Shown: positions 1 to 64,000 of the stretch, one piece after another | How the letters are laid out: each line of letters opens with the position of its first letter | Numbering within the stretch: the first letter of the stretch is position 1 | IMG/VR virus record: IMGVR_UViG_3300045988_125731 | Location: 23,536 to 87,535 of that record | Length of the DNA: 64,000 nucleotides | Strand: one strand, 5' to 3' | DNA from: a virus | Translations under genes and position numbers: made by a program | The notes under the pieces: model-generated | The model's database searches: none | What the model was told of the DNA's origin: nothing | What the model saw: the letters and a program-made list of their open reading frames with translations, nothing else

Positions 1-876
1 GAAAAAGATTTCAACTATGTGGGAGATGGAACCGACACAGAATTTGCCGTTCCTTATTACGATGTACCTAATTCATTGCAGATTGGGGACAATGTAAAAG
101 GAAAAACAATATACTTTAATACAGCTTTAACATCTACAAACTTTGGAACTGTTTTTAAAAATAAGTTATTAACTTTTGTAGGTCAAAAAGATGGCACTGT
201 ATATTCAATATATGAATTTAATAATGATGGCGAATTACAAGTAACAAAAACGCAAAATAGAAGTGAAGAAACACTAATATCTTTATATCGACCTACAGTA
301 GGTTGGGTTAATGATTCTTTTACTTTACCAGGTGACCAAGATTACATTGTAACTAATGCTAGTACGAACGATATTGCTCAACGCATTTTTGGTATGCTAG
401 CCTCTTATAAGCCATATGTATTATCTACATATGTAGGCGTGAGAGAATATCAAGATAATTCTGTGTATGTAGAATCTACTAACTACAGTTATAAATTTCA
501 ACAAGACTACATTCTTTATACGTTTAATACAGCACCAAGTAACTTGAGTGATATTTGGATTTCTCCATATATTTCTGGTCAATTTGACAACGTATTAACT
601 GAAAGAGAAATTACAATTCTTGCTGAAGGTATGGTAGTTCCATTCCTTGAAGAAAATAAAAATAATGCTAAATTATCTCGTACATTCATTTATGGTGGCT
701 CAACTAAGATGTATAGTACAGCTAATTTACTTGACAAGAATATTGCTAGTGCTGACGACCAACGTAATTGGGTACAAAGTTTAATTAGTGAATATTCTTA
801 TAAAATGCAATACAACACACAAAACCGTTTAAAACCTCTAGGAACCACTTGGCACGGCAGGGGTAGGGGGTGTTAG
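1..876 (+). CDS. phage structural-module protein, 5' partial (frame is open from nt 1; ORF track gives internal GTG at 19)
   Basis: Long ORF, no upstream stop inside window. First gene of a co-oriented late operon. No motif recognised. Confidence 0.45.
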   Translation, partial: EKDFNYVGDGTDTEFAVPYYDVPNSLQIGDNVKGKTIYFNTALTSTNFGTVFKNKLLTFVGQKDGTVYSIYEFNNDGELQVTKTQNRSEETLISLYRPTVGWVNDSFTLPGDQDYIVTNASTNDIAQRIFGMLASYKPYVLSTYVGVREYQDNSVYVESTNYSYKFQQDYILYTFNTAPSNLSDIWISPYISGQFDNVLTEREITILAEGMVVPFLEENKNNAKLSRTFIYGGSTKMYSTANLLDKNIASADDQRNWVQSLISEYSYKMQYNTQNRLKPLGTTWHGRGRGC

Positions 877-1845
877 GTGAAATATCCAACATCTCATAAT
901 TTACAACCTTGTAGAGAAAGAATAAATTACATTAAAAGTATTGATTCTACCGCTGAAGATAATTTAGTAGATGAAATCAAAGATAGTTTTAAAGATAGTT
1001 TATCTTATAGACAAGTTTATAAAAATGAAATACCTGAAGTGAAATATGACACGTGGATATATAATGGTAATAAACCAGACCAAATTGTTGGTTGGAAATA
1101 TTTAGTTTCCTATCCTTATGATAATGTACAATTTGAAATAGGAGATATGATTTATTGGAATTATAAAGACCACGATAGCACATATTATCCTTGGTTAATG
1201 GTTTCTTTAGATACACAACATTATTATGATGTAAAAGGGCATATTGTTCTTTGTAATAATGTATTGGAGAGATACAAAGATGGCGTGCTAGTTTGGTCTT
1301 ATCCGTGTGTCTTTAATAATAATATGAGTAGCACTGGACTTGCTCAAAGTTCTGAGGGTGTCCCACAGGCTCAGGCTAACGCAGTAGTACAGGCTAGAAG
1401 AAACGAGTTTACTTCAACTATCGACATAAATGACCGTTTTGTGTTTAATGGAGGCACTTTCCAAGTAACACAAATTAACGACCATATTGCTCCAAATTAT
1501 TTAGAGTTCTACTTTAAATACGTTCCTTCTATGGAAGAAGCCGTTGTCACACAGGAAAGTAAAGTATTAATAACACCACAAGTTCTTAATGTACCACTTA
1601 ATGTTGCACAAACATATGAGGTTTATAACTATATCAATGGTGAGAAGGCTGCTGATTCGTTTGAAATAGTTATGGATATGAGAGGACAAGACGACAGTGA
1701 TATTACTTTCGCTACTACGGACAATTCTTTCACAATTAAAACTACTCGTAAATACCCGTTACCAATTACAATTACTTGTTCAGACAAAACCACTGCTGGT
1801 GTTAAGCCAGTTACAATAACAATTACACTAGGAAATAAATGGTAG
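877..1845 (+). CDS. hypothetical phage structural protein (GTG start right after upstream stop, GGGGG RBS)
   Basis: 322-aa ORF tightly packed in the late operon. Confidence 0.45.
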   Translation: MKYPTSHNLQPCRERINYIKSIDSTAEDNLVDEIKDSFKDSLSYRQVYKNEIPEVKYDTWIYNGNKPDQIVGWKYLVSYPYDNVQFEIGDMIYWNYKDHDSTYYPWLMVSLDTQHYYDVKGHIVLCNNVLERYKDGVLVWSYPCVFNNNMSSTGLAQSSEGVPQAQANAVVQARRNEFTSTIDINDRFVFNGGTFQVTQINDHIAPNYLEFYFKYVPSMEEAVVTQESKVLITPQVLNVPLNVAQTYEVYNYINGEKAADSFEIVMDMRGQDDSDITFATTDNSFTIKTTRKYPLPITITCSDKTTAGVKPVTITITLGNKW

Positions 1846-1853
1846 GTGAGAAT

Positions 1854-2462
1854 ATGAATGATACAATTTATAACATTCCGTCTAATTTGTATAATCAATT
1901 TGCACAAGCCGAAAATATTTGCGAATGTATTGTAAATTTCTTGTTCGACAGTCCTAACGCAAAGAATTTTTGGAAACTACTCTATTATCCAAGCCGTGAT
2001 TGCTTATATAAACCTGACTTAACTGATGAACAAAAGCAATCGATGATTTGTGTCGACCCAACTATCGATGGTTCTACAGCCGAAAAGAACATAATCTTTC
2101 AAAAAGACATTGATGATGGGTTAACACTTAACATACCACAAGTGAGAATTTATACTGGAGATTTAATTCCTATTAATGATTATTCAGGAGCAATTGAAAT
2201 CCTTATGGAAATTGTTGTTCCAAATAAACTTAGTTCAGGAATTATTACAGATAAGACTCAAGTGGGAGATAGAGCTTATTTAATTGGTAGAGAGATTCAG
2301 CGTAATATTACACATACTATAATACCTGGTAGTGGAACTAACTCTAAAATCTTTATGAATAGAGAAGCTCCTGCAAGTGTAGGAAGACAGAATGGGTGGT
2401 GGAGAAATACTGCCAATAAAAACTATTCTGGCTATTTCTTATGCTTTACTGTACTTTGTTAA
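1854..2462 (+). CDS. hypothetical protein (start refined to ATG after AGGTGA; track start is 1839)
   Basis: ATG at 1839 lies inside the upstream stop region. AGGTGAGAAT ATG at 1854 is the better start. Confidence 0.4.
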   Translation: MNDTIYNIPSNLYNQFAQAENICECIVNFLFDSPNAKNFWKLLYYPSRDCLYKPDLTDEQKQSMICVDPTIDGSTAEKNIIFQKDIDDGLTLNIPQVRIYTGDLIPINDYSGAIEILMEIVVPNKLSSGIITDKTQVGDRAYLIGREIQRNITHTIIPGSGTNSKIFMNREAPASVGRQNGWWRNTANKNYSGYFLCFTVLC

Positions 2463-2486
2463 TAATAAAGGAAAGGGTATTATAGA

Positions 2487-3392
2487 ATGCTTGATATTAT
2501 AGAAACACCTGAATACAAAGACTTTGTACAAGTTGCACAATATTTCTACGGAACTAAAGAATATTATAGTTTTTTCTATGCTAATAACTATCCAGTTGCT
2601 TATATGAAACAAACAGGTATAAAGACAATTGAAGAAGATGATGGTGTAGGAGGAACTAGGCAGGTACAAGTTCCAGAGTTTAAAACTTATTATATTTATC
2701 CAATTCCTATAAGTCTATATGAGGTCTTAGGTGGACTTATACCAATGGTGCTAAATCTTGACGAAGAGAAAATGCAAGGGAGCAATCCTGAAACTATCAA
2801 AATGTCATATTTAGATTTTCTATTGTATAAGACTATTAAAGACAATAATCAAACTTTATTCTTCTTATTATGGGAAGTTCTTAGTCAATGTTTACATTTG
2901 GCAAAAGATAAGATTGATATGAATACAGACGATAGTGGGAAACTGCATTTTTATTTAGATGATGTAGAAATTGAACCTGAAGAGTTTGACGAAATAAGAA
3001 ATATAATTCTTGAACAGAATAATATTGAAAAGGTAGATTTATCTATCCACCCTTCAATTCGTCAAAAACTTAAAGAGGTTGAGGAATTTAAGCGTTCGCA
3101 TAACAAGAATAAGATGTGTTCGTTTGAAGACCTAAAGTATCGAATTATGGCAAAAACTGGCATTTCTTTTGAAGAAATAAATAAGATGAGCATAAGACAA
3201 TTCACTAAGTTATTAGAGAGTTGTGAAGTTCTATCTAATTATGAATTAGAGATGATATTATCTCCTAACCTAGAAAAGAAAGACCAGCAAAACATAAAAC
3301 ATTGGCTTTCAGATATTTCTAAGAGCAAGAAAGAAACTATTGAAGAGAATAGTATCGAGTTTGAAGAAATGAAAGCTAAATTATCAATATAG
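2487..3392 (+). CDS. acidic, helix-rich protein; possible scaffold-like protein
   Basis: AAAGGAAAGGG RBS. Glu/Lys-rich C-terminal half. Immediately precedes the major structural gene. Confidence 0.35.
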   Translation: MLDIIETPEYKDFVQVAQYFYGTKEYYSFFYANNYPVAYMKQTGIKTIEEDDGVGGTRQVQVPEFKTYYIYPIPISLYEVLGGLIPMVLNLDEEKMQGSNPETIKMSYLDFLLYKTIKDNNQTLFFLLWEVLSQCLHLAKDKIDMNTDDSGKLHFYLDDVEIEPEEFDEIRNIILEQNNIEKVDLSIHPSIRQKLKEVEEFKRSHNKNKMCSFEDLKYRIMAKTGISFEEINKMSIRQFTKLLESCEVLSNYELEMILSPNLEKKDQQNIKHWLSDISKSKKETIEENSIEFEEMKAKLSI

Positions 3393-3447
3393 TAAAATAC
3401 TATATATAATAATGCATTATATTACATATTTAAGAAAGGAAAACAAA

Positions 3448-4503
3448 ATGAAGAAATTTTTAATTGGTGTTGCCGATGTCAGACTTTATGCCGATGAACA
3501 ATGCACTTCTTTAGTAGCAAGTTCAAAGACAATGTTAAACAACACAGTTGATATTACAAACTCTGCTGTTGACATTCAAGGTGGTAAGGGTAACAAATTA
3601 CAAAAACGTTTCTTTACATCAGCTATGATGAACTTAACTCTTACTGACTGTCGTTTTGACTTAGGTATGATTGCTGCTAACGTAGGTAGTGAAATTGCTT
3701 CAAGTTTTACAGTTCGTAAAGAAATGAACGTTACATTAAATAATTACGTTGGCACATTAACTGGTGTAACTCCAGTAGGTGTTAACGGTGGTGCTGCTGT
3801 TGGTTACGTTGAATACGATGGAGAAATCTTCGGTGAAGGTATCGCTCTTGCTACTGCTGGTGATAATTATACTATCACAGTTCCTCAAAGTTGGGGTATT
3901 CCAGCAAATGCTTCTGTTTGTGTATCATTTAACGCAATCGATGATTCAGCACGTTATATTACAGTTCCTGCAAACATTATTCCAAAGGTTGTTTATGCTG
4001 TATTAGAAGCAGACCTTGCAAGTGATGAAGCAGGCGAAGGTGTTATTGGTCGTGCTACAGTTGTAGTTCCACGTTTACAATTAAGTGGTACTCAAAGTCT
4101 TGCTTTAACAAGTGATGGATATGCACAACAAGAACTTACTGGTTCTGCATTAGCATTCACTCCAAGTGGAACTGCTCAACCTTGTGGAAGCAAAGAAATT
4201 TATGGATATATCGTTGAAGAATTAAAGAACGCTGCTTGGTATAGTGATGTTAAGGCTCTTATAGTTTCTGACTTAAAAGGTGCTTCTGGCGACGCTATTC
4301 CAGTTGTTGTTTATGCATTTAATGGTCAATATTCATTCCTTTTAACTAATAAACAATTAGATGATTTGACTATTACTGGTAGTGATGGTGTTACTTACAC
4401 TAAAGCTGCTCATACAGTAAGTGCAACTAAAGCAGGAACAATTACTGCTAAAGTTACATCTAAGCCTGAATTAGTTGGCGTTGGAAATATTACAATAGGA
4501 TAA
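3448..4503 (+). CDS. major structural protein (major capsid or major tail) with C-terminal Ig-like (Big_2-type) segment
   Basis: Refined ATG at 3448 after AAGAAAGGAAAAC. C-terminus ...TITGSDGVTYTKAAHTVSATKAGTITAKVTSKPE is Ig-like. Strong intrinsic terminator directly downstream suggests high expression. Confidence 0.5.
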   Translation: MKKFLIGVADVRLYADEQCTSLVASSKTMLNNTVDITNSAVDIQGGKGNKLQKRFFTSAMMNLTLTDCRFDLGMIAANVGSEIASSFTVRKEMNVTLNNYVGTLTGVTPVGVNGGAAVGYVEYDGEIFGEGIALATAGDNYTITVPQSWGIPANASVCVSFNAIDDSARYITVPANIIPKVVYAVLEADLASDEAGEGVIGRATVVVPRLQLSGTQSLALTSDGYAQQELTGSALAFTPSGTAQPCGSKEIYGYIVEELKNAAWYSDVKALIVSDLKGASGDAIPVVVYAFNGQYSFLLTNKQLDDLTITGSDGVTYTKAAHTVSATKAGTITAKVTSKPELVGVGNITIG

Positions 4504-4513
4504 TTAATAATGT

Positions 4514-4548
4514 AGGATTAGATATTTTAACTAATCCTATGTTTTTTA
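4514..4548 (+). terminator. rho-independent terminator (AGGATTAG...CTAATCCT + T7) after the major structural gene
   Basis: Perfect 8-bp stem with T-run. A second inverted repeat, AATCCTATGTTTT at 4536-4548 and AAAACATAGGATT at 4594-4606, overlaps it. Confidence 0.6.
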
Positions 4549-4707
4549 GGTTTATTTATTTTAAGGTACTTGCTTTCAATAGATAAACGTACAAAACATA
4601 GGATTGGAACATTTAGAAAAATATCTAATAGGCAGAAACTGACAAAATAATTTTAGATTATATAGTCACAAATTTGCAATTAATTTTTCTGAAAGGAAAT
4701 TATAAAA

Positions 4708-5040
4708 ATGTTAAGAAATGTAAAATTTGCTACAACTACTGCAAATCAAGATATATTATCAATTCCAGCCGTTAAGGCTTCTATTTGTGAAAGAATGGGT
4801 TGGAAGAATTTAAGCGTGGCTGAAAGGGACGCAAGATATGTTAATCTACTTTTAAGTGGAATGAAAATATCTTTTACTCTTTTATTTTCTGCAGACAATA
4901 CTGTTTCTGTAAACGGAGGAATTCCTAATGCTTTGATTGAAGCGGTTGCTTATGATAGTGGAAGTTATATTCCTGTTACTAAGTCAATTGTAATAGGTAC
5001 TCCTGACGCTAATATTGTATTTAGTTACGATATTCAATAA
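4708..5040 (+). CDS. hypothetical structural-module protein
   Basis: 110-aa ORF with GAAAGGAAATT RBS. Confidence 0.45.
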   Translation: MLRNVKFATTTANQDILSIPAVKASICERMGWKNLSVAERDARYVNLLLSGMKISFTLLFSADNTVSVNGGIPNALIEAVAYDSGSYIPVTKSIVIGTPDANIVFSYDIQ

Positions 5041-5056
5041 ATAGGAGGTCTATTAT

Positions 5057-5716
5057 ATGGCTAATAATTTAAGTTTAGGTATGGTCATAGCCCTAATTAA
5101 AAAATTAGGTGGAGGCGGTGGAGATATTGATAAGGCTATCGCTGATTATATTGCTGCTCATACCAATATTGCTGATGGAATTGCTGGGTTAGACGCTGCT
5201 GGGCAAGTGGCTCCTGCACAATTACCAGACCGAAACCATCAATTAGTTTTACCTTATGTTGTAGAATTAACTAGCGAAGAAATGGCAAACGCAATAGATG
5301 ACAAAACTGAAGATTATGGCACTATTGCTATTGGTCAAGTCGCAACCCCTACTACTAATGATGTATTTGTAGTAGGGCATTTATATCAATATGTATCTGA
5401 AGAAGGCGTATATAATTGGAATGATTTAAGTGATAGTTTTCAAGCAAAGAACTTATCATTTACTAATACATCAGTTGCCGCTTCTTTATTTGCTGATGAT
5501 ACAACTTATGCTGATTTAGGTTTTAGTTTTAAAGCCACAATTCCTCTTACAGGAGTTACGCAAGCAATGTATCCTATTGCTTCTTTTAGTTTAGTTGACG
5601 CTATGAGTGGAAATTATGCTCCAACAGTAGAGTCTTATAATGGCGGTATATACATTTGGGCAAAAACTAAGCCAGACACAGCCTTAGTTATACCTAGAAT
5701 AGAGGTGATTAGATAA
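5057..5716 (+). CDS. hypothetical structural-module protein
   Basis: AATAGGAGGT RBS. Gly-rich N-terminus. Confidence 0.45.
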   Translation: MANNLSLGMVIALIKKLGGGGGDIDKAIADYIAAHTNIADGIAGLDAAGQVAPAQLPDRNHQLVLPYVVELTSEEMANAIDDKTEDYGTIAIGQVATPTTNDVFVVGHLYQYVSEEGVYNWNDLSDSFQAKNLSFTNTSVAASLFADDTTYADLGFSFKATIPLTGVTQAMYPIASFSLVDAMSGNYAPTVESYNGGIYIWAKTKPDTALVIPRIEVIR

Positions 5717-6471
5717 TGGCAGTCGGAATTACTAATTGTTTAGTAGGAAGTAGTGAAAATACATTAAAGAATTTATTAGATGCTACACAAAGTTGTTATT
5801 ATTTATTTCGTAACTATAAAGGAACTTCTATTGATGATTTGATTACTTATAATGACACAAGTAATGTTACTAATATGTCTAATATGTTTAATAAGTGTTC
5901 TAGTTTAACTACAATACCACAATTAGACACTAGTAAAGTTACTGATATGTCTTCTATGTTTTATGATTGTAACTCATTAACTTCTATACCTTTATTAGAC
6001 ACTAGTAAAGTTACTAATATGTCTTATATGTTTGGATATTGTAGTAAGTTATCAAGTATCCCTTTATTAAATACTAGTAATGTTACTAATATATCTTCTA
6101 TGTTTTATGCTTGTAAGTCATTAACTTCTATACCTTTATTAGACACTAGTAAAGTTACTTTTATATCTGGTATATTTAGTGGTTGTAGTCAGTTAACTAC
6201 CGTTCCTGCATTAGATGTTAGTCATAGCAATAATCTGAATAGTATATTTAGTGGTTGTACTTCTCTTAAATCTATTTTAATGACGGGAATGAAAGTATCG
6301 TTTGACATTTCTGCTTCTACCCAATTTGAAACAGATGACATAGTAACTATTTTAAATAATCTTGCTACTATTACAACTCCACAAACACTAACAATGGGTG
6401 CTACAAATCTTGCTAAGTTATCAGACGAACAAAAGAAAATAGCAACCGATAAAGGCTGGACTCTAGCCTAA
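5716..6471 (+). CDS. DUF285 / 26-residue-repeat (BspA-like LRR) surface-repeat protein
   Basis: Six tandem 24-aa repeats of type DTSKVTNMSYMFxxCSSLTSIPLL. GAGGTGA RBS. ATG overlaps the upstream stop. Confidence 0.6.
   Translation: MAVGITNCLVGSSENTLKNLLDATQSCYYLFRNYKGTSIDDLITYNDTSNVTNMSNMFNKCSSLTTIPQLDTSKVTDMSSMFYDCNSLTSIPLLDTSKVTNMSYMFGYCSKLSSIPLLNTSNVTNISSMFYACKSLTSIPLLDTSKVTFISGIFSGCSQLTTVPALDVSHSNNLNSIFSGCTSLKSILMTGMKVSFDISASTQFETDDIVTILNNLATITTPQTLTMGATNLAKLSDEQKKIATDKGWTLA
5854..6285 (+). repeat. coding tandem repeat, 72-bp period x6 (inside the DUF285-like gene)
   Basis: e.g. ttaacttctatacctttattagacactagtaaagttact... recurs with 72-nt spacing. Confidence 0.6.
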
Positions 6472-6496
6472 ATTTTATTTTTAGAAAGGAGATAAT

Positions 6497-6682
6497 ATGT
6501 ATAAAATTCTTTCTCGACCTAGCCAAAACAATTTTGTAACCGAGTTTATCTGCGATACAGAAGAAGATTTACCAATCATAGTGGCTTCTGAACCAGGAAT
6601 ACGCTGGGGTTCAACTTGTTATGTGGCAGCGTCAAAAACTTTATATGTTCTAGATTCTTCTTTGCAATGGGTAAAAGCCTAG
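6497..6682 (+). CDS. small conserved phage protein (61 aa), paralog of 25030..25206
   Basis: AAAGGAGAT RBS. Shared motif (F/Y)xCD..DL...GSxCYV....LYVL...L.W with the second copy. Confidence 0.5.
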   Translation: MYKILSRPSQNNFVTEFICDTEEDLPIIVASEPGIRWGSTCYVAASKTLYVLDSSLQWVKA

Positions 6683-6696
6683 CATAGGAGGTATTT

Positions 6697-7908
6697 ATGA
6701 ACATAGTTGATATAAAAAAGATACAAAAACTTATAGGTAGTGAAGGGGGAGCTGCTATAGTAGTGGACTCTCTTCCTACTGAAAATATAAAACCTAACGT
6801 AATTTATGCTGTGAAGAAAATAGATTATTATACTTCTTTTTACGGATTACACATTTCACCTTTAACTTCTATGAGTGATGTAAATACTAGTGTATTAGCT
6901 GACCTAATGCGACAAAATGGTTGGAAAAGCGGTGAAATAACCGAAGCATTATTTGGTGGTATATTAATGATGGGATTATTACCAGAAAATTTAACAAAAA
7001 TTAGTAATTTTGAAGGTCATTTTATCAACGAATATGCTGACAATTTATTTAAGTTAAGAACATATATTGCTGACGCAGGAGTAGATTTTGACAAATCATT
7101 TGAAAAATTAGATGATTTATATCAATATTTATTCTCAAAAGAATATGCTCAATCAGCTGGATTGTTCACACAAAACTTTACTAATACTCAAACAAAATTA
7201 AGGGAGCATAACTTTGTATGGTCAGAACAAGCACTTCCTGATTATCAATTAGGAGTAGTATTTACACCAACGTATGAATATTATATTTATAATGGTGAAG
7301 AATGGAAGAATGTAGACGACCAAATTGTTGTAAAACAAATAAATAGTTTACAAGGTACCATTACTTTTACAGAAGAAGAAACTTTAAAACTCGCACAAGG
7401 TGCAAAATTATATGCATTACCTTATAGCTATGGCTCTCCAATATTTATTGATTGTATAGAAATAGGAAGACAATCTGAAATTAAAGATGGAAAAGCTAAT
7501 ATATGGGCATACTATAAAATAGGTTTAGCTTTTGACCTAGATGGTACTACTTATACTGAATATTTAATAAAGATTATAACTTCTAGTACTGGTACAAAAG
7601 GTAGCGTATATTGTCAACTTGGAACTAGACTTAAATTTTGGAGAGACGATATAAGTTCTGATGGATGGAAAGAAGTAACAGATGTACCTGGATATAAGTA
7701 TGGATATTTTGTTGAGCAATGGGGAGTACAAGCAAAATCTATAGTAGAAGTATATTTTGAAATTGCTGACGCAGCAAGTGGCAATTTTGCTCCATTTGTA
7801 AATACTAATCCTGATAGTTCAATAAGTTCAGGTGATTATGGATTTGTAATTTATGCCAAAGAAAAACCAACAGGTATGATGTCTTTCAGTTATGATGTTG
7901 AATTTTAG
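6697..7908 (+). CDS. structural protein (403 aa); candidate major tail or tail-completion component
   Basis: TAGGAGGT RBS. Large ORF between head-side genes and the chaperone/TMP region. Confidence 0.4.
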   Translation: MNIVDIKKIQKLIGSEGGAAIVVDSLPTENIKPNVIYAVKKIDYYTSFYGLHISPLTSMSDVNTSVLADLMRQNGWKSGEITEALFGGILMMGLLPENLTKISNFEGHFINEYADNLFKLRTYIADAGVDFDKSFEKLDDLYQYLFSKEYAQSAGLFTQNFTNTQTKLREHNFVWSEQALPDYQLGVVFTPTYEYYIYNGEEWKNVDDQIVVKQINSLQGTITFTEEETLKLAQGAKLYALPYSYGSPIFIDCIEIGRQSEIKDGKANIWAYYKIGLAFDLDGTTYTEYLIKIITSSTGTKGSVYCQLGTRLKFWRDDISSDGWKEVTDVPGYKYGYFVEQWGVQAKSIVEVYFEIADAASGNFAPFVNTNPDSSISSGDYGFVIYAKEKPTGMMSFSYDVEF

Positions 7909-7920
7909 GAGGTAAAAATT

Positions 7921-8451
7921 ATGCCAGGAAAAACAAACGCAGTAAGTGGAGGAGGAGCCTCTACAATAAAAGTAGCAGGTTGTTGCCCTGTTTATTTAAC
8001 TTCTAATATTAATTGGACTGATGAAAAGAAAAACGCCATTATAACTAAGCTAAGAGCTCTATTGGCACAATATGAAGCCTTAGGAGTTTCAATATATCAA
8101 ATTACAGGAACAGGTAGTGTTGGTTCAGTTCAAACGAGTTATCAAAAGGTTACATCAAGTGAGTTATCTATGGATTATGATAGTAACTATCTTTATATAG
8201 GAGGTGCTCCAGTGAGTTCAAACGTCGGACAAATCATTGGTTATACTGCAGGTCTTGCAACGTATTATTTAGAAGCACCATCTAGTTTAGCAACACAATT
8301 GACTGCTATTTTAAAAACTGTATGGTCTGACCCTGAAACTTCGGGTGTTTATAGTTTATATGCGACTATTACTTGGGGAGCAGATTATACCTATGCAAAT
8401 GTAGGAAGCGGTTTATCAATTCCTTATATGAGAATGTGGATTAGTGATTAA
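7921..8451 (+). CDS. hypothetical structural protein
   Basis: TTAGGAGGTAAAAATT ATG. Confidence 0.45.
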   Translation: MPGKTNAVSGGGASTIKVAGCCPVYLTSNINWTDEKKNAIITKLRALLAQYEALGVSIYQITGTGSVGSVQTSYQKVTSSELSMDYDSNYLYIGGAPVSSNVGQIIGYTAGLATYYLEAPSSLATQLTAILKTVWSDPETSGVYSLYATITWGADYTYANVGSGLSIPYMRMWISD

Positions 8452-8482
8452 ATTTTAATTTATAGAAAGGAATACTTATAGA

Positions 8483-9166
8483 ATGAAAAAATTAAAATCA
8501 GAGAGTTTTGCTCAAGATATTAAATTTGAAGATATTATTAGTCTTGAAGAACTTAATGAAGATTTATTTACCGAATTTAAATACAAAGGAAAAACTATTA
8601 TAGTAAAAACATTTTTAATGCCAGAAGAAGTTAACGAGTTAGTTAACTATTGTATTTCTAATTTCTTTGAAGATTTCGACCCAGAGAATTTAGAAGTTAA
8701 TAAACTTCCAGCAATAAAATCTATTTTTGATTTATTAGTTTTGCGATATTCAGCTAATGTAGAAATTGATTTTGATGACCCTGAAGCTAAATATCTTCGC
8801 CTTTTATCTTCACGCTTTTTACAAGATATTTTAAAACTTGTAGAAAATAGAGAAGAAATCTGGCATTTAATAGAAGAAACTATTAATCATCAAATTACTA
8901 TACATAGTTTAAATCTTGTAGCTTCACACATTCCAACATCAGCCGAACTAGATTCTAGTATGGAGCAAATGGGAGCAACTCTTGAAGCATTAAAGAAAAG
9001 TAATCCAGAACTAATAGAACTTTTAATTAATAAGACAGTTGCAGAAACTACCAAACAAGCAGCAAGAGAAGAACGTAAAACTCAAAAGCCAAAACCTTCT
9101 GTTGAAGAAACTACACGCTTAGAGAAAATACGTAAAGATGTAGATTCTGCTGTTGAAGGTAGATAA
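8483..9166 (+). CDS. acidic protein, possible tail assembly chaperone
   Basis: Acidic 227-aa protein in the usual chaperone position upstream of the tape measure protein (TMP). Confidence 0.3.
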   Translation: MKKLKSESFAQDIKFEDIISLEELNEDLFTEFKYKGKTIIVKTFLMPEEVNELVNYCISNFFEDFDPENLEVNKLPAIKSIFDLLVLRYSANVEIDFDDPEAKYLRLLSSRFLQDILKLVENREEIWHLIEETINHQITIHSLNLVASHIPTSAELDSSMEQMGATLEALKKSNPELIELLINKTVAETTKQAAREERKTQKPKPSVEETTRLEKIRKDVDSAVEGR

Positions 9167-9203
9167 AAGGTAGATAAATAGAAATAAACTTTTATAAATC
9201 TAT

Positions 9204-9241
9204 AGGACTAAGAAAAACAATACTCTTAGTCCTATTTTTTA
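9204..9241 (+). terminator. rho-independent terminator (AGGACTAAGA...TCTTAGTCCT + T-run)
   Basis: 10-bp perfect stem followed by ATTTTTT. Confidence 0.6.
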
Positions 9242-9336
9242 CTAACCTATTTTATTCTTTAAACTGCTTTTTATTTTGCAATTTAAGGCTTAAAAATAGG
9301 CTATTTTTGAAGTTTTGAAGAAAGGATTTATAATTT

Positions 9337-9942
9337 ATGGTGGTGTTTAAAAACCATTCAGAATTTGACCGAATTTTCGGCTCGATGTTTTTATATACTG
9401 TGATGTCTAGCGTTTTGGATTCTGTTATAAAAGAGTTTAAAAAGAACTTCAAAAGTAGAAATATTAATGTAGATGTTTTTAAACAGTATATAAAAAGAGA
9501 AATTATAGTTCATAACAATAAAAAAGTTGAAGGTTTTATTTATATAGATACAACTCTTTTACAACTACAAGAAGAAGCAGACGCAAGTCCTGCAACTGGT
9601 GGTTGGTCAAGATTTAAGTTTACGTATGACGCTAGTGAAAATTATGGAGATTTTCCTACGGCTGGTGATAATACAATTAATGGAAAGTATGTATCTTGGC
9701 ATATGATTAAATGGCTAGAACACGGAATGACTATCGACCCAAATTCGCATTATCGTGGTAATATGGCGAAAAGAATCCGTGGCAAATTAATACCTAAACC
9801 TTGGAAAAAAGTAGGAATGTTTGAGAAAACCTATGAATGGGCAAAGGCAAATTATGCTACACTATTAAACAAAGCATTCAAAAAAGTTGGTTGTATTCCA
9901 GTTGGTCAACCTGGTGGACAACCAAGATTACATAATAAATAA
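9337..9942 (+). CDS. hypothetical protein upstream of the TMP genes
   Basis: GAAAGGATTTATAATTT ATG. 201 aa. Confidence 0.45.
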   Translation: MVVFKNHSEFDRIFGSMFLYTVMSSVLDSVIKEFKKNFKSRNINVDVFKQYIKREIIVHNNKKVEGFIYIDTTLLQLQEEADASPATGGWSRFKFTYDASENYGDFPTAGDNTINGKYVSWHMIKWLEHGMTIDPNSHYRGNMAKRIRGKLIPKPWKKVGMFEKTYEWAKANYATLLNKAFKKVGCIPVGQPGGQPRLHNK

Positions 9943-9977
9943 ATTAATTATTGAAGAAAGGAGGTATATGAGGAAAT

Positions 9978-12900
9978 ATGGCTAATAAAATAACTGGCAC
10001 TAATTATTATATATCCAGTGGAATACAGATTACTACAACTGCTCAAGATATTCAAGAACAACTTAATAAACTTAGTGCAGATAAAGTTTTGGCAACTGGA
10101 ATTCGACTTAAGTTTAGTACTACTGGGTTACGAAGTGGTTTTAATACAGCAATTAGGAATGTATTAAAAAATTCTAATTTAGGTTATATGGCAGGACTTG
10201 CTCCAGGTAGTGGCAGTGGTGGAAGTGGTATTGCTAGTAAAGTAGCAACTCCTATAAGTCCTATTGATGGACTTAATAAAGATGATGTTTCTAAGATGGG
10301 AATTCTTGAACAATTTTCTACTACTAGTAGATTTTCTTTAAAGAAACCACCTTCAGTTACTGAAATGTATAAATATCAGCAAAATTTAAATACCACTATT
10401 AGAGCCACTTTTAAAGAGGGACAGGGGTTAATTTCTTTAACTAAAACTCTTACTACTAGAGCAAGTGATACTACTAGAAGATATGAAGAGTTAAAGATTA
10501 GACTAAATAATTTACGTAAAATTGGCAAACTTTCTAAAGTTCAGTTTAGACGTTTTACTGATGAATTAGAGGCTACCAATCAACTTACAGGCAAAGATAA
10601 ACTAGAAGCATTAAGAAAAATTCAAACAGAACTTGCCGATATTAGCAAACGCAGTCAGTCTTGGCTTGGTATATTTAAGCAGAATCTACAAAAGTTTACA
10701 TCTTGGATAACTATTACTGTTGGTTTCTTTGGTATTATTAATTCTATTAAGAAACTAGTAAAAGAAGTGAAAGCCGTTGATGATGCAATGGTCGAACTTA
10801 ATAAAGTTGCCGACCTTTCACAAACGCAAATCGCTAAAGTTCAAAAAGACGCAAATGCTTTGGCTTCTAGGGTATCCACAACTGCTGACGAAGCGTTAAG
10901 AGCGGTAGCACAATTTAAAAAGGCTGGTTATAGTTTAGACCAATCGTTTATCTTAGCAGAAACTGCTTTACGTACTGTTAATGTAGCAGATGGAATAGAA
11001 AATGCAGAAGATGCCGCAACTTCTCTTATTGCAATCTTAAGAGGTTTCAATATGGAGGCTACTGAAGTTGGTCGAGTTCTAGACGTATTAAATCATATAT
11101 CTAATAATTTCGCCGTCGATGTTAATAATTTAACTGACGGTATGCAAAGAATATCAGCCGTTATGGCACAGACTGGAACTTCTTACGAAGAAACTATTGG
11201 TCTTTTAACTGGTGGCTTTGAAATTTTAAGAAATTCTGAAGTAGTCAGTCAAGGTCTAAATACAATTTCACAAAGAATGCGTAGAGTAACTGAAGATGGA
11301 CAAGACAATAGTCAAGTAATATCTAAGATAGAAGAAGGTTTGTATAAATATACTAGGGGAGCAGTTTCAGTTTACGACAAGCAAACTGGAGAGCTTCGTT
11401 CTACTTATGATGTATTAGCTGACCTTGCTACTGTGTGGGATACTTTATCATCTTTATCACAATCTTATATTACTGAATTGTTAGCTGGTAATAGACAAAA
11501 TAAAGTTTTAGCAGCTATTATGAGCAACTGGGCAAATGTTCAAAAAGTTGTTGCAGAAAGTGCTTATGCTTATGGCTCAGCTAAGGAAGAAGAACAAAAA
11601 GTTTTACAAAGTGTTCAAGGTAAGTTAAATGCGTTAAAACAAGCTATTCAAGAATTTGCTCTAAGAAGTTTAACTTCAGACACAGAAAAAGGAATACTAG
11701 ATATATTAACTAGTATTGTTAAATTTGGGACTGATTTAGGGGGCTTATTCAAGATTTTAGGGCGTTTGGGCATAATTATACTAGCTTGGAAACTACCTCA
11801 AATTATACTCCTTATTAGCTCTTTAAGAACAAATGTTATTAGACTAACTACTGAGATTAACGGTCTTACTTATCAATACCAAGTAATGACGGTTATGGGC
11901 AAAGAATATGTTATTGCCGAACGTAGTTATGGAGAGGTTACTAATGCAGCAACCAATACAGTTAATGGGTTAACCGCTTCCTTAAAACATATATCTATAG
12001 TTATAACAGCTTTAATTGCAGTTTATACAGCTATTCAATTTATAGATTCTCGTATTACAGAGTCTATGAAAAAAGAAGCAGAAGAAGCTGAAAAATTCTA
12101 TGATAAGAATAAATCTCAATACGATACTCTAATGAGTAATTATGATGAATATATTAAACTTATCACAAAAACTGACGCTACTGCTTCTGAAGTAAATAAA
12201 TTAAATGTATTAGAAAAGCAATTTGCTCTTTATGGAATAGATAATGAAATAGCTCAATTAGGAACTAGAACCGATAAGATTGAAGCAATTGCTGACATTA
12301 TAAGACAACAAGCTTTAGCAAGACAAAAAGTAGTAGAAGATACTGCTAATGCTATGGCTGTTAACAAACTTCCAAGTTATTGGTATAATGCTACACAAAG
12401 TTCTGCGGGTAAAGGTAGAATACACGCATTTCAGGAAGCTTCTTTTGAAGAAAAAATAAAAATGCTTAGGAGTATGGCTTCTAATGAGAATATTAGTGCA
12501 TCGCATAGGGACGAATGGCAAGCCGCTTTAGAATATTACGAACAACTTTACAATGAATGGAAACAATTAGGCTTAGCCGCTGACCTTGAAGGTAATCCTA
12601 AGATTATAGAATTACGTACTAAAATAGGAGAGTTTTTAAATGCTGCTGATTTTTCTTTAGATAAAACAAAAGAAACCCAACTTACTATGTATAAATCTAT
12701 TGACGCCTTAGTTGCTGATATAGAAAAAGAACTTAGTGATGGTTCTTTAAGTGGAGAGGCTCAGCTTTATATAGAGTCTTTACTAAAGGCTTACCAAGAG
12801 CAACTTGATATTGTTTTAAATAAAGACTATGCTTTTGAATACTTAGGAGATAAATTGCAAGAACTTAAAGATATTCAAAGCAATAGAGAAAAAGAATTAG

Positions 12901-13538
12901 AGCGACAAGAAAAATTAAAAGCTATTGAAGAAGCTAGACAAAAACTAGCTGAAGCCGAAAGAACTCATATGCTAGTACGCACTAAAGAAGGTTGGCGTTA
13001 TATAGTTGAAAAGAGTACCTTAGAAGAAGCTCAGGCAGAATTAGATAGTGCTTTAAAAAATGCAGGGCTAGATGATTTATCTCAGGCTATTGCTGGAATA
13101 GAGGCATTACGTAGTATCTATTCTCTTGCTAGTGGTTCTGTATTAGATAATATGAGAACGTATTTTAGAGAGGCAGGAAATTTATCTAATTGGCTCGCTT
13201 CTGATTGGGAAAGTAAATTAAAAACTTTAGATAGTTTTGGCGACCCAGAATTATCAAAGAAATATTATGATTCACAAAAAAATTCTACAGCAACAGGAAT
13301 AGACCTAAGTAAATTCTTTGGTTTAGGTAGAACTGGTGGCTATGTAGGAGATAGTCCTAATAAGAATTTAACTTCTATAGATACAAATAAATCACAAGCA
13401 ATTCTTTCTGCTATAAGAGAGAAAGCAAAAAATATTATTTTAAATATTGATGAATTAGATTTGCCAGGCGTAACTAATGCTTCACAATTAGTTGCTGCTT
13501 TGACAAGTTATGCTTATCAAAAAGCGTCTAATAAATAG
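9978..13538 (+). CDS. tail tape measure protein, copy 1 (TP901-family core domain)
   Basis: 1186 aa. GAAAGGAGGT RBS. TP901-type TMP core (AVAQFKKAGY, DLLNH.SNNFAVD, ISAVMAQ.GTS.EET, AGNRQNK). Internal hydrophobic segments and coiled-coil regions. Confidence 0.85.
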   Translation: MANKITGTNYYISSGIQITTTAQDIQEQLNKLSADKVLATGIRLKFSTTGLRSGFNTAIRNVLKNSNLGYMAGLAPGSGSGGSGIASKVATPISPIDGLNKDDVSKMGILEQFSTTSRFSLKKPPSVTEMYKYQQNLNTTIRATFKEGQGLISLTKTLTTRASDTTRRYEELKIRLNNLRKIGKLSKVQFRRFTDELEATNQLTGKDKLEALRKIQTELADISKRSQSWLGIFKQNLQKFTSWITITVGFFGIINSIKKLVKEVKAVDDAMVELNKVADLSQTQIAKVQKDANALASRVSTTADEALRAVAQFKKAGYSLDQSFILAETALRTVNVADGIENAEDAATSLIAILRGFNMEATEVGRVLDVLNHISNNFAVDVNNLTDGMQRISAVMAQTGTSYEETIGLLTGGFEILRNSEVVSQGLNTISQRMRRVTEDGQDNSQVISKIEEGLYKYTRGAVSVYDKQTGELRSTYDVLADLATVWDTLSSLSQSYITELLAGNRQNKVLAAIMSNWANVQKVVAESAYAYGSAKEEEQKVLQSVQGKLNALKQAIQEFALRSLTSDTEKGILDILTSIVKFGTDLGGLFKILGRLGIIILAWKLPQIILLISSLRTNVIRLTTEINGLTYQYQVMTVMGKEYVIAERSYGEVTNAATNTVNGLTASLKHISIVITALIAVYTAIQFIDSRITESMKKEAEEAEKFYDKNKSQYDTLMSNYDEYIKLITKTDATASEVNKLNVLEKQFALYGIDNEIAQLGTRTDKIEAIADIIRQQALARQKVVEDTANAMAVNKLPSYWYNATQSSAGKGRIHAFQEASFEEKIKMLRSMASNENISASHRDEWQAALEYYEQLYNEWKQLGLAADLEGNPKIIELRTKIGEFLNAADFSLDKTKETQLTMYKSIDALVADIEKELSDGSLSGEAQLYIESLLKAYQEQLDIVLNKDYAFEYLGDKLQELKDIQSNREKELERQEKLKAIEEARQKLAEAERTHMLVRTKEGWRYIVEKSTLEEAQAELDSALKNAGLDDLSQAIAGIEALRSIYSLASGSVLDNMRTYFREAGNLSNWLASDWESKLKTLDSFGDPELSKKYYDSQKNSTATGIDLSKFFGLGRTGGYVGDSPNKNLTSIDTNKSQAILSAIREKAKNIILNIDELDLPGVTNASQLVAALTSYAYQKASNK

Positions 13539-13552
13539 GAAAGGAGGTAGTT

Positions 13553-16500
13553 ATGGCACAATATAATTATTATGTTGGCGTTGGCGTTAAGATAGTAACA
13601 AGTCCTAAAGAGTTACGAGATTTGTTATCGAAATATAATGTAGCGGTTAATAATGTAAAAGTAAATTTTGATGTTGATTATATGGCTGCACAATTCAAAG
13701 CAGCGATAAAGAAAGCCCTAGGTAGTATTAGTGTAACTAATCTTGGAATAGATAATTCTACTAAGCCATTTAATATAAAAGATATTGAACCTAGTGCAAA
13801 ACTAGAAAGTTCAGTAAAAGCATATAATGAACTTGGTAAAGTTATTAAAGTAGTTAATACTTATGCTATTGGAACAAACAAAACATTAAAAGTTGTAACT
13901 GACGGCACGGGTAAATTAATATCTACTCAACAAACTTTAAAAACGCATAATACAGAAGCCAATATTGCGTTAAAAAATGTGCAAGAAAGATTTACATATT
14001 TTAAACAAAATGGTAAATTAACAGCACAACAAATTAACTACTTCACTCAAGAATTAAATAGAATCAGCAAATTAACAGGAAAAGAAAAGGTTGAAGCGAT
14101 TAAGGTATTCAATCGACAACTTTCTGACACAGGCAAAAGAGCGTTAAGTATTGGCGAACAGTTTAAAGAAGCGTTCAAGAAATTTATGGTCTGGTCTGCT
14201 GCTACAGTAACATTTGCAAGTTTAGTAAAAGCTATTAGGAGTATGATTCAAGAAATTAAAAAGCTTGATGATGCTATAGTTGAATTAAACAAAGTTGCTG
14301 ACTTAACTAACAAAGAATTAAGTGGCGTTATAGATAAAGCTAATGAACTAGCTGATAAAGTTTATAGCACCGCAGACCAAGCTTTGCTCGCCGTTGCTCA
14401 ATTTAAAAAAGCAGGTTATGAATTAAATCAATCTTTTGACTTAGCTGAAGTTGCTATAAGAATGACAAATGTTGCTGATGGTATTACAAATACTGAAGAA
14501 GCCGCTTCTTCTCTTATAGCAATATTAAAAGGCTTTGGACTAGAAGCGTCATCTGCTAATAGAGTTCTAGACCTTTTGAACCACACTTCAAATAACTTTG
14601 CGGTAGATACTGACGACTTAACCAACGGTATGACTAGAATTTCTGCTGTTATGGCTCAATCAGGCACTTCAATTGAAGAGACTATAGCGTTATTAACAGC
14701 GGTAACCGAAGTTATGCGTAATGCCGAAGTTGCGAGCCAAGGCTTGAATGCTATTTCACAAAGAATTAGAAAAGTTACAGAAGACGGCGAAGATAACACC
14801 AAGGTTATTGCTAAGATTCAGTCTGTATTTGATAAGTATGTTAAAGGTGTATCTGTATATGATGTTAATGGAGAATTACGTTCTACATATGACATTTTAG
14901 CAGACTTACAACCACGTTGGGCTGGATTAAGTTCAGAAGTAAAAGCATATGTTACAGAAGCAATTGCTGGTAATAGACAAAATAAAATTTTAGTTGCTTT
15001 AATGCAAAACTGGGAAACTGTTGATAAAGTAATAACAGAAAGTGCAAACGCTGCTGGTTCCGCAATTGAAGAAGAAGGTAAATTTGCTGACAGTGTACAA
15101 GGTAAATTAAATCAACTAAAGCAAGCGTGGAACGAACTTGCTCAAGCAACTTTAGATTCTAATCTTTTAAAATTCTTTATTGACGCAGGTAAGAGTGTTG
15201 TAAAATTAGCTACTTATCTTGGTGGACTACACAACGTTTTGTTTGCTATCTCGGGTTTAGTTGCAGGAATAAAACTTCCAGTAATAGTTAATTATGTTAT
15301 GGCTTTAACTAAAGGCTTTAGAGCTAATCACGTAGCTTCTGTAAGTAAAACAATTTCTACTAAAGCTGAAACGCAAGCCGTTAATGAAAACACTCAAGCA
15401 ATGCAATTGAATAATGCTGCTATGAATACAAATATTGCTTCTACCAATAAGCTTAGCAAAGCATTAAAAATAGCTTCTCTTGCAATCACAGGCATTACAA
15501 TAGTATGGAGTGCTGTTACAACTATTATTAATAAAATCAAGGCTGATATGGAAGAAGCGATTACCCTTGCTTCTGAAAATGCCACAAAACAAAAAGAGCG
15601 TTTTGATGAATTTTTGAAAGAGCGTGATGTATATCTTGAATACTCACAAACTATTAATAAAACCGCTAAAGAAATTACTGCATTAAATGCAGCCGAAAAG
15701 AACTTAGCAGAAACTTATGGCTTTGTATCTTCTCAAATGGACTTAGCAAATGATAGTCTAGATGCAAGAAAAGAAAAGTTAAAGGCTTTATTTAATGTTC
15801 AAAGAACAGAAGTTCAAAAGACTATTGACGCTTATCAAAAGCAGATTAATACTTTAGGCAAAAATACATCTGCTATTAGAAAAAGCGAACTATGGACTGG
15901 TACTCGAGCTATGTCTTTAGAAGAATATTTAAGTAAGCGAGAACGCACACTACTAAAGAATGTTCGTGCTAAGGGTGAACCTAAGTTTACTGTTGAAGAA
16001 ATTAGACAATTTAGAGAAGGTTGGACTAATACTTATAATCAGTTATTAAAAGAACTTCAAGGTAATGAAGCATATCAAGAAATTACTTCATTACAAAATC
16101 AAATTACAGCACTTCAAAAAGTTTACCAAGATGAGGAAGTATTTAATCTTAGTAATTTAATAGCACAATTTCAAGCACTTCCTACTTTTGCCTTAGAGCA
16201 AGGTACAGATATAGGAGATTTAGCAGATACACAAGTTAATTCTATTGCTACAATAGACGCTGTAATTGCCAAAGTTAAAGAACTTTTAAATTTGGAAAAC
16301 CAAACTCCTGAAGTTATACAGATGTTTAATAGTATTATTGAAAGATATACTACATTAAAAGAAACTATTGAGAAAACTGATTTTGCTTATAACACACTAG
16401 ATGAAAAGTTAAGTATTTTAAAGAAGATTCAAAGCGAACGAGAAGAAGAACTAAAGACAGAAGAAAAACTAAAAGCCGTAGAAGAAGCCAGACTTGCTTT

Positions 16501-17146
16501 AGCTAAGGCTCAAAATAAATATGTCTTAACTTATACTTCACAAGGTTGGCGATATGTAAAAGATGAATCTGCTATGCAATCAGCAACTGAACAACTTACC
16601 AAGGCTATTCAAGACGCTGGGTTAGATGATTTATCTCAAGCAATAAACGGCGTAGAGCAACTTCAAGAAATTTTGTCTACTATGACAGGAGATGAAAAGG
16701 ACGCTATGCTTGCTTATTATAGAGAAGCAGGTAAATTAGCCGATTGGCTTGAAATGGACTATGCTAGTAAACTTGCTGTTATAGATTCTATTGCAAGAAG
16801 TGCTGGATATGAAGGCTCTTATACTCAAGACTATTTTAACGAATGGGGAAAAACTGGAACTAGATTTGGCAATCTAACTCCTTATATTCCAAGTTCGCAT
16901 ACTGGTGGTGTAATTGGCGGAGTTCGCACCAATCCAAACGAACAAATTACTAAACTTCTTAAAGGAGAACTTGTATTAACTGAAGGACAACAAAAAGCCC
17001 TTGTAAATCAAATGGATAAACAAGGTGGTGGACTATCTATTAATATAGGTAATATTTCTACTAAGGAGCAAGATGTTGATGTTACTAATTTTATAGAACA
17101 AATTAAACAAATTGGTAGTATGCAACGAAGAACAAAGAGAATATAA
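13553..17146 (+). CDS. tail tape measure protein, copy 2 (paralog of copy 1)
   Basis: 1197 aa with its own AAAGGAGGTAG RBS. Same TP901 core motifs and same C-terminal block (GWRY...AGLDDLSQAI.G.E.L) as copy 1. Confidence 0.85.
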   Translation: MAQYNYYVGVGVKIVTSPKELRDLLSKYNVAVNNVKVNFDVDYMAAQFKAAIKKALGSISVTNLGIDNSTKPFNIKDIEPSAKLESSVKAYNELGKVIKVVNTYAIGTNKTLKVVTDGTGKLISTQQTLKTHNTEANIALKNVQERFTYFKQNGKLTAQQINYFTQELNRISKLTGKEKVEAIKVFNRQLSDTGKRALSIGEQFKEAFKKFMVWSAATVTFASLVKAIRSMIQEIKKLDDAIVELNKVADLTNKELSGVIDKANELADKVYSTADQALLAVAQFKKAGYELNQSFDLAEVAIRMTNVADGITNTEEAASSLIAILKGFGLEASSANRVLDLLNHTSNNFAVDTDDLTNGMTRISAVMAQSGTSIEETIALLTAVTEVMRNAEVASQGLNAISQRIRKVTEDGEDNTKVIAKIQSVFDKYVKGVSVYDVNGELRSTYDILADLQPRWAGLSSEVKAYVTEAIAGNRQNKILVALMQNWETVDKVITESANAAGSAIEEEGKFADSVQGKLNQLKQAWNELAQATLDSNLLKFFIDAGKSVVKLATYLGGLHNVLFAISGLVAGIKLPVIVNYVMALTKGFRANHVASVSKTISTKAETQAVNENTQAMQLNNAAMNTNIASTNKLSKALKIASLAITGITIVWSAVTTIINKIKADMEEAITLASENATKQKERFDEFLKERDVYLEYSQTINKTAKEITALNAAEKNLAETYGFVSSQMDLANDSLDARKEKLKALFNVQRTEVQKTIDAYQKQINTLGKNTSAIRKSELWTGTRAMSLEEYLSKRERTLLKNVRAKGEPKFTVEEIRQFREGWTNTYNQLLKELQGNEAYQEITSLQNQITALQKVYQDEEVFNLSNLIAQFQALPTFALEQGTDIGDLADTQVNSIATIDAVIAKVKELLNLENQTPEVIQMFNSIIERYTTLKETIEKTDFAYNTLDEKLSILKKIQSEREEELKTEEKLKAVEEARLALAKAQNKYVLTYTSQGWRYVKDESAMQSATEQLTKAIQDAGLDDLSQAINGVEQLQEILSTMTGDEKDAMLAYYREAGKLADWLEMDYASKLAVIDSIARSAGYEGSYTQDYFNEWGKTGTRFGNLTPYIPSSHTGGVIGGVRTNPNEQITKLLKGELVLTEGQQKALVNQMDKQGGGLSINIGNISTKEQDVDVTNFIEQIKQIGSMQRRTKRI

Positions 17147-17168
17147 TATAGAAAGGGTATAACATAAT

Positions 17169-17933
17169 ATGTCTTTAAATGCTCAAACAGGTAAAGAGAT
17201 TAGAGTTGCATTAGAGCAAGCATTAGATAATGTGCTTAGTGAAGCATATAAAACTTTGCCTTATGACAAAATCTATTATGGAATATTAATAGGCGTTGAT
17301 AGTCTGGGTATAAATTATACTCTTTCTATCAATGATAAAATTTATACTGATGTAAAGCGAATACAAAACTGTGGAGTTCTATCTATTGGAACTCCCGTTA
17401 TTTGTATGGCTCCACAAAATCAAATGACAAAACTTTTTATTCTTGGGGCTGTACAAACTACTACACAAACGGCTGGACAAATTACTCCTATTTTAATTAG
17501 TATTACAGATAGTGATATTAATAATGTAAATGGAGTATCAGTTCCTAGCGTTAGTGATTTAATTAATGAAAGTTTATTATTTACCAATCATATTAAATTA
17601 CAACTTCAATCAGGAGAGTATTTAAACCTTCCTTTTACAAGGAAAACCTCTAATAATGTATATTATAGTGCGGTTGTAGATGGACAACTTTGGACTTTAT
17701 ATACAAAGGGTGCTGAAAATAAAGTTTATATTACAAAATCTTCAATGGGTATTGACACGTACGACGCAACAGCTTCTGAGGCTGATATTGCATTAGATAA
17801 AACTGCTTATGCCCAAGGAGAAAAGATAACTGGTAATATTAATACTTATGATGGAAGTTATATTTTGGAAAAAAGAATAAATAATAAATTACGAAAGTTT
17901 ACGAAAATTAAACGTAAAACTAGGAAAATTTAG
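17169..17933 (+). CDS. tail protein (distal tail protein candidate by position)
   Basis: First gene after the TMPs. No motif recognised. Confidence 0.35.
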   Translation: MSLNAQTGKEIRVALEQALDNVLSEAYKTLPYDKIYYGILIGVDSLGINYTLSINDKIYTDVKRIQNCGVLSIGTPVICMAPQNQMTKLFILGAVQTTTQTAGQITPILISITDSDINNVNGVSVPSVSDLINESLLFTNHIKLQLQSGEYLNLPFTRKTSNNVYYSAVVDGQLWTLYTKGAENKVYITKSSMGIDTYDATASEADIALDKTAYAQGEKITGNINTYDGSYILEKRINNKLRKFTKIKRKTRKI

Positions 17934-17951
17934 AAAGGATTATATAATAAT

Positions 17952-18920
17952 ATGGCAACTTGTATAGTTAAAAGCTATGATGGCAATAAAATAATTGGTC
18001 AATTTGATAATGCTACAGGTATAGTTATTTCAAATAATGCTAATGGTGGTATTACTCAAGGCTCTACCTTAGTTTGTTCTTTACCATTCTTGCTAGGTTT
18101 ATCCACCTCTGCCAATGGAGCATTAAAGTATACGCCTAAAACAACCGCTCAAACGGTTACCGAAACTACTTTATATGCTTCAAGAGACCCTATTAAAATT
18201 AGTTTAGGAACTGGAACATATAGTTTAAGTACGCAAGACACTATTGTAAGAAATAATATTCAAGTTACAGTGGCTTCGGATGTTAAAAACCAATCAAAGA
18301 CTGTAACTCCTACAACTTCTCAACAAACTATTACTCCAGATAGTGGATATAGTGGTTTGAACCCTGTAATTGTTAACGCTATTCCTGCAAAATATAAAGA
18401 CACTTCTGACGCTACAATTGTAGATGGTTCTCAATTATTAACTGGATATACTGCGTATGGTCACAATGGCAAAGTTATTGGTTCTATGCCTAAAGCAACC
18501 TCTGGAGTATTAGTTAATAATGCCGCTGGTGTAATTATTCCTAAAGGATATTACGATGGCACTTTAAAAGCTACTGTTAATTTACAATCTAAAACAATAT
18601 CTCCAAAAGCAACTTCTCAAACTGTAACTCCAGACAGTGGACAATTCTTATCAAGCGTTACAGTTGACCCAATTCCTATTTCAAATTTAACTTATAGCAG
18701 TCAAGCTTCTTTAAACAAAGCCTTAGTTTTAGACTTTAGTAAGCAAGCGGCTGTTCACGACAATTATCAATCATTCTTCACAGCCGATGGATATTATGCT
18801 GACTCTATTGATGTTATGAGACCAGATACTCTTATCCCAGACAATATTCCAGCCGATGTTACAATTGCTGGTATTGCTGGTGGAATCCCAATTTACACAG
18901 GAGCGTATACTAAGAACTAA
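17952..18920 (+). CDS. tail fibre-like protein with internal repeats
   Basis: Internal repeat TVTPTTSQQTITPDSG / TISPKATSQTVTPDSG. C-terminal IPDNIPADVTIAGIAGG motif shared with the next gene. Confidence 0.4.
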   Translation: MATCIVKSYDGNKIIGQFDNATGIVISNNANGGITQGSTLVCSLPFLLGLSTSANGALKYTPKTTAQTVTETTLYASRDPIKISLGTGTYSLSTQDTIVRNNIQVTVASDVKNQSKTVTPTTSQQTITPDSGYSGLNPVIVNAIPAKYKDTSDATIVDGSQLLTGYTAYGHNGKVIGSMPKATSGVLVNNAAGVIIPKGYYDGTLKATVNLQSKTISPKATSQTVTPDSGQFLSSVTVDPIPISNLTYSSQASLNKALVLDFSKQAAVHDNYQSFFTADGYYADSIDVMRPDTLIPDNIPADVTIAGIAGGIPIYTGAYTKN

Positions 18921-19705
18921 TGGCAAAGAGTAAAGTAATAACTGTCAGTGAATTTTCAAATAGTACAGCGGCAAATAGTGCAAAGAGAATATCAGATATA
19001 AATAATATACAAATTTCCATCACTGAAAATGGTAGTTATACTTTACAAACTAAAGGCACAATCTGTCGTAAAGATGTTGATTTAATAGTTAATGTAGCTT
19101 CTGCTGGAATTACAGGAGTTAATCAAATTAATAATACACTCTTTATTGATAGTAGTTGTACCGCTACAAAAGCAACAAACCATTTAAATGGTAATGCAAG
19201 TGATGTGTATATTAATAGGTTGGATTATTGTGATGCTCTTTCTCATAAAACTTTCAATGATAAAGGGCTTGTCTATAACTTTATAGACGATTACGGGGGT
19301 GGAGCAGATGGAAGCAACGGAATAATTAAATTTTGTAACGGGTCTGAGGCTGATAACAACCTATATCAAGAAGGCTGTGGGGCGAGTCTACAGTTTACAG
19401 CAGGCGATAACTCTATACCTACTGTTGATATTTATGATAGAGATGGAAATCTTGTTGCATATATGCACGATGGCTTACTCGAGAATGTGAAGGAAATAAC
19501 CATCGATGATTTACATCTAGCCAGTGGTAATCAAATAATACAAGGGTTGGAATTTCAATATCAATCACAGGCAACTGGGACTAGTGGAGAGTGTCTTACC
19601 TATTATAGTAAAATTACAATAATTAAACCTAGCACGCTAATTCCAAGTAATATTAGAAAAGGTGTTACTATTGCAGGTGTAACTGGAACATATGAAGGAA
19701 ATTAA
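18920..19705 (+). CDS. tail fibre-like protein (shares C-terminal motif with 17952..18920)
   Basis: TAATG coupling. C-terminus STLIPSNIRKGVTIAGVTGTYEGN. Confidence 0.4.
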   Translation: MAKSKVITVSEFSNSTAANSAKRISDINNIQISITENGSYTLQTKGTICRKDVDLIVNVASAGITGVNQINNTLFIDSSCTATKATNHLNGNASDVYINRLDYCDALSHKTFNDKGLVYNFIDDYGGGADGSNGIIKFCNGSEADNNLYQEGCGASLQFTAGDNSIPTVDIYDRDGNLVAYMHDGLLENVKEITIDDLHLASGNQIIQGLEFQYQSQATGTSGECLTYYSKITIIKPSTLIPSNIRKGVTIAGVTGTYEGN

Positions 19706-19801
19706 TCTTATTTAGATTAGACAAATTAAACAAAAAGTTTAGTAATACTAAACAAAATTAAATAAAATATCATTTTAAATTCTCAAAGAAAGGAGAATAA
19801 A

Positions 19802-20569
19802 ATGGCAACTGAAAATTATAAAAGTTCATATACTGGCGTAGAAATTGATAATGCTTTTACAGCCATTAAGGCTCTTACAAATTATCTTAATGCTATAAGT
19901 TCTGCAACTGGTAAGGTTGACCCTAGTCTTATTAAAATTTTGGCTTCACAAATTAGTGGAGTAATTCCTTATGCTGATAGTGCTGGGACGTCAATAGATT
20001 CTGCTAATGCTTCTAACGCTAGAAAAGGAAGTGCTTTAGATTTACGTATTACAGATGTTGAAAATGGAATATCAGGTCTTGAAGATATAATCAATAATAG
20101 ACCTACAATAAGTAAGTTAGCAAACACTATTAATGATTTAACGACTTTATCAGACGTAAATATATATGACCTAGTTTTTGTTCAAGAAACTCAAAGTGTT
20201 TATATATATGGTCAAGGAGATAAAACAAAACTTACAGACTGGACGTGTGTATCAAAAGGAAATATAGCAGATACTACTTCTGGTGCTAAAACTATTGATT
20301 GCTCTCACGTGGCTTATTATAAGTTAAGTTCTCCAACAGCAATTACTTTAAAAGCAGTTGATTTAACAAAACTCCCACAAGGCGATAGAACTACAGTTAT
20401 CACATTCCCTACAACGCCAAGTATGACCTTTACTAATACTTTAGGAGTGTATTTTAAAGGTGATGATTGTGCTAATGGTGTATTTACTCCTGTCAATGCA
20501 GACGCTTTATATGAACTTAATATTTGGTATAATGGCTTTCAATGGTGTGGCACAGTTGTTAAATGGTAG
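19802..20569 (+). CDS. hypothetical tail/baseplate protein
   Basis: GAAAGGAGAATAAA ATG. Confidence 0.4.
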   Translation: MATENYKSSYTGVEIDNAFTAIKALTNYLNAISSATGKVDPSLIKILASQISGVIPYADSAGTSIDSANASNARKGSALDLRITDVENGISGLEDIINNRPTISKLANTINDLTTLSDVNIYDLVFVQETQSVYIYGQGDKTKLTDWTCVSKGNIADTTSGAKTIDCSHVAYYKLSSPTAITLKAVDLTKLPQGDRTTVITFPTTPSMTFTNTLGVYFKGDDCANGVFTPVNADALYELNIWYNGFQWCGTVVKW

Positions 20570-20576
20570 GTAAAGT

Positions 20577-22370
20577 ATGGCATATTCAATTCAATATCAG
20601 ACTTATAATGGCGTACTAGAAGATGGGTTTATAAGTTCTACTACGCAAGATAAAACTACTTTACCCAACCCACTTCCTTTTTGCGTAAAAGAAAATAATG
20701 TTTTTAATGGTTGGTTTTTAGATTCAACATTTTCTGAACCCGCAACGGCTGGAGCAACACTTACTGAAAACGTAACTTTATATGCTAAATTTGTTACTGA
20801 AACAGACGCAGAAAGAGAATCTTATAATTTAGTTCAACCTTTAGTAGGTATGATAGCTCCATTTGACGCTACTTATTTTACAGGTGGAATTAATATTAAT
20901 GTAACTTTAGTTGGTGGTGTAGCAGTTGATAAACTATTAATTAAAGTTACAGATATTACTACTAGCACTGCAACAAAAGTAAATTTAAATTATAATTTTT
21001 ATGATGTTACAGATATTGGCGATTATATTCGCACTTTTAATATTTTTGTTTCACTAAAAGCAAATGCAGTTAAAAATAATCATAACTATAATTTAACAGT
21101 ATCTAGTGTTAGTAAAGATAGATTGGTATTATCTACTATTTCGCAACCAGCATTTTTTACTTGTTTTGCGAAACCAACATTAGATTTTTACACTGACTCT
21201 GCATTAAATACTAAATTTACTGGCTTCATTTATAATAGTACGTTAAATCTTTATCCTGTATTTAACACACAAGATATTAACAGTGCAGCAACTCTTGGTT
21301 ATTATTATGTAAATTTATATGGTCGTCCACAAGATGGTAGTGCGGAAGTATTACTTCAAGCCACCCCAGTTTTATATAACACAGGAAACCCTATACAATT
21401 TAATAATATTTTACCTAGTGGGATAGGTAGTCAATTTGCTTATCTTTCATATGTCTTAAGGTATACATTCTCTACTAGTGATGGAATGGTCATAGAAAAT
21501 TCAATTAATTGTAGTGCTACTTATGACCAAGCTGTGTTGTCTAGTTCTTATTTAGAATTAGAAAATTATTGTGGTGGATATATAAAAATTACTACTAAAA
21601 TTGATAATGATAGTTGGCAAAATATTGGAAAAGTGATTCTCACACGTAAACTATTAGATAATTCTCCTCTGACATCTAATGAAGAAATTGCTCTTATGAC
21701 ATCAACTTATAAAGCAAATTTTTCAATGATAGACCCATATAATCAATCTGGAGTAGTGTATGAATATACTTTATATCTATATGACAATGATGGAAATTTA
21801 TTAAGTTCAACTATTCATTCTAAGGTCTATAGTTCATTTGAAAATGCGTGCGTTTGCGACCCATATCAACTCTTTACTTTGAAGAGCGGCTTACAATATG
21901 GGGACTACCAAAAAGTTGCTTTAACGGGCGTATATGAGCCTTATGGAGCAATTTATCCTACAATAGTTAACAATGCTTCTATCAGTTATAATAAAGGTAG
22001 TATTACTGTAACTTCTTTAAGTAGAAGCACAATGACTAATTACAGAGATAGTGGCATTAGTTATTTAGATGAAGTTAAAAATAGAGAAATGCTTAATAGT
22101 TTCTTAACAAATAGACGACCTAAAATACTTAAAGATACTTTAGGAAATATTTGGGTTATTTATGTTAATGGTGGAGCAAATAACTCATTTAATTCTAGTT
22201 TATTCAATGCTATTAATGATACAAGTTATGATTGGGTAGAAATCGTGCCACTTACGCAAGAAGGGTTAGATAGCGTTGGTATGCTTGGTTATTTTCCACT
22301 TGTGTATAGTGATGGAACAACTAACGGTTTAACTACGACAATAGGAAATTCTAATAATATAAATATTTAA
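20577..22370 (+). CDS. large tail/baseplate protein (597 aa)
   Basis: Position upstream of a Tal-like gene. No motif recognised. Confidence 0.4.
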   Translation: MAYSIQYQTYNGVLEDGFISSTTQDKTTLPNPLPFCVKENNVFNGWFLDSTFSEPATAGATLTENVTLYAKFVTETDAERESYNLVQPLVGMIAPFDATYFTGGININVTLVGGVAVDKLLIKVTDITTSTATKVNLNYNFYDVTDIGDYIRTFNIFVSLKANAVKNNHNYNLTVSSVSKDRLVLSTISQPAFFTCFAKPTLDFYTDSALNTKFTGFIYNSTLNLYPVFNTQDINSAATLGYYYVNLYGRPQDGSAEVLLQATPVLYNTGNPIQFNNILPSGIGSQFAYLSYVLRYTFSTSDGMVIENSINCSATYDQAVLSSSYLELENYCGGYIKITTKIDNDSWQNIGKVILTRKLLDNSPLTSNEEIALMTSTYKANFSMIDPYNQSGVVYEYTLYLYDNDGNLLSSTIHSKVYSSFENACVCDPYQLFTLKSGLQYGDYQKVALTGVYEPYGAIYPTIVNNASISYNKGSITVTSLSRSTMTNYRDSGISYLDEVKNREMLNSFLTNRRPKILKDTLGNIWVIYVNGGANNSFNSSLFNAINDTSYDWVEIVPLTQEGLDSVGMLGYFPLVYSDGTTNGLTTTIGNSNNINI

Positions 22371-22392
22371 TGAAGGGAGGTTATTATATTAT

Positions 22393-24459
22393 ATGGATAT
22401 TTCTACTACAAGATATAACATTTTTAACCAACCTTTAAGAAATAAACACGTTAAAATAGAAGTGTATGATTTTTCTAATACTTTAATTGATGTGTTGCAA
22501 ACAAAAGTTATTAGTGGAAGTTTAACCTTTGACGCTGATAACGATTTACGTCGTTCTGGGTCTTTAGAACTAGCCATTCCTGCTAAATTTAACAGCCCAG
22601 TATTTACACAAAATGTTCACGCCTTTTCTTCAGTGCTTAGTGGAGAAGGGCATATTTGGTATGACCGATATTTAAAAATATTTATTGGTATAGAAAATAT
22701 AACTCTTTCTCCATTAGTAAAGGAAGAAGATAAGATAGAGTGGTTTAATATGGGTTGTTACTTGGTAGATAAACCTAGTGAACAAATATCAGCAACTGAA
22801 GATTCATTATCTTTTAATTTACTTGACAGAATGGCAGAATTATCTGACCAAAGACAAGGTCAATTGCCTAACTTATCAGTTGAGATTAGAGGCGATGAAT
22901 ATATTAATGGCGAGTGGGTAAGAAAAGAAACACGCACTGTAATAGTCGATGTGCTTACTAATCTATGTGGAATCACTAAATATGCTATAGCAGATATTCC
23001 TTCATATTACCAATATTTACCTTATAGCATAAAAGTGTCTGCAGGAGCAACAAAATTACAATTATTACAAGAAATTAGAGACACCCTTCCTAACTGGGAG
23101 TTCTTTTTTGATGAAAACGGCGTGTTTATTTTCCAAGAAATACCTAACGGCTTAACTTCACCAACGCTAAGAATTCCAGAAAACCAAGTTATTAGTAATA
23201 CATCAGACGTTGAATTTACAAATGTAAAGAATGAGATTATCATTTATGGAAAAACTCACGAAACAACTTTCTTTGCAAAGTCGGCTCGATATGCTAATGA
23301 TACAGAATTACAATTAGACTTTGATAGTTTAGGTGGTTCTTCTGGATTTACACAAAATACTTTTACTGCTGGTTCTACAATTGGTTTTACTACTCCAGAC
23401 AATGGACTAAGTAATCCAACAATCAATTATGTTTCATTTTGGTATGACAATTTTACTAAAAAGATTTTTGGCACTGAAACTTGGAGTGGAGATTTTTATC
23501 TATTTCCTTATGAGAATGCTGACGGAAATCCTTATCCAGACTTTCCTGCTCAAGCATATAACTTTGATGGAAATCAATTAGCTCCTAATACTTCTTACGT
23601 ATTATCTATGTATTATGGATTATACGATGAGAATAAAGTGTTTATATCAAATGATGGACTATATGAGATTAATAGACCAGCTTTACAATTATTATCTCAC
23701 TTGCAAGTTAAAGCGGTGAGCGTAAATAATACTGTCCGCAGTCCTTTCTATATTAATAGAAGACTTACTGGGGAAAATTATTATGGCGGTTTAAGTAATT
23801 TAAATAACTTAACTCTTGCCACTTACTCTGTATCTATTAATGATATTGATGTTAATGGAATACCTTTAACCCAATTTAATTTGGGAACAAGAATAACCTT
23901 TATGCCTCAATATCCTAACACTGAGAATAATACCAGCATATATGTAACGAACCAAGATGGCTCTTTATATGAACAAGCACATTTAATTACAACAAGTAAA
24001 ACTGTGTATCAGGCTTTACCGCAAAATTCTTTTGTGGGCGATTATACTATCTTTGTAGTACAATTAGTAGAAATTGCGGGAACTCGTTATTGGTATCTCG
24101 AAGGAAGGCTAAATTCGGCTATTCCTTACATTTTAACAGATGGTGAGTATGGTAACCTATCTTCAGATTATATCGCTCAAATTAGGGCGGATTATGAGCT
24201 TTATTTGCACTCTTATTTGCCTAATACGATTAATCTAAATGTTATACCTAATTATTTATATAATGTTAACCAAAAAATAGAATTTGGTCAAACATATAAG
24301 GACTTTACAACAAAGTCTGAACAATTGGTTCAAACATCAGATAATAAAATATTCCAAGTTAAAGATAAGAATACTAATTATTTGATTAAAAAAATTTCTT
24401 TTAACTTAGATTCTGACGCAAGCACAATGGATATTACAGCGATGGAAATTTTACAATAG
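22393..24459 (+). CDS. tail-associated (Tal-like) protein, 688 aa
   Basis: AAGGGAGGT RBS. N-terminal region resembles the structural domain of siphophage Tal / prophage tail proteins. Last large gene of the tail module. Confidence 0.4.
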   Translation: MDISTTRYNIFNQPLRNKHVKIEVYDFSNTLIDVLQTKVISGSLTFDADNDLRRSGSLELAIPAKFNSPVFTQNVHAFSSVLSGEGHIWYDRYLKIFIGIENITLSPLVKEEDKIEWFNMGCYLVDKPSEQISATEDSLSFNLLDRMAELSDQRQGQLPNLSVEIRGDEYINGEWVRKETRTVIVDVLTNLCGITKYAIADIPSYYQYLPYSIKVSAGATKLQLLQEIRDTLPNWEFFFDENGVFIFQEIPNGLTSPTLRIPENQVISNTSDVEFTNVKNEIIIYGKTHETTFFAKSARYANDTELQLDFDSLGGSSGFTQNTFTAGSTIGFTTPDNGLSNPTINYVSFWYDNFTKKIFGTETWSGDFYLFPYENADGNPYPDFPAQAYNFDGNQLAPNTSYVLSMYYGLYDENKVFISNDGLYEINRPALQLLSHLQVKAVSVNNTVRSPFYINRRLTGENYYGGLSNLNNLTLATYSVSINDIDVNGIPLTQFNLGTRITFMPQYPNTENNTSIYVTNQDGSLYEQAHLITTSKTVYQALPQNSFVGDYTIFVVQLVEIAGTRYWYLEGRLNSAIPYILTDGEYGNLSSDYIAQIRADYELYLHSYLPNTINLNVIPNYLYNVNQKIEFGQTYKDFTTKSEQLVQTSDNKIFQVKDKNTNYLIKKISFNLDSDASTMDITAMEILQ

Positions 24460-24572
24460 TTAAAGAAAGAATTATCAAACATTATAAAATAATAAAACAT
24501 ACAAACGATGTTCTTTACACAAAGAACTTAAGAATTACAACAGAAGATTTTCAAGAAAGTGGTGAGTTTAAA

Positions 24573-24992
24573 ATGAACCTTGGCACAATAATTACAATTG
24601 TTGCTAGTGTTTTAGGGGGTATTAGCACTATTGTTGGAACGATTGTGGCTGTTATTAAGTGGTTTAGTAAACAATCGAAGAAGATTATAGAAAGTGTATT
24701 AACAGAAATGTTACAAGAAAAAATCACTCCGCATATGCAAGAAATAGATAAGAATATTAATGCCTTGCAAGCAGAAGTTAATAAAAATGAAAGAGATAGA
24801 CTCCGTTCACATATAATAGATTTCTCTGAGAGGCTACGTGCAGGAGAAGTGCCAACCGAAACTTCCTTTCAGAGTATATTCTCAGAACACGACAAATATC
24901 ATTCATTAGGTGGAAATGGTTTTGAAGCTGCCTGTATGGTCTTAATCCGTGAAAAATATGATGAATATTATATGAAGACAGAATCTAAATAA
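24573..24992 (+). CDS. membrane protein with N-terminal TM helix, possible holin-like protein
   Basis: N-terminal GTIITIVASVLGGISTIVGTIVAVI TM segment, then a charged domain. Confidence 0.3.
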   Translation: MNLGTIITIVASVLGGISTIVGTIVAVIKWFSKQSKKIIESVLTEMLQEKITPHMQEIDKNINALQAEVNKNERDRLRSHIIDFSERLRAGEVPTETSFQSIFSEHDKYHSLGGNGFEAACMVLIREKYDEYYMKTESK

Positions 24993-25029
24993 GTCTAAAT
25001 AAATAATAAATTTAAAAGGAGATTTTTAT

Positions 25030-25206
25030 ATGCCTTGGAGATTAATAGCAGCTGCAAGTCCTGATTACGATAGCGATAGCTATGTATGTGATGATGTTGC
25101 AGATTTAGATAATTTACCTAAAAATAGAATAGGTTCCTATTGTTACGTAGTTAGCACTACTGACTTATATGTTTTAAATGGTGAACTTGTATGGACTATT
25201 TGCTAG
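25030..25206 (+). CDS. small conserved phage protein (58 aa), paralog of 6497..6682; absent from ORF track
   Basis: AAAGGAG RBS 7 nt upstream. Uninterrupted frame. Shares the CD..DL...GSxCYV...LYVL..L.W motif. Confidence 0.45.
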   Translation: MPWRLIAAASPDYDSDSYVCDDVADLDNLPKNRIGSYCYVVSTTDLYVLNGELVWTIC

Positions 25207-25290
25207 TTAAACTAGTTAAATTAGCAAATATTTTTATATTTTATTAATTTAATTATATTATAAAAAATTATATTATACAAGGAGGATACT

Positions 25291-25608
25291 ATGATATTAG
25301 CAACTCTTAATTCTTGGCAAATTGCCTTAATAGTTATTGCAAGCATTGTTGCTTTAGTGATTGGTTTTATATTATTCGTTAAATACGGTTGGTTTAGAAA
25401 ATTAGTTTATAACCTAGTTGTAAAAGCCGAAGTTCTTATTAAAGAATCTGGACAAGGTCAAGTGAAGAAAGCAATGGTAGTAGATTGGATACACGAAAAA
25501 TTACCTAACGCTTTAAAACCTTTTATCTCTAAAGAACTTATTTCTCAAACAATAGATAAAGCCGTTGAGAAAATGAATAAATATTTAAAAGAACAAGCAG
25601 ATAAATAA
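25291..25608 (+). CDS. holin-like small membrane protein
   Basis: CAAGGAGGATACT ATG. One strong TM (IALIVIASIVALVIGFILFV) plus charged C-terminus. Last plus-strand gene. Confidence 0.4.
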   Translation: MILATLNSWQIALIVIASIVALVIGFILFVKYGWFRKLVYNLVVKAEVLIKESGQGQVKKAMVVDWIHEKLPNALKPFISKELISQTIDKAVEKMNKYLKEQADK

Positions 25609-25624
25609 TAACTATTAAACAAAC

Positions 25625-25722
25625 CTTGCAACCAAAAAAGGTTTCAAATACAAAATGCAACTAATTTTGGTTGCAAATAAATAAAAAAAATAAAAGGGTA
25701 GTGTAAAATCTACCCTTTTTTA
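25625..25722. terminator. convergent-operon terminator region: 12-bp IR (TTGCAACCAAAA/TTTTGGTTGCAA) plus bidirectional hairpin AAAGGGTAG...CTACCCTTTTTT
   Basis: Sits between the last plus-strand gene and the first minus-strand gene. A-run and T-run flank the stem. Confidence 0.55.
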
Positions 25723-25753
25723 TGCCGAATTTAATTGTAGTTTAAATTGCATT

Positions 25754-26362
25754 TTATTCTATCTCATCTTCGTCGATACTCTCACAATGTACTTCATATT
25801 CTTTACCTAGGTCAATATCCTCTCCGTCATAAAATTCTTCATATATGATATCATAAATGTGCTGGAAGTCATAATGATATGTAGTCCTATTTAGTTTCTG
25901 AGGGATAAGTAGCCCTAGCATCTTACAGTCATCTTCGTTTATTGACTTTTTATTAAAGTCAGGCGATGTAATAAATGATATGAAATCTTCAATAGGAACA
26001 GCGTACGTTTTATTAGTTTTTCTAAAGTTAATAATAAACATAGCATTTACATCAATATACTCGGCTGCTTCTAATAAAGATTTTATTTGGTGCCATTTGA
26101 TATTTGCTGAAGTATTTTTCTTTTGTTTTGCTTCTTCTTCCGTTTGAAAACTTACACTAGTTCCTATAACTGATTTTAACTCTAAACAAAAGAGAGTTGG
26201 ATACTTATAGGCGATAAAGTCATATGGATTTTTAGCACTAAATCTTACCTTAGTGCTATCTTTACCAAAAGAAGAAGGAGGGTCTATTAGACGCAAAGTG
26301 TAAAATTTATCTTTTAATAAAGATTTTTGAAATTGGTGTTCAAAAGATTTTCCTGCGTTCAT
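25754..26362 (-). CDS. recU: RecU-like Holliday junction resolvase
   Basis: GKSFEHQF and YDFIAYKYPTLFCLELKS match RecU motifs (GK.F..., DF.A.E.K). GGAGG RBS. Confidence 0.65.
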   Translation of the reverse strand: MNAGKSFEHQFQKSLLKDKFYTLRLIDPPSSFGKDSTKVRFSAKNPYDFIAYKYPTLFCLELKSVIGTSVSFQTEEEAKQKKNTSANIKWHQIKSLLEAAEYIDVNAMFIINFRKTNKTYAVPIEDFISFITSPDFNKKSINEDDCKMLGLLIPQKLNRTTYHYDFQHIYDIIYEEFYDGEDIDLGKEYEVHCESIDEDEIE

Positions 26363-26368
26363 AAATTA

Positions 26369-26530
26369 TCATTCCTCCATTGTAATTGCAATTTGGTCTT
26401 TTGTAAAGAAAAGTGGTTGAAATATACTATCTGCAAGAAATTTTAAATAGTTGTTTGGGTCATATTTTGGAACCAAGACATCATATTTTGGAACAAAGAC
26501 ATATGGTGGGAATGGTTTAAAATTAAACAT
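26369..26530 (-). CDS. possible small protein (53 aa) containing direct repeat VPKYDVL/VPKYDPN
   Basis: Open frame between two genes. Weak RBS. DNA direct repeat CATATTTTGGAAC x2, so it may be an operator rather than coding. Confidence 0.25.
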   Translation of the reverse strand: MFNFKPFPPYVFVPKYDVLVPKYDPNNYLKFLADSIFQPLFFTKDQIAITMEE

Positions 26531-26533
26531 ATA

Positions 26534-26836
26534 TTATTTATCTTCTTGAAAATCGACATCTATATGTTCGATTTTTGCTCTTTTGCTAAGTATTATTAAG
26601 TAATTGTACATAGCATTTAATTGTTCAGTTAAAAGTTCAACTGGACAATTAGGCGTAAAGTCTACCACTCCAGAATTAATTGCCCCAATTAATGTAGATA
26701 ATTTAGCGATTCTCCACATTAATAAAAAATATTCTGCTCTAAATCTTTCTTTATAATCATCACTTTTTATTAATTCGATAGTATGATTAATTTCTTCGGT
26801 AGTTATATTATTTATTTTGTTAATTATAGGTTCCAT
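26534..26836 (-). CDS. hypothetical protein
   Basis: 100-aa ORF with GGAGG upstream. Confidence 0.45.
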   Translation of the reverse strand: MEPIINKINNITTEEINHTIELIKSDDYKERFRAEYFLLMWRIAKLSTLIGAINSGVVDFTPNCPVELLTEQLNAMYNYLIILSKRAKIEHIDVDFQEDK

Positions 26837-26988
26837 TATTTATCCTCCTTTCCATTTAATTTTTCTTCTAACGAATATTGTTTTGTTTTCATATTTGCTA
26901 GTTCATCTTTCAAAATTATTATTAAAAAATACAGATAAAAAATAATCAACATTTGTATTGCAAAAATTAAGATACCTAATAAGTTCAT
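26836..26988 (-). CDS. small hydrophobic membrane peptide (50 aa); absent from ORF track
   Basis: GAAGGAGGAATTACTTA ATG. MNLLGILIFAIQMLIIFYLYFLIIIL TM. TAATG overlap with the downstream gene. Confidence 0.35.
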   Translation of the reverse strand: MNLLGILIFAIQMLIIFYLYFLIIILKDELANMKTKQYSLEEKLNGKEDK

Positions 26989-27036
26989 TAAGTAATTCCT
27001 CCTTCTCTATATTATATGCTGTTGATAAAATAAAAA

Positions 27037-27366
27037 TCAATCATCATTAGAAGATAGGATAATTTTCTTTTTATAACTATACTTGCTATTACTAAGAGGC
27101 GTTGCCCACACCGATAATTCAAAAGCATTAGTAGGAGTAATTGCGATACGATAATATTCATTTGAGTTATCTAAATAAGGAATTTTATCATAATTATCTT
27201 TTATCCATTGAATAATTTTTGGTAATATTTCCTCATACATTTGATGGTCTTTATCTCGTATCCACCAGCTATAGTAAACTACAAATTCAAGTAAATCAGT
27301 ATTATATTGTGGTCTAAAATCATTGTTGCCTGGAATAATTAAATAAGTATTTACTGCTCTTTTCAT
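27037..27366 (-). CDS. hypothetical protein
   Basis: AGGAGAAGAGAAA ATG. Preceded by the conserved leader element. Confidence 0.45.
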   Translation of the reverse strand: MKRAVNTYLIIPGNNDFRPQYNTDLLEFVVYYSWWIRDKDHQMYEEILPKIIQWIKDNYDKIPYLDNSNEYYRIAITPTNAFELSVWATPLSNSKYSYKKKIILSSNDD

Positions 27367-27533
27367 ATTTTCTCTTCTCCTATTCTTTAAAATCTAAGGC
27401 TAAAATAAGGGGTAAAATTGAACGTTTTGTCTCTATTTGCATACCCCTTAATAACTTATAAGGGAAGTATTCAAAATGCAGAAATACCCCCTAAATAAGT
27501 CTTAAAATTGAAAATATAACACTAAAAACACTT
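27367..27533 (-). promoter_or_regulatory. conserved 5' leader element copy 1 (TTATTTAGGGGGTATTTCT box + AAGGGGTA...TACCCCTT hairpin)
   Basis: Near-identical box and hairpin architecture recurs at 57767..57900. Confidence 0.4.
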
Positions 27534-29888
27534 TTATTCCTCATATAAAGAATAAGTATATTCATCATCATTAGAAGAACTATTCTTTAAGTCTGCGTTA
27601 AGGTCATAATATCCACTTAACATTTCAGATAATAGTGTTTGTTTAGTAGAAACTTTTGTTGTAGCAATAGCAGTTTCTAATGCTCTTTTTTCAGCACAAA
27701 GAATACATTTCTTTTTTGCTCTTGTAATGGCAGTGTATACCCATTGTCTACATAGTAAAGTATAAGCAGAATAATTTACACCTACTATAACAGTATCGGT
27801 TTCACTACCTTGGAACTTATGACAAGTAATTGCATAAGCAAGTTGAAGACTACCTAACATTTTATCTTCATAAATAACTTCTCCAACTTTATCATAGTTC
27901 ATAGAAAAATCTACAACTAAGGTACGCTCTAAACGATTGATTTCTTTGATAATACCAATATATCCATTGTAAACATCAACTTTATCACCATTAGTATTTA
28001 AGCAGTTATAAGAATTAACAATATTAATTACTTTGTCTCCAACTCTAAAACACTTATCATTCTTTAATGGTAAAGTATTTAAACTCGAACATTTACTTTC
28101 TGGATTGTAGTAGTTTTGTATCATAGTATTTAAAGAGCTTACACTGATAGAACCCCTATCACGCATCGGCACAATAATTTGAAGTTTATTTATGTCTTGT
28201 AATCTTTCATAGTTTTCTTTAAATGCTTCAAAAATTGCTTGTTCTGTATGTGCATTATTAATTCTAAGTTCAAAATCTTCTAATTCTCCCCTAATATAAG
28301 AACCACCATCTACGCAGCCATTAGTAATACTTTCTCCATTACGTACGTGGAAAGACTCAGTAATAATACCACTCTTTAAGGCTTGTCTATGAATTTTATT
28401 TAAAACTTGACAAGGAATAACTCTGCATTCCAATAAGTCTTTTAAGATGTTCAAACAACCGATGCTTTCTAATTGGTTATGGTCGCCAACCATAATAAGT
28501 TTTGCTCCAGTCGGAATGGCTTGAATTAAAGCATAAAACAATTCTCCACCAATCATAGACACTTCATCAAGAATAACAATATCAACATCTAAAGGATTTT
28601 GCTTGTTGTGTAAAAATCCACCTGTTTCAACATCTATTCCTAATAATCTGTGAATAGTAGAACCTTCTAGCCCTGTAATTTCAGTTAATCTAGAAGCGGC
28701 TCTTCCTGCTAAAGCAACTTGGGCTATTCTATAACCTTTAAATGCTCTAACTAATACTTCTACAGTAGAACTTTTACCAGTACCAGAAGCACCAGTAATT
28801 ACACCTACATTAGATTCACTAAAGATTTTTGCTCCATTGATTTGTTCATCAGTTAATTTCCAACCACGTTCTTCTTCAATTTGTCTTACGATGCTATCTA
28901 TTGTATAACCTGGGAAAATACGTCTATTGTTTCCATCTAACAAGCGTAATAATTCATTAGCAATTTTACGTTCTAGATTATAATATTTAAGTAAAAATAC
29001 TCTATTGCGTTCTTCATCAAATCTTAAAATATCATTATCAGTTAATTGCGTAATAGCGTCGCCAAATGATTGCATTATAGTATCTTTATGGGAGTTGATA
29101 TATTCTGAATCAAATAGTTTAAGAACGCCTGCTGTTATAACATCTGGAGTAAGCCACGAGTTACCGACTTGAGCCTGCTCTTCTAAGTAATAACAGATAA
29201 ATCCTGCAATTCTTTGTGGACTGTCAAAAGCAATGCCAACTTTCATTCCAATTTCATCTGCTTTAGCCCAACCAATACCTTTAATATCTCTAATTAGTTG
29301 ATAAGGATTTTCTTCTAATATCTTAGATATTTTATCAAGGTTGCGATAACGTTTTAAAAGTTTATCGATAATAGATACACTTAGATTGTATTGACCTAAT
29401 TTAGAATATGCCATTTCATATTGCTTATTTTCTTCGTATTTTTGAATTATTCTTTGAGCAGTAACAGTTTTTATACCTTTTACTTCACATAAAGCGTCTA
29501 TATCTTTTTCTTTAATAACTTTTAATGGGTCGCTCAAGGTATTATATAATGCTTCAACTTGTCTTTCTGATAGGATATAAGATAAAAATTGTCGTGTAGA
29601 ATAATCATTTTCACTAGCAAGAGAAGGTTGCATATATATAATCTGATATTGTAATCCATAAGTAGGGTGTTCCACAATATTTGCCATTAACGAAAAGTAC
29701 GTTTTGGCGTCAGTATGCATATCTATTTTAGGCAATTCACCAACAACTGATATAGAATTACCACTCTTAACATCTACACACGCTAAAGTTCCCCACGTAC
29801 CCTCTGAAACTCTTTGTCCAGATGGGTATTTTATTCTTGAAACCTGTACGGTAATTTGTACAGACTTTTTAATATTAGATTTTTCCAT
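27534..29888 (-). CDS. RecD-like SF1 DNA helicase (ATP-dependent exoDNase alpha-subunit family)
   Basis: Walker A GASGTGKS, Walker B ILDEVSM, motif III VGDHNQLESIG. 784 aa. Confidence 0.8.
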   Translation of the reverse strand: MEKSNIKKSVQITVQVSRIKYPSGQRVSEGTWGTLACVDVKSGNSISVVGELPKIDMHTDAKTYFSLMANIVEHPTYGLQYQIIYMQPSLASENDYSTRQFLSYILSERQVEALYNTLSDPLKVIKEKDIDALCEVKGIKTVTAQRIIQKYEENKQYEMAYSKLGQYNLSVSIIDKLLKRYRNLDKISKILEENPYQLIRDIKGIGWAKADEIGMKVGIAFDSPQRIAGFICYYLEEQAQVGNSWLTPDVITAGVLKLFDSEYINSHKDTIMQSFGDAITQLTDNDILRFDEERNRVFLLKYYNLERKIANELLRLLDGNNRRIFPGYTIDSIVRQIEEERGWKLTDEQINGAKIFSESNVGVITGASGTGKSSTVEVLVRAFKGYRIAQVALAGRAASRLTEITGLEGSTIHRLLGIDVETGGFLHNKQNPLDVDIVILDEVSMIGGELFYALIQAIPTGAKLIMVGDHNQLESIGCLNILKDLLECRVIPCQVLNKIHRQALKSGIITESFHVRNGESITNGCVDGGSYIRGELEDFELRINNAHTEQAIFEAFKENYERLQDINKLQIIVPMRDRGSISVSSLNTMIQNYYNPESKCSSLNTLPLKNDKCFRVGDKVINIVNSYNCLNTNGDKVDVYNGYIGIIKEINRLERTLVVDFSMNYDKVGEVIYEDKMLGSLQLAYAITCHKFQGSETDTVIVGVNYSAYTLLCRQWVYTAITRAKKKCILCAEKRALETAIATTKVSTKQTLLSEMLSGYYDLNADLKNSSSNDDEYTYSLYEE

Positions 29889-29951
29889 TATATATATGCT
29901 CCTTCTTTCAAAATAAAAATGTTTGTTGTTTGTTTTATTTTAGTTTATTTA

Positions 29952-30266
29952 TCAATTATTGTCAATAGTGTAAATTTTAGTAATTTGACACACACTTATA
30001 CTAGAATTAAAGATTAAATTAGTATTAATCCACTTCACTACTTGTGGCAAAGTTGCAAAAATTATTTGCTCTTGTTTACCAGTGGAATAATCTACATAAA
30101 TAGCTTGATATTTAGGAAATAGGTACGTCATTGTACCTTTGTAAACACCCTCATCATTAGTAGATTCTTCATTAAGGTTCTCATTTTTAGTTGTTTTAGT
30201 TGTGTTATTTTCTTGATTTTCGCACATACTATTTTTTGCCCTTTTTAGCCATAACTTCTTCAGCAA
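29952..30266 (-). CDS. hypothetical protein (start uncertain; TTG at 30266 or internal ATG at 30131)
   Basis: Low-complexity N-terminus and no clear RBS. Confidence 0.25.
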   Translation of the reverse strand: MLKKLWLKRAKNSMCENQENNTTKTTKNENLNEESTNDEGVYKGTMTYLFPKYQAIYVDYSTGKQEQIIFATLPQVVKWINTNLIFNSSISVCQITKIYTIDNN

Positions 30267-30798
30267 TCTTTGTCATACGAGGTAATTGTTCATTTACTAT
30301 TTCCATTTTTGCACCAAGCTCCTCATCTTTTAAAGCGTTAACTTCTTCTCTGGTACGAAGAATAACTTTAATTGTGCCACTAGGAAGAGCTTCAGATAAA
30401 TGTGGCAACATCATTATACAATGCTTTTCAATAGCATTTGCAAAGATAGTAGACAGATTTCTTTTATGTTTAGGTTTTGCAACAAAAGAAAGTTCTTTAG
30501 TTTTATCATCTTGTAATACATCATAGTTAGTATAAGTTTGAATTAAAATATCTTTTATCTTATTGCCATCTTGTGCATTCATTTCTACATCAAGACCATC
30601 TTCAAGTTCTAATTTAATATCTTGTTCAATATCTTGTCTTTGCTCTGGAGTTAAGTCTAACCCTTCAACTGCTGTTTCAACTCTTTTATGATAAAGGTCG
30701 TCGATTGCTTTTTGTAGCCCTATGATTTCATATAATTGTCCAATATGTCCTAATTGTTTGATATCTTCAATATTAAAATTAAATATTTTTTCTTCCAT
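30229..30798 (-). CDS. hypothetical protein (start refined to ATG after AAAGGAG; track start is 30846)
   Basis: AATAAAGGAGAATAAT ATG at 30798, 9 nt after the dnaE stop. Confidence 0.45.
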   Translation of the reverse strand: MEEKIFNFNIEDIKQLGHIGQLYEIIGLQKAIDDLYHKRVETAVEGLDLTPEQRQDIEQDIKLELEDGLDVEMNAQDGNKIKDILIQTYTNYDVLQDDKTKELSFVAKPKHKRNLSTIFANAIEKHCIMMLPHLSEALPSGTIKVILRTREEVNALKDEELGAKMEIVNEQLPRMTKIAEEVMAKKGKK

Positions 30799-30809
30799 AT
30801 TATTCTCCT

Positions 30810-33800
30810 TTATTTTTTTTGTGGTGCTGTATATACCACATTCCAATCTAATAAAATATCCTCAAATTCAGTATTAGATTGAATAAATTTTCTTTCCGTT
30901 CCACCTTCTATAAAATTAGGATTAAGCAGCCATTTTCTGTCTTGTCTATCTAATATTAATTGGAAGATAGAACCTACACTTATTGGTTTTACACTAAGTT
31001 TATTAAGGTCTTTACATTTATATACCTTAGTAGAAGCGTCATACAAATGCTGAACAGTAATAGTATAATTCTTTTTACTATGACCCTCAACTATTTTAGT
31101 TACAAAATAAAAATCTTTCATTTCTGGATTAGTATAAATAATACACGTATAATATTCTAGTTCAGCGTTAAGTCTTTCTTCTAATAATAAATGTTCATCT
31201 GGTATCATTTTCCAATAGAACTTTAAAAAAGATTGACTATTAAAGTTTTTTAATTGTTTTGGAGTTTCACCACCACAAAATGGAATTAATTGAGAAATAG
31301 GAACTATATATTCCTTAGCCTTACTTAATTGAACTTTATCTCCAAGTTGAATATACGCTTCTAATATCTTACATATCTTGGCTGTTTTACCAAAATTTCT
31401 AAAGAAATTAAGTTTAGCAAGGGCTTGAACTTTAGATTTTCCAACCGCTTGGAATAATAAAGGAATTAATTCTACAAAAGATAAGTTTGAATTATTAACA
31501 GCAACTTCATATAATTTACTTCCATCAGTTGTTCCAAAACCTTTAAGAGAAGATATACCTTTATAGATAATCTTATGTCCGTTTTCTATGCCAATTGCGT
31601 AATTATCTTTAGATTTTCCAAATTCAATACTATAAATAGGAATACCTAATTGCTGTGCTAAAGAAGTTCCATCTTGAATATCTTTGTTATTCGCAGCACA
31701 ATTTAAGAACGCTGTAAGAAATTCGTGTGGATAGTAGTATCTTAAGTAAGCACAAATATAAGTTAACATACTATATGCTTGAGCGTGATTGTAGTTAAAT
31801 TGGTAAGAAGCAGAATCCTCAATAATCTTTAAGAAAGTTTTTGCTTCTTCTTCTGCAATTTCTCTTGGTTTGTCAGATTTATTACAATAACCTTCTAATA
31901 TTTTTGGAAGCCATTCAGCAATTTTATCTTCTTTTTTAGCACAAATATAACGTCTAACAGTGTCAGCGTCGCCTCCACTAAAACCACATATTTGTTGCAA
32001 AAACGCAATACAATCTTCTTGGTAAAGCAAATACCCATAATTATTTTTTAAGAGTTCATCTATCATAGGAGATGGATTCTTATACCACTCTTTAGCAAAT
32101 AGTTTATCTCTAAAACTTGCTCCCGAAGGACGGATAGCAGCAGTTACCAAGTCAATATCACTAATACAATGTGGCTCAAACTTCTTTAAAGAACTAAAAG
32201 CAAAATCACCATTCATTTGAAAGAGTCCTACAGGACTATCTAACATATGCTTCCATACCTCTTCGTCATTCCAATTTAGTGTCTTAGAATTAGGGAAGGG
32301 AATATTTGCCAAATCACAAGTTTGTTGAATAATAGAAATGTTCACTAGACTAAGTAAATCGTATTTTAGGATACCGAGTTCGTGCGATTCGTCCATATTC
32401 AAATTAAGAATATGCTTGCTATTTTCTCCACTATTATCCCACACCCAACCAAAGTTATCAGGTAAAGTCCAAGGACAAATTAAAATGCCAGCAGGGTGAA
32501 TACTCCTAGAGATTGAAGTGTTAACTAACCCATCAAAATAATAAAATAATTGTGGATATTTAGCTCTTATATCAGTTTTATTTTCACTTTCATCAGCGTC
32601 ATATTCATCTTTTATTTTATCAATATCAGCAAAGGAATAATCTAAAACTTTACCCACAATATCTATTGTTCCGCGGTCAGCAATTGTTCCGATAGATAAT
32701 ACGTAAGCCGTATGTTCAAGACCAAAACTATCTATAATATGCTTATATATTCTAGGTTTATCTTCATCTCTTACATCGACATCTATATCAGCTAAAACTT
32801 TTCTATTTTCATTGGCAAATCTAGAAAAAATAGTGTGCCATTCTATACTATCAACATCTGTAATACCTAATATATAAGCAATTAAAGAACCACTTACTGA
32901 ACCACGACCTAAACCAACAGGAATGTTATTGCTCTTACACCAACCAATTAAATCAGACATAAACAGCATAAAACTTAACATATCTAATTTATTGAAAACA
33001 TCATATTCTTCTTTAATACGGTCTAAATATTCTTGTTTTTTATCTAAAGGAATATATCCCTTAGCAAGTTTATCTTTAAACATAGTATAAAGTTTTGTTA
33101 AAAAATCTTGCTCAATATTATCACTTATATGGGGGTATTTAAATGAAGTATCTAACGTAAATTCTTCTACACTATCAGCCATCACATTAGTATTTTCAAT
33201 TGCTGATAAATATTCTTCTTCAGTTAACGCCCCTTGTTCTCTAAAACATTCAACTAATTCATCATAAGTTTTGTATGTTAAGTCAAAAGTATCTTCGTCC
33301 CCGTAAGATTGTCCCTTATATTTCATTAATAAGCTACGGCATTCTGCTTTGTGCTTATTTAAACTATGTGTATCAGTTCCTGCTATCAAAGGTTTATGTA
33401 TCACTTTTGATATACGTGCGAGCCACTTATTATATTCAATTTGTTCTTGCGATTTGATATGAGGTTGTACTTCAAGATAGTCATAATGTTGACATAATTT
33501 ATAAAAAGTTTCATCAGAAATAGTAATGCTTTGATTTCCATTTTGTTTTCGATAAGTGTTTAAAGGAGAAGCTAAACAAGCAGATATTTTAATCACATTA
33601 GAGCTGAGTTGAAAGAACTCATCAAATGTAATTCGGGGTGCGTAGTAGTAATGCTCTCGGTCGCTAGCCTTGCTCATAGCAAGATTAATTTCTTTTACAC
33701 CTTCGTAGTTTTTAGCAAGCAAAATAGTATGGTAATTATCACGTATTTTGTTGTCTAGTGATTGTGTTAAGTAGCACTCTACTCCGTGTATGTATTTAAG

Positions 33801-33983
33801 CCCATTTTGGTCGCATAATTGCTTTTTTGAAACCCAGTCGTATAAATTACCGTGTTCCGTAAACGCAATCGATTTTTGACCCAATTTTACGGCTAATTCA
33901 ACATAATCTTTGGCTTTAGTACAACTATCTAACAAAGATAAATCAGTATGTAAATGATAACATACGTAATTATTTGTACTCAT
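30810..33983 (-). CDS. dnaE: DNA polymerase III alpha subunit (DnaE-type) with N-terminal PHP domain
   Basis: PHP motif YHLHTDLSLLDS. Palm motif GRGSVSGSLIAYILGITDVDSIEWHTIFSRFANENRKVLADIDVD. 1057 aa. Confidence 0.85.
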   Translation of the reverse strand: MSTNNYVCYHLHTDLSLLDSCTKAKDYVELAVKLGQKSIAFTEHGNLYDWVSKKQLCDQNGLKYIHGVECYLTQSLDNKIRDNYHTILLAKNYEGVKEINLAMSKASDREHYYYAPRITFDEFFQLSSNVIKISACLASPLNTYRKQNGNQSITISDETFYKLCQHYDYLEVQPHIKSQEQIEYNKWLARISKVIHKPLIAGTDTHSLNKHKAECRSLLMKYKGQSYGDEDTFDLTYKTYDELVECFREQGALTEEEYLSAIENTNVMADSVEEFTLDTSFKYPHISDNIEQDFLTKLYTMFKDKLAKGYIPLDKKQEYLDRIKEEYDVFNKLDMLSFMLFMSDLIGWCKSNNIPVGLGRGSVSGSLIAYILGITDVDSIEWHTIFSRFANENRKVLADIDVDVRDEDKPRIYKHIIDSFGLEHTAYVLSIGTIADRGTIDIVGKVLDYSFADIDKIKDEYDADESENKTDIRAKYPQLFYYFDGLVNTSISRSIHPAGILICPWTLPDNFGWVWDNSGENSKHILNLNMDESHELGILKYDLLSLVNISIIQQTCDLANIPFPNSKTLNWNDEEVWKHMLDSPVGLFQMNGDFAFSSLKKFEPHCISDIDLVTAAIRPSGASFRDKLFAKEWYKNPSPMIDELLKNNYGYLLYQEDCIAFLQQICGFSGGDADTVRRYICAKKEDKIAEWLPKILEGYCNKSDKPREIAEEEAKTFLKIIEDSASYQFNYNHAQAYSMLTYICAYLRYYYPHEFLTAFLNCAANNKDIQDGTSLAQQLGIPIYSIEFGKSKDNYAIGIENGHKIIYKGISSLKGFGTTDGSKLYEVAVNNSNLSFVELIPLLFQAVGKSKVQALAKLNFFRNFGKTAKICKILEAYIQLGDKVQLSKAKEYIVPISQLIPFCGGETPKQLKNFNSQSFLKFYWKMIPDEHLLLEERLNAELEYYTCIIYTNPEMKDFYFVTKIVEGHSKKNYTITVQHLYDASTKVYKCKDLNKLSVKPISVGSIFQLILDRQDRKWLLNPNFIEGGTERKFIQSNTEFEDILLDWNVVYTAPQKK

Positions 33984-34052
33984 ATTTAGTTCTCCTTTCG
34001 TTTACTTTTTTTCATTTGCTTCTATATAATTATATTCCGTTTAAATTTCTTT

Positions 34053-34457
34053 TTAAACTTCTTTACTAATATCTACTACCATATAATTAGGAATATCTTT
34101 TACAATACTAACAATTTTTAATTTAAAATCTTTTGCAAATTCTAAAAAATCTTCAATAGCTGCATAACAATCTTTAGCTTGTTCAACTTCTTCAGTAAGT
34201 AATTTTCCAAAATCTAAGAAATACTCTTTTATTCTATCTTCTTCATCTAAACTAATGCCGATGAATACTTGCGTTGTAATAGGTTGGATATAACTATAAG
34301 CAAAAGAAATATGATTTTTTAATCCACCACTTGTAGTTATCTTTCCACCAAAAGTAGAAGTATTTTCAAACTTTACTCCACATTGCAACAACGCTGTGCT
34401 TATCGCCTCTTGAAAATCTCTAGCACGCATTTGATTATTTGTTATTTGATAAATCAT
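34053..34457 (-). CDS. hypothetical protein
   Basis: 134-aa ORF in the replication operon. Confidence 0.45.
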   Translation of the reverse strand: MIYQITNNQMRARDFQEAISTALLQCGVKFENTSTFGGKITTSGGLKNHISFAYSYIQPITTQVFIGISLDEEDRIKEYFLDFGKLLTEEVEQAKDCYAAIEDFLEFAKDFKLKIVSIVKDIPNYMVVDISKEV

Positions 34458-35744
34458 TTATTCCTCCGTGTTTTTATTTGATTTGGCTCCCCAAATTTTA
34501 TTAAAAGCAGAACCACCGATTATTTCTGGGTTAGTATCTCCAGCTTCTTCTCGTTCTTTCTTTGCTTGTAAATAAGCTTGATAAGGTTTATGTAACCTTG
34601 GAGAATATTCAGATAAGTTTTCAAGTCTATACACATCATCATATGTTACGTCTTGCCACCATAAATTTTCATCTTTAGTTTGTTCATACAATTCTTCAAG
34701 ATGTTCGATTTCTTTAATAGTCCCAACGATAAAGCCTTCAAGAACAATCTTTTCAGCTTCATTATATTCGATTGGTCGTAAACAATTAGAGAATGTAAAT
34801 AACTTTTTAACTTCTTCTGGTAAACAATCTAAAGAATTACTCATACCAACTTCATAAAGATATTCATTAATTTCATCTTCAGAATATTGACCTACTAAAT
34901 TAAACTTTTTAGCATTATTAAAGATAGTTTTTAAAGCAGATTGCAGACCATCTTTATACATTCCAGACTCAGGGTCAAGCACTCCACCAATTTCATCTCG
35001 CTCTAACCTTCTAGACTTAATTTTACCATTGGCTTGTGGATATTCTACTTGAATATATTTTACAAAGTTCCACGCTAGATTAATATCTGAAATTGGAATG
35101 TTTTCGTTTTGTTGAAACGCAAGAGCATAGAACTCTAGTTGTCTTTTTAACTTTTCTGCTTTAGCATTTTGATAGAAAGTTGAGGTTTTATAATCTATAA
35201 TGTCTACTTTTCCATCTTCTTTCCAGTTCAAAAAGTCTATAAAGCATTGAATAAGATAATTTTTACCTTTACTATCAGTTAACACACAAGGATAAAATTT
35301 TTCACATTCTACTAAACCCTCGTCCTTTACAACATTGGTTAAGAAATGTTTAACACTATTAACAAACTTACGGGCTAATTTTTCATTAGCAGCAATACAC
35401 GCTTGTTTAGTTTCTTCGTCTGCGTTAGGGTTAACATAAACAAAACTACGACCAAACATTTCTTTTGCTGCAATATAAGCACTTTCAAAATTAATTGTCA
35501 TAGTTTTATTGTCTATATCAGTAGTATAAAACTCTTCCATTTGTGTATGTAAAGCAGTTCCTAACGTTCCATAGATGCTATCTGCTCTATCTGGCTTTAC
35601 TTTTAAAACATACTTTAAAAAATATGTCCATTTATCTTCTAAAAAACAATTAATTCTACTCCAAGAATAAATTTTATCTACTCCGTATTGAAAACGAAGT
35701 AAATCTAATGTATCTTTGTATTGTTGATTTTGATTATTAGGCAT
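34458..35744 (-). CDS. PD-(D/E)XK nuclease family protein (RecB-like exonuclease fold)
   Basis: N-terminal YSWSRINCF...YFLKYV. C-terminal CFIDFLNW...DIIDYKTS, read as a D...DYK nuclease motif. Confidence 0.5.
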   Translation of the reverse strand: MPNNQNQQYKDTLDLLRFQYGVDKIYSWSRINCFLEDKWTYFLKYVLKVKPDRADSIYGTLGTALHTQMEEFYTTDIDNKTMTINFESAYIAAKEMFGRSFVYVNPNADEETKQACIAANEKLARKFVNSVKHFLTNVVKDEGLVECEKFYPCVLTDSKGKNYLIQCFIDFLNWKEDGKVDIIDYKTSTFYQNAKAEKLKRQLEFYALAFQQNENIPISDINLAWNFVKYIQVEYPQANGKIKSRRLERDEIGGVLDPESGMYKDGLQSALKTIFNNAKKFNLVGQYSEDEINEYLYEVGMSNSLDCLPEEVKKLFTFSNCLRPIEYNEAEKIVLEGFIVGTIKEIEHLEELYEQTKDENLWWQDVTYDDVYRLENLSEYSPRLHKPYQAYLQAKKEREEAGDTNPEIIGGSAFNKIWGAKSNKNTEE

Positions 35745-36066
35745 TAGCGTTCTCCCTTCTTTCTTGTGAAATAATAGCAGATAAAAGTTTAGAACTAATT
35801 TTAGTAGTTTCTGTAATAGGTAAGAATTTATGTGTGTGATAATATATTACATCAGCAGACACAATATATCCTGCTTCTTTTTGGCACCCACATTTATAAT
35901 ACCTATCATATATTCGCATTGAAAAAGGTTCTCTATCTCCTTTTTTATTACGAATTAAATTAAATGTTATAAGACCCTTCCCATATATAAAAGAACATTT
36001 AAAATCTTCTATTTTAGGACACAAACTAAGGTCGAACAACATTTCCTTTGTAAATGGATTAGCCAT
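35737..36066 (-). CDS. hypothetical Cys-containing protein (start refined; ATGGCTAA overlap with primase stop)
   Basis: GGAGAGAAAAATTT ATG at 36066. The track start at 36135 would overlap the primase by 77 nt. Confidence 0.4.
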   Translation of the reverse strand: MANPFTKEMLFDLSLCPKIEDFKCSFIYGKGLITFNLIRNKKGDREPFSMRIYDRYYKCGCQKEAGYIVSADVIYYHTHKFLPITETTKISSKLLSAIISQERRENANA

Positions 36067-37102
36067 AAATTTTTCTCTCCTTAAATAATTTTTGATATTC
36101 TTGGTTGGTTTTATCAGCAGGACTTTCAGTTTCACCTAGAATGTTTTGCGTATCTAAGATATAACTTAGTTTTCTTACGTTGTAAAATCTTCTACAAGTT
36201 TCTTGTAAAAATTCTTCTGGAATATCTTTATCAAACGCTACAATAATTTCCACACCTAAAGCCACTAACATTTGTCTTTGTTTAGCAGTTATTTCGTGTG
36301 ACCCTACAGCAACCCCCGTAAAATCTCCATAACTTGCTCTTTGTACTACTGATTTCTCAGCCTCAAAAACTACAACAAAACCAGCCTTTTTAATATCATA
36401 ATAATTTTGGGCAAGTCCAAATAAATATGCTCCCTTATCAAAACCTTTTTCACAGCGATATTTAGGAATTCCTAATTCTTTTGCGTTAGGAATAGTTGTA
36501 CGCCTAACAAAGCCTGCAATAGGTTTTTCAAATTGTTGTGGTGGAATTGCCCACTTAAACCAAGGAATAACAACTGCACTATTAATATTATCAAAGACTA
36601 AAGAATATCTTTGGCAAGCATCAAAAGTACAGCCATCATCTATCCAAGACTTATGAGGAAGTTTTACATATTTATTTAGTTCACTCAACGGATACCCCTC
36701 TGTTTCAAGAGGTTTATTATTATATTTTTTACCCCTTGCTGCTTTATAAACGGCTAATACATCAGGAGTATTCTTTTTAACTTGATTACGGTCAAAAGGA
36801 AGTCCTAAAAGTTCGTGAACCTTTTTTAAAGCATTATAAAAAGAACAGTTGTTATTTAAGTAAGAAACGAAGTCGTAGATATTCCCATTTACACCACGAG
36901 AATACACATTTACAAATAACGTATCTTTTCTTACTGATACGCTTGTAGGATTATCTCCATCTGGTAATGCACATCTAATATCTTTTTGAAAAGATTTTGT
37001 TTCAATGTGCTTACAACCTAACTTTTCTAACAAAGGAATAATCAAATCATTGTTTATAATATACTGAGTTAATTCATTTGCTAACATAATTTTCCTCCTC
37101 AT
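36059..37102 (-). CDS. DNA primase with TOPRIM domain
   Basis: VVVFEAEKSVV ... IVAFDKD reads as a Toprim E...DxD signature. Confidence 0.55.
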   Translation of the reverse strand: MRRKIMLANELTQYIINNDLIIPLLEKLGCKHIETKSFQKDIRCALPDGDNPTSVSVRKDTLFVNVYSRGVNGNIYDFVSYLNNNCSFYNALKKVHELLGLPFDRNQVKKNTPDVLAVYKAARGKKYNNKPLETEGYPLSELNKYVKLPHKSWIDDGCTFDACQRYSLVFDNINSAVVIPWFKWAIPPQQFEKPIAGFVRRTTIPNAKELGIPKYRCEKGFDKGAYLFGLAQNYYDIKKAGFVVVFEAEKSVVQRASYGDFTGVAVGSHEITAKQRQMLVALGVEIIVAFDKDIPEEFLQETCRRFYNVRKLSYILDTQNILGETESPADKTNQEYQKLFKERKIYG

Positions 37103-37141
37103 ATAAATTATAAACCGTTTAAGAAATAAAAGAATAGTAAT

Positions 37142-37714
37142 CTATTCTTTTTTGCTCCAATTATATACACCACAAGGAAACATTTCTGAACACTTTCCAT
37201 TTCGATATATACAAAGCGGTACAAGTAATTCCTTTAATTCAGGGCAAACCTTTATTGCTTCATCACACATTAATTTAACTGCTTCTCTAGTTTCAGGAGA
37301 AGCTTGATAGCACAAACGCTTGTGTGCTAGTTGAATTAATTCTTGAGCGTTAATAGAAAAGATATGTGATACTATTTGACCTTGTGGAGCATTGTTTCTA
37401 TCATACTTAGTTTGTCTATCATTTCTTTGAGTTTGCACATAATGATTACAACCTATATGATGTCTCACAAGATGAACACTAACCCAATAAGGAATTTCTA
37501 GTCGAAACCCAAACCACAGTTCTCTAATAGGGCTGTGTTCTGCTTTAAGTAATTTGCTCTTCCATTCACTATCAACAGTTAGAGAAGAAGATTTTAATTT
37601 CTTCCCAACTGTATTTAAAGTGCATTGTTTAACCCACAACCAATCTTGTTCGGTTGGATATTTTAAAAGTTCTACTTTTATATCTTTAAATTTGTCACTG
37701 ACTACTACAGACAT
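37142..37714 (-). CDS. ThyX-like (flavin-dependent thymidylate synthase fold) protein with non-canonical RHR/Ser motif
   Basis: [31 protein letters not shown] aligns with ThyX [50 protein letters not shown]...CPEL aligns with ThyX TVNARSLMNFLNLRAD...CPW. Confidence 0.5.
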   Translation of the reverse strand: [190 protein letters not shown]

Positions 37715-37953
37715 TAATTACCTCCCCTTTTTGTATATTGTTTTTTAGTATATTGTTTATTTATGTTGTGATTAATTGTTCGTGTATTTCTTTGTTGGTT
37801 TTTGGTTTTGGCGAACTCTAACATTCGATTTAACGCACTCTCACAATACATTTCTCTTTTAGGATTGTTGACCAACGCCCAATCATCGCATACTTGTTTT
37901 TCTGTTCGTGGATTAAAAATAGAACAGAATTGACATCGTTCACATTTGTTCAT
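37714..37953 (-). CDS. small Cys-rich protein (CxxCxxC N-terminus)
   Basis: 79-aa ORF. Confidence 0.4.
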   Translation of the reverse strand: MNKCERCQFCSIFNPRTEKQVCDDWALVNNPKREMYCESALNRMLEFAKTKNQQRNTRTINHNINKQYTKKQYTKRGGN

Positions 37954-37968
37954 TTTTATTTCTCCTTA

Positions 37969-39552
37969 TCAACTAAAAGGGACAAGCGTATACCCGACTT
38001 CTTTAAATATATTTCTGGAATAGTCGGCTTCAATTACTATTTGTCTCTTTTCAGCTTCTCCATTACGATTTTTAACAATAAAAACTAATAGATAATCTTT
38101 TGCTGGGTCTATTGCTACAGGAACTACGTGTTTCCCATCAACTAAAGTTACAACATCTAACTCTGCTTTATTACGCTTATAAGAACTACTAGCCTTAATA
38201 TCGGCTACAGTTTTACCTTCTACACAAGCAGGATTTTCTAACGGTTTTTCATCATCAAACATTCTACGTATCATAAGGTAAACGCTCATTACGTTTGCCA
38301 TTGCTTTACTGCCAGCCGTGTTATCTTTAGTTAAATAACGTTGTCTAACATCGGCAGTTCTAAGTTGTAAAGTACAAAAGATATGTAAATTTTTATTTTC
38401 AGGTTTAATAACATCATAAATATTGGTCATATTCTTACGTAATAATTCCCACTCATTGTCATTAAACTCTGTTCCATCTTCTTTAAAAGTATCAATTGCG
38501 TAGTATTTTACACCTTTGCTAGCGTATTGTTTAATACGTCTAATAACTTCTTTACAATTAAAAACATCAACTGGAACAATTGTAATAAGTTCTTGGTCTT
38601 TCATCTTTTTAAGCCATTCTCCAGCGTCTATAATTAGCTGCTTTTGTTCGGCTGTTAAAGATGACCCATATTTCATTTTACCTTTAGCCATATCTTTTTT
38701 GAATACATTATTTATTACCCAGGCAATAAATTCGATTTGCCACTTTTGACGACTTTCTTCATTAATAAAGATGACTGCTGGTTCTCCGTAATTAATTAAC
38801 GATGTAATATAAACATTACGCATAAAAGTAGATTTTCCTACACCTGTAGGAGCCCCTAATCCAGTAATATCACCCAAAGAACAACCGTTAGTAAGTTGTG
38901 TTAGAAAAGGCATTTCATAATAGGGTAGTCCGACCATTTCATCACTAAATAGTTTTTGAATTGTATCGTCTATTCCATCAGATAAATCATAACCCTTTAA
39001 GTTATTACTTGCTTTAACAAAAGAATTATTGTTAAGATAATCATAATAATCATATATCTCATCATACGTCATATCAATAAAAGTGGAAAATTGCTTTTCA
39101 GTAATATATTGACCACTTTCTATTTTACGATATAATGCTTCCCATTTATTATTGTTGTCTATATAACTTTCAATATTGTCAGCATTAACATATTCACTAG
39201 AAAGCATTTGAATTGTTTCCCAACCACCAGTATTGTCATATACTTCTCTAAGTTTTTGGTGTTTTTCAAGGTATAAATTAATTTCAAGTTCATCTATATG
39301 TTCAAACTTTTCATTTTTCATACCTTTAATAATTTCAAAATAAACTTTCCATTTATTAATACGAAAATCTTCTAAAGTTAAAGTATCATAATCGTAAATT
39401 AGGTCTGGATTTTGATATAAGCAACCAACGATATAACTTTCACTAATGTTCTTGTTGTCGTATAATTTTTGCTGAACTCTAGTAAGTTCGTCTGGAGTAT
39501 TAGATGAAACATTTTGTTGTGCTTGTTGCATATACTCTCCTCCTATTTCCAC
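37969..39552 (-). CDS. DnaB-like replicative DNA helicase
   Basis: Walker A GLGAPTGVGKST. N-terminal DnaB-type helical domain. 527 aa. Confidence 0.75.
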   Translation of the reverse strand: MEIGGEYMQQAQQNVSSNTPDELTRVQQKLYDNKNISESYIVGCLYQNPDLIYDYDTLTLEDFRINKWKVYFEIIKGMKNEKFEHIDELEINLYLEKHQKLREVYDNTGGWETIQMLSSEYVNADNIESYIDNNNKWEALYRKIESGQYITEKQFSTFIDMTYDEIYDYYDYLNNNSFVKASNNLKGYDLSDGIDDTIQKLFSDEMVGLPYYEMPFLTQLTNGCSLGDITGLGAPTGVGKSTFMRNVYITSLINYGEPAVIFINEESRQKWQIEFIAWVINNVFKKDMAKGKMKYGSSLTAEQKQLIIDAGEWLKKMKDQELITIVPVDVFNCKEVIRRIKQYASKGVKYYAIDTFKEDGTEFNDNEWELLRKNMTNIYDVIKPENKNLHIFCTLQLRTADVRQRYLTKDNTAGSKAMANVMSVYLMIRRMFDDEKPLENPACVEGKTVADIKASSSYKRNKAELDVVTLVDGKHVVPVAIDPAKDYLLVFIVKNRNGEAEKRQIVIEADYSRNIFKEVGYTLVPFS

Positions 39553-40109
39553 ACTGAATTTAATTCTTCGATTAGTGGATTTTTCTTTTTTGTTTTTGGC
39601 TTGTAAGTTAAAGTGTTATAACTTTGATTTAAGTTTTCCGTTGTGAGTTGTGATACATTATTAGAATTTTCTCTTAACTTTTTACAACGTTCTTCTATTC
39701 CATTAATATATTGTTCTAAGATATAACACAATAAATTAATTTTATGGTTCTCATCTACCGCTTTTTCAAATGCTTTAATAAGTGAAGCAGTGCAATAAAC
39801 ACTTGTCCAATACACTGCTTCGGTTGAATAAATTTGTTTTAATTCTTCTGGGTGCTTAGCACTAGGTTTACGGAGATATTTTTGACCATATGCTAAACCT
39901 TTAACTCTTAAGATTAATGCCTTAGGAAGTTTTTGTTCTTTCGTATATTGAAAAATATTTGTTTTAATATATTCAAATACATCATTCCACGCTTTATTTA
40001 AAGGTGAGTCAGACTTATCTTCTTCACTTTTTTGTAGGGACTTTTGAGTATTTGTTACACCTTTTGGCAAGGAGTTTGATGTGTTCTCTACACTTTTCTT
40101 ACGTGCCAT
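39543..40109 (-). CDS. hypothetical basic protein (possible helicase loader / replication accessory)
   Basis: Immediately upstream of the dnaB-like gene, with overlapping stop and start. Confidence 0.35.
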   Translation of the reverse strand: MARKKSVENTSNSLPKGVTNTQKSLQKSEEDKSDSPLNKAWNDVFEYIKTNIFQYTKEQKLPKALILRVKGLAYGQKYLRKPSAKHPEELKQIYSTEAVYWTSVYCTASLIKAFEKAVDENHKINLLCYILEQYINGIEERCKKLRENSNNVSQLTTENLNQSYNTLTYKPKTKKKNPLIEELNSVWK

Positions 40110-40184
40110 ATAAATTATACCTCCGTGTTATAAAGTTTCAAAAATAGGGCTATTTTAAGGCTCTATTTAAGGTTTTATTGTTTA

Positions 40185-41057
40185 TTATGCTACATCATCA
40201 GGAATAGTTTTTACAAACTCAAGAATTTGTTTTGTTTGTTCTTCAGTAATATCTTTAAGTGAAGGCTTAGCTCCTGTTTCTCTAATATATTTTAAGATTT
40301 CTGGCATATGTTTACTCTTCTTAGCGATAGCCCCTCTAATAATTTTAGCTCTTGCTACTTCAGGACTTTCTTCTACAGGAGTAGGAGCAGGTTCAACTGG
40401 AGTTGTAGCCACAGGTGTTGTATTAATTGCAGGGGTTGGTGCTACAGGAGTTTCTGTTTTAACTGATTGACCAACAACAGATGGTGTTGGCACTGGTGGA
40501 ACAGAAGTTTTTAATGGAGTTTTAGCACTTGAACCTGTTACGGTTTGGTCGCTCTTAGTTAAGGCATCTAAAGCATCTGGTTCACTAATTTCAAATGCAT
40601 TTTGATATAGATAACGCTTTAAGTATGTATGAATACTACCTAGGTTTTGCACTGGAGTACAACCCTTAACTTCAGAATCTACAACTGGAGTAGCAAATAC
40701 AATAGTGTTTTCAGGTTTATCACAATCAATAATAGTAAGAGTTGCGGTTTCCATATTCATAGTAAATACAGATGTTAAATTATATTTATCTAATAAATAA
40801 TTAACTGTTGGGACAAAGTCTTGTAATTGGAAATATTGGTATCTCGCAAATGTATTTACTCCACTTTTTCTTAAAGGATAAGTTGATAATTCAACTCTTA
40901 TACGTTGTAGTTTAGCGTGTAAAGAAGTAGGTTCCGTTGTAAAATTAATCTTAGCAACTGGAGTAATATAACTAAGAACTTTTTCTTCGGTTACTTCATT
41001 TTCTACATTTTCATTTTTTACTACTGGTTCAATAGGTTTTGTTTTTGCTGTTGCCAT
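40185..41057 (-). CDS. erf: ERF-family single-strand annealing protein
   Basis: KSGVNTFARYQYFQLQDFVPTVNYLLDKYNL and GSIHTYLKRYLYQNAF match ERF motifs. Pro/Thr-rich linker plus C-terminal domain. Confidence 0.65.
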   Translation of the reverse strand: MATAKTKPIEPVVKNENVENEVTEEKVLSYITPVAKINFTTEPTSLHAKLQRIRVELSTYPLRKSGVNTFARYQYFQLQDFVPTVNYLLDKYNLTSVFTMNMETATLTIIDCDKPENTIVFATPVVDSEVKGCTPVQNLGSIHTYLKRYLYQNAFEISEPDALDALTKSDQTVTGSSAKTPLKTSVPPVPTPSVVGQSVKTETPVAPTPAINTTPVATTPVEPAPTPVEESPEVARAKIIRGAIAKKSKHMPEILKYIRETGAKPSLKDITEEQTKQILEFVKTIPDDVA

Positions 41058-41076
41058 AAATAATATTTACCTCCTA

Positions 41077-42438
41077 TTATTCACTTTTCATAGCGGCTAA
41101 AAATTCAGCCATATCACTATCTATTTCTTGTTCACCAATGCTAGGTGTAGTGCTAGTTGGTGCTTGATAAGTAGGTCTTGGTGCTGGAGCTGGTGTTTGT
41201 GTTGGTTGAGTTGTTGGTTTAGCACCAAAAGCTGCTGGTCGTTTAAATGTTGAAGCTACTTCTTGAGCATAAGCACTATCAACATTTGATGGTTTTACAG
41301 TTGGTTCAGTATGAGAAATCATACTTAAATCAAACATTAATAAATCAGACTTAGTATATTTCTCTTTATCAATTGAAAGAACTTTAACACCTTGGGCATC
41401 ATCTATAAGTTTAAAACTACTAAGTGCTTTTACTTCAAATGATTTATTACTAGCTACCATTTTACCAAGATTAGGAAGTTCAAATAGTCCAATTGTAGCC
41501 ATTCTAATAACTTCTTTATATTGAGGAAATTCTTCTGGGTGTTCAAGAATATAACTCATATCAATATCTTCAGTTTCTACTACATAGCTAAAATGTCCGA
41601 CAATGTCCACTACCCATATTTGTGTTGGAGAAGTAATATTTAGATATAAATCTGCTGCACGTTTCCATTGAGGAAGTTCTTCTTTAGAAACATATATAGT
41701 TTGTGGGATTGTGTAAACTTTATAATCTGCTGTTCCAGGTAGTTTTTGGCGTACATTACTATAAACTTGTAATGCATATAGACCTTTTTCTTCTGGAGCT
41801 TTACAAGACTCACTATCAAATAATACTCTTTCAGTAAATGTAGCACTATATTTATCTTCAGTAACATAGTCTGGTGCTAAATAAATATGTGTAATAGTTT
41901 TAGTGGTAACCAATTTACCTTCATTGTTAATAAAGTAACTGAACTTACCTCTAATTGTTAAAATCATTCCATCTTCTAAATGTGAATAGATTTCGTTAAT
42001 TGCTTCATAAGCACATAAGAACTTTTTCATTACAGTATATGTTGAACCATCTGCACGAACAGCACGAGTTAAACCTACTGTAATATAATCGTTATAACTA
42101 AGTGTTTCTAAAATTTCTTCGTTGAAACGTTGGTCAAAATCAAGGAAATAATATTTCATAAGGTCATCTTTTGGGTGAACTAAGAAACCTTTTTCTTGAT
42201 TTGCTTCAAATGAACCTTGCAATGTTGCAAAAGATAATCTATCTCTGCCGCATTTTAAAGAAATACTCATTCGGTTAAAAGTGTAATTACCTTTCTTTTC
42301 TGCAAGAGTAAACATTTTATTAAAATTTTCTGTTTTTTCTTCTGGCGTTTTTCCGTTAATAGAAAATACACCTGTGGCTGAAAATGAGCCAAATGTTTGT
42401 GTTACTTTTTTAGTTGTTGAATTTAATGGTGATTGCAT
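41077..42438 (-). CDS. hypothetical protein (453 aa) with Pro-rich C-terminal tail, co-operonic with erf
   Basis: Large ORF. C-terminus PTQTPAPAPRPTYQAPTSTTP...DSDMAEFL. Confidence 0.45.
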   Translation of the reverse strand: MQSPLNSTTKKVTQTFGSFSATGVFSINGKTPEEKTENFNKMFTLAEKKGNYTFNRMSISLKCGRDRLSFATLQGSFEANQEKGFLVHPKDDLMKYYFLDFDQRFNEEILETLSYNDYITVGLTRAVRADGSTYTVMKKFLCAYEAINEIYSHLEDGMILTIRGKFSYFINNEGKLVTTKTITHIYLAPDYVTEDKYSATFTERVLFDSESCKAPEEKGLYALQVYSNVRQKLPGTADYKVYTIPQTIYVSKEELPQWKRAADLYLNITSPTQIWVVDIVGHFSYVVETEDIDMSYILEHPEEFPQYKEVIRMATIGLFELPNLGKMVASNKSFEVKALSSFKLIDDAQGVKVLSIDKEKYTKSDLLMFDLSMISHTEPTVKPSNVDSAYAQEVASTFKRPAAFGAKPTTQPTQTPAPAPRPTYQAPTSTTPSIGEQEIDSDMAEFLAAMKSE

Positions 42439-42466
42439 AATTTTTTCTCCTTTCTATTTACTTTTT

Positions 42467-42985
42467 TTATTCATCATCATTTTCATTATCATTTTCTTCA
42501 ATGTTATCATTATCGTCATATTCAAGTGGTCGTATGTGACCCACTAAAGGGAAGATAATATATTCTGTAATTTCATCTTTATATATTATAGTATGTTCTG
42601 CCGTTATATTATCTGGTGTCATTATATCTTTATGCAAAGGATACGCTAAATATCCTTGAATACCTGCTCCAATATTAATTGTTTTATTTGCTATATTCCA
42701 ACTATTTAAAACTATACCTTTTACAGATACAAGATGTTGATTACAACATTCATCATCAGGGGCATCAATAGTTTCTTCCAATTTTATTTCATCCAAAATG
42801 ACCATAATTGGGAATGTGTCTATAGTATTCTCTTCATTACATTTAGTATTAGGAATCATAATAATAGGGTGAACCCCATCAGCTAGCATTTTGTTTAATT
42901 CAAATATAGAAGCTTCGTTTATTACATATATTCCACCATAATTATTACTGGTTCCTATACTAATATCTTTTACTTGCTTTATCAT
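42467..42985 (-). CDS. hypothetical protein with poly-acidic C-terminus
   Basis: 172 aa ending EYDDNDNIEENDNENDDE. Confidence 0.45.
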   Translation of the reverse strand: MIKQVKDISIGTSNNYGGIYVINEASIFELNKMLADGVHPIIMIPNTKCNEENTIDTFPIMVILDEIKLEETIDAPDDECCNQHLVSVKGIVLNSWNIANKTINIGAGIQGYLAYPLHKDIMTPDNITAEHTIIYKDEITEYIIFPLVGHIRPLEYDDNDNIEENDNENDDE

Positions 42986-43010
42986 TTTTTAAACTCCTTT
43001 CATTTTATTT

Positions 43011-43187
43011 TTATTCTTCTTGAAACGACCCATCAAGATTAAAGAAAATATTACCTACATAAAAACCTTTCTCTGTATACGCATTCAATTCTATCTCGTC
43101 TTCAGACGTATAAGTAAAATAATCGATACAGAGTTTATCAAATACTTTTTTAGTTATATCTAAGTCACTCATAATTCTCTCTTCCAT
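43011..43187 (-). CDS. possible small acidic protein (58 aa), first ORF of the leftward operon; absent from ORF track
   Basis: Uninterrupted frame with weak RBS. Confidence 0.25.
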   Translation of the reverse strand: MEERIMSDLDITKKVFDKLCIDYFTYTSEDEIELNAYTEKGFYVGNIFFNLDGSFQEE

Positions 43188-43204
43188 TATATTTATATCG
43201 TTCG

Positions 43205-43398
43205 CCTAGGGAAGGCTACAAGAAAGTTGCCGCGTAAGGATTGTAGAAAAGGTAGGCAAAATAGTCTTGTATAATTACATAAAGGAGGTGCACATATTAT
43301 TATTTATCTATCAACTTAAAGAAAGGAAATTGATTTATAAGGAGAGTGTGAGAATATAAAACACACTAAAATAACAACTTTCTTGTCACCTTCCCTAG
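43205..43398. repeat. 24-bp inverted repeat pair (43205-43229 / 43375-43398) enclosing ~145 bp with a nested AGTGTG/CACACT hairpin
   Basis: CCTAGGGAAGGCTACAAGAAAGTTG vs CAACTTTCTTGTCACCTTCCCTAG, 2 mismatches. Lies in a 550-bp noncoding gap at the head of the replication operon. Confidence 0.5.
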
Positions 43399-43539
43399 AC
43401 AAACGATATTTTTAAAATTTTCTTTTCATAATATTATATTCTTTTTATAACAATAAAATCAACTAAAATGATTTAAAAGTTAAAAATATTCTTCATATTA
43501 CAATTATTATTGTAACTGAGAGTAATAAATTAACCAAAT

Positions 43540-44238
43540 TTAGATATTATTAAAATATCTCTTTGTAATTTTTTGTAAAGCACGTTGAATGTAACGACGA
43601 ATAGTGCTATCATTGGTATGATATTTCTTTTCCATATCTCTATATGTCATTCCAGACAAATAACCTAGAAGATATTTATGTTCAAGTAAGGTTAAATAGC
43701 ATTCTCCTTCGCGAACATCTCTTAAATCTTCTATAATTAATCGAATAAGTTCTTCCCTTTCTGTTAAGGGTTGGCTAGTTGTAGAACATTGATGTACATC
43801 TATCATTTCTTCACCTATATTATCTATACTATCAAGCACTTCTTTTGATGTATCTTCTGTACGTATCTTACGACAACGATTAAGAGATGTAGTAATTGCT
43901 CTACCTCCTCTTTTTACCGCTTTTAATGCTGCTAATTCATTACGAATACAATGTTTAATAACAAGATAACACCACGTACTAAATCCTGCTTTCGTATGAT
44001 TATAAGAGTCAATTCTATTCCACATAAAAAATACTATTGTATTTACTACGTCGTCTATCATTTGATAATATTGAGGATTGTTGCGTAAAAATCCAGTAGT
44101 ATAATTATATAAAACATTTGCTAAAGCATCTTCGTCATTATGTTTTAGCCATTGAACTTCAGCAGTGGTTAATAACCCTGTTGAATAACTATTTGCCTTG
44201 TCATATATTAATTCTATTTCTTCTTGTGTAAATTCCAT
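43540..44238 (-). CDS. sigma-70 family RNA polymerase sigma factor (regions 2 and 4)
   Basis: Region-2-like GFSTWCYLVIKHCIRNELAALKAVKRG. Region-4 HTH GMTYRDMEKKYHTNDSTIRRYIQRALQKI. Confidence 0.55.
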   Translation of the reverse strand: MEFTQEEIELIYDKANSYSTGLLTTAEVQWLKHNDEDALANVLYNYTTGFLRNNPQYYQMIDDVVNTIVFFMWNRIDSYNHTKAGFSTWCYLVIKHCIRNELAALKAVKRGGRAITTSLNRCRKIRTEDTSKEVLDSIDNIGEEMIDVHQCSTTSQPLTEREELIRLIIEDLRDVREGECYLTLLEHKYLLGYLSGMTYRDMEKKYHTNDSTIRRYIQRALQKITKRYFNNI

Positions 44239-44257
44239 ATGATGTCCTTTCTCATTG

Positions 44258-44512
44258 CTATATGACTTTTAAAGTAGTAAACTCTTCATAAAATGGAATT
44301 TCTCGAACCTCTTGAACGTGCCATTCCATTCCTCCCATAAAGGAATTTTGTTCACACCACTCTAACCCACGCTTAGTTGCTGACTTTTTATTCGGTGCTA
44401 TTGTCAACATACATTGACTGCTAGCAGAGTTACAATTTTCCATATTACAAGTAGTCGGGAATCCTATTACTTGTAATACATACATTTTATCTTTGTTCTT
44501 TTTCTGTGCCAT
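44258..44512 (-). CDS. hypothetical protein
   Basis: 84-aa ORF. Confidence 0.4.
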   Translation of the reverse strand: MAQKKNKDKMYVLQVIGFPTTCNMENCNSASSQCMLTIAPNKKSATKRGLEWCEQNSFMGGMEWHVQEVREIPFYEEFTTLKVI

Positions 44513-44570
44513 TTTTCTTCAATCTTACTTTCTTAGATTCTTTTTCTTGCGTGGCTTTACGGTATTCTTC

Positions 44571-44714
44571 CTAAGTCTTATCTAAGTTTTTAATTAATTC
44601 TTCTATTGTCATTTCATTTTGTGGTATAAAGCCTATTTTAGCCTCAGGATTGCACATTACGAATGACAACCTATTATACAAGTGGGCTAATAAAACCTTT
44701 TGTTTTTCGGTCAT
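44571..44714 (-). CDS. possible small protein (47 aa); absent from ORF track
   Basis: GTAGGAGGCAAAA ATG directly after the upstream stop. Confidence 0.3.
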   Translation of the reverse strand: MTEKQKVLLAHLYNRLSFVMCNPEAKIGFIPQNEMTIEELIKNLDKT

Positions 44715-44723
44715 TTTTGCCTC

Positions 44724-45059
44724 CTACATCTCCAATTGCCCAAAGATATATGTAAAAATCATTGCACAATTCCATTCTACTAAATTATCATAGCATATAA
44801 AAATAGTATCTGTAAACTCGTCGTGTGTGCTATTTGATTGCCAATGAACCGTTAATTCACACACTGGATTATCTTCTGCTATATTTTCATTTTCAACTAC
44901 AAACCTAAAAATTTCACAATAAGTCGTATCATCAGAAGAAAAAAGTTGTTTTTTATATTCCTCTGTTAACATTTTATTAACAATATTTAGTTTTTGTAAA
45001 ATTGTTAAATTATCTACTTCCCATAATTTATTTTTCATTTGCTTCTTTCCCTTCATCAA
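44724..45059 (-). CDS. hypothetical protein
   Basis: 111-aa ORF. Confidence 0.4.
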   Translation of the reverse strand: MMKGKKQMKNKLWEVDNLTILQKLNIVNKMLTEEYKKQLFSSDDTTYCEIFRFVVENENIAEDNPVCELTVHWQSNSTHDEFTDTIFICYDNLVEWNCAMIFTYIFGQLEM

Positions 45060-45411
45060 TAATTTTTATTTGATTCTTTTTAACCTTTTTTAACTTTTTG
45101 TTTATTCTTTTCAACGCTCTAAGAATTTTAAATTTTTCATTATTTAAATAAAAATCATCTTCTTCTCCTGCGTAAATTTTTACACCAAGATAAGAATTTT
45201 GAACAATGACATAAGGAAAATCATCAGAGTCGTTTAACACTTGCATATCTTGTGTTAATTGTCGAGCGTTTACAGAAAAATAAATTCCATTACGAGAGTT
45301 ATTAGGATAAGCTATTCTAATTTCAGGAATTTTTAATAGCTCTTTTCTAGTTGTCCAACCTTCTAAGGAAAGCAGAACATCAGCTAAAACTTTTTGTCTT
45401 TCATTTAACAT
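45028..45411 (-). CDS. hypothetical protein
   Basis: 127-aa ORF. Confidence 0.4.
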   Translation of the reverse strand: MLNERQKVLADVLLSLEGWTTRKELLKIPEIRIAYPNNSRNGIYFSVNARQLTQDMQVLNDSDDFPYVIVQNSYLGVKIYAGEEDDFYLNNEKFKILRALKRINKKLKKVKKNQIKIIDEGKEANEK

Positions 45412-45696
45412 TTATTTATCCTCCCTAGCTGCTAATTCTATTACAGTCATAACACAATAAGAAGCTAAATCTAAAAGTGTATCTTCTAATCTCTCATCAT
45501 CTACTTGTCTATCTTGTTTTAAAACTAATTTTTCTAAGCGATTAAACTTATCACTAATGCGAGTGAGAGCAGAAATTAGCCCATATTTTTTTACACTCAC
45601 ACCAAAAGAATCTCCGTAGTCAGCATTCTTTTTTTCGTATAACTGTGCCATAGATTCTACTATATCTTTAAATTGTTTGACTTTATTATTTCCCAT
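45412..45696 (-). CDS. DUF1599-like small phage protein (start refined to internal ATG with AGGAGA RBS)
   Basis: KKNADYGDSFG...LISALTRISDKFNRLEKL resembles the DUF1599 K..DYG / R..DK..RL pattern. The track's 69-codon N-terminal extension has a TTG start and no RBS. Confidence 0.45.
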   Translation of the reverse strand: MGNNKVKQFKDIVESMAQLYEKKNADYGDSFGVSVKKYGLISALTRISDKFNRLEKLVLKQDRQVDDERLEDTLLDLASYCVMTVIELAAREDK

Positions 45697-46024
45697 ATAT
45701 TTTTTCTCCTTATAACACATTCTGCAAACCACCCACCTTAAACGTAAACGATTGATTTTATCATTAATGCGAGTAAGATGAGGAGTTACAGAATTATAAT
45801 CGTGGTGCCTAAACCGACCCCATTCTGTTTTAACCACGGCAATAGTCTTTATCGTGGTTGCTAATATACTACACAAGACTTCACAAAACTCAAAGTTTTG
45901 CAAGGGGTTTTTACTATAAGAATAGCAACTTTCCTACAGACGGTATTTGTTTTTAATAATAAATATAATTATACTAAACTAATTTTCAAATTTGATGAAA
46001 ATCGGTATTATATAAATGCATTCA
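45697..46024 (-). promoter_or_regulatory. long structured 5' leader upstream of the DUF1599-like gene, with putative promoter (TTGAAA ... TATATT near 45975-46005)
   Basis: Several hairpins (AACCACG/CGTGGTT, ACAGAAT/ATTCTGT, CAAAACT/AGTTTTG) and a locally GC-richer segment GGGGTCGGTTTAGGCACCACG. Confidence 0.3.
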
Positions 46025-46936
46025 CTATTCCTTCTTTAATCTAAATCCTATTCTATAATATTCATCATAGACAGGCTTCCAAATGATTTCACATTGTTTT
46101 CTTTCGACAGGTAAAAGTTCTTCCATTATATCTAAATCTTGTTGTAGATTTTTGTTGTAGGGGCAACCCTTACAGCCCGAACGTGCAAGATTGTAAGGTG
46201 GATAATATAATTTACATAGTTTAATATTAAATTTTTCTATGAACCACTCTTCAAAATCTTTGTTGATTACTAATAAAGGGTGGAACTTTAATAAATTATC
46301 AGACTTATCTGTAACTATACAAGTAGCAGATAGCCTTTGTCCACCTTCGTCTTGACGTATACCTGTAAGTTTTATACTTTTGTTATTTTCTTTTGCCCAC
46401 TTAGTTGCTGGCTGTTTCTTTAACCTATCGCAACACTTAGCACTACAATGTAAATTAAATTCTGGAGTGAACTGATACATCAATTTCTTAGGACATCTAA
46501 TTTGTGTTGTACTTTCGACAATTCCTAAATATCTTTGTAAAGTTCTATTGTAAGGTTCTCCTCTATGTCGCCAGTACATATCTAAATTCATACTGTGTTG
46601 CTTGCTTTTAAAAGGATAACCTTCTTTTTCTAACATTTCTTTTATATTTACACCACTATTTAATATGACAATTCTATCATCAGTTTTAGCAAGTTCTTTT
46701 ACAAACTCTACAATAAACTTGTATTCAATGCCAGTATTCAAAAACAACCTTGGTATTTTATTTCCTGGTAGTGCCATATCTAATAAGTAATGTAAAATTG
46801 TGCTATCTTTTCCGCCACTAAACGATAGGTAAGCGTTGTGTTCTAAATCGTATTGTTGATTGATTGCACGTATCTTGTCTATTCTATCTAGTAGTAATAT
46901 TTCATTTTCATAAGATTTCATAAATTTCATTTTCAT
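46025..46936 (-). CDS. PAPS reductase family / PP-loop ATP pyrophosphatase protein
   Basis: PP-loop SFSGGKDST near the N-terminus. Cys-rich C-terminal region. 303 aa. Confidence 0.65.
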   Translation of the reverse strand: MKMKFMKSYENEILLLDRIDKIRAINQQYDLEHNAYLSFSGGKDSTILHYLLDMALPGNKIPRLFLNTGIEYKFIVEFVKELAKTDDRIVILNSGVNIKEMLEKEGYPFKSKQHSMNLDMYWRHRGEPYNRTLQRYLGIVESTTQIRCPKKLMYQFTPEFNLHCSAKCCDRLKKQPATKWAKENNKSIKLTGIRQDEGGQRLSATCIVTDKSDNLLKFHPLLVINKDFEEWFIEKFNIKLCKLYYPPYNLARSGCKGCPYNKNLQQDLDIMEELLPVERKQCEIIWKPVYDEYYRIGFRLKKE

Positions 46937-47152
46937 AAGATTTCATAACTGCCACGAACTAACTTAGTTCTATGGCAATTAAATATGCAGACTTTCTACT
47001 TAGTGTCCATTCTTGTCTAATTTTATGTACTAATTCGCCTTAAGGACACTTAGCACAACCTAGATTTCACTAGGGTTAGTTATTACTCTCCTTTATAATT
47101 TCTTTGTTTTTCATTTTTATTCCTCCATCAAATTATATTCTTTTTATTTTTT

Positions 47153-47548
47153 TTAGAAAACAAAATCTTCATCTCCTAATAATTCAGGAGTTTCACAAAT
47201 ATTGCCAACAATTTTAAGTCTAGTAAAAATGTCTATTAAAGGACAATAGTGAAATTCTTCCTCTAAATAATAATGGCATACCCACATACCGTTATACATT
47301 CTTATTATGCCAAGGCGACCATTGTCATTCACTATATCTCTTTCATAAAAATCTTCTTCATTTTTTCTAAATCCAGTCCATTGCATTATAATAATATCAT
47401 TAATATCATTTTTTGTGTATCCTAAATAATATTTTCCCTCTGAATAACAAATATAAATAATATTACCTTCTGTATCCCAGTCCATTACTTTAACATCGAC
47501 CATTTTCTTTTCACATTTTAAATATGCTCTAAATCTATATTCATTCAT
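47153..47548 (-). CDS. YopX-family protein
   Basis: N-terminal YRFRAYLK. C-terminal KIVGNICETPELL hallmark. Confidence 0.55.
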   Translation of the reverse strand: MNEYRFRAYLKCEKKMVDVKVMDWDTEGNIIYICYSEGKYYLGYTKNDINDIIIMQWTGFRKNEEDFYERDIVNDNGRLGIIRMYNGMWVCHYYLEEEFHYCPLIDIFTRLKIVGNICETPELLGDEDFVF

Positions 47549-47552
47549 ATTT

Positions 47553-47936
47553 TTACCCTTTAGAAGATTCTAATAATTCAGGGTTTTCATAAATATTGCC
47601 AACTACCTTCATAGATATTTCATCAGTTGACAAGTCGTTAAATTCGAAAACTCCTCCACTATTAATTTGACGAACATAAAAACCAGATAATATCCAGCAC
47701 ACTTTACATAATTCGCCAAAATATTCTACAATATCACCTTCATATATTTCTTTCCCATTTTTATCTTTAAAGCCAGTGTACTGCATTAAAGCAATATCAT
47801 CTTCGTATCCAAAGTAATCTTTTCCTTTAGGATAATTTAGACAAAGAAGATTTCCCTCATAGTCCCAGTCCATTGCCCCAACTGTTACCATTTCATTAGT
47901 ATCTTTTAAAAACGCTCTAAATTTTATTGCTCTCAT
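47553..47936 (-). CDS. YopX-family protein (tandem paralog)
   Basis: IKFRAFLKD...VVGNIYENPELLE. Confidence 0.6.
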   Translation of the reverse strand: MRAIKFRAFLKDTNEMVTVGAMDWDYEGNLLCLNYPKGKDYFGYEDDIALMQYTGFKDKNGKEIYEGDIVEYFGELCKVCWILSGFYVRQINSGGVFEFNDLSTDEISMKVVGNIYENPELLESSKG

Positions 47937-47939
47937 ATT

Positions 47940-48239
47940 TTATTCCTCCTCTGCAGCAATTCTTTGACCGCACCAAGGGCAGTAAGAATATTGCTTTTCA
48001 ACTTGACAACTGCATCGTGGGCAATAAGGTTTTGAATTAATAGGATTTTCATCAAACCTTGACCCACGATAATACAATTTCATAGGCAATTCTTTTTGTT
48101 TTAGTTTTCTATATTCACGTAACTCGTTAAGAATGACCTTATGTTCATAGTCCAAGTACGACTGTAAATGCTTCGACGCAAATGACCATAAACAAGATAA
48201 TGCTTCTATACCATTTTTCTTTAGTGTGTTATTTTCCAT
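47940..48239 (-). CDS. small protein with C-terminal zinc-ribbon (CPRC...YCPWCGQ)
   Basis: Start refined to ATG after GGGAGAAAAAG. Motif shared with three other genes. Confidence 0.45.
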   Translation of the reverse strand: MENNTLKKNGIEALSCLWSFASKHLQSYLDYEHKVILNELREYRKLKQKELPMKLYYRGSRFDENPINSKPYCPRCSCQVEKQYSYCPWCGQRIAAEEE

Positions 48240-48513
48240 TCTTTTTCTCCCAATATAATTTTTGACCACAATGAGGACAGTAATTTGATTTATATTCTAT
48301 CTCATCTTTTCCACAATTTAAACAAATTCCAAAAGTTTCATCGTGTTGATAGCTAGTTTCTTCTGTATATTGCTTTACTTTCTTAGGAGTATCCCTGAAT
48401 AGAAGTGATGAATTTGTTTTATTTATTTCTTCCACAATGGAATTATATAAGCCAATTTCTTCTTCAGTTTTTAAACCACCTAATTTAGTAATTAACTTTG
48501 TTAAATTTTCCAT
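48229..48513 (-). CDS. small protein with C-terminal zinc-ribbon (CLNCG...YCPHCGQKLYWE)
   Basis: Same Zn-ribbon family. Confidence 0.45.
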   Translation of the reverse strand: MENLTKLITKLGGLKTEEEIGLYNSIVEEINKTNSSLLFRDTPKKVKQYTEETSYQHDETFGICLNCGKDEIEYKSNYCPHCGQKLYWEKKNGK

Positions 48514-48537
48514 ATTGATTTTACCTCATATCAAAAA

Positions 48538-48780
48538 TTATCTACAACTTTTCCACATCACCCAACGTACCCAATTAGGTGTTTCTTCAGGAGGTGTATT
48601 TCCATATTTAAAGAATACGACAATGTAAAAAACTGCAAAACCAATAGCAATTAATATTGGTAATACATAATGAATTCCTATCCAAAGAATAGTATTTATT
48701 TTATCTTTCATTTCTCTCATACTCCTCTCTCCAATATTCATCATTATAGGTTTCGTTTTCATACCACTCATATAATTCAT
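48538..48780 (-). CDS. small membrane protein
   Basis: TM segment ILWIGIHYVLPILIAIGFAVFYIVVFF. Confidence 0.4.
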   Translation of the reverse strand: MNYMSGMKTKPIMMNIGERSMREMKDKINTILWIGIHYVLPILIAIGFAVFYIVVFFKYGNTPPEETPNWVRWVMWKSCR

Positions 48781-49090
48781 CGGCTATTTGAAAATCTTTA
48801 TCATCATCATTATCAAACTCCAATTTAAAGTAATAACCGTGAATAATGTCATTAAAGTCGGTGTCGGTATAATCAACATCAACATCTAAATGATTTATGA
48901 TTTCTTTGAGAAGAGTTAAGGCTTGAATGACATCTTTAAACACCCCAATTCGATATGAATAAAAAGGTATCATATCTTTCTTTGTAGGATTTGTGCTTCT
49001 TCTACGTTGTGCCAACTCGTATTCATCTTCATTTTTGATAGCCTCTATGTAGTCAATTAAAAAGTCTAATTTATTCATCTTCCACTCCAA
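48701..49090 (-). CDS. acidic hypothetical protein
   Basis: 129-aa ORF, Asp/Glu/Tyr-rich. Confidence 0.35.
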   Translation of the reverse strand: MEWKMNKLDFLIDYIEAIKNEDEYELAQRRRSTNPTKKDMIPFYSYRIGVFKDVIQALTLLKEIINHLDVDVDYTDTDFNDIIHGYYFKLEFDNDDDKDFQIADELYEWYENETYNDEYWREEYERNER

Positions 49091-49730
49091 AATAATATTT
49101 TTTGATACGGTCTTCGCCGATAGTTTCGATAGCCTTTTTTGCTATCTCTTCACTTGTAAAATAGATATTAAATGGGGTATAACACCACTTATATGTAGAA
49201 AAAACGGCTATAATTTTATCTGATTGAAACATACCTAAATAGTATTTTGTCTGATTAACATCATTCCAATCAATTTCTTTTTCGTTATTTTCGTATGCGA
49301 ACCTTTCTAACTCGTGAATAACTTTGAGTTTTTCGACCATAAACTTGGCTTGCTCTGCGGTTTGAAAACAATTGCCTATAGCCATTAATCTTTTATCATT
49401 TTCATACTCCCCATAGTCAAAATAATCTATATTAACATCGTGGCGAATAAAATAATAAGGTTTTCCTTTTTTAGGCTCCCACCATTTTCTTTTTTCCTCA
49501 AATATTTCCCAATCATCGGCTAAAATATTTTCTACATTTGTTAAAGATAAATCATCAATTTTAGTGTCAATTTGTTCTTTATTATAAAAGTTTGGGCTAC
49601 AACACAATAAATTCCCGTTATTGTCAATGATAAGCCATACATCTTTCCACCCTTTTCTTCTAACTTTCTTCCCTTTTGTCATTTCTTCAATTGCTTGTTC
49701 AAAATTCATTAGTTTCCTCCTCAACTTCAA
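49071..49730 (-). CDS. DUF2829-like N-terminal domain protein (paralog 1 of 3)
   Basis: N-terminal FEQAIEEMTKGKKVRRKGW. C-terminal GNCFQTAEQAKFMVEKLKVIHEL. Confidence 0.45.
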   Translation of the reverse strand: MKLRRKLMNFEQAIEEMTKGKKVRRKGWKDVWLIIDNNGNLLCCSPNFYNKEQIDTKIDDLSLTNVENILADDWEIFEEKRKWWEPKKGKPYYFIRHDVNIDYFDYGEYENDKRLMAIGNCFQTAEQAKFMVEKLKVIHELERFAYENNEKEIDWNDVNQTKYYLGMFQSDKIIAVFSTYKWCYTPFNIYFTSEEIAKKAIETIGEDRIKKYYFGVEDE

Positions 49731-50328
49731 AGTAATACTTTATAAGACGTTCTTCTCCAATGGCTTCGACAGATTTCTCTGCAATGGACTCACTTGTAAA
49801 ATAAACGTTCAATGGGATTTCTTTCATAGATATAACATAGTTAACTAATACTTGATTTGCAGAATAACTATAATACAAGAAGAACTTTTTCTGACCGTCA
49901 TCATTCCAATTTATTTCTTCTTCGTTGTTTTCAACTGCAAATGTTTTAAGTTCGTGAATAACTCTAAGTTTTTCAGCCATAAACTCGGCTTGCTCTTCGG
50001 TTTGGAAACAGTTACCAATTGATTGGAAACGCTTATCAGTATCGTCGTCATCATAAGAATAACAACCAATACGACCTGTGTGTACAATAAGATAATAATT
50101 TTCTTTTATCTTAGGTTCCCACATTTTCTTCTTCCCTTCATTAATAACTTCCCAATCATCAGCAAGTGTATTAGTAATAGTTTCTTGATTAAAATCATTT
50201 TCAATAATTTTACCTGTTTTTAATTTAATTTTTACTTTTCCATCTTCAATAAACCAATAGCCTCCCCAACCTGGTCTTCTGATTTTTTTACCATTTAACA
50301 TTTCTTGATAAGCTTGTTCAAAATTCAT
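49699..50328 (-). CDS. DUF2829-like N-terminal domain protein (paralog 2 of 3)
   Basis: MNFEQAYQEMLNGKKIRRPGW. GNCFQTEEQAEFMAEKLRVIHEL. Confidence 0.45.
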   Translation of the reverse strand: MNFEQAYQEMLNGKKIRRPGWGGYWFIEDGKVKIKLKTGKIIENDFNQETITNTLADDWEVINEGKKKMWEPKIKENYYLIVHTGRIGCYSYDDDDTDKRFQSIGNCFQTEEQAEFMAEKLRVIHELKTFAVENNEEEINWNDDGQKKFFLYYSYSANQVLVNYVISMKEIPLNVYFTSESIAEKSVEAIGEERLIKYYFEVEEETNEF

Positions 50329-50358
50329 TTTATTTTCCTCCTAAATATTATATTCTGT

Positions 50359-51096
50359 TTATAAAATTAAATCAACTTTATTTTCAACTGCTGAATAGAT
50401 TATTTCATTAATAACATCAGAAAGAGTTAAAAATATATCAGTGTGATACGCAGTAGTTAAATACTTATAACTATATACCCCTGCATTTTCTATTTCTTTG
50501 TATATTTCTATAGCAATTTTTTTAATATTTATAGGAAATAAAGACGAAGTGTTATCAGCTACCCTTTCATCTTCGTTATATCCTCGAATAACTACAACAA
50601 AATGTGAAAAATTTGAATCTATCTTTCGTGACCAATCTTTATCAAAATCATATGTAAACTCAGCTGATTTGTTTTCTTCGAATAATTCACATAAAGTTCT
50701 TTCATCTGGTTGCAAATAAAATTCGACCGTTTCAGAATAATATCCATTACTGCTGCCATAAAAACGAATTGTATCCATTCCTTTATTTGTTTTTAAATGA
50801 TAAAATGACCAAGTAACACTTCCCAAATCATCGTTAGTATCTTTATTGGTTACCAATGAAACCTCGCACCAATTACAATCGGTGTATATATCATCGTGAT
50901 TATCATAACTATCCGCTCCTTCAAGATAAACATCTTCACAACATTCTTGGTCGTGCCATAATTCAATAACTGCACCATCTTTACAATAAAATATTACTTC
51001 TTTACTATTAGGCTTAATACCTTCTACTTTAATTAATCCACTTTTAAAATGTTTATTAGCAATATCAAGAGGTATCATATCATCAATGTCACACAT
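50359..51096 (-). CDS. hypothetical protein
   Basis: 245-aa ORF. Confidence 0.4.
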   Translation of the reverse strand: MCDIDDMIPLDIANKHFKSGLIKVEGIKPNSKEVIFYCKDGAVIELWHDQECCEDVYLEGADSYDNHDDIYTDCNWCEVSLVTNKDTNDDLGSVTWSFYHLKTNKGMDTIRFYGSSNGYYSETVEFYLQPDERTLCELFEENKSAEFTYDFDKDWSRKIDSNFSHFVVVIRGYNEDERVADNTSSLFPINIKKIAIEIYKEIENAGVYSYKYLTTAYHTDIFLTLSDVINEIIYSAVENKVDLIL

Positions 51097-51099
51097 ATC

Positions 51100-51786
51100 T
51101 TATTTTTCTCCTTTCACTTTCACTAAATCTACTTCATCAAATAGCACACCTGGAAACATATCTAACACATATCTTCCCGCTAATCTACGAGTTATTGTCA
51201 TTACTGGCGTTTGAAAAACTTGTAATATTTCTTCAAGATTGGTAAGACAAATTGCTGCATTTTTTATTTTTTTATAATTTAAACTATTGGTGTCATATCC
51301 TAAACAAATATAATCCCAAAAATCATCATCATCTTCTTCATATTTATTAAATAATGATTTTTCGATATAATTTTTTATTCGAGTTATATATTTTCGTATA
51401 ATATAATGTGTAGAAACTACTGAAACTTTATCTTCTAAATTAAATTTATAAGAAGGTTCTACACCTAAAATAGTTACATCTTCTATATCTTCAAAATTGT
51501 AAACAATTGCATAATTTATAGAATATCCCCAAGTGCCATCATTGCCAAAACAGCAACTTTCTTGTAAAATATTTGTATTAAAGAACAGTGAATCAGGTTC
51601 TAAATAACCTTCTCCAGTATTCCAAGTATACCCTAATTTATCAAAAGCACGGAGTAGAGTTTGCACTTGTTCTATTGTATTACAACGAATTCCACAGCGG
51701 ACTCCTATGCCTTTATCTTTACCTTTATAGAAGTAATCAAAAAATTCTTGTAATGTTATTTTATTTTTTAATTTTGTTTTACCCAT
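51100..51786 (-). CDS. hypothetical protein
   Basis: 228-aa ORF. Confidence 0.4.
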   Translation of the reverse strand: MGKTKLKNKITLQEFFDYFYKGKDKGIGVRCGIRCNTIEQVQTLLRAFDKLGYTWNTGEGYLEPDSLFFNTNILQESCCFGNDGTWGYSINYAIVYNFEDIEDVTILGVEPSYKFNLEDKVSVVSTHYIIRKYITRIKNYIEKSLFNKYEEDDDDFWDYICLGYDTNSLNYKKIKNAAICLTNLEEILQVFQTPVMTITRRLAGRYVLDMFPGVLFDEVDLVKVKGEK

Positions 51787-51800
51787 AAATTACTCCTAAA

Positions 51801-52058
51801 TTATTTTTTTATAATGTCCTTCAATTGTTTTGGCTCATCTTCCCAACGCACCGATGAAAAGTCTAAGTAATTTTCTATGTTAGGAAATAAATAGCTTAAA
51901 CTGCTAGTATAAATATCTTCCATCATAATTTTGTCCCCGTCCCACCAACCATATTTATCATCTCTTCTCGGTTTACTGCCAAATATAATTACATCTCCGC
52001 CTCTGTCTCTAGCTACCCATAAATCTAAGTTAATTTTTAAATTAATACTATTTTCCAT
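51801..52058 (-). CDS. small protein, member of a tandem triplicated family (FPNIE.Y.DFS.V.WED.EPKQLKDI)
   Basis: Shared N-terminal MENSI..KINL.LWVARD and C-terminal motif. Confidence 0.45.
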   Translation of the reverse strand: MENSINLKINLDLWVARDRGGDVIIFGSKPRRDDKYGWWDGDKIMMEDIYTSSLSYLFPNIENYLDFSSVRWEDEPKQLKDIIKK

Positions 52059-52059
52059 T

Positions 52060-52338
52060 TTAAATTTTCTCCCTTATAATATCTTTTAATTGCTTTGGTT
52101 CATCGTCTTCCCAAAACACTAGCGAAAAATCAAAATAATCTTCTATGTTAGGAAATAAAATTTCTGAACTTTCAATATCTATGCATTCAGATTCAAAATG
52201 AAGAGAGCGGTCATCATATACAGTCCAATAAAATTTATAACCTCTTTTAGGCTTGTGTTTATATATGTACAGTTTACCATCTTTATCTCTCGCAACCCAA
52301 AGGTTTAAATTAATTTTTGCACTAATACTATTTTCCAT
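52060..52338 (-). CDS. small protein, tandem triplicated family member 2
   Basis: AAGGAGAGTATAAAA ATG. Same motifs. Confidence 0.45.
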   Translation of the reverse strand: MENSISAKINLNLWVARDKDGKLYIYKHKPKRGYKFYWTVYDDRSLHFESECIDIESSEILFPNIEDYFDFSLVFWEDDEPKQLKDIIREKI

Positions 52339-52639
52339 TTTTATACTCTCCTTTTAATATATCTTTTAATTGCTTTGGTTCATCATCTTCCCATTGAACT
52401 TTCGAAAAATCAAAGTAATCCCTAATTTGTGGGAAGAAATCCTTTAACCTCCAAAGGTCAATGTCAATCCTTCCAACAATTGGGAGTATTTGTTGAGTAT
52501 CCTCGTCAAATGCAAAAGAAAAATTAAAACACCCCCAATCATTCCAGACTTTCGTTGGTCTTGATGTAAATAGTGATATATTTCCATTCTTGTCTTTCAC
52601 TATATACCAATCTAAGTTAATTATTACATCAATTTTCAT
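52328..52639 (-). CDS. small protein, tandem triplicated family member 3
   Basis: C-terminal FPQIRDYFDFSKVQWEDDEPKQLKDI. Confidence 0.45.
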   Translation of the reverse strand: MKIDVIINLDWYIVKDKNGNISLFTSRPTKVWNDWGCFNFSFAFDEDTQQILPIVGRIDIDLWRLKDFFPQIRDYFDFSKVQWEDDEPKQLKDILKGEYKNGK

Positions 52640-52655
52640 TATTTATTTCCTCCAT

Positions 52656-53240
52656 TTATTTTTCATTCTTTAATCTAGCCACAGTTCTTTCTACTTTTTG
52701 GCTAATTTGTTGTTGTATTTTTTCTTTAATATCTTCATCATTTAAATCATAAATAATTAACAACTGATAAATCATAAGTATAACATCGCATATTTCTTCA
52801 AAAATATGTTCTTTATTTTCTTGTCCTCTCAAATCTTTTGTTAATTCTTTGATTAACTCTGAAAGTTCTTCAATTGCAACAGTTTTTTGTGCAATTGGTG
52901 TGCTAAGTTTTATAATTTCATCTATACTATCACGCAAAGTTAATTTTTCTTTTTCGTAGCCATAATTATTGTTTAACATAAATTTGATATTTTCATAACT
53001 ATCATATTCATAAAGAGAAATAAGTAATTCATCTTTAAATTCCTCAGTATTACCCACTTGTACACTTGTTTCAGGGGCTAGTGCGACTATATATCTATTT
53101 AATTTATCGATATAGAAAACCATCTCGTGATTATAAACACCCCAAGTTGTATATTCAATTAGTTCCACATCATCAAAACTGACAAAATATTTGTTAACTA
53201 TTTTTACTTTTACTTTTTTAATTATTTCTTCTGCTCGCAT
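52656..53240 (-). CDS. protein with C-terminal MazG-like NTP pyrophosphohydrolase domain
   Basis: AIEELSELIKELTK and EEICDVILMIYQLL match the MazG EExxE / EExxD helices. Extra ~100-aa N-terminal domain. Confidence 0.5.
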   Translation of the reverse strand: MRAEEIIKKVKVKIVNKYFVSFDDVELIEYTTWGVYNHEMVFYIDKLNRYIVALAPETSVQVGNTEEFKDELLISLYEYDSYENIKFMLNNNYGYEKEKLTLRDSIDEIIKLSTPIAQKTVAIEELSELIKELTKDLRGQENKEHIFEEICDVILMIYQLLIIYDLNDEDIKEKIQQQISQKVERTVARLKNEK

Positions 53241-53258
53241 TTTATCCTCCTAAAATAC

Positions 53259-53759
53259 TTAATCTATATCAACTATAATTTCCCCATTCTTAACAACTTC
53301 TATCATATTTCCACCATTATAACAAATTGAAAGTAATTCAATTGCTTCAAATTTAATAAACTCTACTTTACCTGTGTTATAAGAAGAAATACTAAGTAAT
53401 TCTTTTTCAAAATCTACAAACACGACATCATTTTCTTTAAAGCTTCTTTTATACTCTTCGCATATAAGTTTTAATTCAGTTTTAGGATTTGTAGAACTCT
53501 CTATCATATGTGCTACACGACAAGGAACAGACTCTTTTTTATCTTCCCATTCTAATGCTTGACCGCACTCAGGACAATAATTATCTCCATACTTTAAATC
53601 TCTCCAACCACAATGAGGACAAGTTCCTTTCCAACTAATCACAGGACACTCATCGTTTATATCACCTATCCATTGATATTTATTTATTACTTTTGCAGGC
53701 TTTAGCCTTTGTAACATTGTTATTACTTCTTCAATGTTTTTAATTTCTTGTGAATACAT
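53259..53759 (-). CDS. protein with zinc-ribbon (CPHCG...YCPECGQALEWE), start refined
   Basis: GAGGAGG RBS before ATG at 53759. Third member of the Zn-ribbon family. Confidence 0.45.
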   Translation of the reverse strand: MYSQEIKNIEEVITMLQRLKPAKVINKYQWIGDINDECPVISWKGTCPHCGWRDLKYGDNYCPECGQALEWEDKKESVPCRVAHMIESSTNPKTELKLICEEYKRSFKENDVVFVDFEKELLSISSYNTGKVEFIKFEAIELLSICYNGGNMIEVVKNGEIIVDID

Positions 53760-53760
53760 T

Positions 53761-54117
53761 TTACTCTTCCTCCTCATCTTCTAATTCTCTAAACTCCCAA
53801 TTTAATCTTTGCCCGCAGTCAGGACAATAATTGCATTTTTCCTCGCAATCTAAATCAAAATATCTTCCACACTCAGGACAATGTGCTATATCATATACAG
53901 GACAGCCATCAGCATAGCCATCATATTCATAATTTACATAGCGTGGTTTTTCTTTATCTACTAATTCTTGTAATAGTTCCCTATCAGCCATAGTTTCTTT
54001 TTCTTGCGAAATTATGACTGAACTTAATGTGCTAAAACTTAAGTGGTAGTTTGTAGCATCACTTCCAATTCTATCTAACGCTTCTTGATATTTTTGATAT
54101 TCATTCATATTAATCAC
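53761..54117 (-). CDS. protein with zinc-ribbon (CPECG...YCPDCGQRLNWE) and poly-Glu tail
   Basis: Fourth member of the Zn-ribbon family. Confidence 0.45.
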   Translation of the reverse strand: MINMNEYQKYQEALDRIGSDATNYHLSFSTLSSVIISQEKETMADRELLQELVDKEKPRYVNYEYDGYADGCPVYDIAHCPECGRYFDLDCEEKCNYCPDCGQRLNWEFRELEDEEEE

Positions 54118-54148
54118 TCCATTTTTAAATTTTTTCTAATATAAAACA

Positions 54149-54568
54149 TTATAATAAGTTTTTGAACCTTTTTGCTAAACATTTTGACTTGATTTTAACA
54201 TTAATAAATTTATTAGTGATTTTCTTATTATTTAAAATTTCTAATGTTGTTAAAACTCTTGAAATTGCAAAATTTTCGGAAGAGTTAATGCATACATTCA
54301 TAATATTTATTATATATTCATTATCAAAATCAATATCAGTAAAGATTAAACTTCGTAATACATCTGCAAATAATTTCAAATTATTTGTATCTAAAATTTT
54401 TACCATAATATAATTAAACGCTGATTTATTTTCTAAATAAATTTTATAAATGTATTCACTTGAAAACATTCGTTCTTCATCTTCATTATCTAATATAATT
54501 TTTTTCAAATATTCATCATAGTATTCATCAAAGCTAATATAATGCCCTTCATAATTACTAAAAGTCAT
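54149..54568 (-). CDS. hypothetical protein
   Basis: 139-aa ORF. Confidence 0.35.
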   Translation of the reverse strand: MTFSNYEGHYISFDEYYDEYLKKIILDNEDEERMFSSEYIYKIYLENKSAFNYIMVKILDTNNLKLFADVLRSLIFTDIDFDNEYIINIMNVCINSSENFAISRVLTTLEILNNKKITNKFINVKIKSKCLAKRFKNLL

Positions 54569-54579
54569 ATATATCTCCT

Positions 54580-54936
54580 TTATTTTCTCATAAGTTTTAA
54601 ATAAGAATAATCCGAATTGTCATAACTAGTAATATTATCGTTTACCCAATTTAAAAAGTTCAATGCTTTGTTTAATTTTTCACTATTCGGTTTGTAATTT
54701 TTTCTTTCATTTTCTATTCTTATTTGTTCTAAATGTTCTAGTCTTTTAAAAGTTTTATAACTTATTTCACAACAACGCACTAATTTTAAATCAGTTATAT
54801 CAAAATGTTTAAATCGTTGACTAATCCAAAATAAAGCTGAACGCTCACACTTTGCTTGTGTTATCATACCTCTGTAGCGTGTGTTATTATTATCAGTGTA
54901 TTTAATATAATAATATTTTACCATAATGTCACCCAC
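54580..54936 (-). CDS. hypothetical protein
   Basis: 118-aa ORF. Confidence 0.35.
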   Translation of the reverse strand: MGDIMVKYYYIKYTDNNNTRYRGMITQAKCERSALFWISQRFKHFDITDLKLVRCCEISYKTFKRLEHLEQIRIENERKNYKPNSEKLNKALNFLNWVNDNITSYDNSDYSYLKLMRK

Positions 54937-55151
54937 ATATCAATAGTCGTTATTTCTAACTCCTAACTTATTTTTTCTTTTCTTGATTACAAATCCATAC
55001 CCAAGCTGCTGTTATTACTAAAAGTAATGTAAAAACAATAGCTAAGATTTCACTTAATGAACGACCAATGCAACTCAAAATCATTGACCATTCCACTCAT
55101 CAGACTGTATAACTAAATAGCTTGTGCATAATAAACAAATTAAACTTAATA

Positions 55152-55373
55152 CTAACATTCGCATTCCTCCGTTTCGTTAGAGTTAATAAACTTGCATTCA
55201 GTTGTTTTTAATGGACAAAACCCATTGTAATAACAGTCCCCACAGACTTTTCTTTTTGCTGTTTTCTTAACCTTTTCTTTAGGTTCTTCTTTTTTCTTTT
55301 CTTCCTTAACAGGCTCTTCTACTTTTCGAACCTTATTACTTGCTTTAATAATTGACTTAGTATCTATAGCCAT
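55152..55373 (-). CDS. small Lys/Glu-rich protein with Cys-rich C-terminus
   Basis: 73 aa ending CGDCYYNGFCPLKTTECKF...EECEC. Confidence 0.35.
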   Translation of the reverse strand: MAIDTKSIIKASNKVRKVEEPVKEEKKKEEPKEKVKKTAKRKVCGDCYYNGFCPLKTTECKFINSNETEECEC

Positions 55374-55405
55374 AATTAATTTCCTTCCTCTATATAAATT
55401 ATATT

Positions 55406-56332
55406 CTAATTTAATTTTAAATTTAAATTAAAGTTATATTTATTAATTCCTTCACTTAATACTTCCCCTCTAATATGAGTATAAATATTAGCAGTAGTAG
55501 ATAGTTGTGCGTGTCCTAATTGGAGTTGCACTTCTTTTAAGCTTGCTCCTTTTTCTAGTTGAATAGATGCAAAACTGTGTCTAAAACTATGTGGGTGAAT
55601 ATTTTTATCAATTCCCACACGACGTGCAATAACCTTACTACTATTTGTTATAGCAACTCTATTCATTGGTTTACCACTATTAGAGATAAACAAGTTATTA
55701 TATTGACAATTAGGGAACTTTTTATTTCTAAACTTAACAATATATTCTTTAATAATTTGTGCTGTATAACTAGGAATATATTTCTTTTGCATTTTTTGTC
55801 CTTTACAACGTACTAAGATATATGGACTTTCAACATCTAAAAATAAATTATCTAATTCCATATTGATTAATTCACTTAATCTTACTCCCATTGTAAGAAA
55901 AACTGTAAACACAGCTTTATCACGTAAGTTTTTACAACCCAATATAAATCTTTGTGCTTCTTCTTCTGTAAGATAAGTTGTTTCGCGATAATCTTTATCT
56001 TTAAAAGAGTGTATTCTTTTCCAAGGATTTTTATCTATATATTCATATTCTTCTAAAAAGTGATAAAAAGATTTTAAACACATAATTTTTTGATTTTTAC
56101 TAGATACTTTATATTGCTTTTCTTGTAAGTAGTCTAAGTAAGATAAGATATTTTCGTTGTTTAATTCTATAATTTGTTTATTTGTTGTAATATCTAACAC
56201 CTCACAAAACTTATTTAGTATTTGTGTGTAGTCAGATATTGTTTTTTCTGTTCTTTGTTTTTCAATTTTACAATATCTATAAAAAGTATCTAACAAAGTA
56301 AAATCTTCTAGTTTAAAATTCTTATCAAGCAT
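55406..56332 (-). CDS. tyrosine site-specific recombinase (XerC/XerD-like integrase/resolvase)
   Basis: HPHSFRHSFA and LGHAQLSTTANIYTHI match the R-H-R-Y catalytic motifs. 308 aa. Confidence 0.75.
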   Translation of the reverse strand: MLDKNFKLEDFTLLDTFYRYCKIEKQRTEKTISDYTQILNKFCEVLDITTNKQIIELNNENILSYLDYLQEKQYKVSSKNQKIMCLKSFYHFLEEYEYIDKNPWKRIHSFKDKDYRETTYLTEEEAQRFILGCKNLRDKAVFTVFLTMGVRLSELINMELDNLFLDVESPYILVRCKGQKMQKKYIPSYTAQIIKEYIVKFRNKKFPNCQYNNLFISNSGKPMNRVAITNSSKVIARRVGIDKNIHPHSFRHSFASIQLEKGASLKEVQLQLGHAQLSTTANIYTHIRGEVLSEGINKYNFNLNLKLN

Positions 56333-56609
56333 AATTTTCCTACCTTTCTTGCTTAATTTTTGATAGTGTTATTTTGATGTAAAATTTTGTTATATTTTGT
56401 GCATATTTTTAATAGTATTTCTACACCAAAATAACATATTTTTAATAGTTTGAAATAGCTCTTTCAAAACTTTTTGGATTTAACATCTAAAAACTCTCTT
56501 TTTTCTATAAGTTTTTGGACATTTACTCCACAATAATTAAAATACTTTACACAATATTATATACCGTTTGTAAAATAAATGTATATAATTTTTATTATTT
56601 TTTAGATTT

Positions 56610-57020
56610 TTACATCACGATAATAGGTTGGTCTACATAACTAGCAGTTGCGGTGTTGTAATGTTTACATACAAGTTCTAATTTTGATAGTCCATAATCG
56701 TGTACTGCTGAACTTGTGTTAGCACGTTTAACAGCATTAATAATTGAAAGGGTAGCCATTGTTAATCCTGTAACATATAAATTGATAGTCAAATTTCCAC
56801 ATTGCTTATAATGTACAATAGTTGCTATGACAAAATTAGCCCATTGTTCTAAAGCAGTAATGTTAGAAGGGTCTTCAATAGTAGAGCCATAAACAAAAAT
56901 CTTACAAGGCATTTCGTGTCGACCTTCGCACACTCCTATGTTTAATTCTGTTGTCGTGGGATTTACTTCTCGTTTAATTTCACACATTTTTTGTAATAAT
57001 AATTGGTCATTTTGTAGCAC
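56610..57020 (-). CDS. hypothetical protein (GTG start with GGAGG RBS)
   Basis: 136-aa ORF preceded by a ~75-nt polypurine leader. Confidence 0.4.
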   Translation of the reverse strand: MLQNDQLLLQKMCEIKREVNPTTTELNIGVCEGRHEMPCKIFVYGSTIEDPSNITALEQWANFVIATIVHYKQCGNLTINLYVTGLTMATLSIINAVKRANTSSAVHDYGLSKLELVCKHYNTATASYVDQPIIVM

Positions 57021-57211
57021 TTATATACTCCTCCTTCTTAGTGCTTTTGTATCGCACTTTCTTCTTTTCTTTTTCTTTATTTATTTCTTTTTCTTTTCTT
57101 CTTTGTTTTTAGTTGTTAAACTATTTATTTATACAAAGTTAATTAATAGTTAGATTACTAATATTTATTAGCTAGTTATTAGTATGTGCGTGCGTGTATT
57201 ATGCGTATGAG

Positions 57212-57766
57212 TTAGTATATCCATTTTGGATTAACTATTTTACCACTAATATAATCTTCCCATATTTGTTTGTATTGTTGTAATTCTTTATTAAGTACGA
57301 GATTTAACATTTGCTTAGACAATTGATAATGATATTTTTCTTTAATTTCTCGAACAGGTATGTTTTTACTAAATCTATCAATAAACATAGGTGTTGCAAT
57401 AGTTAAAATATAATCAACAAACATATCTTTTTCAGAGTTTCTCATAGGTTGTTCCCATTCTGTATCAAAAGTATCATCAAAATTATCAACAATACAGACT
57501 CTATCTTTCCCATTTCGTTTAATTCTACGTACATCACGATAGAGACCATACATTGCTTTGGTTGAAACAGTCCAAATAAAAGTAGTTATTTTGGTAAGGT
57601 TCTGTGTATATTTATCTAAGTTATCCCACACTTTCATATATGCGATGTTAATCAAATCACTATATTCATAGCCATAAGGCTCAAAACTAGGTATGAAAGG
57701 TTGAACGGCTTTAACTACTACCCCTTTATACTCTTCTAGTAATTGTTCTTTTAATTCTCTTTCCAT
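57212..57766 (-). CDS. putative second sigma-70-family-like protein
   Basis: Region-2-like LINIAYMKVWDNLDKY...TTFIWTVSTKAMYGLYRDVRR. Helical C-terminus. Weaker match than 43540..44238. Confidence 0.35.
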   Translation of the reverse strand: MERELKEQLLEEYKGVVVKAVQPFIPSFEPYGYEYSDLINIAYMKVWDNLDKYTQNLTKITTFIWTVSTKAMYGLYRDVRRIKRNGKDRVCIVDNFDDTFDTEWEQPMRNSEKDMFVDYILTIATPMFIDRFSKNIPVREIKEKYHYQLSKQMLNLVLNKELQQYKQIWEDYISGKIVNPKWIY

Positions 57767-57900
57767 TTGTTCCTCCTGAGGCGATTTTAAGGGGTATTTT
57801 TAAAAGGTTTACCCCTACCCTTTATAGTTTATCACTTTTTATTCAAAAGTTTAGAAATACCCCCTAAATAAGGTTTAAAATAGATTTTAAATACAATTTT
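57767..57900 (-). promoter_or_regulatory. conserved 5' leader element copy 2 (CTTATTTAGGGGGTATTTCT box + AGGGGTA...TACCCCT hairpin)
   Basis: Same box and hairpin directly upstream of the RBS as copy 1 at 27367..27533. Confidence 0.4.
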
Positions 57901-58010
57901 ATGACCAATATTTTAAACCTTATTTAATTTAATCACTTACTCTAACATATAATTGCTTACTTTAGTGTCTTTTTTATGTGATAAATTTAGAGTATCATTA
58001 ATTTCTTTTT

Positions 58011-58062
58011 TACACTATAACATAAAATTAATTAGTTTTAATTTAAAACTTTTTCTAAACAA
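58011..58062 (-). promoter_or_regulatory. degenerate copy of the repeated promoter element
   Basis: TACACTATAACATAAAATTAATTAGTTTTAATTTAAAACTTTTTCTAAAC vs consensus TACACTAATATTATATCA...TTTTAAAAACTTTTTGCTTTTTATGTA. Confidence 0.3.
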
Positions 58063-58069
58063 TTTCTTC

Positions 58070-58543
58070 CTAGTAGTTGATAGTCAAAATATTCCTATCT
58101 ATTTTAGCATTATAATTACTTAAAATATAATCGAGGAAACTTTCTTCGTCAAGCAAATATGCGATAGGAATTGTAATATCTTTAAAAGTATCAAGTGCAT
58201 TGTTAATTCGTGCTTTGAAAGAATAATCAATATCCCCATTATCAGTAATATAAATACTAAATTTTAATATCTCAGAAGAGTAAGGCTTACAACATCGCAA
58301 CCAAATCTCTACTGACATTTCTCTTTTATCTTCTTTAAGAAAGTTATATATTCCACTATCAAAATCCATTCTTTGTCCACTGTATTCAAAATGGTGTATA
58401 AAACTTTTACAAACTTTCTTCTCTAATTCATTTGCTACTTTCCAACATTTATGTGGATATGCTGTTCCTAAACATTCTTTGACAGCGTTATGGAAGATAT
58501 TAAAACCTTCCACAACATTTTTATAATTAATTCTTCTTTCCAT
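58070..58543 (-). CDS. hypothetical protein
   Basis: 157-aa ORF. Confidence 0.4.
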   Translation of the reverse strand: MERRINYKNVVEGFNIFHNAVKECLGTAYPHKCWKVANELEKKVCKSFIHHFEYSGQRMDFDSGIYNFLKEDKREMSVEIWLRCCKPYSSEILKFSIYITDNGDIDYSFKARINNALDTFKDITIPIAYLLDEESFLDYILSNYNAKIDRNILTINY

Positions 58544-58554
58544 TTTAATTTACC

Positions 58555-58896
58555 TCACTTAATTTCTCTTATCTCTTCAAATCCTATATAAAATAATTCA
58601 CTAATAAAATCCATTAACTCTTGACCTGTTAATTCGTGTAGTTTAATTTCAGTATCTTCACTAAAACCACAACAGTCCACCCACGCGAGAGCAGCAGGTT
58701 CGAGAGCAGCAGTACGCCACTCTCTAACAGTCTTTGTTAACCCCATACAAAATCCTTTTTCAGGGTCAACAAAAGGACTAATTTGATAATCTTTTATGCA
58801 TTTATAAACTCTATTTTCATTAACTATTCTTTCTTTAATTTCTTTCATTTTATTATACATCTTTTCTTTGTATTTATTAAACTTTTGATTATTCAT
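58555..58896 (-). CDS. hypothetical protein
   Basis: 113-aa ORF. Confidence 0.4.
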   Translation of the reverse strand: MNNQKFNKYKEKMYNKMKEIKERIVNENRVYKCIKDYQISPFVDPEKGFCMGLTKTVREWRTAALEPAALAWVDCCGFSEDTEIKLHELTGQELMDFISELFYIGFEEIREIK

Positions 58897-58898
58897 AA

Positions 58899-59477
58899 TT
58901 ATCTAACTCCAAAATAATATTTTTTCAAACGTTCTTCGCCAATAGCTTTGATAGATTTATCTGCAATTTCCTTACTTGTAAAATAAACAGCAAGTGGGAT
59001 ATGTTGACATTTGGAATAAGAATCACAACTTACGATAGACATATCTGTGTAATCAAAATATAAATAGTATTTTCTTTGTTCCGAATTATTCCAATCTATT
59101 TCTTCTTCATTATTTTCAAACGCAAACTTTTCTAACTCGTGAATAACTCTAAGTTTTTCAGTCATAAACTCTGCTTGTTTTTCGGTTTGAAAACAATTAC
59201 CTAGAGATAGAAAACGCTTGTCGATATCGTCGTCGTCATAAGGATTACAACTAATATGACCTGCACCGCTAATACAATAATAATTTCCTCTTATCTCAGG
59301 TTCCCACCATTTTTTCTTTTTTTTCTTTTCTTCCACAATTTCCCAGTCTTCAGCAGTAAGACTTTCTTTCCCTAAGACTGTAATGTTATTGATATTAATC
59401 CAACTTCCTTCTTTCCAACTTTTTCTTCTAATTTTCTTTCCATTAAGGAATTCTTCGTAAATATCTTTAAGTTTCAT
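58899..59477 (-). CDS. DUF2829-like N-terminal domain protein (paralog 3 of 3)
   Basis: IYEEFLNGKKIRRKSW. GNCFQTEKQAEFMTEKLRVIHEL. Confidence 0.45.
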   Translation of the reverse strand: MKLKDIYEEFLNGKKIRRKSWKEGSWININNITVLGKESLTAEDWEIVEEKKKKKKWWEPEIRGNYYCISGAGHISCNPYDDDDIDKRFLSLGNCFQTEKQAEFMTEKLRVIHELEKFAFENNEEEIDWNNSEQRKYYLYFDYTDMSIVSCDSYSKCQHIPLAVYFTSKEIADKSIKAIGEERLKKYYFGVR

Positions 59478-59719
59478 ATTCTTCCTCCTGATTTAACTTG
59501 ACTTAATCTTCTTAATGCTTTATAAACAATTATTCCATTATTTTCCTTTTTATAAATATCAAACTTTTCAACATCTGTCCAAGGTCTGTATAAATGTTGC
59601 TCCCAATGTGAGTAATAATATACAAATCCTTCTTTTTCTAACTTTTCTTCATTTTCTTTTGAATACTCTTCGAAATCTTCTAAAGTAATAACTCCTAAAT
59701 TAGTATCTAATGTTCTCAT
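59474..59719 (-). CDS. hypothetical protein (start refined to ATG after AGGAGG)
   Basis: TTAGGAGGAATT ATG at 59719. Confidence 0.4.
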   Translation of the reverse strand: MRTLDTNLGVITLEDFEEYSKENEEKLEKEGFVYYYSHWEQHLYRPWTDVEKFDIYKKENNGIIVYKALRRLSQVKSGGRI

Positions 59720-59732
59720 AATTCCTCCTAAT

Positions 59733-59990
59733 CTAATCACATTCACAGCCATCATCTAACCAATAATGCATACCGCACTTTTTACAATAACGCCAACCGC
59801 TATCAACAGGTTTGCCAAATAATTCCTCGTAAGTATAGTTTGTTCCAAACTCTTGATTTGCTTTATCAGTTAATTTTTTAGCTTTTGCGATGTACTCTTT
59901 CTTTGTTGTACAATCTAAATCAACATCATACAACCAAGTTGTGTTGACTATATCTAATTCCTTATTGCTTTCTAATCTGTATACTACCAT
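59733..59990 (-). CDS. small protein with C-terminal Cys cluster (CKKCGMHYWLDDGCECD)
   Basis: TAGGAGGTATTTGAA ATG. First gene after promoter copy A. Confidence 0.45.
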   Translation of the reverse strand: MVVYRLESNKELDIVNTTWLYDVDLDCTTKKEYIAKAKKLTDKANQEFGTNYTYEELFGKPVDSGWRYCKKCGMHYWLDDGCECD

Positions 59991-60019
59991 TTCAAATACC
60001 TCCTATGTAGTAATTATCT

Positions 60020-60080
60020 TTACACTAATATTATATCACACTTTTTGCATTTTTAAAAACTTTTTGCTTTTTATGTATAA
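60020..60080 (-). promoter_or_regulatory. repeated promoter element copy A (extended -10 TGaTATAAT + conserved upstream box)
   Basis: Minus-strand reading: TACATAAAAAGCAAAAAGTTTTTAAAA...GTGTGATATAATATTAGTGTA. Confidence 0.5.
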
Positions 60081-60131
60081 CCATATTTACATATATACAT
60101 AAAACCATAAATACATAAATATGTATATTTA

Positions 60132-60428
60132 TTAATAAATAGTTAAAACATAAAATCCATTTTTACGCTCTACATAGAATTGACTTTGAGGGTCATTGAA
60201 AGCTACCCAACGCATATACTCCCATATACTATTAATTTGTAATACAGCCATTACTTTTATATCGTTGTTGTCAATTAATAAATCACTACCACAAGTATTA
60301 ACAAACGCTTTAAAGCAAGTATCTAAATCTTTACTAATAAAAATTGTGTTATCTTCGTTTGTAAAATAATCTTTCTTATCTATTGGTGTTTCAAAAATTA
60401 ATGTTGTATTGTTTTGTTTTTTATTCAT
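60132..60428 (-). CDS. hypothetical protein
   Basis: 98-aa ORF. Confidence 0.4.
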   Translation of the reverse strand: MNKKQNNTTLIFETPIDKKDYFTNEDNTIFISKDLDTCFKAFVNTCGSDLLIDNNDIKVMAVLQINSIWEYMRWVAFNDPQSQFYVERKNGFYVLTIY

Positions 60429-60477
60429 AATTTATTCCTTTCTTTTAAGTCCGTGGACTGTTTTTCATTACACTAAT

Positions 60478-60530
60478 ATTATACCACAAAAATTAATTTT
60501 TAAAAACTTTTTGCTTTTTATGTATGTATG
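60478..60530 (-). promoter_or_regulatory. repeated promoter element copy B
   Basis: TACACTAATATTATACCACA...TTTTAAAAACTTTTTGCTTTTTATGTA. Confidence 0.45.
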
Positions 60531-60606
60531 GTTGTAAATAAAACCATATTTATGTATATATGTATCTTCCTTATTATATATAATATATATAAGCAAAAAT
60601 AAATAA

Positions 60607-60640
60607 AAAATAAAAGACCACTATTTGATAGTGGTCAATA
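60607..60640 (-). terminator. rho-independent terminator (GACCACTAT...ATAGTGGTC + U-run on minus strand)
   Basis: 9-bp stem. TTTTATTTTTT on the minus strand after it. Confidence 0.55.
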
Positions 60641-61010
60641 AAAGAAAGGTTTTATATTTCATAGGAAAGTTATATATCTTTCCATTAACTGAAATGCTTT
60701 TTCCAAACAAATCAAAGTATGCAATATCTATTTTGTTTGTTTGTTCTACTGTTAAAAGGTCTAAAAACTCTTTAACATTATTTAAGACTTTATCATTACC
60801 GATGTTTAATTGAGTAAAAATAAAATCTCTTTCATTTGCTAAAAGGTTGTCTAACTCTTGTTCTGAAATCCCATTAGGATATTTTTGATTTAAAAGTTTT
60901 TCAAACTCTTCTACTTTGTTTTCTTCTATAATAATACATTGAGTGTCAATTGCATTAACGCTCCAAGGCTCAAAATCACTAAAATTAATATTTGCTTTAA
61001 TAGTTATCAT
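60621..61010 (-). CDS. hypothetical protein (N-terminus homologous to 61007..61246)
   Basis: FEPWSVNAIDTQCIIIEENKVEEFEKLLNQKYPNGISEQELDNLL. Confidence 0.4.
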   Translation of the reverse strand: MITIKANINFSDFEPWSVNAIDTQCIIIEENKVEEFEKLLNQKYPNGISEQELDNLLANERDFIFTQLNIGNDKVLNNVKEFLDLLTVEQTNKIDIAYFDLFGKSISVNGKIYNFPMKYKTFLLLTTIK

Positions 61011-61246
61011 ATTGTATCTTCTTCCTCATTATCTTCTTCTGTTATTCCTAAACATTCATAAATCCATTTTTCTTCAAATCTTAATAAATCATTCAATCCT
61101 GTTTCTGTTATTCCTTCGGGATAGCATTCTTCAATAAGGACATTAAACTCTTTTTCTTTTCCTTTTTTGATAATTAGGTCTTTAGTCTCGATTGCACCCG
61201 CCCACGGTTCAAACTCTTCTAGTGTAATTTCTCTAAATACTTTCAT
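61007..61246 (-). CDS. hypothetical protein (paralog of N-terminal part of 60621..61010)
   Basis: FEPWAGAIETKDLIIKKGKEKEFNVLIEECYPEGITETGLNDLL. Confidence 0.4.
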   Translation of the reverse strand: MKVFREITLEEFEPWAGAIETKDLIIKKGKEKEFNVLIEECYPEGITETGLNDLLRFEEKWIYECLGITEEDNEEEDTI

Positions 61247-61254
61247 ATTTTCAC

Positions 61255-61554
61255 CTATTTTTGACTTTCTTCTTTTAACATTGTTATTGCTTTTTCAATT
61301 CCAATTTTTTTTGCATAAGATAACAATTCTTCAAATTGGTTAAAAGTTCCGCGAAAACGATTTTCGCCATAACAACTATTAGAAGTTTCAGTTGTTTCAA
61401 TTTCTATCATAAGTTTGTCTTGCTCGTTATAATACATTCTTGTTATAATTGAGCCATTATAACTTTGAGTTGATGTTGTAATGTATTTACTACCCCTTCT
61501 TGTTGCTAATGTGCGAGATAAATCCGCATTAATTGTTGCATAAAAACTTGCCAT
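61255..61554 (-). CDS. hypothetical protein
   Basis: AAAAGGAGAAAG RBS, downstream of promoter copy C. Confidence 0.4.
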   Translation of the reverse strand: MASFYATINADLSRTLATRRGSKYITTSTQSYNGSIITRMYYNEQDKLMIEIETTETSNSCYGENRFRGTFNQFEELLSYAKKIGIEKAITMLKEESQK

Positions 61555-61595
61555 ATTTTTCTTTCTCCTTTTAAAGTGCAGTGCACTATTTATTT

Positions 61596-61660
61596 ACACT
61601 AATATTATATCATACTTTTAAAGGTTTTTAAAACTTTTTGCTTTTTATGTAAATGTTTAT
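61596..61660 (-). promoter_or_regulatory. repeated promoter element copy C
   Basis: Minus strand: ...AGTATGATATAATATTAGTGTAAATAAATAGTGCACTGCACTTTAAAAGGAGAAAG ATG. Extended -10 plus 5' hairpin plus RBS. Confidence 0.5.
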
Positions 61661-61703
61661 TTATGTATAAAATTAATACTTTGAAAGTAAAAGTTTTGTT
61701 ATA

Positions 61704-61733
61704 AATAAAAAAAAGAAGGATTAAATCCTTCTA
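61704..61733 (-). terminator. rho-independent terminator (GAAGGATT/AATCCTTC + U8) overlapping the stop codon of 61731..62504
   Basis: Perfect 8-bp stem. TTTTTTTT on the minus strand. Confidence 0.6.
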
Positions 61734-62504
61734 GTTTTTTTCTATTACACCAATTTTTTTAATCATATTTTTTAATTCTTCTTCTTTTTCACTATCTGTA
61801 ACTTGTTTTTTCATATTACAAGGCATTAACATTGCTATTGCATTTTCATTCTTTGTAAATACAACGGGTTTTACTCTACCAAATGTATAATCTTCTATAT
61901 CATAAGGTGTATAAGGTTTATATGCTTCTGCTTGACCTATTGTAATTTTATCACGGTTGCTTAAACCTAGAATTGTTAATACGTTTTCTAATTCTTCAAT
62001 AGAAACATATGTTAATTCTTTAATATTTGCTACATCTCTGTCTCCTGTAAAATTAAATGCTACAATTTGTTGATTATTGCTTTTTGCAAGTGCTATTGTG
62101 TGATAAATAGATTCTACTAATACATCATATGTACAACCTAATTCGGAATTTCGTTTTTCTTTAAAAATAGAATCACAAGGCGGATATTTTTCTTTGTCGT
62201 CTCTCTCTTCTAACCCTTGAATGATTTCATTTGCTGCAAAAAAGAACGCTGTAAAGCGATTAGTAAAAACTTGCATTCTTTTATTATCTAACATTTGATA
62301 ATCGCATTTAGATAGAATTGAATATGTTGTTTTTGAATTCTTCTTTAAATATCTTTTAATAGCTGTTAAACGCTTTTTGGAAGTATTTAAATTAAGTGCT
62401 TCTAAAGATAGATTATAATCTATTTCTTGTAAATACATTTTTAATCCCTCATAGTTTTCTGTGTTTAGATAATCTCTAATTTTGTTTAATTCTTGTTTAT
62501 TCAT
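61731..62504 (-). CDS. hypothetical protein
   Basis: 257-aa ORF bounded by promoter copy D and its own terminator. Confidence 0.4.
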   Translation of the reverse strand: MNKQELNKIRDYLNTENYEGLKMYLQEIDYNLSLEALNLNTSKKRLTAIKRYLKKNSKTTYSILSKCDYQMLDNKRMQVFTNRFTAFFFAANEIIQGLEERDDKEKYPPCDSIFKEKRNSELGCTYDVLVESIYHTIALAKSNNQQIVAFNFTGDRDVANIKELTYVSIEELENVLTILGLSNRDKITIGQAEAYKPYTPYDIEDYTFGRVKPVVFTKNENAIAMLMPCNMKKQVTDSEKEEELKNMIKKIGVIEKN

Positions 62505-62542
62505 TTTTTTCTTCCTTTCTTTAAAGTCCTTAGGACTATTTT

Positions 62543-62610
62543 TATACTAATATTATATCATATTTTTAAAGGTTTTTAAAACTTTTTGCTTTTTATGTAA
62601 ATATTTATTT
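62543..62610 (-). promoter_or_regulatory. repeated promoter element copy D
   Basis: TATACTAATATTATATCATATTTTTAAAGGTTTTTAAAACTTTTTGCTTTTTATGTAAATATTTATTTATGTA. Near-identical to copy C, including the downstream TACTTTGAAAGT extension. Confidence 0.5.
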
Positions 62611-62653
62611 ATGTACAAATATAATACTTTGAAAGTCAAAGTATTGCTACAAG

Positions 62654-62683
62654 TCAAAAAAAGTACTTAAAAACTAAGTACTT
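62654..62683 (-). terminator. rho-independent terminator (palindrome AAGTACTT...AAGTACTT + U7), stop codon inside the stem
   Basis: A-run and T-run flank it, so it may act in both directions. Confidence 0.55.
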
Positions 62684-62978
62684 TTAAATTTGTTATATTT
62701 AAATATTCTTTAATTATCTTTTTACAATTATTAATTATATCTTGTGTTGTTGCTTGATGGCTTATTTCAAACTTAAAGCCATAATCTTGTAGTGCATCAA
62801 AACAAGATATGATTAATCTACTACTGTTTTTTGGATTAACACTCACATATATATCATACTCTACATCATTGTTATATAATGTTGCACTACAAGTTCTTAC
62901 AAGTGGTAAGATTTTATATGCGTTAACATCAATTGAGTGATAATTTATAATGTTATTACAAAGCATAATTTTCACCAC
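62667..62978 (-). CDS. hypothetical protein
   Basis: 103-aa ORF. Confidence 0.4.
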   Translation of the reverse strand: MVKIMLCNNIINYHSIDVNAYKILPLVRTCSATLYNNDVEYDIYVSVNPKNSSRLIISCFDALQDYGFKFEISHQATTQDIINNCKKIIKEYLNITNLKVLSF

Positions 62979-63456
62979 TTAATATTAATTCTAAAACTTT
63001 ATTAAAATCTAATTCTTTTAAAGGCTTTCTATATTGGTTGTCGTGAATATAGAATATATCGCCATTGTCCCACATCAAATCATACATTGCATTATCAATA
63101 TTTAAATTGTAAGTATGAATAATGTTTTCTATTTCTTCTTTTACAGCGTTAAAATCTGCAAAATCTTCTTTGTTAATCATTAAAGTTGCAGTTCTTAAAT
63201 AAGCACGAATTGTTAATACATCATTAGTTTTAATAACTTCTATTCTATTAGAATTATTAAAATTAAGTATTAGTTGGTATGCTCCTGTTATTTGAACACT
63301 GTTCACATTTTCTTCTAGTTCATACACACTATCTAATGCAGTTTCTATTTCCTTTGTGCTGTCCCCCTTTCCTTCTAGTTTCATTTCTTCTACTTCTAAA
63401 ATCTTTTTAACCTCTTCTAAATGATTTAGAATTTTTTCTTGTAAGTCTTTTTTCAT
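62956..63456 (-). CDS. hypothetical acidic protein
   Basis: 166-aa ORF. Confidence 0.4.
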   Translation of the reverse strand: MKKDLQEKILNHLEEVKKILEVEEMKLEGKGDSTKEIETALDSVYELEENVNSVQITGAYQLILNFNNSNRIEVIKTNDVLTIRAYLRTATLMINKEDFADFNAVKEEIENIIHTYNLNIDNAMYDLMWDNGDIFYIHDNQYRKPLKELDFNKVLELILSGENYAL

Positions 63457-63492
63457 TTTTTCTTTCTTCCTTTCTTTTTTTTGGTTTTCAAC

Positions 63493-63512
63493 CTACTAAT
63501 ATTATAGCACAA
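63493..63512 (-). promoter_or_regulatory. partial copy E of the repeated promoter core (CTACTAATATTATAGCACA)
   Basis: Matches the TACACTAATATTATATCACA core. A nearby TGTCAAG-N8-CTTGACA palindrome at 63630-63651 is a candidate operator. Confidence 0.3.
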
Positions 63513-63687
63513 TTAAAATATTAATTCAAGGCATATGCTTGTATTTTTAAACATTTTTGTTATATAATTTTTATATAATGCTATATCAAATTTGATATAC
63601 CTATTCCCTGTCAAGCAAAAATACTTGACACTTATACTTTTAAACTAAAAGAATAATAATTTTAATTTAAAAGTTTTATCAAAGTAA

Positions 63688-63722
63688 AAAAAAGAAGGAT
63701 TTAAAACCCTTCTTTTACAATT
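63688..63722 (-). terminator. rho-independent terminator (AGAAGG...CCTTCT + U-run)
   Basis: Stem with flanking A-run and T-run, at the stop codon of 63701..63973. Confidence 0.45.
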
Positions 63723-63973
63723 GCACCGCTAAGAAGTTTATATAAGTGTGTTTTTGTTTTAGTTTGTATTCCGTTTTCGTAAAGTGTAATGTTAATTTGA
63801 AATTCTATTGTCTTAAATACATCACATTTTAAAATATCATCGATTAAATCTTGTTCAAATGATTTTAACTTAAACAAAAACCAATCAATACTACTATCTT
63901 TAAGAGTCATAAAATATTTTTTTTGTTCGTTTTTAATTATGTAAACAGTCGCTTTATTCATATTTTGTTTCAT
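63701..63973 (-). CDS. hypothetical protein
   Basis: 90-aa ORF. Confidence 0.4.
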   Translation of the reverse strand: MKQNMNKATVYIIKNEQKKYFMTLKDSSIDWFLFKLKSFEQDLIDDILKCDVFKTIEFQINITLYENGIQTKTKTHLYKLLSGAIVKEGF

Positions 63974-64000
63974 TTCTTTTATTCCTTTCTTTTTAAGTGC

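Follow-up and report, generated by a model that had tools for sequence, protein, structure and literature searches.

Two complete, adjacent tape measure protein genes in an uncultured gut phage and their possible role as a tail ruler of two chains

The stretch of DNA analyzed here (64,000 nucleotides, hereafter the window) comes from an uncultured gut phage of ~88 kb and includes two adjacent genes of the tape measure protein (TMP) type (Table 1). These open reading frames, TMP-A (1186 aa) and TMP-B (1197 aa), were found on the plus strand at exactly the positions and with the lengths of the original prediction. Both carry the TP901-type core expected of them, exceeding the curated cut-offs of PF10145 PhageMin_Tail (89.6 bits for A and 112.5 for B; cut-off 33.2) and of TIGR01760 tape_meas_TP901 (103.5 and 136.6 bits; cut-off 28.8), and both match many PHROGs described as "tail length tape measure." Judged by their sequences, both are complete TP901-type tape measure proteins. 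BLASTP aligns them at 36% identity over 1185 columns (608 bits, E = 0), far beyond chance. This alignment, the conservation of the pair across lineages and the purifying selection on both copies uphold their description as diverged, full-length and separately initiated tandem paralogs. Ten of the 11 motifs quoted as shared are present in both proteins; the other, NVADGI.N.E.A.SLIAIL.GF, was one residue too short and matches A and B once corrected to NVADGI.N.E.AA.SLIAIL.GF. The two cores are ~65% identical, with no indels between them, and are followed in A, in B and in single-copy relatives by a pair of hydrophobic helices resembling transmembrane (TM) segments (Kyte-Doolittle 19-residue window means of 1.9-2.0 in A). 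The AF2 model of TMP-A is predominantly helical (mean pLDDT 61, core mostly 75-89), has a beta-hairpin at residues 997-1010, and gave no significant match to the PDB with Foldseek. When the PDB was searched by sequence and by profile with A, B, the family profile and a 403-aa neighbor, nothing or only generic coiled-coil noise came back, and PADLOC returned only a negligible coiled-coil match (LmuB, E = 3e-4).

Table 1. Features of the TMP locus, in positions of the window
Feature	Position	Strand	Remarks
227-aa gene, putative tail assembly chaperone	8483..9166	+	single-copy; synteny
Terminator-like hairpin (putative)	9202..9240	+	12-bp perfect stem, 10-nt loop, U-run; precedes TMP operon
Promoter-like TTGAAG-16-TATAAT (putative)	9307-9334		3' of hairpin
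201-aa gene, second putative chaperone or TMP-associated protein	9337..9942	+	single-copy; adjoins TMP-A
RBS of TMP-A, GAAAGGAGGT	9956..9965	+	GGAGG equivalent upstream of A in all lineages
TMP-A, 1186 aa	9978..13538	+	upstream paralog, derived termini
TMP-A core domain, residues 252-562	10731..11663	+	TIGR01760/PF10145
TMP-A two hydrophobic TM-like helices, residues 597-615 and 671-689	11766..12044	+	Kyte-Doolittle
TMP-A conserved C-terminal block, residues 950-1118	12825..13331	+	DYAF, EKLKA, GWRY beta-hairpin, AGLDDLSQAI
TMP-A derived C-terminal tail, residues 1119-1186	13332..13535	+	ancestral motifs missing
RBS of TMP-B, GAAAGGAGGT	13539..13548	+	abuts TMP-A stop codon; 14-nt spacer
TMP-B, 1197 aa	13553..17146	+	downstream paralog, ancestral-like termini
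TMP-B core domain, residues 222-571	14216..15265	+	TIGR01760/PF10145
TMP-B two hydrophobic TM-like helices, residues 561-579 and 640-658	15233..15526	+	Kyte-Doolittle
TMP-B conserved C-terminal block, residues 943-1116	16379..16900	+	alignment
TMP-B ancestral-type C-terminal tail, residues 1117-1197	16901..17143	+	LLKGELVLT and DVTNFIEQIKQIG motifs
Conserved 254-aa gene, candidate distal-tail partner	17169..17933	+	position directly 3' of TMPs

Each gene has the ribosome-binding site (RBS) string given for it at the outset, GAAAGGAGGT (9956) for A and AAAGGAGGTAG (13540) for B. In all lineages the stop codon of A is directly followed by GAAAGGAG, and the ATG of B lies 14-20 nt past that stop. 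Production of an A-B fusion by readthrough or frameshifting was rejected: the stop codon, the frame relation and the spacer differ between lineages, and in-frame stops intervene. The chaperone-like genes upstream, unlike the TMP gene, show no duplication. Homologs of the 227-aa gene lie just 5' of the TMP in the paired loci L006 and L007 and in the single-TMP loci L010 (6904-7488) and L011; it matches nothing in Pfam or PHROG, so that its putative chaperone role is based on synteny. Orthologs of the 201-aa gene (52-56% identical) adjoin the 5' side of the pair in L005, L006 and L007, and a weak homolog lies 5' of the single TMP in L012. These are two separate genes, 170 nt apart, with the strong hairpin (-15.2 kcal/mol, z = -5.3, none of 200 shuffles as stable) and the promoter-like site between them, and no overlap of the kind used in G/GT-type -1 programmed frameshifting was seen there. 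On the other side of the pair, the N-terminal ~95 aa of the 254-aa protein are conserved 3' of the TMP(s) in L005-L007 (52-53%) and in the single-TMP loci L010, L011 and L012, and the 597-aa and 688-aa (DUF5048) proteins of the window are homologous to the baseplate hub gene region of the PMBT24 group. Synteny of the 227-aa, 201-aa, 254-aa, 597-aa and 688-aa genes with single-TMP relatives thus places the pair in a tail module. No tail sheath was found, and no YomU-type tube was detected within the window; from the lack of a sheath and from the siphovirus relatives we infer a siphophage.

How did the pair arise? At least three diverged lineages keep it, A preceding B in each case. In the tree, 100 of 100 bootstraps recovered each of three clades, namely the A copies, the B copies, and A+B as opposed to every single-copy relative; the A and B subtrees have mirrored topologies, and the single-copy protein P0013 is the sister of A+B. 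These clades and mirrored subtrees point to one in situ duplication, and we read them as indicating a single ancient tandem event at the base of a small clade of uncultured phages of ~85-95 kb, which are probably gut associated and probably infect Clostridia. Orthologs are 47-69% identical (A 47-67%, B 50-69%) and paralogs 35-40%. Gene conversion between A and B was considered and rejected, paralog identities within and across genomes being equal in every region. The expectation that two TMPs are unusual for a long-tailed phage was borne out among the relatives: a single matching place was found in each of the 307 phage records that have a homolog and in all 12 prophages, and one gene, intact or interrupted, in 76 of the 79 IMG/VR loci, which leaves true pairs in three IMG/VR relatives, all from this clade. 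No cultured phage matched the DNA at near identity. A search of the open-access literature, with limited phrasings, for two TMPs or TMP genes or for heterotrimeric TMPs returned only chaperone pairs, cross-species comparisons and unrelated topics.

The two proteins diverge mainly at their ends. They have in common the N-terminal start NYY[IV]..G[IV] and a C-terminal block whose segments measure 28 and 51 residues in every A and B copy, with 47-49% identity between paralogs and 67-89% within them. The same start and the identically spaced block suggest that A and B have equivalent topological positions within the tail. Two motifs common to B and to single-copy outgroups, the strand motif [KT]G[ETS].[IV] and "F[IV]..[IL]...GN," are missing from the tail of A beyond the block; this tail keeps "L.LP.V." Conversely, one ancestral motif that B has lost is retained in A. 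The tail of B has a constant 81 residues (64-70% identity within B, 12-23% to A), its motifs recur in the single-copy outgroups P0013, P0014, P0017 and P0023, and P0013 can be aligned with it right to the C terminus. When residues 1090-1186 of TMP-A were used as query against 1.84 billion representatives, matches were confined to this clade, which argues against a foreign source for the tail, and we rejected such an origin.

Purifying selection acts on every region of A and of B, with whole-gene dN/dS of 0.076-0.087 for A and 0.092-0.141 for B. Omega is 0.04-0.13 in the core, TM hairpin and C-terminal block of A. In the C-terminal tail it is 0.05-0.18 for B, and for A 0.04 at short range and 0.29 at long range. 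Over long distances the tail of A evolves ~1.8 times faster than that of B (dN 0.339 vs 0.192), so that relaxed selection on it is only partly supported; given the purifying selection, this tail is more than a loose, disordered end. Length is also constrained. Twelve sequences from three lineages span 1180-1197 aa (orthologs: A 1185-1193 aa, B 1180-1188 aa), vs 860-2084 aa in single-copy relatives, and the sum of A and B stays at 2370-2383 aa across lineages. In the window lineage, A has gained 14 residues in its N-terminal variable segment and lost 6 to 11 in the middle segment, and B has lost 16 in the former and gained 28 to 41 in the latter. These indels of opposite sign within the same protein suggest that each chain is itself length constrained, an argument that, with two proteins and one lineage comparison, is statistically weak. 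Alternative tail lengths, one of the explanations first offered for the pair, are disfavored because A and B are equally long in every lineage.

What could two such genes do? Of the explanations first offered we favor, with a probability of about 0.5, the heteromeric ruler, here taken as a hetero-oligomer of A and B chains assembled together within a single tail lumen, possibly A3B3. The genes would be co-transcribed, B starting from the RBS that abuts the stop of A, and chains of equal length would be built in parallel in the same lumen and set a single tail length. Calibrated on PMBT24 (0.15-0.158 nm per residue), the expected tail would measure about 178-189 nm, vs about 357-376 nm if the chains were placed in series. 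On infection both proteins would be ejected, and their paired hydrophobic helices would join a trans-envelope channel. The specific form of this mechanism would be a hexamer in which B, with its ancestral C-terminal motifs, supplies three C termini that dock in the trimeric tail-tip hub, and A, having lost these motifs and with a constrained tail of its own, supplies three non-docking chains. Duplication would then have assigned to two genes both of the roles that identical chains have in lambda, A-1(L) and HFTV1. We are more tentative about an obligate A3B3, in which the 6-to-3 symmetry mismatch of tube lumen and trimeric tail tip, handled elsewhere by a single protein with two fates, is hard-wired in two genes by the complementary loss of ancestral C-terminal motifs, with B docking and A having a new clade-specific C-terminal function; this version we regard as possible but doubtful. 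The report of three TMP copies in T5 means that a hexamer should not be assumed. Furthermore, from core to C terminus A and B are not equally long: the difference is +42 residues in the window and -15 in L006. The chains are thus not in strict register along their length, and a tight heteromeric coiled coil over the whole of it is disfavored. The duplication and its conservation, the purifying selection on both copies, the equal lengths, the core, helices and C-terminal block in common, and the divergent termini are observed in the genes; the incorporation of both proteins in the virion, their parallel arrangement, their stoichiometry and the identity of the docking copy are what we would infer from them.

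Several other readings deserve to be weighed. Each tail could contain A only or B only, or random mixtures, with the same length and a different ejected channel-forming protein, as a form of bet-hedging against host variation or against exclusion systems acting on the TMP as the DNA enters. TMPs are targets of superinfection-exclusion proteins, e.g., Ltp of Streptococcus phage TP-J34, and in HK97 and lambda they also govern the dependence on host factors. Equal length and the common core, TM helices and C-terminal block mean that either protein could be a ruler alone, and the termini are paralog-specific yet conserved. However, A lacks C-terminal motifs kept by every single-copy relative and thus may be unable to dock in the hub by itself; the tight junction, with its RBS abutting the stop, suggests coordinated expression; and no regulatory switch was seen between the genes. 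We consider this reading unlikely. We give no more credit to the idea, in line with the recruitment to another role that was also first offered, that B is the sole ruler and that A was kept for another job, for example as an assembly scaffold absent from the particle or as a pilot or channel protein, carried elsewhere and ejected. The derived N- and C-terminal regions of A, its lost ancestral motifs and its faster C-terminal tail would fit such a change of function, but its full core, TM hairpin and C-terminal block are strongly constrained and its length is at least as invariant as that of B (1185-1193 vs 1180-1197), as would hardly be expected if the length of A were unimportant.

The two rulers could also act in series, A proximal to the head and B at the tip, end to end, making a tail about twice as long (2383 residues) that was lengthened by gene duplication and not by internal repeats. 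Long tails elsewhere have one long TMP, and to our knowledge end-to-end stacking of TMPs has not been described; an example of a long single TMP is that of P23-45, with 5002 aa. The conserved summed length is in line with a serial arrangement, as are the A-then-B gene order, which would match the order from head to tip, the restriction of the ancestral tip-type C terminus to B, with A derived as if off the hub, and the existence of single TMPs of up to 2084 aa in some relatives. Yet the same N-terminal start and the identically spaced C-terminal block would be needless in two different positions, the TM hairpins lie at the same relative place in both proteins, and indels are compensated within each protein and not between them, which makes a serial ruler rather improbable. 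Finally, a mis-assembly or a duplicate on its way to becoming a pseudogene is hardly credible, with nothing found in its favor, in line with the original statement that the pair is no assembly repeat: the genes are only ~66% identical in DNA over the core, with no long identical stretch, the same tandem pair occurs in many independent assemblies (IMG/VR, Logan, ENA and NCBI), and no decay of the second ORF was seen in relatives, both frames being intact in all lineages with omega ~0.1.

The pair offers a natural test of the number of ruler chains in a phage tail and of the task of each. The chains of single-gene phages are indistinguishable; two distinguishable chains of equal length would expose stoichiometry, docking and channel formation directly to mass spectrometry, cryo-EM and genetics. 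The pair also suggests that tail rulers can evolve by whole-gene duplication and subfunctionalization, in addition to internal repeats. For annotation it is a warning: adjacent "tape measure" calls can be a true pair, which is rare, or one interrupted gene, which is common in this TMP family.

The comparison with known systems places A and B among the TMPs of the Lactococcus phage TP901-1 type (TIGR01760/PF10145), which have the same core above the curated cut-offs and the same place between chaperone-like and distal tail genes. The closest cultured homologs are the TMPs of Enterocloster phages PMBT24 and CB473P1 (1508-1509 aa), with hydrophobic helices likewise after the core; phages of this type have one TMP gene, whereas the window has two complete adjacent paralogs. 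PMBT24 is a siphovirus with a TMP of 1508 aa and a tail of 238 nm (PMC11035940). Thomasclavelia phage TR-TP1 and Enterocloster phage CB457P1 also have several adjacent tape measure ORFs, in TR-TP1 two TMP pieces with HNH endonuclease ORFs between them (PMC11035940), and 19 of the 79 IMG/VR relatives have the appearance of an interrupted TMP. Such split TMPs are complementary halves of one core (e.g., 2-164 then 166-309), that is, a single gene with an insert, whereas A and B each have the whole core, both termini and full length. An intron or homing endonuclease interrupting one TMP gene was accordingly rejected as an explanation for the pair, A and B each matching core-profile positions 1-309 in full (paired loci L013-L015). 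An Rfam scan of four interrupted-TMP loci found one group I intron, in L058, outside the TMP core. More distantly, the Pfam families of SPbeta-like modules (YomU tube, YomN, YomX and the YomI TMP) are also found around the nearest single-copy relatives of A and B, and the TMPs of SPbeta and phi3T are distant homologs; SPbeta has one long TMP where the window has a pair.

Whether tails hold three or six TMP chains, and what becomes of the C termini, is currently debated (PMC12617516). In Ur-lambda, six gpH* chains lie in the tube and only three gpHC C termini are bound to the trimeric gpI (PMC12617516); for A-1(L) and HFTV1, six TMP copies are cited there, three of them engaged at the tip, and some siphophages, such as T5, are reported to have three copies, not six (PMC12617516). 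No sequence relation of A or B to gpH was detectable. Ur-lambda, cyanophage A-1(L) and the archaeal virus HFTV1 are a precedent for chains of two classes, differing at the C terminus, in one lumen. The A/B pair differs mainly at its termini, with one ancestral-type and one derived C-terminal tail. In those three viruses both classes of chain come from one gene, whereas the window phage has two TMP genes.

The upstream (TMP-A) and downstream (TMP-B) tape measure protein (TMP) genes are adjacent, and their products align over the whole length with 36% identity (608 bits, E = 0). Both proteins score above the curated PF10145 and TIGR01760 cut-offs and match many tape-measure PHROGs; by every feature testable in the sequence, each belongs to the TP901-type TMP family. 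The original prediction of two adjacent full-length paralogous TMP ORFs agrees with the coordinates, the lengths, the end-to-end alignment and the domain matches. The motifs it listed all occur in both proteins, although one pattern was off by one residue, and the two ribosome-binding strings it quoted are present. It also held that the pair is not an assembly repeat, and we concur: the genes are only ~66% identical at the DNA level across the core (the TIGR01760/PF10145 domain), with no long identical stretch, so that a collapsed or expanded repeat is not credible.

Features of the window discussed in the text
Feature	Position	Strand	Description
DUF285/LRR gene	5716-6471	+	within head-tail structural module
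Hairpin	9202-9240	+	perfect 12-bp stem, U-run, -15.2 kcal/mol, z = -5.3
Promoter-like site	9307-9334	+	TTGAAG-16-TATAAT, 3' of hairpin
TMP-A	9978..13538	+	1186-aa ORF
TMP-B	13553..17146	+	1197-aa ORF
Extra gene 1	17952-18920	+	
Extra gene 2	18920-19705	+	
Minus-strand module	25700-64000	-	
RecD2-like helicase	27534-29888	-	
DNA polymerase III alpha	30810-33983	-	
PAPS-reductase-like protein	46025-46936	-	

Five diverged contigs (L005, L006, L007, L014 and L015) are arranged likewise, with a first gene of 1185-1193 aa and a second of 1180-1188 aa, the conservation of the pair spanning only three independent lineages. Copies in the upstream position share 47-67% identity with TMP-A and those in the downstream position 50-69% with TMP-B; all A-versus-B comparisons give 35-40%. 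In a neighbour-joining tree (552 well-aligned columns, twelve single-copy outgroups, 100 bootstraps), the A, B and A+B clades were each recovered in 100/100 bootstraps; the A and B subtrees have identical topologies, and their sister is the single-copy TMP P0013. Paralogs are as similar within a genome as between genomes in every region, which rules out gene conversion between A and B. Together, the mirrored subtrees, the clade support and the lack of conversion indicate a single tandem duplication in the clade's ancestor, after which both copies were inherited together. Among closely related pairs, the Nei-Gojobori method, a simple counting approach, gave dN/dS values of 0.076 and 0.087 for A and of 0.092 and 0.141 for B. 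Omega is well below 1 in every region of both proteins, including both C-terminal tails, and neither copy shows decay.

The exact TMP-A and TMP-B proteins are already in public collections, in 90%-identity clusters of 14 and 34 members, which come from contigs of 83-95 kb (NCBI, JGI, ENA, Logan) and include the human-virome MAG record DAT71068.1. The same tandem occurs at 98-99% identity in one IMG/VR contig and two Logan assemblies. We found no near-identical cultured phage, the closest cultured homologs being in the ~100-kb Enterocloster phages PMBT24 and CB473P1 and in Thomasclavelia phage TR-TP1. What is unusual is the conserved pair, not the individual proteins. All 307 records with a homolog in the phage collection have one matching place each, as all 12 prophage relatives (in genomes of Lachnospiraceae, other Clostridia and Gastranaerophilales) have one TMP; of the single-copy relatives, the three nearest (957-1102 aa) lie in SPbeta-like tail modules. 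A family profile gathered 79 IMG/VR loci: in 56 the TMP is single and intact, in 19 it is single but an insert breaks up its core, with consecutive ORFs matching complementary halves of the profile, and only 3 (the window phage and two lineage-B contigs) have two complete cores. TR-TP1 and CB457P1 likewise have a single TMP with an interrupted core split over successive ORFs, and the window pair is unlike such genes, which are common in this TMP family. Our search of the open-access literature, with limited phrasings, returned no report of a phage with two full-length paralogous TMP genes.

The 19 interrupted genes (L056-L058, L062, L063, L065, L067, L068, L072-L077, L080-L082, L087, L090) carry inserts of 0.4-3 kb, and the profile positions of these recur, at about 56, 125, 135, 164 and 177; L002, which is TR-TP1, is a further case. 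The inserts of TR-TP1 are annotated as HNH endonucleases, and the insert ORF of L063 (8918-9997) encodes a treble-clef zinc finger (DUF4379). In the four interrupted-TMP loci scanned with Rfam, a single group I intron came up, in L058 at 4123-4402, and it lies outside the core. Mobile inserts seem to have a hotspot in the TMP core.

Since alignments of the variable regions are uncertain, we compared lengths between conserved anchors. In all 12 A and B sequences, the pre-core (89), core (273-275) and post-core (40) segments are constant, as are the two pieces (28 and 51) of the C-block, the conserved block preceding the C-terminal tail. Total length is 1180-1197 aa in these 12 sequences and 860 to 2084 aa in single-copy relatives. 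Paralog identity is ~65% in the core, 47-49% in the C-block and 7-28% in the variable regions. Two hydrophobic TM-like helices directly follow the core in TMP-A, TMP-B and single-copy relatives, and in its AF2 model TMP-A is mostly helical; the core is predicted with confidence, and the GWRY motif lies in a beta-hairpin. In the window lineage, the N-terminal variable and middle segments changed by +14 and -6 to -11 in TMP-A, and by -16 and +28 to +41 in TMP-B; these opposite-sign indels within the same protein hint, from one lineage contrast only, that each chain is itself held to its length.

The termini are where the copies diverge. P0013 aligns with TMP-B in the N-terminal region (E = 2e-16) and right to the C terminus (E = 9e-36), and with TMP-A only through the shared block. 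In the C-terminal tail, B and all single-copy outgroups have in common a strand motif, [KT]G[ETS].[IV] (LLKGE[LV]VLT in B, LPKG[TS]EIL or LPTGSRVY in outgroups), and a terminal motif, F[IV]..[IL]...GN; in their places, TMP-A has an 8-residue gap and QL...L..YA. Conversely, L.LP.V is kept in A and the outgroups P0014, P0017 and P0023 and lost in B and P0013. Hence, A and B retain ancestral features in a complementary manner. The TMP-A tail, which is under purifying selection, was not found outside the A/B clade among 1.84 billion representatives.

In every lineage, the stop codon of A is directly abutted by GAAAGGAG, and the ATG of B lies 14-20 nt downstream of that stop. We found no convincing terminator or promoter between the two genes. 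A conserved route to an A-B fusion protein is ruled out, because stop identity and frame relation vary among lineages and in-frame stops intervene. Two chaperone-like genes upstream are single-copy, also precede the TMP of single-copy relatives, and are two distinct genes rather than a frameshift pair. Between them, just upstream of the TMP operon, lie a strong hairpin and a promoter-like site, which may attenuate transcription, or start it anew, ahead of the low-copy tail genes.

Extra genes 1 and 2, which lie between the gene next to the TMPs and the distal tail genes, are missing in the sister lineage. Their products have in common, at the C terminus, TLIP.NI...VTIAG[VI].G (a 29-aa stretch with 52% identity), and the genes are probably exchangeable modules for host recognition. 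The DUF285/LRR gene has a 48%-identical homolog after the tail genes in L006 (19061-19591), and from this difference in placement it looks like a movable cassette. In L007, at 22510-23558, a TnpB-like ORF (OrfB_IS605 / Cas12f1-like_TNB) adjoins a 145-aa UvrD_C_2 fragment where L006 (23133-23543) has an intact 782-aa RecD2-like helicase, an arrangement suggestive of an IS605-family element inserted into a replication gene of the phage. The truncated first gene of L007 (1-726; 559-aa product) has a weak Hint-domain match, a possible sign that one of the structural genes in this sister lineage carries an intein. Near 25.7 kb of the window, the coding strand switches and GC skew changes; the minus-strand module also encodes a PD-(D/E)XK nuclease, a DnaB-like helicase and an ERF recombinase. 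No tRNA genes were found in the 64-kb window.

Our analysis shows two equal-length TMPs, putatively functional and co-expressed, which share everything that defines the ruler body and the channel-former and differ at their ends. How could two such chains be used? In Ur-lambda, six gpH* chains occupy the tube and only three C-terminal fragments sit on the trimeric hub (PMC12617516); A-1(L) and HFTV1, as cited there, follow the same six-versus-three pattern. Because of this pattern and of the alike bodies and different ends of the two TMPs, we prefer the reading in which A and B chains would run in parallel as a hetero-oligomer within one tail, in its most specific form A3B3 with hub docking by B. 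Between A and B, the distance from core to C terminus differs by +42 residues for the window and by -15 for L006, which is evidence against a tight in-register heteromer. A less probable rival is that A and B would be alternative homotypic rulers, a form of bet-hedging. The usual ruler scale is 0.15 nm per residue. On this scale, or calibrated on PMBT24 (1508-aa TMP, 238 nm tail; PMC11035940), parallel chains predict a tail of ~178-189 nm, and serial stacking of A and B, a second rival, one of about 357-376 nm; no tail tube protein was found in the window. In the last rival, A would be a neofunctionalised copy. We consider the interest of the pair moderate to high, because it could make the question of TMP copy number and docking directly testable. 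The nearest functional likeness to a parallel A/B hetero-oligomer would be lambda, A-1(L) and HFTV1, for which two-class TMP assemblies have been inferred; unlike them, the A/B pair would have its two classes encoded separately.

Follow-up and report, generated by a model that had tools for sequence, protein, structure and literature searches.

The window, by which we mean the whole 64,000-nucleotide stretch of viral DNA analysed here, is phage-like in its organization, with structural genes on the plus strand to approximately 25.6 kb and a leftward, minus-strand block that runs from 64 kb down to 25.7 kb. The leftward block encodes DNA polymerase III alpha, a DnaB-like helicase, ERF, ThyX and a RecU-like resolvase. 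Early cassettes occupy 59.9–63.7 kb, each with a strong extended -10 promoter of the sigma-A type (TGnTATAAT) and a canonical terminator. Two sigma-like proteins are encoded, a 184-aa Sigma70_r2 protein (57212–57766) and a second protein with regions 2 and 4 (43540–44238), and PDB sequence searches with both gave no significant match. A tyrosine recombinase gene (55406–56332) lies two genes downstream of the second of the two intergenic elements described below, an arrangement found in all lineages. Among GenBank phages, neither megablast of the first element's locus nor tblastn of the sigma protein returned a match. At 38% RecD identity, Thomasclavelia phage TR-TP1 is the closest phage with a name; it does not have the element, nor any intergenic gap after the orthologous exonuclease V gene. 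Another intergenic gap in the window can form a near-perfect long-range helix of approximately 36 bp.

The element is present twice, each time filling a gap between minus-strand genes. Copy 1 lies between a recD2-like helicase gene (27534–29888), identified by Pfam, PHROG and synteny in L097–L106 and whose 3' end is the conserved upstream neighbour of this copy, and a 109-aa ORF (27037–27366) with its ribosome binding site and ATG at 27364–27381. Five short genes separate copy 1 from a convergent terminator at approximately 25690–25720. Copy 2 fills the gap upstream of the 184-aa Sigma70_r2 protein, whose ribosome binding site (AGGAGG) and ATG are located at 57764–57777 and begin nine nucleotides after the 3' arm of the element. 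An earlier note, made from the sequence alone, had placed a conserved leader element at these two loci, immediately upstream of the ribosome binding sites of minus-strand genes, and both the positions and the gene contexts were confirmed. The 20-mer CTTATTTAGGGGGTATTTCT occurs exactly twice in the window, at 27480–27499 and 57853–57872, both on the minus strand. A second part of the box, TTTTGAATA, follows three nucleotides past the 20-mer in copy 1 (27468–27476) and four nucleotides past it in copy 2 (57840–57848), and segments of the form GGGGTA and TACCCC trail the box in each copy. We refer to the G-run of the box with its upstream flank as S1, to a second G-rich segment as S2, and to the distal C-run with its flank as S3. 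The earlier note had remarked on local GC richness, but this applies only to the runs of G and C; the gaps as a whole are not GC-rich, at 28% (copy 1) and 23% (copy 2) compared to 30.3% for the window.

In copy 1, the 5' arm (the extended S1, ending in ATTTTAAGACTTATTTAGGGGGTA) covers 34 nucleotides at 27485–27518 on the minus strand and holds the shared box. Its partner is the extended S3 at 27381–27414, which begins with TACCCCTTATTTTAGCCTTAG and was recognized from complementarity and from RNAalifold; the two arms are 71% complementary before G-U pairs are counted. This 3' arm runs from the C-run through a U-rich stretch to AGCCTT, the pairing partner of AAGACT in the 5' arm. Between the arms lies S2 (TAAGGGGTA, 27442–27450), which has the same orientation as S1 and is complementary at nine of nine positions to the S3 core (TACCCCTTA, 27406–27414). 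S2 can act as an optional competitor for S3. A 20-codon ORF that starts in S2 of copy 1 was considered as a leader peptide and rejected, because it is not conserved (L091 has an ATG followed by TAA).

Copy 2, also on the minus strand, carries an additional upstream segment, S0 (TAAATAAGGTTTAAAATA, 57909–57926), which is perfectly complementary over 18 nucleotides to the sequence immediately preceding the G-run (TATTTTAAACCTTATTTA, 57865–57882); an A/G variant in relatives preserves the pair as U-A or U-G. The 5' arm of the long-range helix (TTTAGGGGGTATTTCTAAA, 57850–57868) overlaps the box (57853–57872), is paired in both the minimum free energy (MFE) structure and the RNAalifold consensus, and is 89% complementary over its 19 nucleotides to the 3' arm (TTTAAAAATACCCCTTAAA, 57786–57804). 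The 3' arm includes TACCCCT within 57786–57801, is not followed by a U-tract, and forms a pair with the fifth G of the G-run that varies among G-U, G-C and A-U across relatives. S2 of this copy (TAGGGGTA, 57810–57817) is absent from the homologous copies of L111 and L123–L128. The hairpin arms that the earlier note had described were present as stated, TAAGGGGTA with TACCCCTTA in copy 1 and TAGGGGTA with TACCCCT in copy 2. Approximately 140 nucleotides upstream of the copy 2 box is TGTTATAGT (58014–58022, minus strand), an extended -10-like sequence in the style of the sigma-A early promoters, which was read from the sequence by comparison with the early promoter family and is weaker than the early-cassette promoters. 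Were it used as a promoter, it would put copy 2 within a leader of approximately 240 nucleotides.

S2 resembles a degenerate tandem copy of S1 (TTATWWARGGGGTA). Each element contains three copies of the motif, the first two pointing forward and the third backward (forward, backward, backward in L103). Just upstream of these repeats is TTTAAAATCnATTTTAAA, which is itself palindromic.

The heptamer AGGGGTA is found 10 times in the window compared to 2.97 expected, a number reached by none of 100 shuffles, and the 15-mer core of the box has eight matches with three or fewer mismatches compared to 2.24 expected. In profile searches of the window, S1 recovered the two copies with E-values of 5e-12 and 1e-11 (the next best was 0.37), and S3 recovered them with E-values of 0.002 and 0.025. 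Either profile finds only these two loci in the 64 kb, and none before the plus-strand structural operons. Together with the conservation of both positions in relatives, these values indicate that the repeat is not a product of chance. A wider promoter-like family was sought with TAGNNNTATTTYT, TTTGCAATT, TATTTTTGAA and RRSCTTA-N10-TATTTYTG, none of which is in excess over shuffles.

Relatives of the phage were drawn from metagenome assemblies and represent approximately six independent but related lineages. Homologs of the sigma protein with 72–96% identity led to L092–L096, and homologs of RecD with 98, 63, 58, 63 and 51% identity led to L091 and L097–L106. DNA pattern scans of IMG/VR added L043, L108, L109 and L111, and the L111 sigma homolog led on to L123–L128. 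When either the sigma protein or the 109-aa protein was used as a single query, IMG/VR gave no match. Of the 90 loci returned by a scan of IMG/VR with the 15-mer box, all but L043 are chance matches, as are the 11 loci, all without S3, that a degenerate version of the box retrieved from JGI metagenomes and GTDB genomes. With a looser pattern, IMG/VR yielded just two further loci, L130 and L131, which both have the appearance of chance matches, although L131 is situated in an iteron region. Within these collections, the element is confined to a small clade of uncultivated human-gut phages.

The element lies directly after recD in every relative found with RecD identity of at least 51% (51–98%), and the copy following recD2 is represented in L091, L097, L100, L102, L103–L106, L108 and L109. 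The copy preceding the sigma-like gene is present in two lineages (L092–L096; L111 and L123–L128), in which the order sigma gene, ORF, integrase is retained. One 92-kb contig, the source of L108 and L111, holds both copies. A third, more divergent copy, located outside the window, precedes the early region in L094 and L092, where it lies within a large non-coding region with no gene on the same strand upstream. The 240-nucleotide gap upstream of the sigma gene is nearly invariant between the window and L092, compared to 48% identity for the upstream protein and 72% for the sigma protein. The 109-aa gene, which the earlier note had taken as a target of the element, is absent in L043 and L091, the closest relative among them, which argues that copy 1 is tied to the end of recD and not to that gene. 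In L091, which does not have this gene, a TTGATT-17-TATAAT promoter comes immediately after the element. These data support the two loci as homologous copies of one functional non-coding module. A MITE-like or otherwise selfish repeat was rejected, because every relative found, down to 51% RecD identity, has the element at these two syntenic positions.

The most conserved part of the element is S1, of which approximately 24–30 nucleotides ending in the G-run are nearly invariant and are conserved more than the 3' arm. The part that is invariant across lineages is ATTTTAAGRCTTATTTA(R)GGGG(Y)A, and ATTTTAAGRCTTATTTAGGGGGTA within the 5' arm is near-invariant in all relatives. S3 has the consensus AAWWTTAC(C/T)C(C/T). 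The earlier note described the box as near-identical in the two copies; across relatives, TTTTGAATA is its least conserved part, reading TTTTTAATC in L091, TTTTGAACA in some relatives, and TTTTTAAGT, TTTTTGTAAG or TTTTTATTG in more distant ones. S2 is found in most lineages but is missing from the sigma-type copies of L111, L123 and L125, and L103/L104 have an inverted C-rich box (GCACCCCCTTAAAT) in its place; in L103 this box can tie up S1 in a helix of 10 bp. What all 15 distinct elements share is the complementarity of S1 to S3. The arms of L111 and L125 form perfect 16-nucleotide inverted repeats, and the recD stop codon and the upstream part of the box overlap in the L097 group. The sequence that follows the C-run depends on the type of copy: it is U-rich in recD-type and third copies (CCCCUUAUUUU, CCCCUUUUU, CCCCGUUUUU), and the third copy has an A-tract, stem and U-tract layout, whereas none of the sigma-type copies has a U-tract and the sequence after their C-run is A-rich (CCCCUUAAAAUCG).

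Pairs between S1 and S3 were counted in an alignment of the S1 and S3 blocks of the 15 distinct elements (A4). The blocks were anchored on the G-run and the C-run because MAFFT misaligned S3 of the L097 group when given full-length elements; the alignment consequently leans towards the structure and its numbers are indicative only. Standard pairing holds in 118 of the 120 cells that make up the eight core pairs. One core pair is G-C in L111 and L093, G-U in the window and L095, and A-U in L123 and L125, with an A-C mismatch in L092. At another pair U-A is changed to C-G in L100, and the L097 group has A-U in place of U-A at three flanking pairs. Changes on both sides of a pair number 11 cells compared to 5.2 +/- 1.4 in shuffles, and none of 500 shuffles reached 11, although the sequences are related and shuffle statistics overstate the significance. 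Overall, 78% of cells are paired, compared to 38–59% when the partner columns are slid by one to three positions. Covariation in homologous phages, which the earlier note had named as a check, is thus seen for S1:S3, and this long-range helix covaries instead of the local S2:S3 hairpin that had been proposed as the conserved structure.

The substitutions also discriminate between strands. S3 tolerates changes from C to U (TACTCT in L097 and L108, TACCCT in L102 and L109) that retain G-U pairs, and the G-run hardly changes; in the core there are 15 G-U cells and one A-C cell. This asymmetry argues for folding of the sense strand, unlike what would be seen for a double-stranded DNA site, a cruciform or an antisense RNA, and disfavours the protein operator that had been offered as an alternative. 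We conclude that RNA of the gene-sense strand is the most likely form in which the module acts.

RNAalifold, when given unedited sequences, also predicts this long-range helix, both for the sigma-type copies and for the set of recD-type and third copies, where it adds a lower helix (AAGGCU/AGCCUU) in which four pairs have double changes. The S1:S3 helix has eight to nine G/C-rich core pairs and approximately 14–25 pairs with its extensions; contiguous pairs number approximately 19 in L111 and L125 and approximately 24 in the third copy of L094. The enclosed insert is variable in length (45–110 nucleotides) and often holds S2. The S1:S3 hairpin is the MFE structure of copy 2 (z = -2.4), L111 (-5.1), L125 (-6.4), the third copy of L094 (-5.4) and L100 (-2.9), and copy 1 preferentially forms the local S2:S3 hairpin (z = -2.3). 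With z about -2.3, both window copies have modest helices. In the MFE structure of copy 2, the base of the helix sequesters the Shine-Dalgarno sequence of the sigma gene. This feature is absent in the L111 lineage and was rejected as a shared mechanism. Taken together, the data make it probable that the element is a cis-acting RNA helix formed between S1 and S3.

We compared the element to known classes of regulatory sequence. Rfam 15 gave no match to the window at the gathering threshold, and E-value scans of both loci, an examination the earlier note had recommended, returned only eukaryotic snoRNA-type noise (best score 18.6 bits compared to a 94-bit cut-off, E at least 0.59). A terminator scan made no call at either locus. 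The loops are 13 nucleotides (S2:S3 of copy 2), 27 nucleotides (S2:S3 of copy 1) and 45–110 nucleotides (S1:S3), compared to the 3–8 nucleotides of terminators. S1 and S2 pair with the same S3, such that the 3' arm is helical in both folds, in place of the exclusive pairing of an antiterminator; only L103/L104 has a C-rich S2 able to sequester S1. None of the sites listed by the consensus scans places a sigma-70 promoter (-35/-10, spacing 16–18 nucleotides) at the box or the hairpin in either copy, and by eye the box has no bipartite promoter pattern and looks unlike the clear early promoters of this phage (TGnTATAAT). No boxA- or boxB-like sequence was seen by eye. Inverted repeats and a tyrosine recombinase are present, as they are in invertons, but the element has one orientation in all contigs examined. 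Among the classes compared, the structure agrees only with that of RNase III sites, being an imperfect, intergenic helix of approximately two turns. We infer from gene orientation only that the element lies in a transcribed region.

The best explanation of these observations, which we put forward tentatively, is that the element is a structured cis-acting RNA that punctuates the leftward transcripts as a processing or stability site of the RNase III type. A portable structured RNA module would ride on the minus-strand transcripts, with the G-box and its upstream flank (AAGRCUUAUUUAGGGGGUA, S1) as the 5' arm and the distal C-run and its flank (UACCCC..., S3) as the 3' arm of a long imperfect helix, and S2, where it is included in the insert, could compete for S3. 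The module would reside at fixed boundaries between gene modules: after recD2, before the sigma-like gene and, for the third copy of some relatives, ahead of the early region. Its double-stranded stalk would serve as the processing or stability site, most plausibly as the target of an RNase III-type enzyme, and cleavage would split the upstream from the downstream message, setting the 5' end of the downstream gene and its access to ribosomes. At the recD copy, part of the transcription may also terminate in the U-rich run that follows the C-run. This scheme presumes that the element is transcribed, that cleavage or stabilisation takes place, and that the sigma gene is affected.

Intergenic sites in T7 mRNA and the lambda N leader are precedents for processing by RNase III, an enzyme with little sequence specificity, and the RNase III sites of phage SP82 share sequence as well as structure. 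The likeness of the element to such sites (T7 R0.3–R18.5, SP82 early mRNA, the lambda N-leader) is architectural: several intergenic copies on one strand, imperfect helices of approximately 20 bp or more with internal mismatches and, as in the lambda N-leader, one copy in the leader of a key regulator gene. The arm lengths of 34 nucleotides (copy 1) and 19 nucleotides (copy 2) are within the range of RNase III substrates. The mRNAs of SP82 are mentioned as characterised targets of RNase III in Bacillus subtilis (PMC4838370, citing Panganiban & Whiteley 1983). The element differs in that its helix closes a large and variable insert of 45–110 nucleotides, and in that its 5' arm is far more conserved in sequence than such sites require. 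Because the conservation of this arm (ATTTTAAGRCTTATTTAGGGGGTA) goes far beyond the needs of pairing, a sequence-specific partner, either a protein or RNA polymerase, is probably involved as well, and this excess keeps a phage-sigma promoter, a nut/put-like site and a site for an RNA-binding regulator in consideration.

The earlier note interpreted the three segments as an attenuator or riboregulator. Alternative pairings are indeed possible in most lineages, but S2 is absent from the L111 lineage and inverted in L103/L104; riboregulation is retained insofar as the module most likely acts as sense-strand RNA, but a classical attenuator is unlikely as the shared function. In such a mechanism, or in a leaky intrinsic terminator, S2:S3 or S1:S3 together with a U-run would stop polymerase and the alternative pairing would set the amount of read-through. 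The U-rich run of the recD-type and third copies and the A-tract, stem and U-tract of the latter agree with this, as do the antiterminator-like arrangement of the inverted S2 in L103 and the promoter right after the element in L091, which is what one expects past a terminator. There is also a resemblance to the trp, pyr and pyrG leaders, in which a G/C-rich stem is followed by a U-run and G-rich and C/U-rich segments form mutually exclusive pairings; in pyrG, poly-G pairs with a C/U-rich segment, of which the G-U tolerance of the element is reminiscent. However, the sigma-type copies are A-rich rather than U-rich after the C-run, and termination therefore cannot be the shared function. The loops of 13–110 nucleotides are very long and no terminator is called at either locus; in most lineages S1 and S2 share the 3' arm, so that both folds would terminate and there is no true antiterminator; S2 is dispensable; and the downstream genes mostly have no promoter of their own. 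The element also differs from these leaders in having no leader peptide, ligand-binding fold or Rfam match. We regard attenuation or leaky termination as unlikely. A promoter for an ECF/SigH-like sigma factor of the phage, with transcription starting at or just before the G-run, a protective 5' stem-loop formed with S3, and autoregulation of the sigma gene, is less likely still. It would account for the near-invariance of the block ending in the G-run beyond that of the 3' arm, for the presence of two sigma-like genes in the window, for the third copy of L094 and L092 with no same-strand gene upstream, and for S2 as a degenerate tandem S1; moreover, ECF sigma factors commonly autoregulate. The element resembles T7 phi10-type promoters with a 5' stem-loop and autoregulated ECF promoters through its contiguous invariant block of approximately 24 nucleotides that terminates in the G-run, the capacity of this run to pair downstream, and the place of the block upstream of a sigma gene. 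Against this are the occurrence of only two copies in 64 kb (two to three per genome) and none upstream of the plus-strand structural operons or the late genes, the absence of a variable-spacing -35/-10 pattern and of any promoter call at the copies among the sites listed, and the overlap of the upstream portion of the box with the recD stop codon in the L097 group. The covariation needs a transcribed G-run, which limits the possible start sites, and the recD copies are reached by read-through transcription anyway. In addition, the window encodes no phage RNA polymerase and the box has no ECF-type AAC/CGT motifs.

A related proposal appears quite improbable to us: that the box is a promoter or polymerase-modifying site of the phage's own ECF/SigH-like sigma with a start in the G-run, and that the C/U-rich S3 reads the 5' G-tract, either by a 5' stem-loop or by pyrG-like pairing with reiterative G. 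If it were true, this readout would gate transcription and translation into the sigma gene and the resolvase module, and would constitute a self-contained RNA-plus-sigma timing switch in an uncultivated clade of gut phages. The element might also be an RNA recognition site for a phage regulator, either nut/put-like and responsible for processive antitermination or bound by a regulator of translation or stability. Such a role would fit the two to three same-strand copies in each genome, of which one heads the leftward gene block of approximately 32 kb and one lies ahead of the early region, as well as the stretch conserved beyond pairing needs that adjoins a conserved helix, and lambda nutL/nutR and HK022 putL/putR are likewise two homologous cis RNA sites per genome, each with a box and hairpin and one of them upstream of a regulator gene. 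Copy 1 is instead located late in an operon, with no more than five short genes between it and the convergent terminator, and with neither boxA- or boxB-like sequence (by eye) nor a put-like fold or Rfam match we consider this very unlikely. Least probable of all is an element acting at the DNA level, with the TTATWWARGGGGTA repeats as the operator of a phage protein or as an invertible switch for the tyrosine recombinase. The three motif copies, the perfect inverted repeats of L111 and L125, the palindromic TTTAAAATCnATTTTAAA and the constant proximity of copy 2 to the recombinase gene are all in keeping with it. The C-to-T changes of S3 (TACTCT, TACCCT) would spoil a DNA site yet they keep G-U pairs, as is also reflected in the 15-to-1 ratio of G-U to A-C cells; the internal segment has the same orientation in all contigs; arms only 45–70 bp apart in most copies are very close for inversion by a recombinase; and 30 kb separate copy 1 from the gene for the recombinase.

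The element, a structured non-coding module that shows covariation, is previously undescribed and belongs to a clade without a cultured member, and with a consensus structure and 15 distinct sequences from approximately six lineages it is a candidate for a new RNA family. The start-associated and extended start-associated sequences of Cluster K mycobacteriophages are conserved G-rich intergenic motifs that have paired inverted repeats and lie upstream of some gene starts. They differ from the element in sequence, copy number (10–19 there) and host phylum, and we know of no report of covariation for them. A finding of this kind is unsurprising, given that phages are known to punctuate operons with conserved hairpins. 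The element adjoins the start of a sigma-factor gene and the end of a replication operon. If, as under our preferred reading of a processing or stability site, it controls processing or, alternatively, read-through, it would be part of a circuit that times the transition from early to later expression, and would offer a compact and portable RNA part with which that timing circuit could be tested.

The minus-strand leader immediately 5' of copy 2, the hairpin module that precedes the sigma-like gene at window positions 57212-57766, is close to invariant among the relatives over positions 57927-58010. In this leader TAAAGTAAGCAATTATAT and TAGAGTAAGTGATTAAAT form a direct repeat, and TACTCTAA / TTAGAGTA form an inverted one that matches positions 57938-57945 with 57987-57994. 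The leader stretch is absent from the L111 lineage of metagenome relatives (L111, L123 and L125), where the element begins approximately 25 nucleotides past the upstream stop codon.

Copy 1 follows the recD2 gene and is itself followed, on its 3' side, by an ORF of 109 amino acids (window 27037-27366) that looks like an inserted moron-type gene. The closest relative (L043/L091, 98% RecD identity) lacks this ORF. A promoter-like site, TTGATT-18-TATAAT, is located at the 3' end of the ORF (27011-27040), and in L091 the same site lies directly after the hairpin module. Other relatives carry IS605-type OrfB/TnpB genes (L097 12441-13574 and L092 16283-17416). In L097 this insertion splits recD2 into pieces of 665 and 145 amino acids, and the hairpin module is retained after the second, 145-amino-acid piece.

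We also observed two short hairpins with A/U stems and GGC or GCCC loops, one at 9282-9320 on the plus strand and the other at 40139-40175 on the minus strand. Each has AAGGCTTA or GAGCCTTA on its 5' side and TATTTTTGAA on its 3' side, flanks that resemble those of the conserved G-box (S1) of the module, above all in its L111 version. This likeness may be coincidental, because pattern searches revealed no enrichment.

A larger predicted structure occupies the 554-nucleotide minus-strand gap (42986-43539) that is 3' of the second sigma-like gene (43540-44238). It consists of a near-perfect long-range helix of approximately 36 base pairs, with arms at approximately 43374-43409 and 43199-43234, enclosing approximately 140 nucleotides that carry smaller hairpins. 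The RNAfold folding energy is -79.6 kcal/mol (z = -6.4), and no match was found in Rfam. This may represent a structured RNA that lacks annotation, or a further processing stalk.

Elsewhere in the window, a 144-nucleotide unit recurs in overlapping copies spaced 72 nucleotides apart with 72-81% identity (5854-6213, plus strand; repeat family D2), equivalent to about six tandem 72-nucleotide repeats within the plus-strand ORF 5716-6471. Three paralogous minus-strand genes (49071-50328 and 58899-59477) share DNA stretches that are 64-78% identical (repeat families D1, D5 and D8), and their counterparts in the relatives give weak Tad2-like Pfam matches.

Toward the right of the window (minus-strand intergenic gaps, 59991-63700), every early gene has a cassette to itself. 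A promoter module of approximately 60 nucleotides (AAAAAGCAAAAAGTTTTTAAAAA...TGTGATATAATATTAGTGTAAA), which includes an extended -10, is common to these cassettes, as are canonical hairpin-plus-U terminators. Past the window's right end, in L094 (1534-3781), L092 (about 1000-3200) and L125 (772-2924), a non-coding region of approximately 2 kb precedes the early genes. It carries AAAGTTCTT-type iterons in repeated copies, a G+C-rich hairpin, a ATACCCCCT motif and a polypurine tract approximately 90 nucleotides long. A third copy of the hairpin module resides inside this region in L094 (about 3270-3380) and L092. The region may be an origin or packaging region.

Follow-up and report, generated by a model that had tools for sequence, protein, structure and literature searches.

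Repeated intergenic regions in the cassette array of a siphovirus-like gut phage: candidate sigma-A-type promoters and sites of gene shuffling

A strategy in which genes are shuffled together with linked promoters has already been described in T4-like phages. The early promoters of T4 show extended phage-specific conservation 5' of the -35 element and need no activator, and extended -10 promoters with a near-perfect TRTGnTATAAT tolerate a poor -35 element. TRTG at -16 is the sigma-A extended -10 consensus in B. subtilis and Gram-positives, as stated in PMC6570832 with reference to Voskuil and Chambliss. In SPbeta, the late operon is transcribed by YonO (PMC5467207). The array of small gene cassettes described here appears to work on the principle known from the PeSL elements of T4-type phages, of which it would be a functional analogue in a Firmicute-type siphophage-like genome. 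The strategy of repeated control regions known from T4-like phages would now be seen in an unrelated phage group.

The array belongs to an uncultured phage whose siphovirus-like genome of ~87.5 kb comes from human gut metagenomes; the 64,000-nucleotide stretch that was analyzed is called the window. The host is probably a Firmicute, judging from the strong Shine-Dalgarno sites, the TRTGn promoters, and the GC content of ~30%. Within the leftward arm, the array is at the promoter-proximal end. It extends ~2.6 kb beyond the window end, up to a 2-kb non-coding region in which the GC skew changes sign, and an iteron-rich, origin-like region is found at the same distance. Nowhere in the region is the GC content lower: ~0.20-0.27 over most of the array vs ~0.29-0.34 in most of the remaining genome.

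Each unit is composed of a terminator, a conserved and A/T-rich upstream box, a promoter, an optional 5'UTR mini-hairpin, a ribosome-binding site, and one to five small, mostly orphan ORFs (Table 1). This order supports, at the sequence level, the independent transcription modules proposed in the initial annotation. The orphan ORFs and the promoter-proximal position next to the 2-kb non-coding region are likewise consistent with the proposed early, host-takeover, or moron-like layout. No cassette protein matched a Pfam family at the curated cut-off, and only three of ~20 matched PHROG families, every one of unknown function. The 79-aa and 129-aa proteins are paralogues of phrog_5149. The 85-aa protein shows a weak zinc-ribbon match, and the 192-aa protein a weak Tad2-like N-terminus. 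For the 257-aa protein, the best Foldseek matches of the AF2 model (pLDDT 71) were all DnaN or PCNA, with TM-scores of just 0.26-0.40.

Table 1. Features of the cassette array (positions in the window unless stated otherwise).
Feature	Position	Strand	Remarks
Inverted repeat of class-1 module	63609-63630		TGTCAAG-N8-CTTGACA
Perfect palindrome of class-1 module	63582-63599		TATATCAAATTTGATATA
Class-1 upstream module	63582..63630	.	inverted repeat and perfect palindrome
Class-1 promoter	63501..63529	-	-35 TTGAAT, 17-nt spacer, TGTGCTATAAT
Class-2 promoter copy E	62552..62644	-	22-mer, repeat, and promoter scans
Copy E inverted repeat	62624-62644		ATACTTTGA..TCAAAGTAT
Copy E box	62574-62599	-	TACATAAAAAGCAAAAAGTTTTAAAA; covers -35 TTTAAA
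Copy E extended -10	62552-62562	-	TATGATATAAT
Class-2 promoter copy D	61604..61694	-	box 61626-61651; extended -10 61604-61614
Class-2 promoter copy C	60478..60580	-	box 60499-60524; extended -10 TGTGGTATAAT 60478-60488
Class-2 promoter copy B	60030..60131	-	box 60052-60077; extended -10 TGTGATATAAT 60030-60040
Degenerate promoter-like site	58014..58041	-	TTAAAA, 16-nt spacer, TATGTTATAGT
5'UTR mini-hairpin, 4 bp	63483..63493	-	GGTT-GAA-AACC; abuts ribosome-binding site AAAGAAAGGAAG
5'UTR hairpin	62525..62537	-	AGTCC-TAA-GGACT; 5' of ribosome-binding site
5'UTR hairpin	61575..61587	-	AGTGC-ACT-GCACT; 5' of ribosome-binding site
5'UTR hairpin	60448..60459	-	AGTC-CACG-GACT; 5' of ribosome-binding site
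Intrinsic terminator, 90-aa cassette	63690..63716	-	consensus scan; -11.5 kcal/mol, z = -2.8
Intrinsic terminator, low GC	62652..62685	-	-9.6 kcal/mol, z = -3.1
Intrinsic terminator, 257-aa cassette	61714..61732	-	-10.8 kcal/mol, z = -3.8; overlaps stop codon
Intrinsic terminator	60606..60636	-	consensus scan; -12 kcal/mol, z = -5.6
90-aa ORF, single-gene cassette	63701..63973	-	promoter just past window end (L001 9860-9956)
166-aa and 99/103-aa ORFs, two-gene cassette	62667..63456	-	no family match above threshold
257-aa ORF, single-gene cassette	61731..62504	-	predicted sliding-clamp-like fold
99-, 79-, and 129-aa ORFs, three-gene cassette	60621..61554	-	
98-aa ORF	60132..60428	-	no terminator after it
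85-, 81/93-, 192-, 113-, and 157-aa ORFs, five-gene operon	58070..59990	-	
Sigma-factor-like ORF, 184 aa	57212..57766	-	ends the array; syntenic in all relatives

The repeated element with a promoter, annotated initially from the letters, is present in four full copies (B to E). The window has exactly four occurrences of the 22-mer AAAACTTTTTGCTTTTTATGTA (60056, 60503, 61630, and 62578, all on the plus strand) against 0.02 expected, and none of 100 shuffles reached four. A repeat search grouped these four copies into one 58-nt family; searching with ACTAATATTATA gives a fifth site, at 63495. Copies D (61593-61715) and E (62541-62663) are 90% identical across 123 nt. Among copies B-E, the box and positions -17 to +4 are near-identical, whereas spacer positions -29 to -18 are ~58% identical. 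In copy C, the box lies 1 nt closer to the -10 element than in copies B, D, and E. Copy B has no hairpin and has the strong ribosome-binding site AGGAGG.

The extended -10 element was read correctly on the minus strand: TRTGnTATAAT is found at each copy and at 63501-63511. In 74 kb (the window and 10 kb past its end), all seven TRTGnTATAAT sites are in the array and on the coding strand, against 0.88 expected per strand. A start codon lies 33-72 nt downstream of each. In six of the seven, a purine 7 nt past the -10 element is followed by a Shine-Dalgarno site; in the seventh, 63501-63511, the promoter of the 166-aa cassette, the purine is at 6 nt.

These promoters can be divided into two classes sharing a core of -35 TTTAAA (or CTTGAAT in class 1), a spacer of 16-17 nt, TRTGnTATAAT, and a downstream purine. 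Class 2, the four full copies, has the box TACATAAAAAGCAAAAAGTTTT at -54 to -33 and a weak -35 element, TTTAAA, which matches at four of six positions. Class 1 (CTTGNNN, 17-nt spacer, TRTGnTATAAT) fronts the first five units adjoining the non-coding region, and its upstream module recurs 5' of three more class-1 promoters past the window end. The site at 63493, formerly called a partial copy, shares the -10 element and the start region with the others, but the rest differs; it is placed in class 1 because of its canonical -35 element, 17-nt spacer, and different upstream module. The core promoter appears to be the housekeeping sigma-A type of Gram-positive bacteria, from which we infer sigma-A dependence.

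The same layout is found in a second clade of four contigs (L003, L029, L032, and L033), whose proteins are overall 27-85% identical to those of the window phage (helicase 47%, sigma-like protein 27%, recombinase 71%). Each contig has five to seven class-2 promoters; in addition, the first promoter is of class 1 wherever the contig includes the array start. The cassette genes largely differ in kind and order between the two clades; the window and L003 have just three cassette gene families in common, in different order. In both clades together, 28 class-2 promoters have in common CATAAAA at -51 to -45, a -35 hexamer beginning with TTT, and TRTGnTATAAT, and their consensus is TaTA.aCATAAAAatAAAttatTTT..AAAatAaaAATttTaTGaTATAATATTt.TgTAaa.

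All four terminators named previously fold into stem-loops with a U-run behind them (-9.6 to -12 kcal/mol, z = -2.8 to -5.6). A consensus scan, which gave seven terminators in 10 kb vs 1.4 expected, detected three of them; the one at 62652..62685 (core stem GUACUUA/UAAGUAC and U7) escaped it owing to its scarcity of G-C pairs. Neither the consensus scan nor folding revealed a terminator after the 98-aa gene, ahead of the promoter at 60030-60077. The two 5' hairpins reported at copies D and E are real, and two more were recognized, at 60448-60459 and 63483-63493. The hairpins, often present, have 4-5 bp and are fused to a ribosome-binding site that is itself conserved. They show compensatory changes and have little thermodynamic stability (-2 to -5 kcal/mol, z = -1.3 to +0.3).

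Comparison with relatives shows the intergenic repeats to be sites where cassette genes appear to have been gained, lost, and reshuffled. L043 and L044 are without the 257-aa cassette, and their single intergenic region is chimeric, with the terminator side of E type and the hairpin/gene side of D type. The crossover is within the box in L043 and closer to the terminator in L044, and the missing unit is 948 nt, equal to the repeat spacing. In the 95%-identical L026 and L027, a chimeric class-1 intergenic region is in the place of the missing 90-aa cassette. Their crossover can be placed within 3 nt, directly 5' of the palindrome TATATC-AAATTT-GATATA, and the intergenic region of L027 is a conversion-like b-a-b mosaic. 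The promoter ahead of a 51/53-aa gene is of class 2 in L029, and in L033 it is the first, class-1 promoter; the homology begins 16 nt 5' of the -10 element. In L043, a 250-aa gene is inserted straight after the promoter-C 5'UTR module. The gene content of the five-gene operon varies among relatives, and in L020, gene flux is also seen within operons, outside any promoter copy; therefore, the repeats are not the sole route. A recombination role had been regarded as refuting a promoter role. The repeats do recombine among relatives, but the two roles are not exclusive, and the repeats would have both.

It is likely that the repeats are regulatory intergenic regions of an early accessory-gene region, in which host sigma-A promoters double as homology for cassette shuffling. 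Host polymerase would fire each unit independently upon entry of the DNA into the cell, and the terminators would insulate neighbouring units from each other. With every unit bordered by the same regulatory module of ~60-240 nt, recombination between homologous copies removes, adds, and reorders units, as the comparison with relatives shows, and the array behaves as a hyperplastic region. Promoter activity and early timing are suggested by consensus matches and position, and any role of the upstream box or the hairpin is putative.

A different and unlikely reading of class 2 is an activator-dependent or repressor-controlled "delayed-early" class, only class 1 firing with naked host polymerase; the box TACATAAAAAGCAAAAAG (C at -51) and the TACATA/AACCATA repeats farther 5' would be binding sites of phage or host proteins. 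The -35 element is weak, and the conserved box is not a canonical UP element: positions -59 to -38 fit the UP-element consensus at 6-7 of 15 positions, no better than random DNA of this genome (mean 6.3). In 28 copies from five genomes, no promoter position carries more information than the almost invariant C at -51. With the GC at -44/-43 in the window phage, the upstream region resembles a specific protein site more than general A/T richness, and thus an extra factor may be needed. TACATA/TATGTA/AACCAT words are iterated 5' of class-2 promoters in both clades (TACATA/TATGTA/AACCAT at copy B, TACATA/AACCAT at copy C), with a dense 180-nt cluster at L001 8018-8200. Class 1 adjoins the non-coding region and class 2 comes later, both in the window phage and on the three contigs that include the array start. 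However, no DNA-binding domain matches were found among the cassette proteins, and the genes after class-1 promoters differ in the second clade (182, 90, and 53 aa), which leaves no conserved activator encoded behind class 1. Moreover, a near-perfect TRTGnTATAAT can work despite a poor -35 element, and the T4 early promoters are conserved upstream of -35 without needing an activator.

It is very unlikely that the repeats serve a phage transcription machine instead of host sigma-A, although two candidates are encoded: the sigma-like ORF 57212-57766 (Pfam Sigma70_r2, 27.3 bits vs the cut-off 24; phrog_351) and, past the window, a YonO-like single-chain RNA polymerase (PF05183, 42 bits). The dedicated sigma site proposed in the initial annotation is not supported: the -10 element matches the housekeeping consensus exactly and carries the Gram-positive TRTG, at canonical spacing to TTGNNN/TTTAAA, and the replication-module genes carry a different motif, aaa.aGAATATAAT, making the array promoters a distinct class. 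The motif before the replication genes, GAATATAAT, without TG or -35 element, is the better candidate for a site of the phage sigma or the YonO-like polymerase. With its gene at the array's distal end, the sigma-like protein needs the array promoters, or read-through from them, to be produced, and YonO of SPbeta serves the late operon (PMC5467207). Less probable again is an integron-like cassette platform in which the palindromes and hairpins are site-specific sites for the tyrosine recombinase at 55406-56332 (phrog_1, E = 7e-48). This gene follows ~1.7 kb downstream of the final cassette ORF, all relatives have it in synteny with the array, and the L026/L027 crossover falls next to a perfect palindrome. 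The two crossover points for the 257-aa cassette, within a 164-nt shared region, nevertheless indicate homologous rather than site-specific exchange, and the conversion-like mosaic of L027 also speaks against the platform; the palindrome is missing from class-2 intergenic regions, and the cassettes, unlike those of integrons, bring their own promoters. Already disfavoured, and hardly credible, is the reading of the repeats as neutral leftovers of recent segmental duplications or as a replication/packaging signal, with no promoter role. Copies D and E look recent, and the origin-like region is near, but the architecture is kept in the diverged second clade with mostly unrelated cassette genes. 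In addition, conservation is focused on the box, -10, and +1, not on the spacer, and all copies are intergenic, strand-specific, and at a fixed distance to the ribosome-binding site and start codon.

The copy reported at 58011 is a promoter-like site, but it is degenerate, with the distance from AAAAAGTTTT to the -10 element 5 nt longer, and is not conserved in the 95%-identical relative L019, where its upstream half is swapped for unrelated sequence. A leader of ~240 nt separates it from the sigma-like ORF.

The cassette array consists of ten units on the minus strand and ends at a sigma-like ORF (Pfam Sigma70_r2, 27.3 bits). Its start was located on L001, a locus that shares 10.3 kb of identical sequence with the window and adds 9,973 nt (window position = 73974 - L001 position), directly after a 2-kb non-coding region. 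The array reported in the initial annotation is real, and it is larger than could be seen there, since it continues past the window end.

Coordinates of the array, its cassette genes and other features of the phage (window positions unless L001 is given)
Feature	Coordinates	Strand	Remark
251-aa ORF	5716-6471		
AGTAACWTTACT, five times	5871-6159		within the 251-aa ORF
Tape-measure-like ORF	9978-13538		phrog_4211, E = 3e-65
Tape-measure-like ORF	13553-17146		phrog_4211, E = 1e-73
aaa.aGAATATAAT	17139-17147	plus	
aaa.aGAATATAAT	34029-34037	minus	
aaa.aGAATATAAT	43433-43441	minus	
aaa.aGAATATAAT	47132-47140	minus	
aaa.aGAATATAAT	50347-50355	minus	
aaa.aGAATATAAT	55398-55406	minus	
Copy of ~300 nt of the 192-aa gene	49071-49376		replication arm
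Copy of ~300 nt of the 192-aa gene	~49724-50018		replication arm
Sigma-like ORF	57212-57766		array end
Leader of the sigma-like ORF	57767-58010		~240 nt
192-aa gene	58899-59477	minus	
85-aa gene	59733-59990	minus	
Class-2 repeat copies B, C, D, E	60030, 60478, 61604, 62552	minus	
Exact repeat 22-mer	60056, 60503, 61630, 62578		
257-aa gene	61731-62504	minus	
Hairpin GGTT-GAA-AACC	63483-63493		
Fifth repeat site	63495		
Class-1 promoter	63501-63529	minus	
YonO-like gene	L001 1978-3633	minus in L001	window-equivalent 70341-71996
YonO-like gene, further part	L001 488-1504		
Non-coding region	L001 5408-7398		2 kb, past window end
GC-rich inverted repeat	L001 ~5920-6000		in non-coding region
AAAGTTCTTAAGTTAG-like iterons	L001 6267-6420		in non-coding region
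Purine tract	L001 6680-6740		in non-coding region
Six 11-nt-phased TTTCTTTTTTG units	L001 6928-6997		in non-coding region
Array start	L001 7399		
TACATA/TATGTA/AACCATA cluster	L001 8018-8200		180 nt, past window end

The promoter repeat described in the initial annotation is clearly non-random, as a 22-mer of it occurs exactly four times against 0.02 expected. On the coding strand, TRTGnTATAAT is present in all five window copies. In the available 74 kb, where 0.88 occurrences per strand are expected, all seven sites of this pattern are on the coding strand, lie within 4.4 kb, and each precede a cassette. Besides the four exact copies, two others had been listed. That at 58011 is a degenerate look-alike (TATGTTATAGT) with the box spacing 5 nt off, and in L019, a relative with 95% identity, other sequence takes the place of its promoter part. 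That at 63493 does carry TRTGnTATAAT, while the rest of the repeat is absent; the site has only ACTAATATTATA in common with the four copies, and its promoter belongs to a different class.

Two promoter classes are distinguished. Class-1 promoters, composed of CTTGNNN, a 17-nt spacer and TRTGnTATAAT, precede the first five units. The perfect palindrome TATATCAAATTTGATATA lies upstream of three of them and a variant of it at a fourth; two of the three with the perfect palindrome contain the inverted repeat TGTCAAG-N8-CTTGACA. The palindrome and TTGACA were considered as a second promoter in the class-1 intergenic regions, which their 23-nt spacing rules out. The four full copies make up class 2, which is characterised by the box TACATAAAAAGCAAAAAGTTTT at -54 to -33, a -35 element TTTAAA, TRTGnTATAAT, and a purine 7 nt past the -10; the words TACATA, TATGTA and AACCAT are iterated farther upstream. 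Among the copies, the box and the segment from -17 to +4 are nearly invariant, and the spacer from -29 to -18 is only ~58% identical.

The core promoter, TRTGnTATAAT with TTGNNN or TTTAAA at 16-17 nt spacing, is predicted from its match to be of the housekeeping-sigma consensus. TRTG stands at -17 to -14, directly 5' of TATAAT, in 5/5 window copies and in 27 of the 28 class-2 promoters from five genomes. This tetranucleotide is the extended -10 consensus of Gram-positive sigma-A (as quoted in PMC6570832). The dedicated sigma site proposed earlier is thus not right.

A second clade of related phages was recovered through the helicase, used as an anchor, and through proteins homologous to the 257-aa one: IMG/VR 3300001525_000318 (L003/L006), L029, L032 and L033. 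The sigma-like protein as an IMG/VR anchor retrieved no relatives, the exact 22-mer had no match in IMG/VR, and the array had no nucleotide match among 50,697 phage records. A degenerate promoter pattern found only one IMG/VR contig with an array (5 matches); the single matches in 13 other contigs are taken to be due to chance. In the second clade, the flanking genes are syntenic, and the identities are 85% for the YonO-like polymerase, 71% for the tyrosine recombinase, 47% for the helicase and 27% for the sigma-like protein. Only three cassette families (257-aa, 79/129-aa and 85-aa) are common to the window phage and L003, and their order is different. The three second-clade arrays whose start is on the contig begin with a class-1 promoter followed by 6-7 class-2 promoters, and L032, which begins inside the array, has 5 class-2 promoters. 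The consensus of the 28 class-2 promoters retains CATAAAA (-51 to -45), a -35 hexamer that begins with TTT, TRTGnTATAAT, and ATT and TRTAA around +1; the C at -51 is the single most informative position. That the regulatory sequence outlives the genes it serves argues, at the level of sequence, for a function rather than a recent duplication. The 28-promoter consensus is also a ready-made candidate strong-promoter and 5'UTR part for Firmicutes.

The class-2 box was compared with the canonical UP element, the alpha-CTD site at -59 to -38 (consensus nnAAAWWTWTTTTnnAAAAnnn). It does not fit: 6-7 of the 15 specified positions match, and random 22-mers of the genome match at 6.3 positions on average, with 9 as the 95th percentile. 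The A-tracts of the box could still bind alpha-CTD. Besides its departure from the UP element, the box carries conserved C/G positions, and AAGCA is present at -46 to -42 in most promoters of both classes in the window phage. Together these observations make a specific factor or an unusual alpha-CTD contact possible. Recognition of the box by a specific activator or operator factor is nevertheless regarded as unlikely, since no cassette protein has a DNA-binding domain match and the class-1-driven genes are not conserved among the second-clade members. A wider proposal is quite unlikely: the box (C-51; AAGCA at -46 to -42) and a covarying hairpin in the leader would be read by dedicated phage or host factors, giving a two-step early programme with post-transcriptional control and a portable plug for gene exchange across unrelated phage lineages. 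If it were true, the terminator-promoter-hairpin plug would be a means by which phages of gut Firmicutes capture and exchange accessory or anti-defence genes, possibly via excised circles.

The preferred reading is direct recognition by the host enzyme, for which we infer promoter activity, timing and sigma-A dependence. The host sigma-A polymerase would recognise each unit directly, and the terminators would insulate the units, so that each small gene or gene group is expressed alone, presumably right after entry of the DNA. Later genes would then be served by the sigma-like gene at the array end and the YonO-like polymerase of the other arm. In SPbeta, YonO transcribes the late operon (PMC5467207). 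The earlier interpretation as independent early-type units appears largely right.

A third promoter-like motif, aaa.aGAATATAAT, has neither the TG extension nor a -35 element. At most of its six intergenic sites, in the replication module and at one structural gene, it lies 8-20 nt before a ribosome-binding site. Of the nine GAATATAAT sites in the window, six are intergenic and in the right orientation. The phage sigma or the YonO-like polymerase may use the motif as a middle or late promoter, and it fits a hand-over to them.

The intergenic regions are modular, with a terminator, a conserved upstream region, a promoter, and a hairpin with the ribosome-binding site in 8/10 units. The four terminators annotated earlier, each for a gene or gene pair, all fold (-9.6 to -12 kcal/mol) and have U-runs. 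Three further terminators lie past the window end, and none was found in the intergenic region before promoter B. Several array terminators are mutually homologous and overlap the stop codon.

The hairpin has 4-5 bp and is joined to UUAAAAGAAAGGAA. Seven of the eight are of the type AGTSY-loop-RSACT, contain GC, and do not occur outside the array, where each directly precedes a ribosome-binding site; the eighth is GGTT-GAA-AACC. The two units without a hairpin are the promoter-B operon and the sigma leader, and in the promoter set the hairpin-less leaders have AGGAGG in its place. In a set of 14 distinct examples taken from several contigs, pairing holds for 98.6% of cells, against 18-54% in slid controls, and compensatory double changes (C-G to G-C and C-G to U-A) occur at two of the five pairs. 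The folds are weak and no better than those of shuffled sequence, so a strong RNA stabiliser is rejected and only covariation supports a structure. The hairpin could be an mRNA 5' stabiliser, the target of a regulator, or merely extra recombination homology. An Rfam covariance-model search of 20 kb covering the array, with its hairpins and sigma leader, gave no match at E <= 1. The leader of the sigma-like ORF is conserved in L019. It contains long-range, mutually exclusive pairings, AAGGTTTAAAAT/ATTTTAAACCTT and GGGGGTATTT/AAATACCCC versus AGGGGTA/TACCCCT, and may be a regulatory leader.

The promoter repeats are also sites of exchange. The 257-aa cassette is absent from L043 and L044, which show 91-97% identity to the window phage. 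L043 matches the region up to copy E with its positions 1-987 and the region from copy D on with 824-2101, and the overlap is a 164-nt repeat. The single intergenic region left in both relatives joins an E-type terminator to a D-type hairpin and downstream gene. The switch point differs between them: in L043 it is within the box, in L044 close to the terminator. The absent unit is 948 nt, exactly the spacing of the D and E repeats. Similarly, the 90-aa cassette is missing from L026 and L027, in which a class-1 intergenic region is chimeric. These indels between close relatives are thus repeat-bounded and leave chimeric elements. In the second clade, one small gene follows a class-2 promoter in L029 but the first promoter of the array, of class 1, in L033, with homology starting 16 nt upstream of the -10, and several other homology blocks end 17-41 nt past a -10. 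In L043, a 250-aa gene is inserted right after the hairpin and ribosome-binding site of promoter C. Gene flux also occurs away from the repeats, as in L020 and others, whose promoter-B operon contains additional genes that have no promoter copy near them. The initial annotation had opposed a promoter to a recombination site, which is too narrow, as the chimeric junctions map to the promoter repeats.

A phage or host homologous recombination system would delete, insert and permute the units because the same module bounds every unit. Two further candidates for exchange were set aside. L025, a 969-nt contig with only the 257-aa cassette, was considered as a mini-circle; its ends are the 30-nt flanks of the 39-nt sequence shared by D and E, which identifies it as a repeat-bounded k=31 unitig. 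The first promoter of L020, C-like in its upstream half and B-like downstream, was considered as a loss of the 98-aa cassette and is uncounted, since the contig ends there. The repeats also account for the assembly breaks of these phages at the array: contigs L019 and L020 stop within it or at its border.

The closest parallel is the promoter-early stem-loop (PeSL) of T4-type myoviruses such as RB49, phi1, PST and nt-1, a composite of a terminator, an A/T-rich tract, a sigma-70 promoter and a Shine-Dalgarno sequence that flanks orphan genes and mediates modular shuffling (PMC2839356, PMC4122927). In the array, too, the intergenic element is composite, with a terminator stem-loop, a region rich in A/T, a promoter of housekeeping-sigma type, a Shine-Dalgarno sequence and a start codon. 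It is present in many copies in a hyperplastic, orphan-rich region, and recombination between copies gives insertions, deletions, replacements and chimeric elements with variable crossover points. The functional features of PeSLs that sequence can reveal, namely promoter, stem-loop terminator, orphan-gene association and chimeric indels, are all found at the sequence level; only three cassette families are shared with L003, while flanking genes are 47-85% identical. In contrast to T4-type myoviruses, this phage resembles siphoviruses: it has two tape-measure genes and a DnaE polymerase, and its host is probably of Firmicute type. Its repeats have no sequence similarity to PeSLs. The array differs further in the TRTGn extended -10, the two promoter classes in fixed order, the 5'UTR mini-hairpin fused to the ribosome-binding site, and its location as one contiguous array beside an origin-like region instead of several hyperplastic regions. 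It is best regarded as a PeSL analogue in a new phage group, not as a member, given the tape-measure genes, the DnaE polymerase and the lack of a nucleotide match. PeSL-mediated shuffling is documented so far in T4-like myoviruses of Gram-negative hosts, and literature searches for similar shuffling in Gram-positive or siphovirus-like phages returned nothing comparable. The array would represent this evolutionary device in a lineage of uncultured gut phages that is unrelated to the T4-like ones and has promoters of Gram-positive type, and in which one regulatory repeat would both express orphan genes and supply the homology to swap them. This supports promoter-terminator repeats as a general, convergent route for large phages to renew early accessory genes.

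In layout, the array resembles the host-takeover module of the Firmicute phage SPO1, which has ~20-26 small early genes in many short operons; promoters and ribosome-binding sites there are typical of highly expressed genes, the host sigma-A polymerase transcribes them, and a phage sigma gene takes over (PMC6873191). PHROG and Pfam scans of the cassette proteins revealed no homology to SPO1 proteins, such as gp37-gp60 of the module. The SPO1 module is sited in the terminal redundancy; for the window phage, a circular or permuted map is suggested. To our knowledge, recombination between promoter repeats is not a described feature of SPO1. Morons of lambdoid phages, a concept of Juhala and Hendrix, are promoter-gene-terminator units inserted singly between late genes and expressed from the prophage. 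The array units are similarly autonomous, with an accessory gene of lower GC than its surroundings, but they stand head to tail with one promoter family in a presumed early region. Integrons share with the array the one-directional order of small, variable, mostly orphan cassettes and an adjoining tyrosine recombinase gene; here, by contrast, each cassette has its own promoter and terminator. No attC-like sites were found in the array, and the same cassette loss has two crossover points. This variation in junction position indicates that exchange proceeds, as far as sequence can tell, by homologous recombination and that the array is not integron-like.

The cassettes provide a defined shortlist of roughly 20 putative early proteins for host-takeover or anti-defence screening. 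None of the about 20 matches a Pfam family at the curated cut-off, and three have PHROG matches, all of unknown function. The 257-aa protein has a predicted sliding-clamp-like (DnaN/PCNA) fold with a mean pLDDT of 71. All top Foldseek matches in the PDB are clamps (best E-value 2e-4), but the TM-scores are only 0.26-0.40; a PDB sequence search gave no match, and the pointer to a clamp comes from the fold search only. This protein is conserved across the two clades, although L043 and L044 do without it. The N-terminus of the 192-aa protein is weakly Tad2-like (DUF2829; E = 0.013), and ~300 nt of its gene are present in two further copies, 68-75% identical. Unrelated phages encode homologues of at least two cassette proteins: that of the 85-aa protein is in a temperate phage, and those of the 79-aa family are in phages of Listeria, Lactococcus, Eggerthella and Polaribacter. 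The 85-aa homologue is 69% identical (L037-L041, e.g., L037 8001-8258) and adjoins a cro-like HTH gene, opposite an integrase and repressor pair; this is evidence that the gene may have spread horizontally.

In the window, which has a GC content of ~30% and in which no tRNA genes were found, structural genes are on the plus strand (1-25 kb) and replication genes, for a DnaE-type polymerase, a DnaB-like helicase and exonucleases, on the minus strand (25.7-64 kb). The polymerase shows 43% identity to that of an unannotated human-gut phage; the polymerases of siphophages of C. difficile and Bacillus, 130-170 kb in size, are 37-42% identical to it. The 90-aa protein encoded at the window edge recurs on gut-metagenome contigs (87,505 and 87,577 nt) that start at different points. 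This indicates a genome of ~87.5 kb that assembles circularly and suggests a circular or permuted map. The non-coding region before the array separates the divergent arms. The GC skew changes sign within it and the cumulative GC skew has its minimum there; it is likely a replication origin or control region. The words TACATA, TATGTA and AACCATA form a dense cluster with ~16-nt spacing, possibly a protein-binding array, in an 818-nt intergenic region, and are also found on the upstream side of class-2 promoters in both clades.

The YonO-like single-chain RNA polymerase (Pfam PF05183, 42 bits) is a product of 929 aa in L033. Here, it corresponds to ORFs of 551 and 338 aa, 474 nt apart, so the gene may be split or interrupted. 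Genome contigs searched with this protein gave only a 30%-identical match, in a Muribaculaceae MAG, and thus did not identify the host. Among the structural genes, the two adjacent tape-measure-like ORFs encode ~1,190 aa each, an unusual duplication for a tail-length ruler. In the 251-aa ORF, AGTAACWTTACT recurs every 72 nt, which suggests that this ORF encodes a structural protein with 24 aa repeated in tandem.
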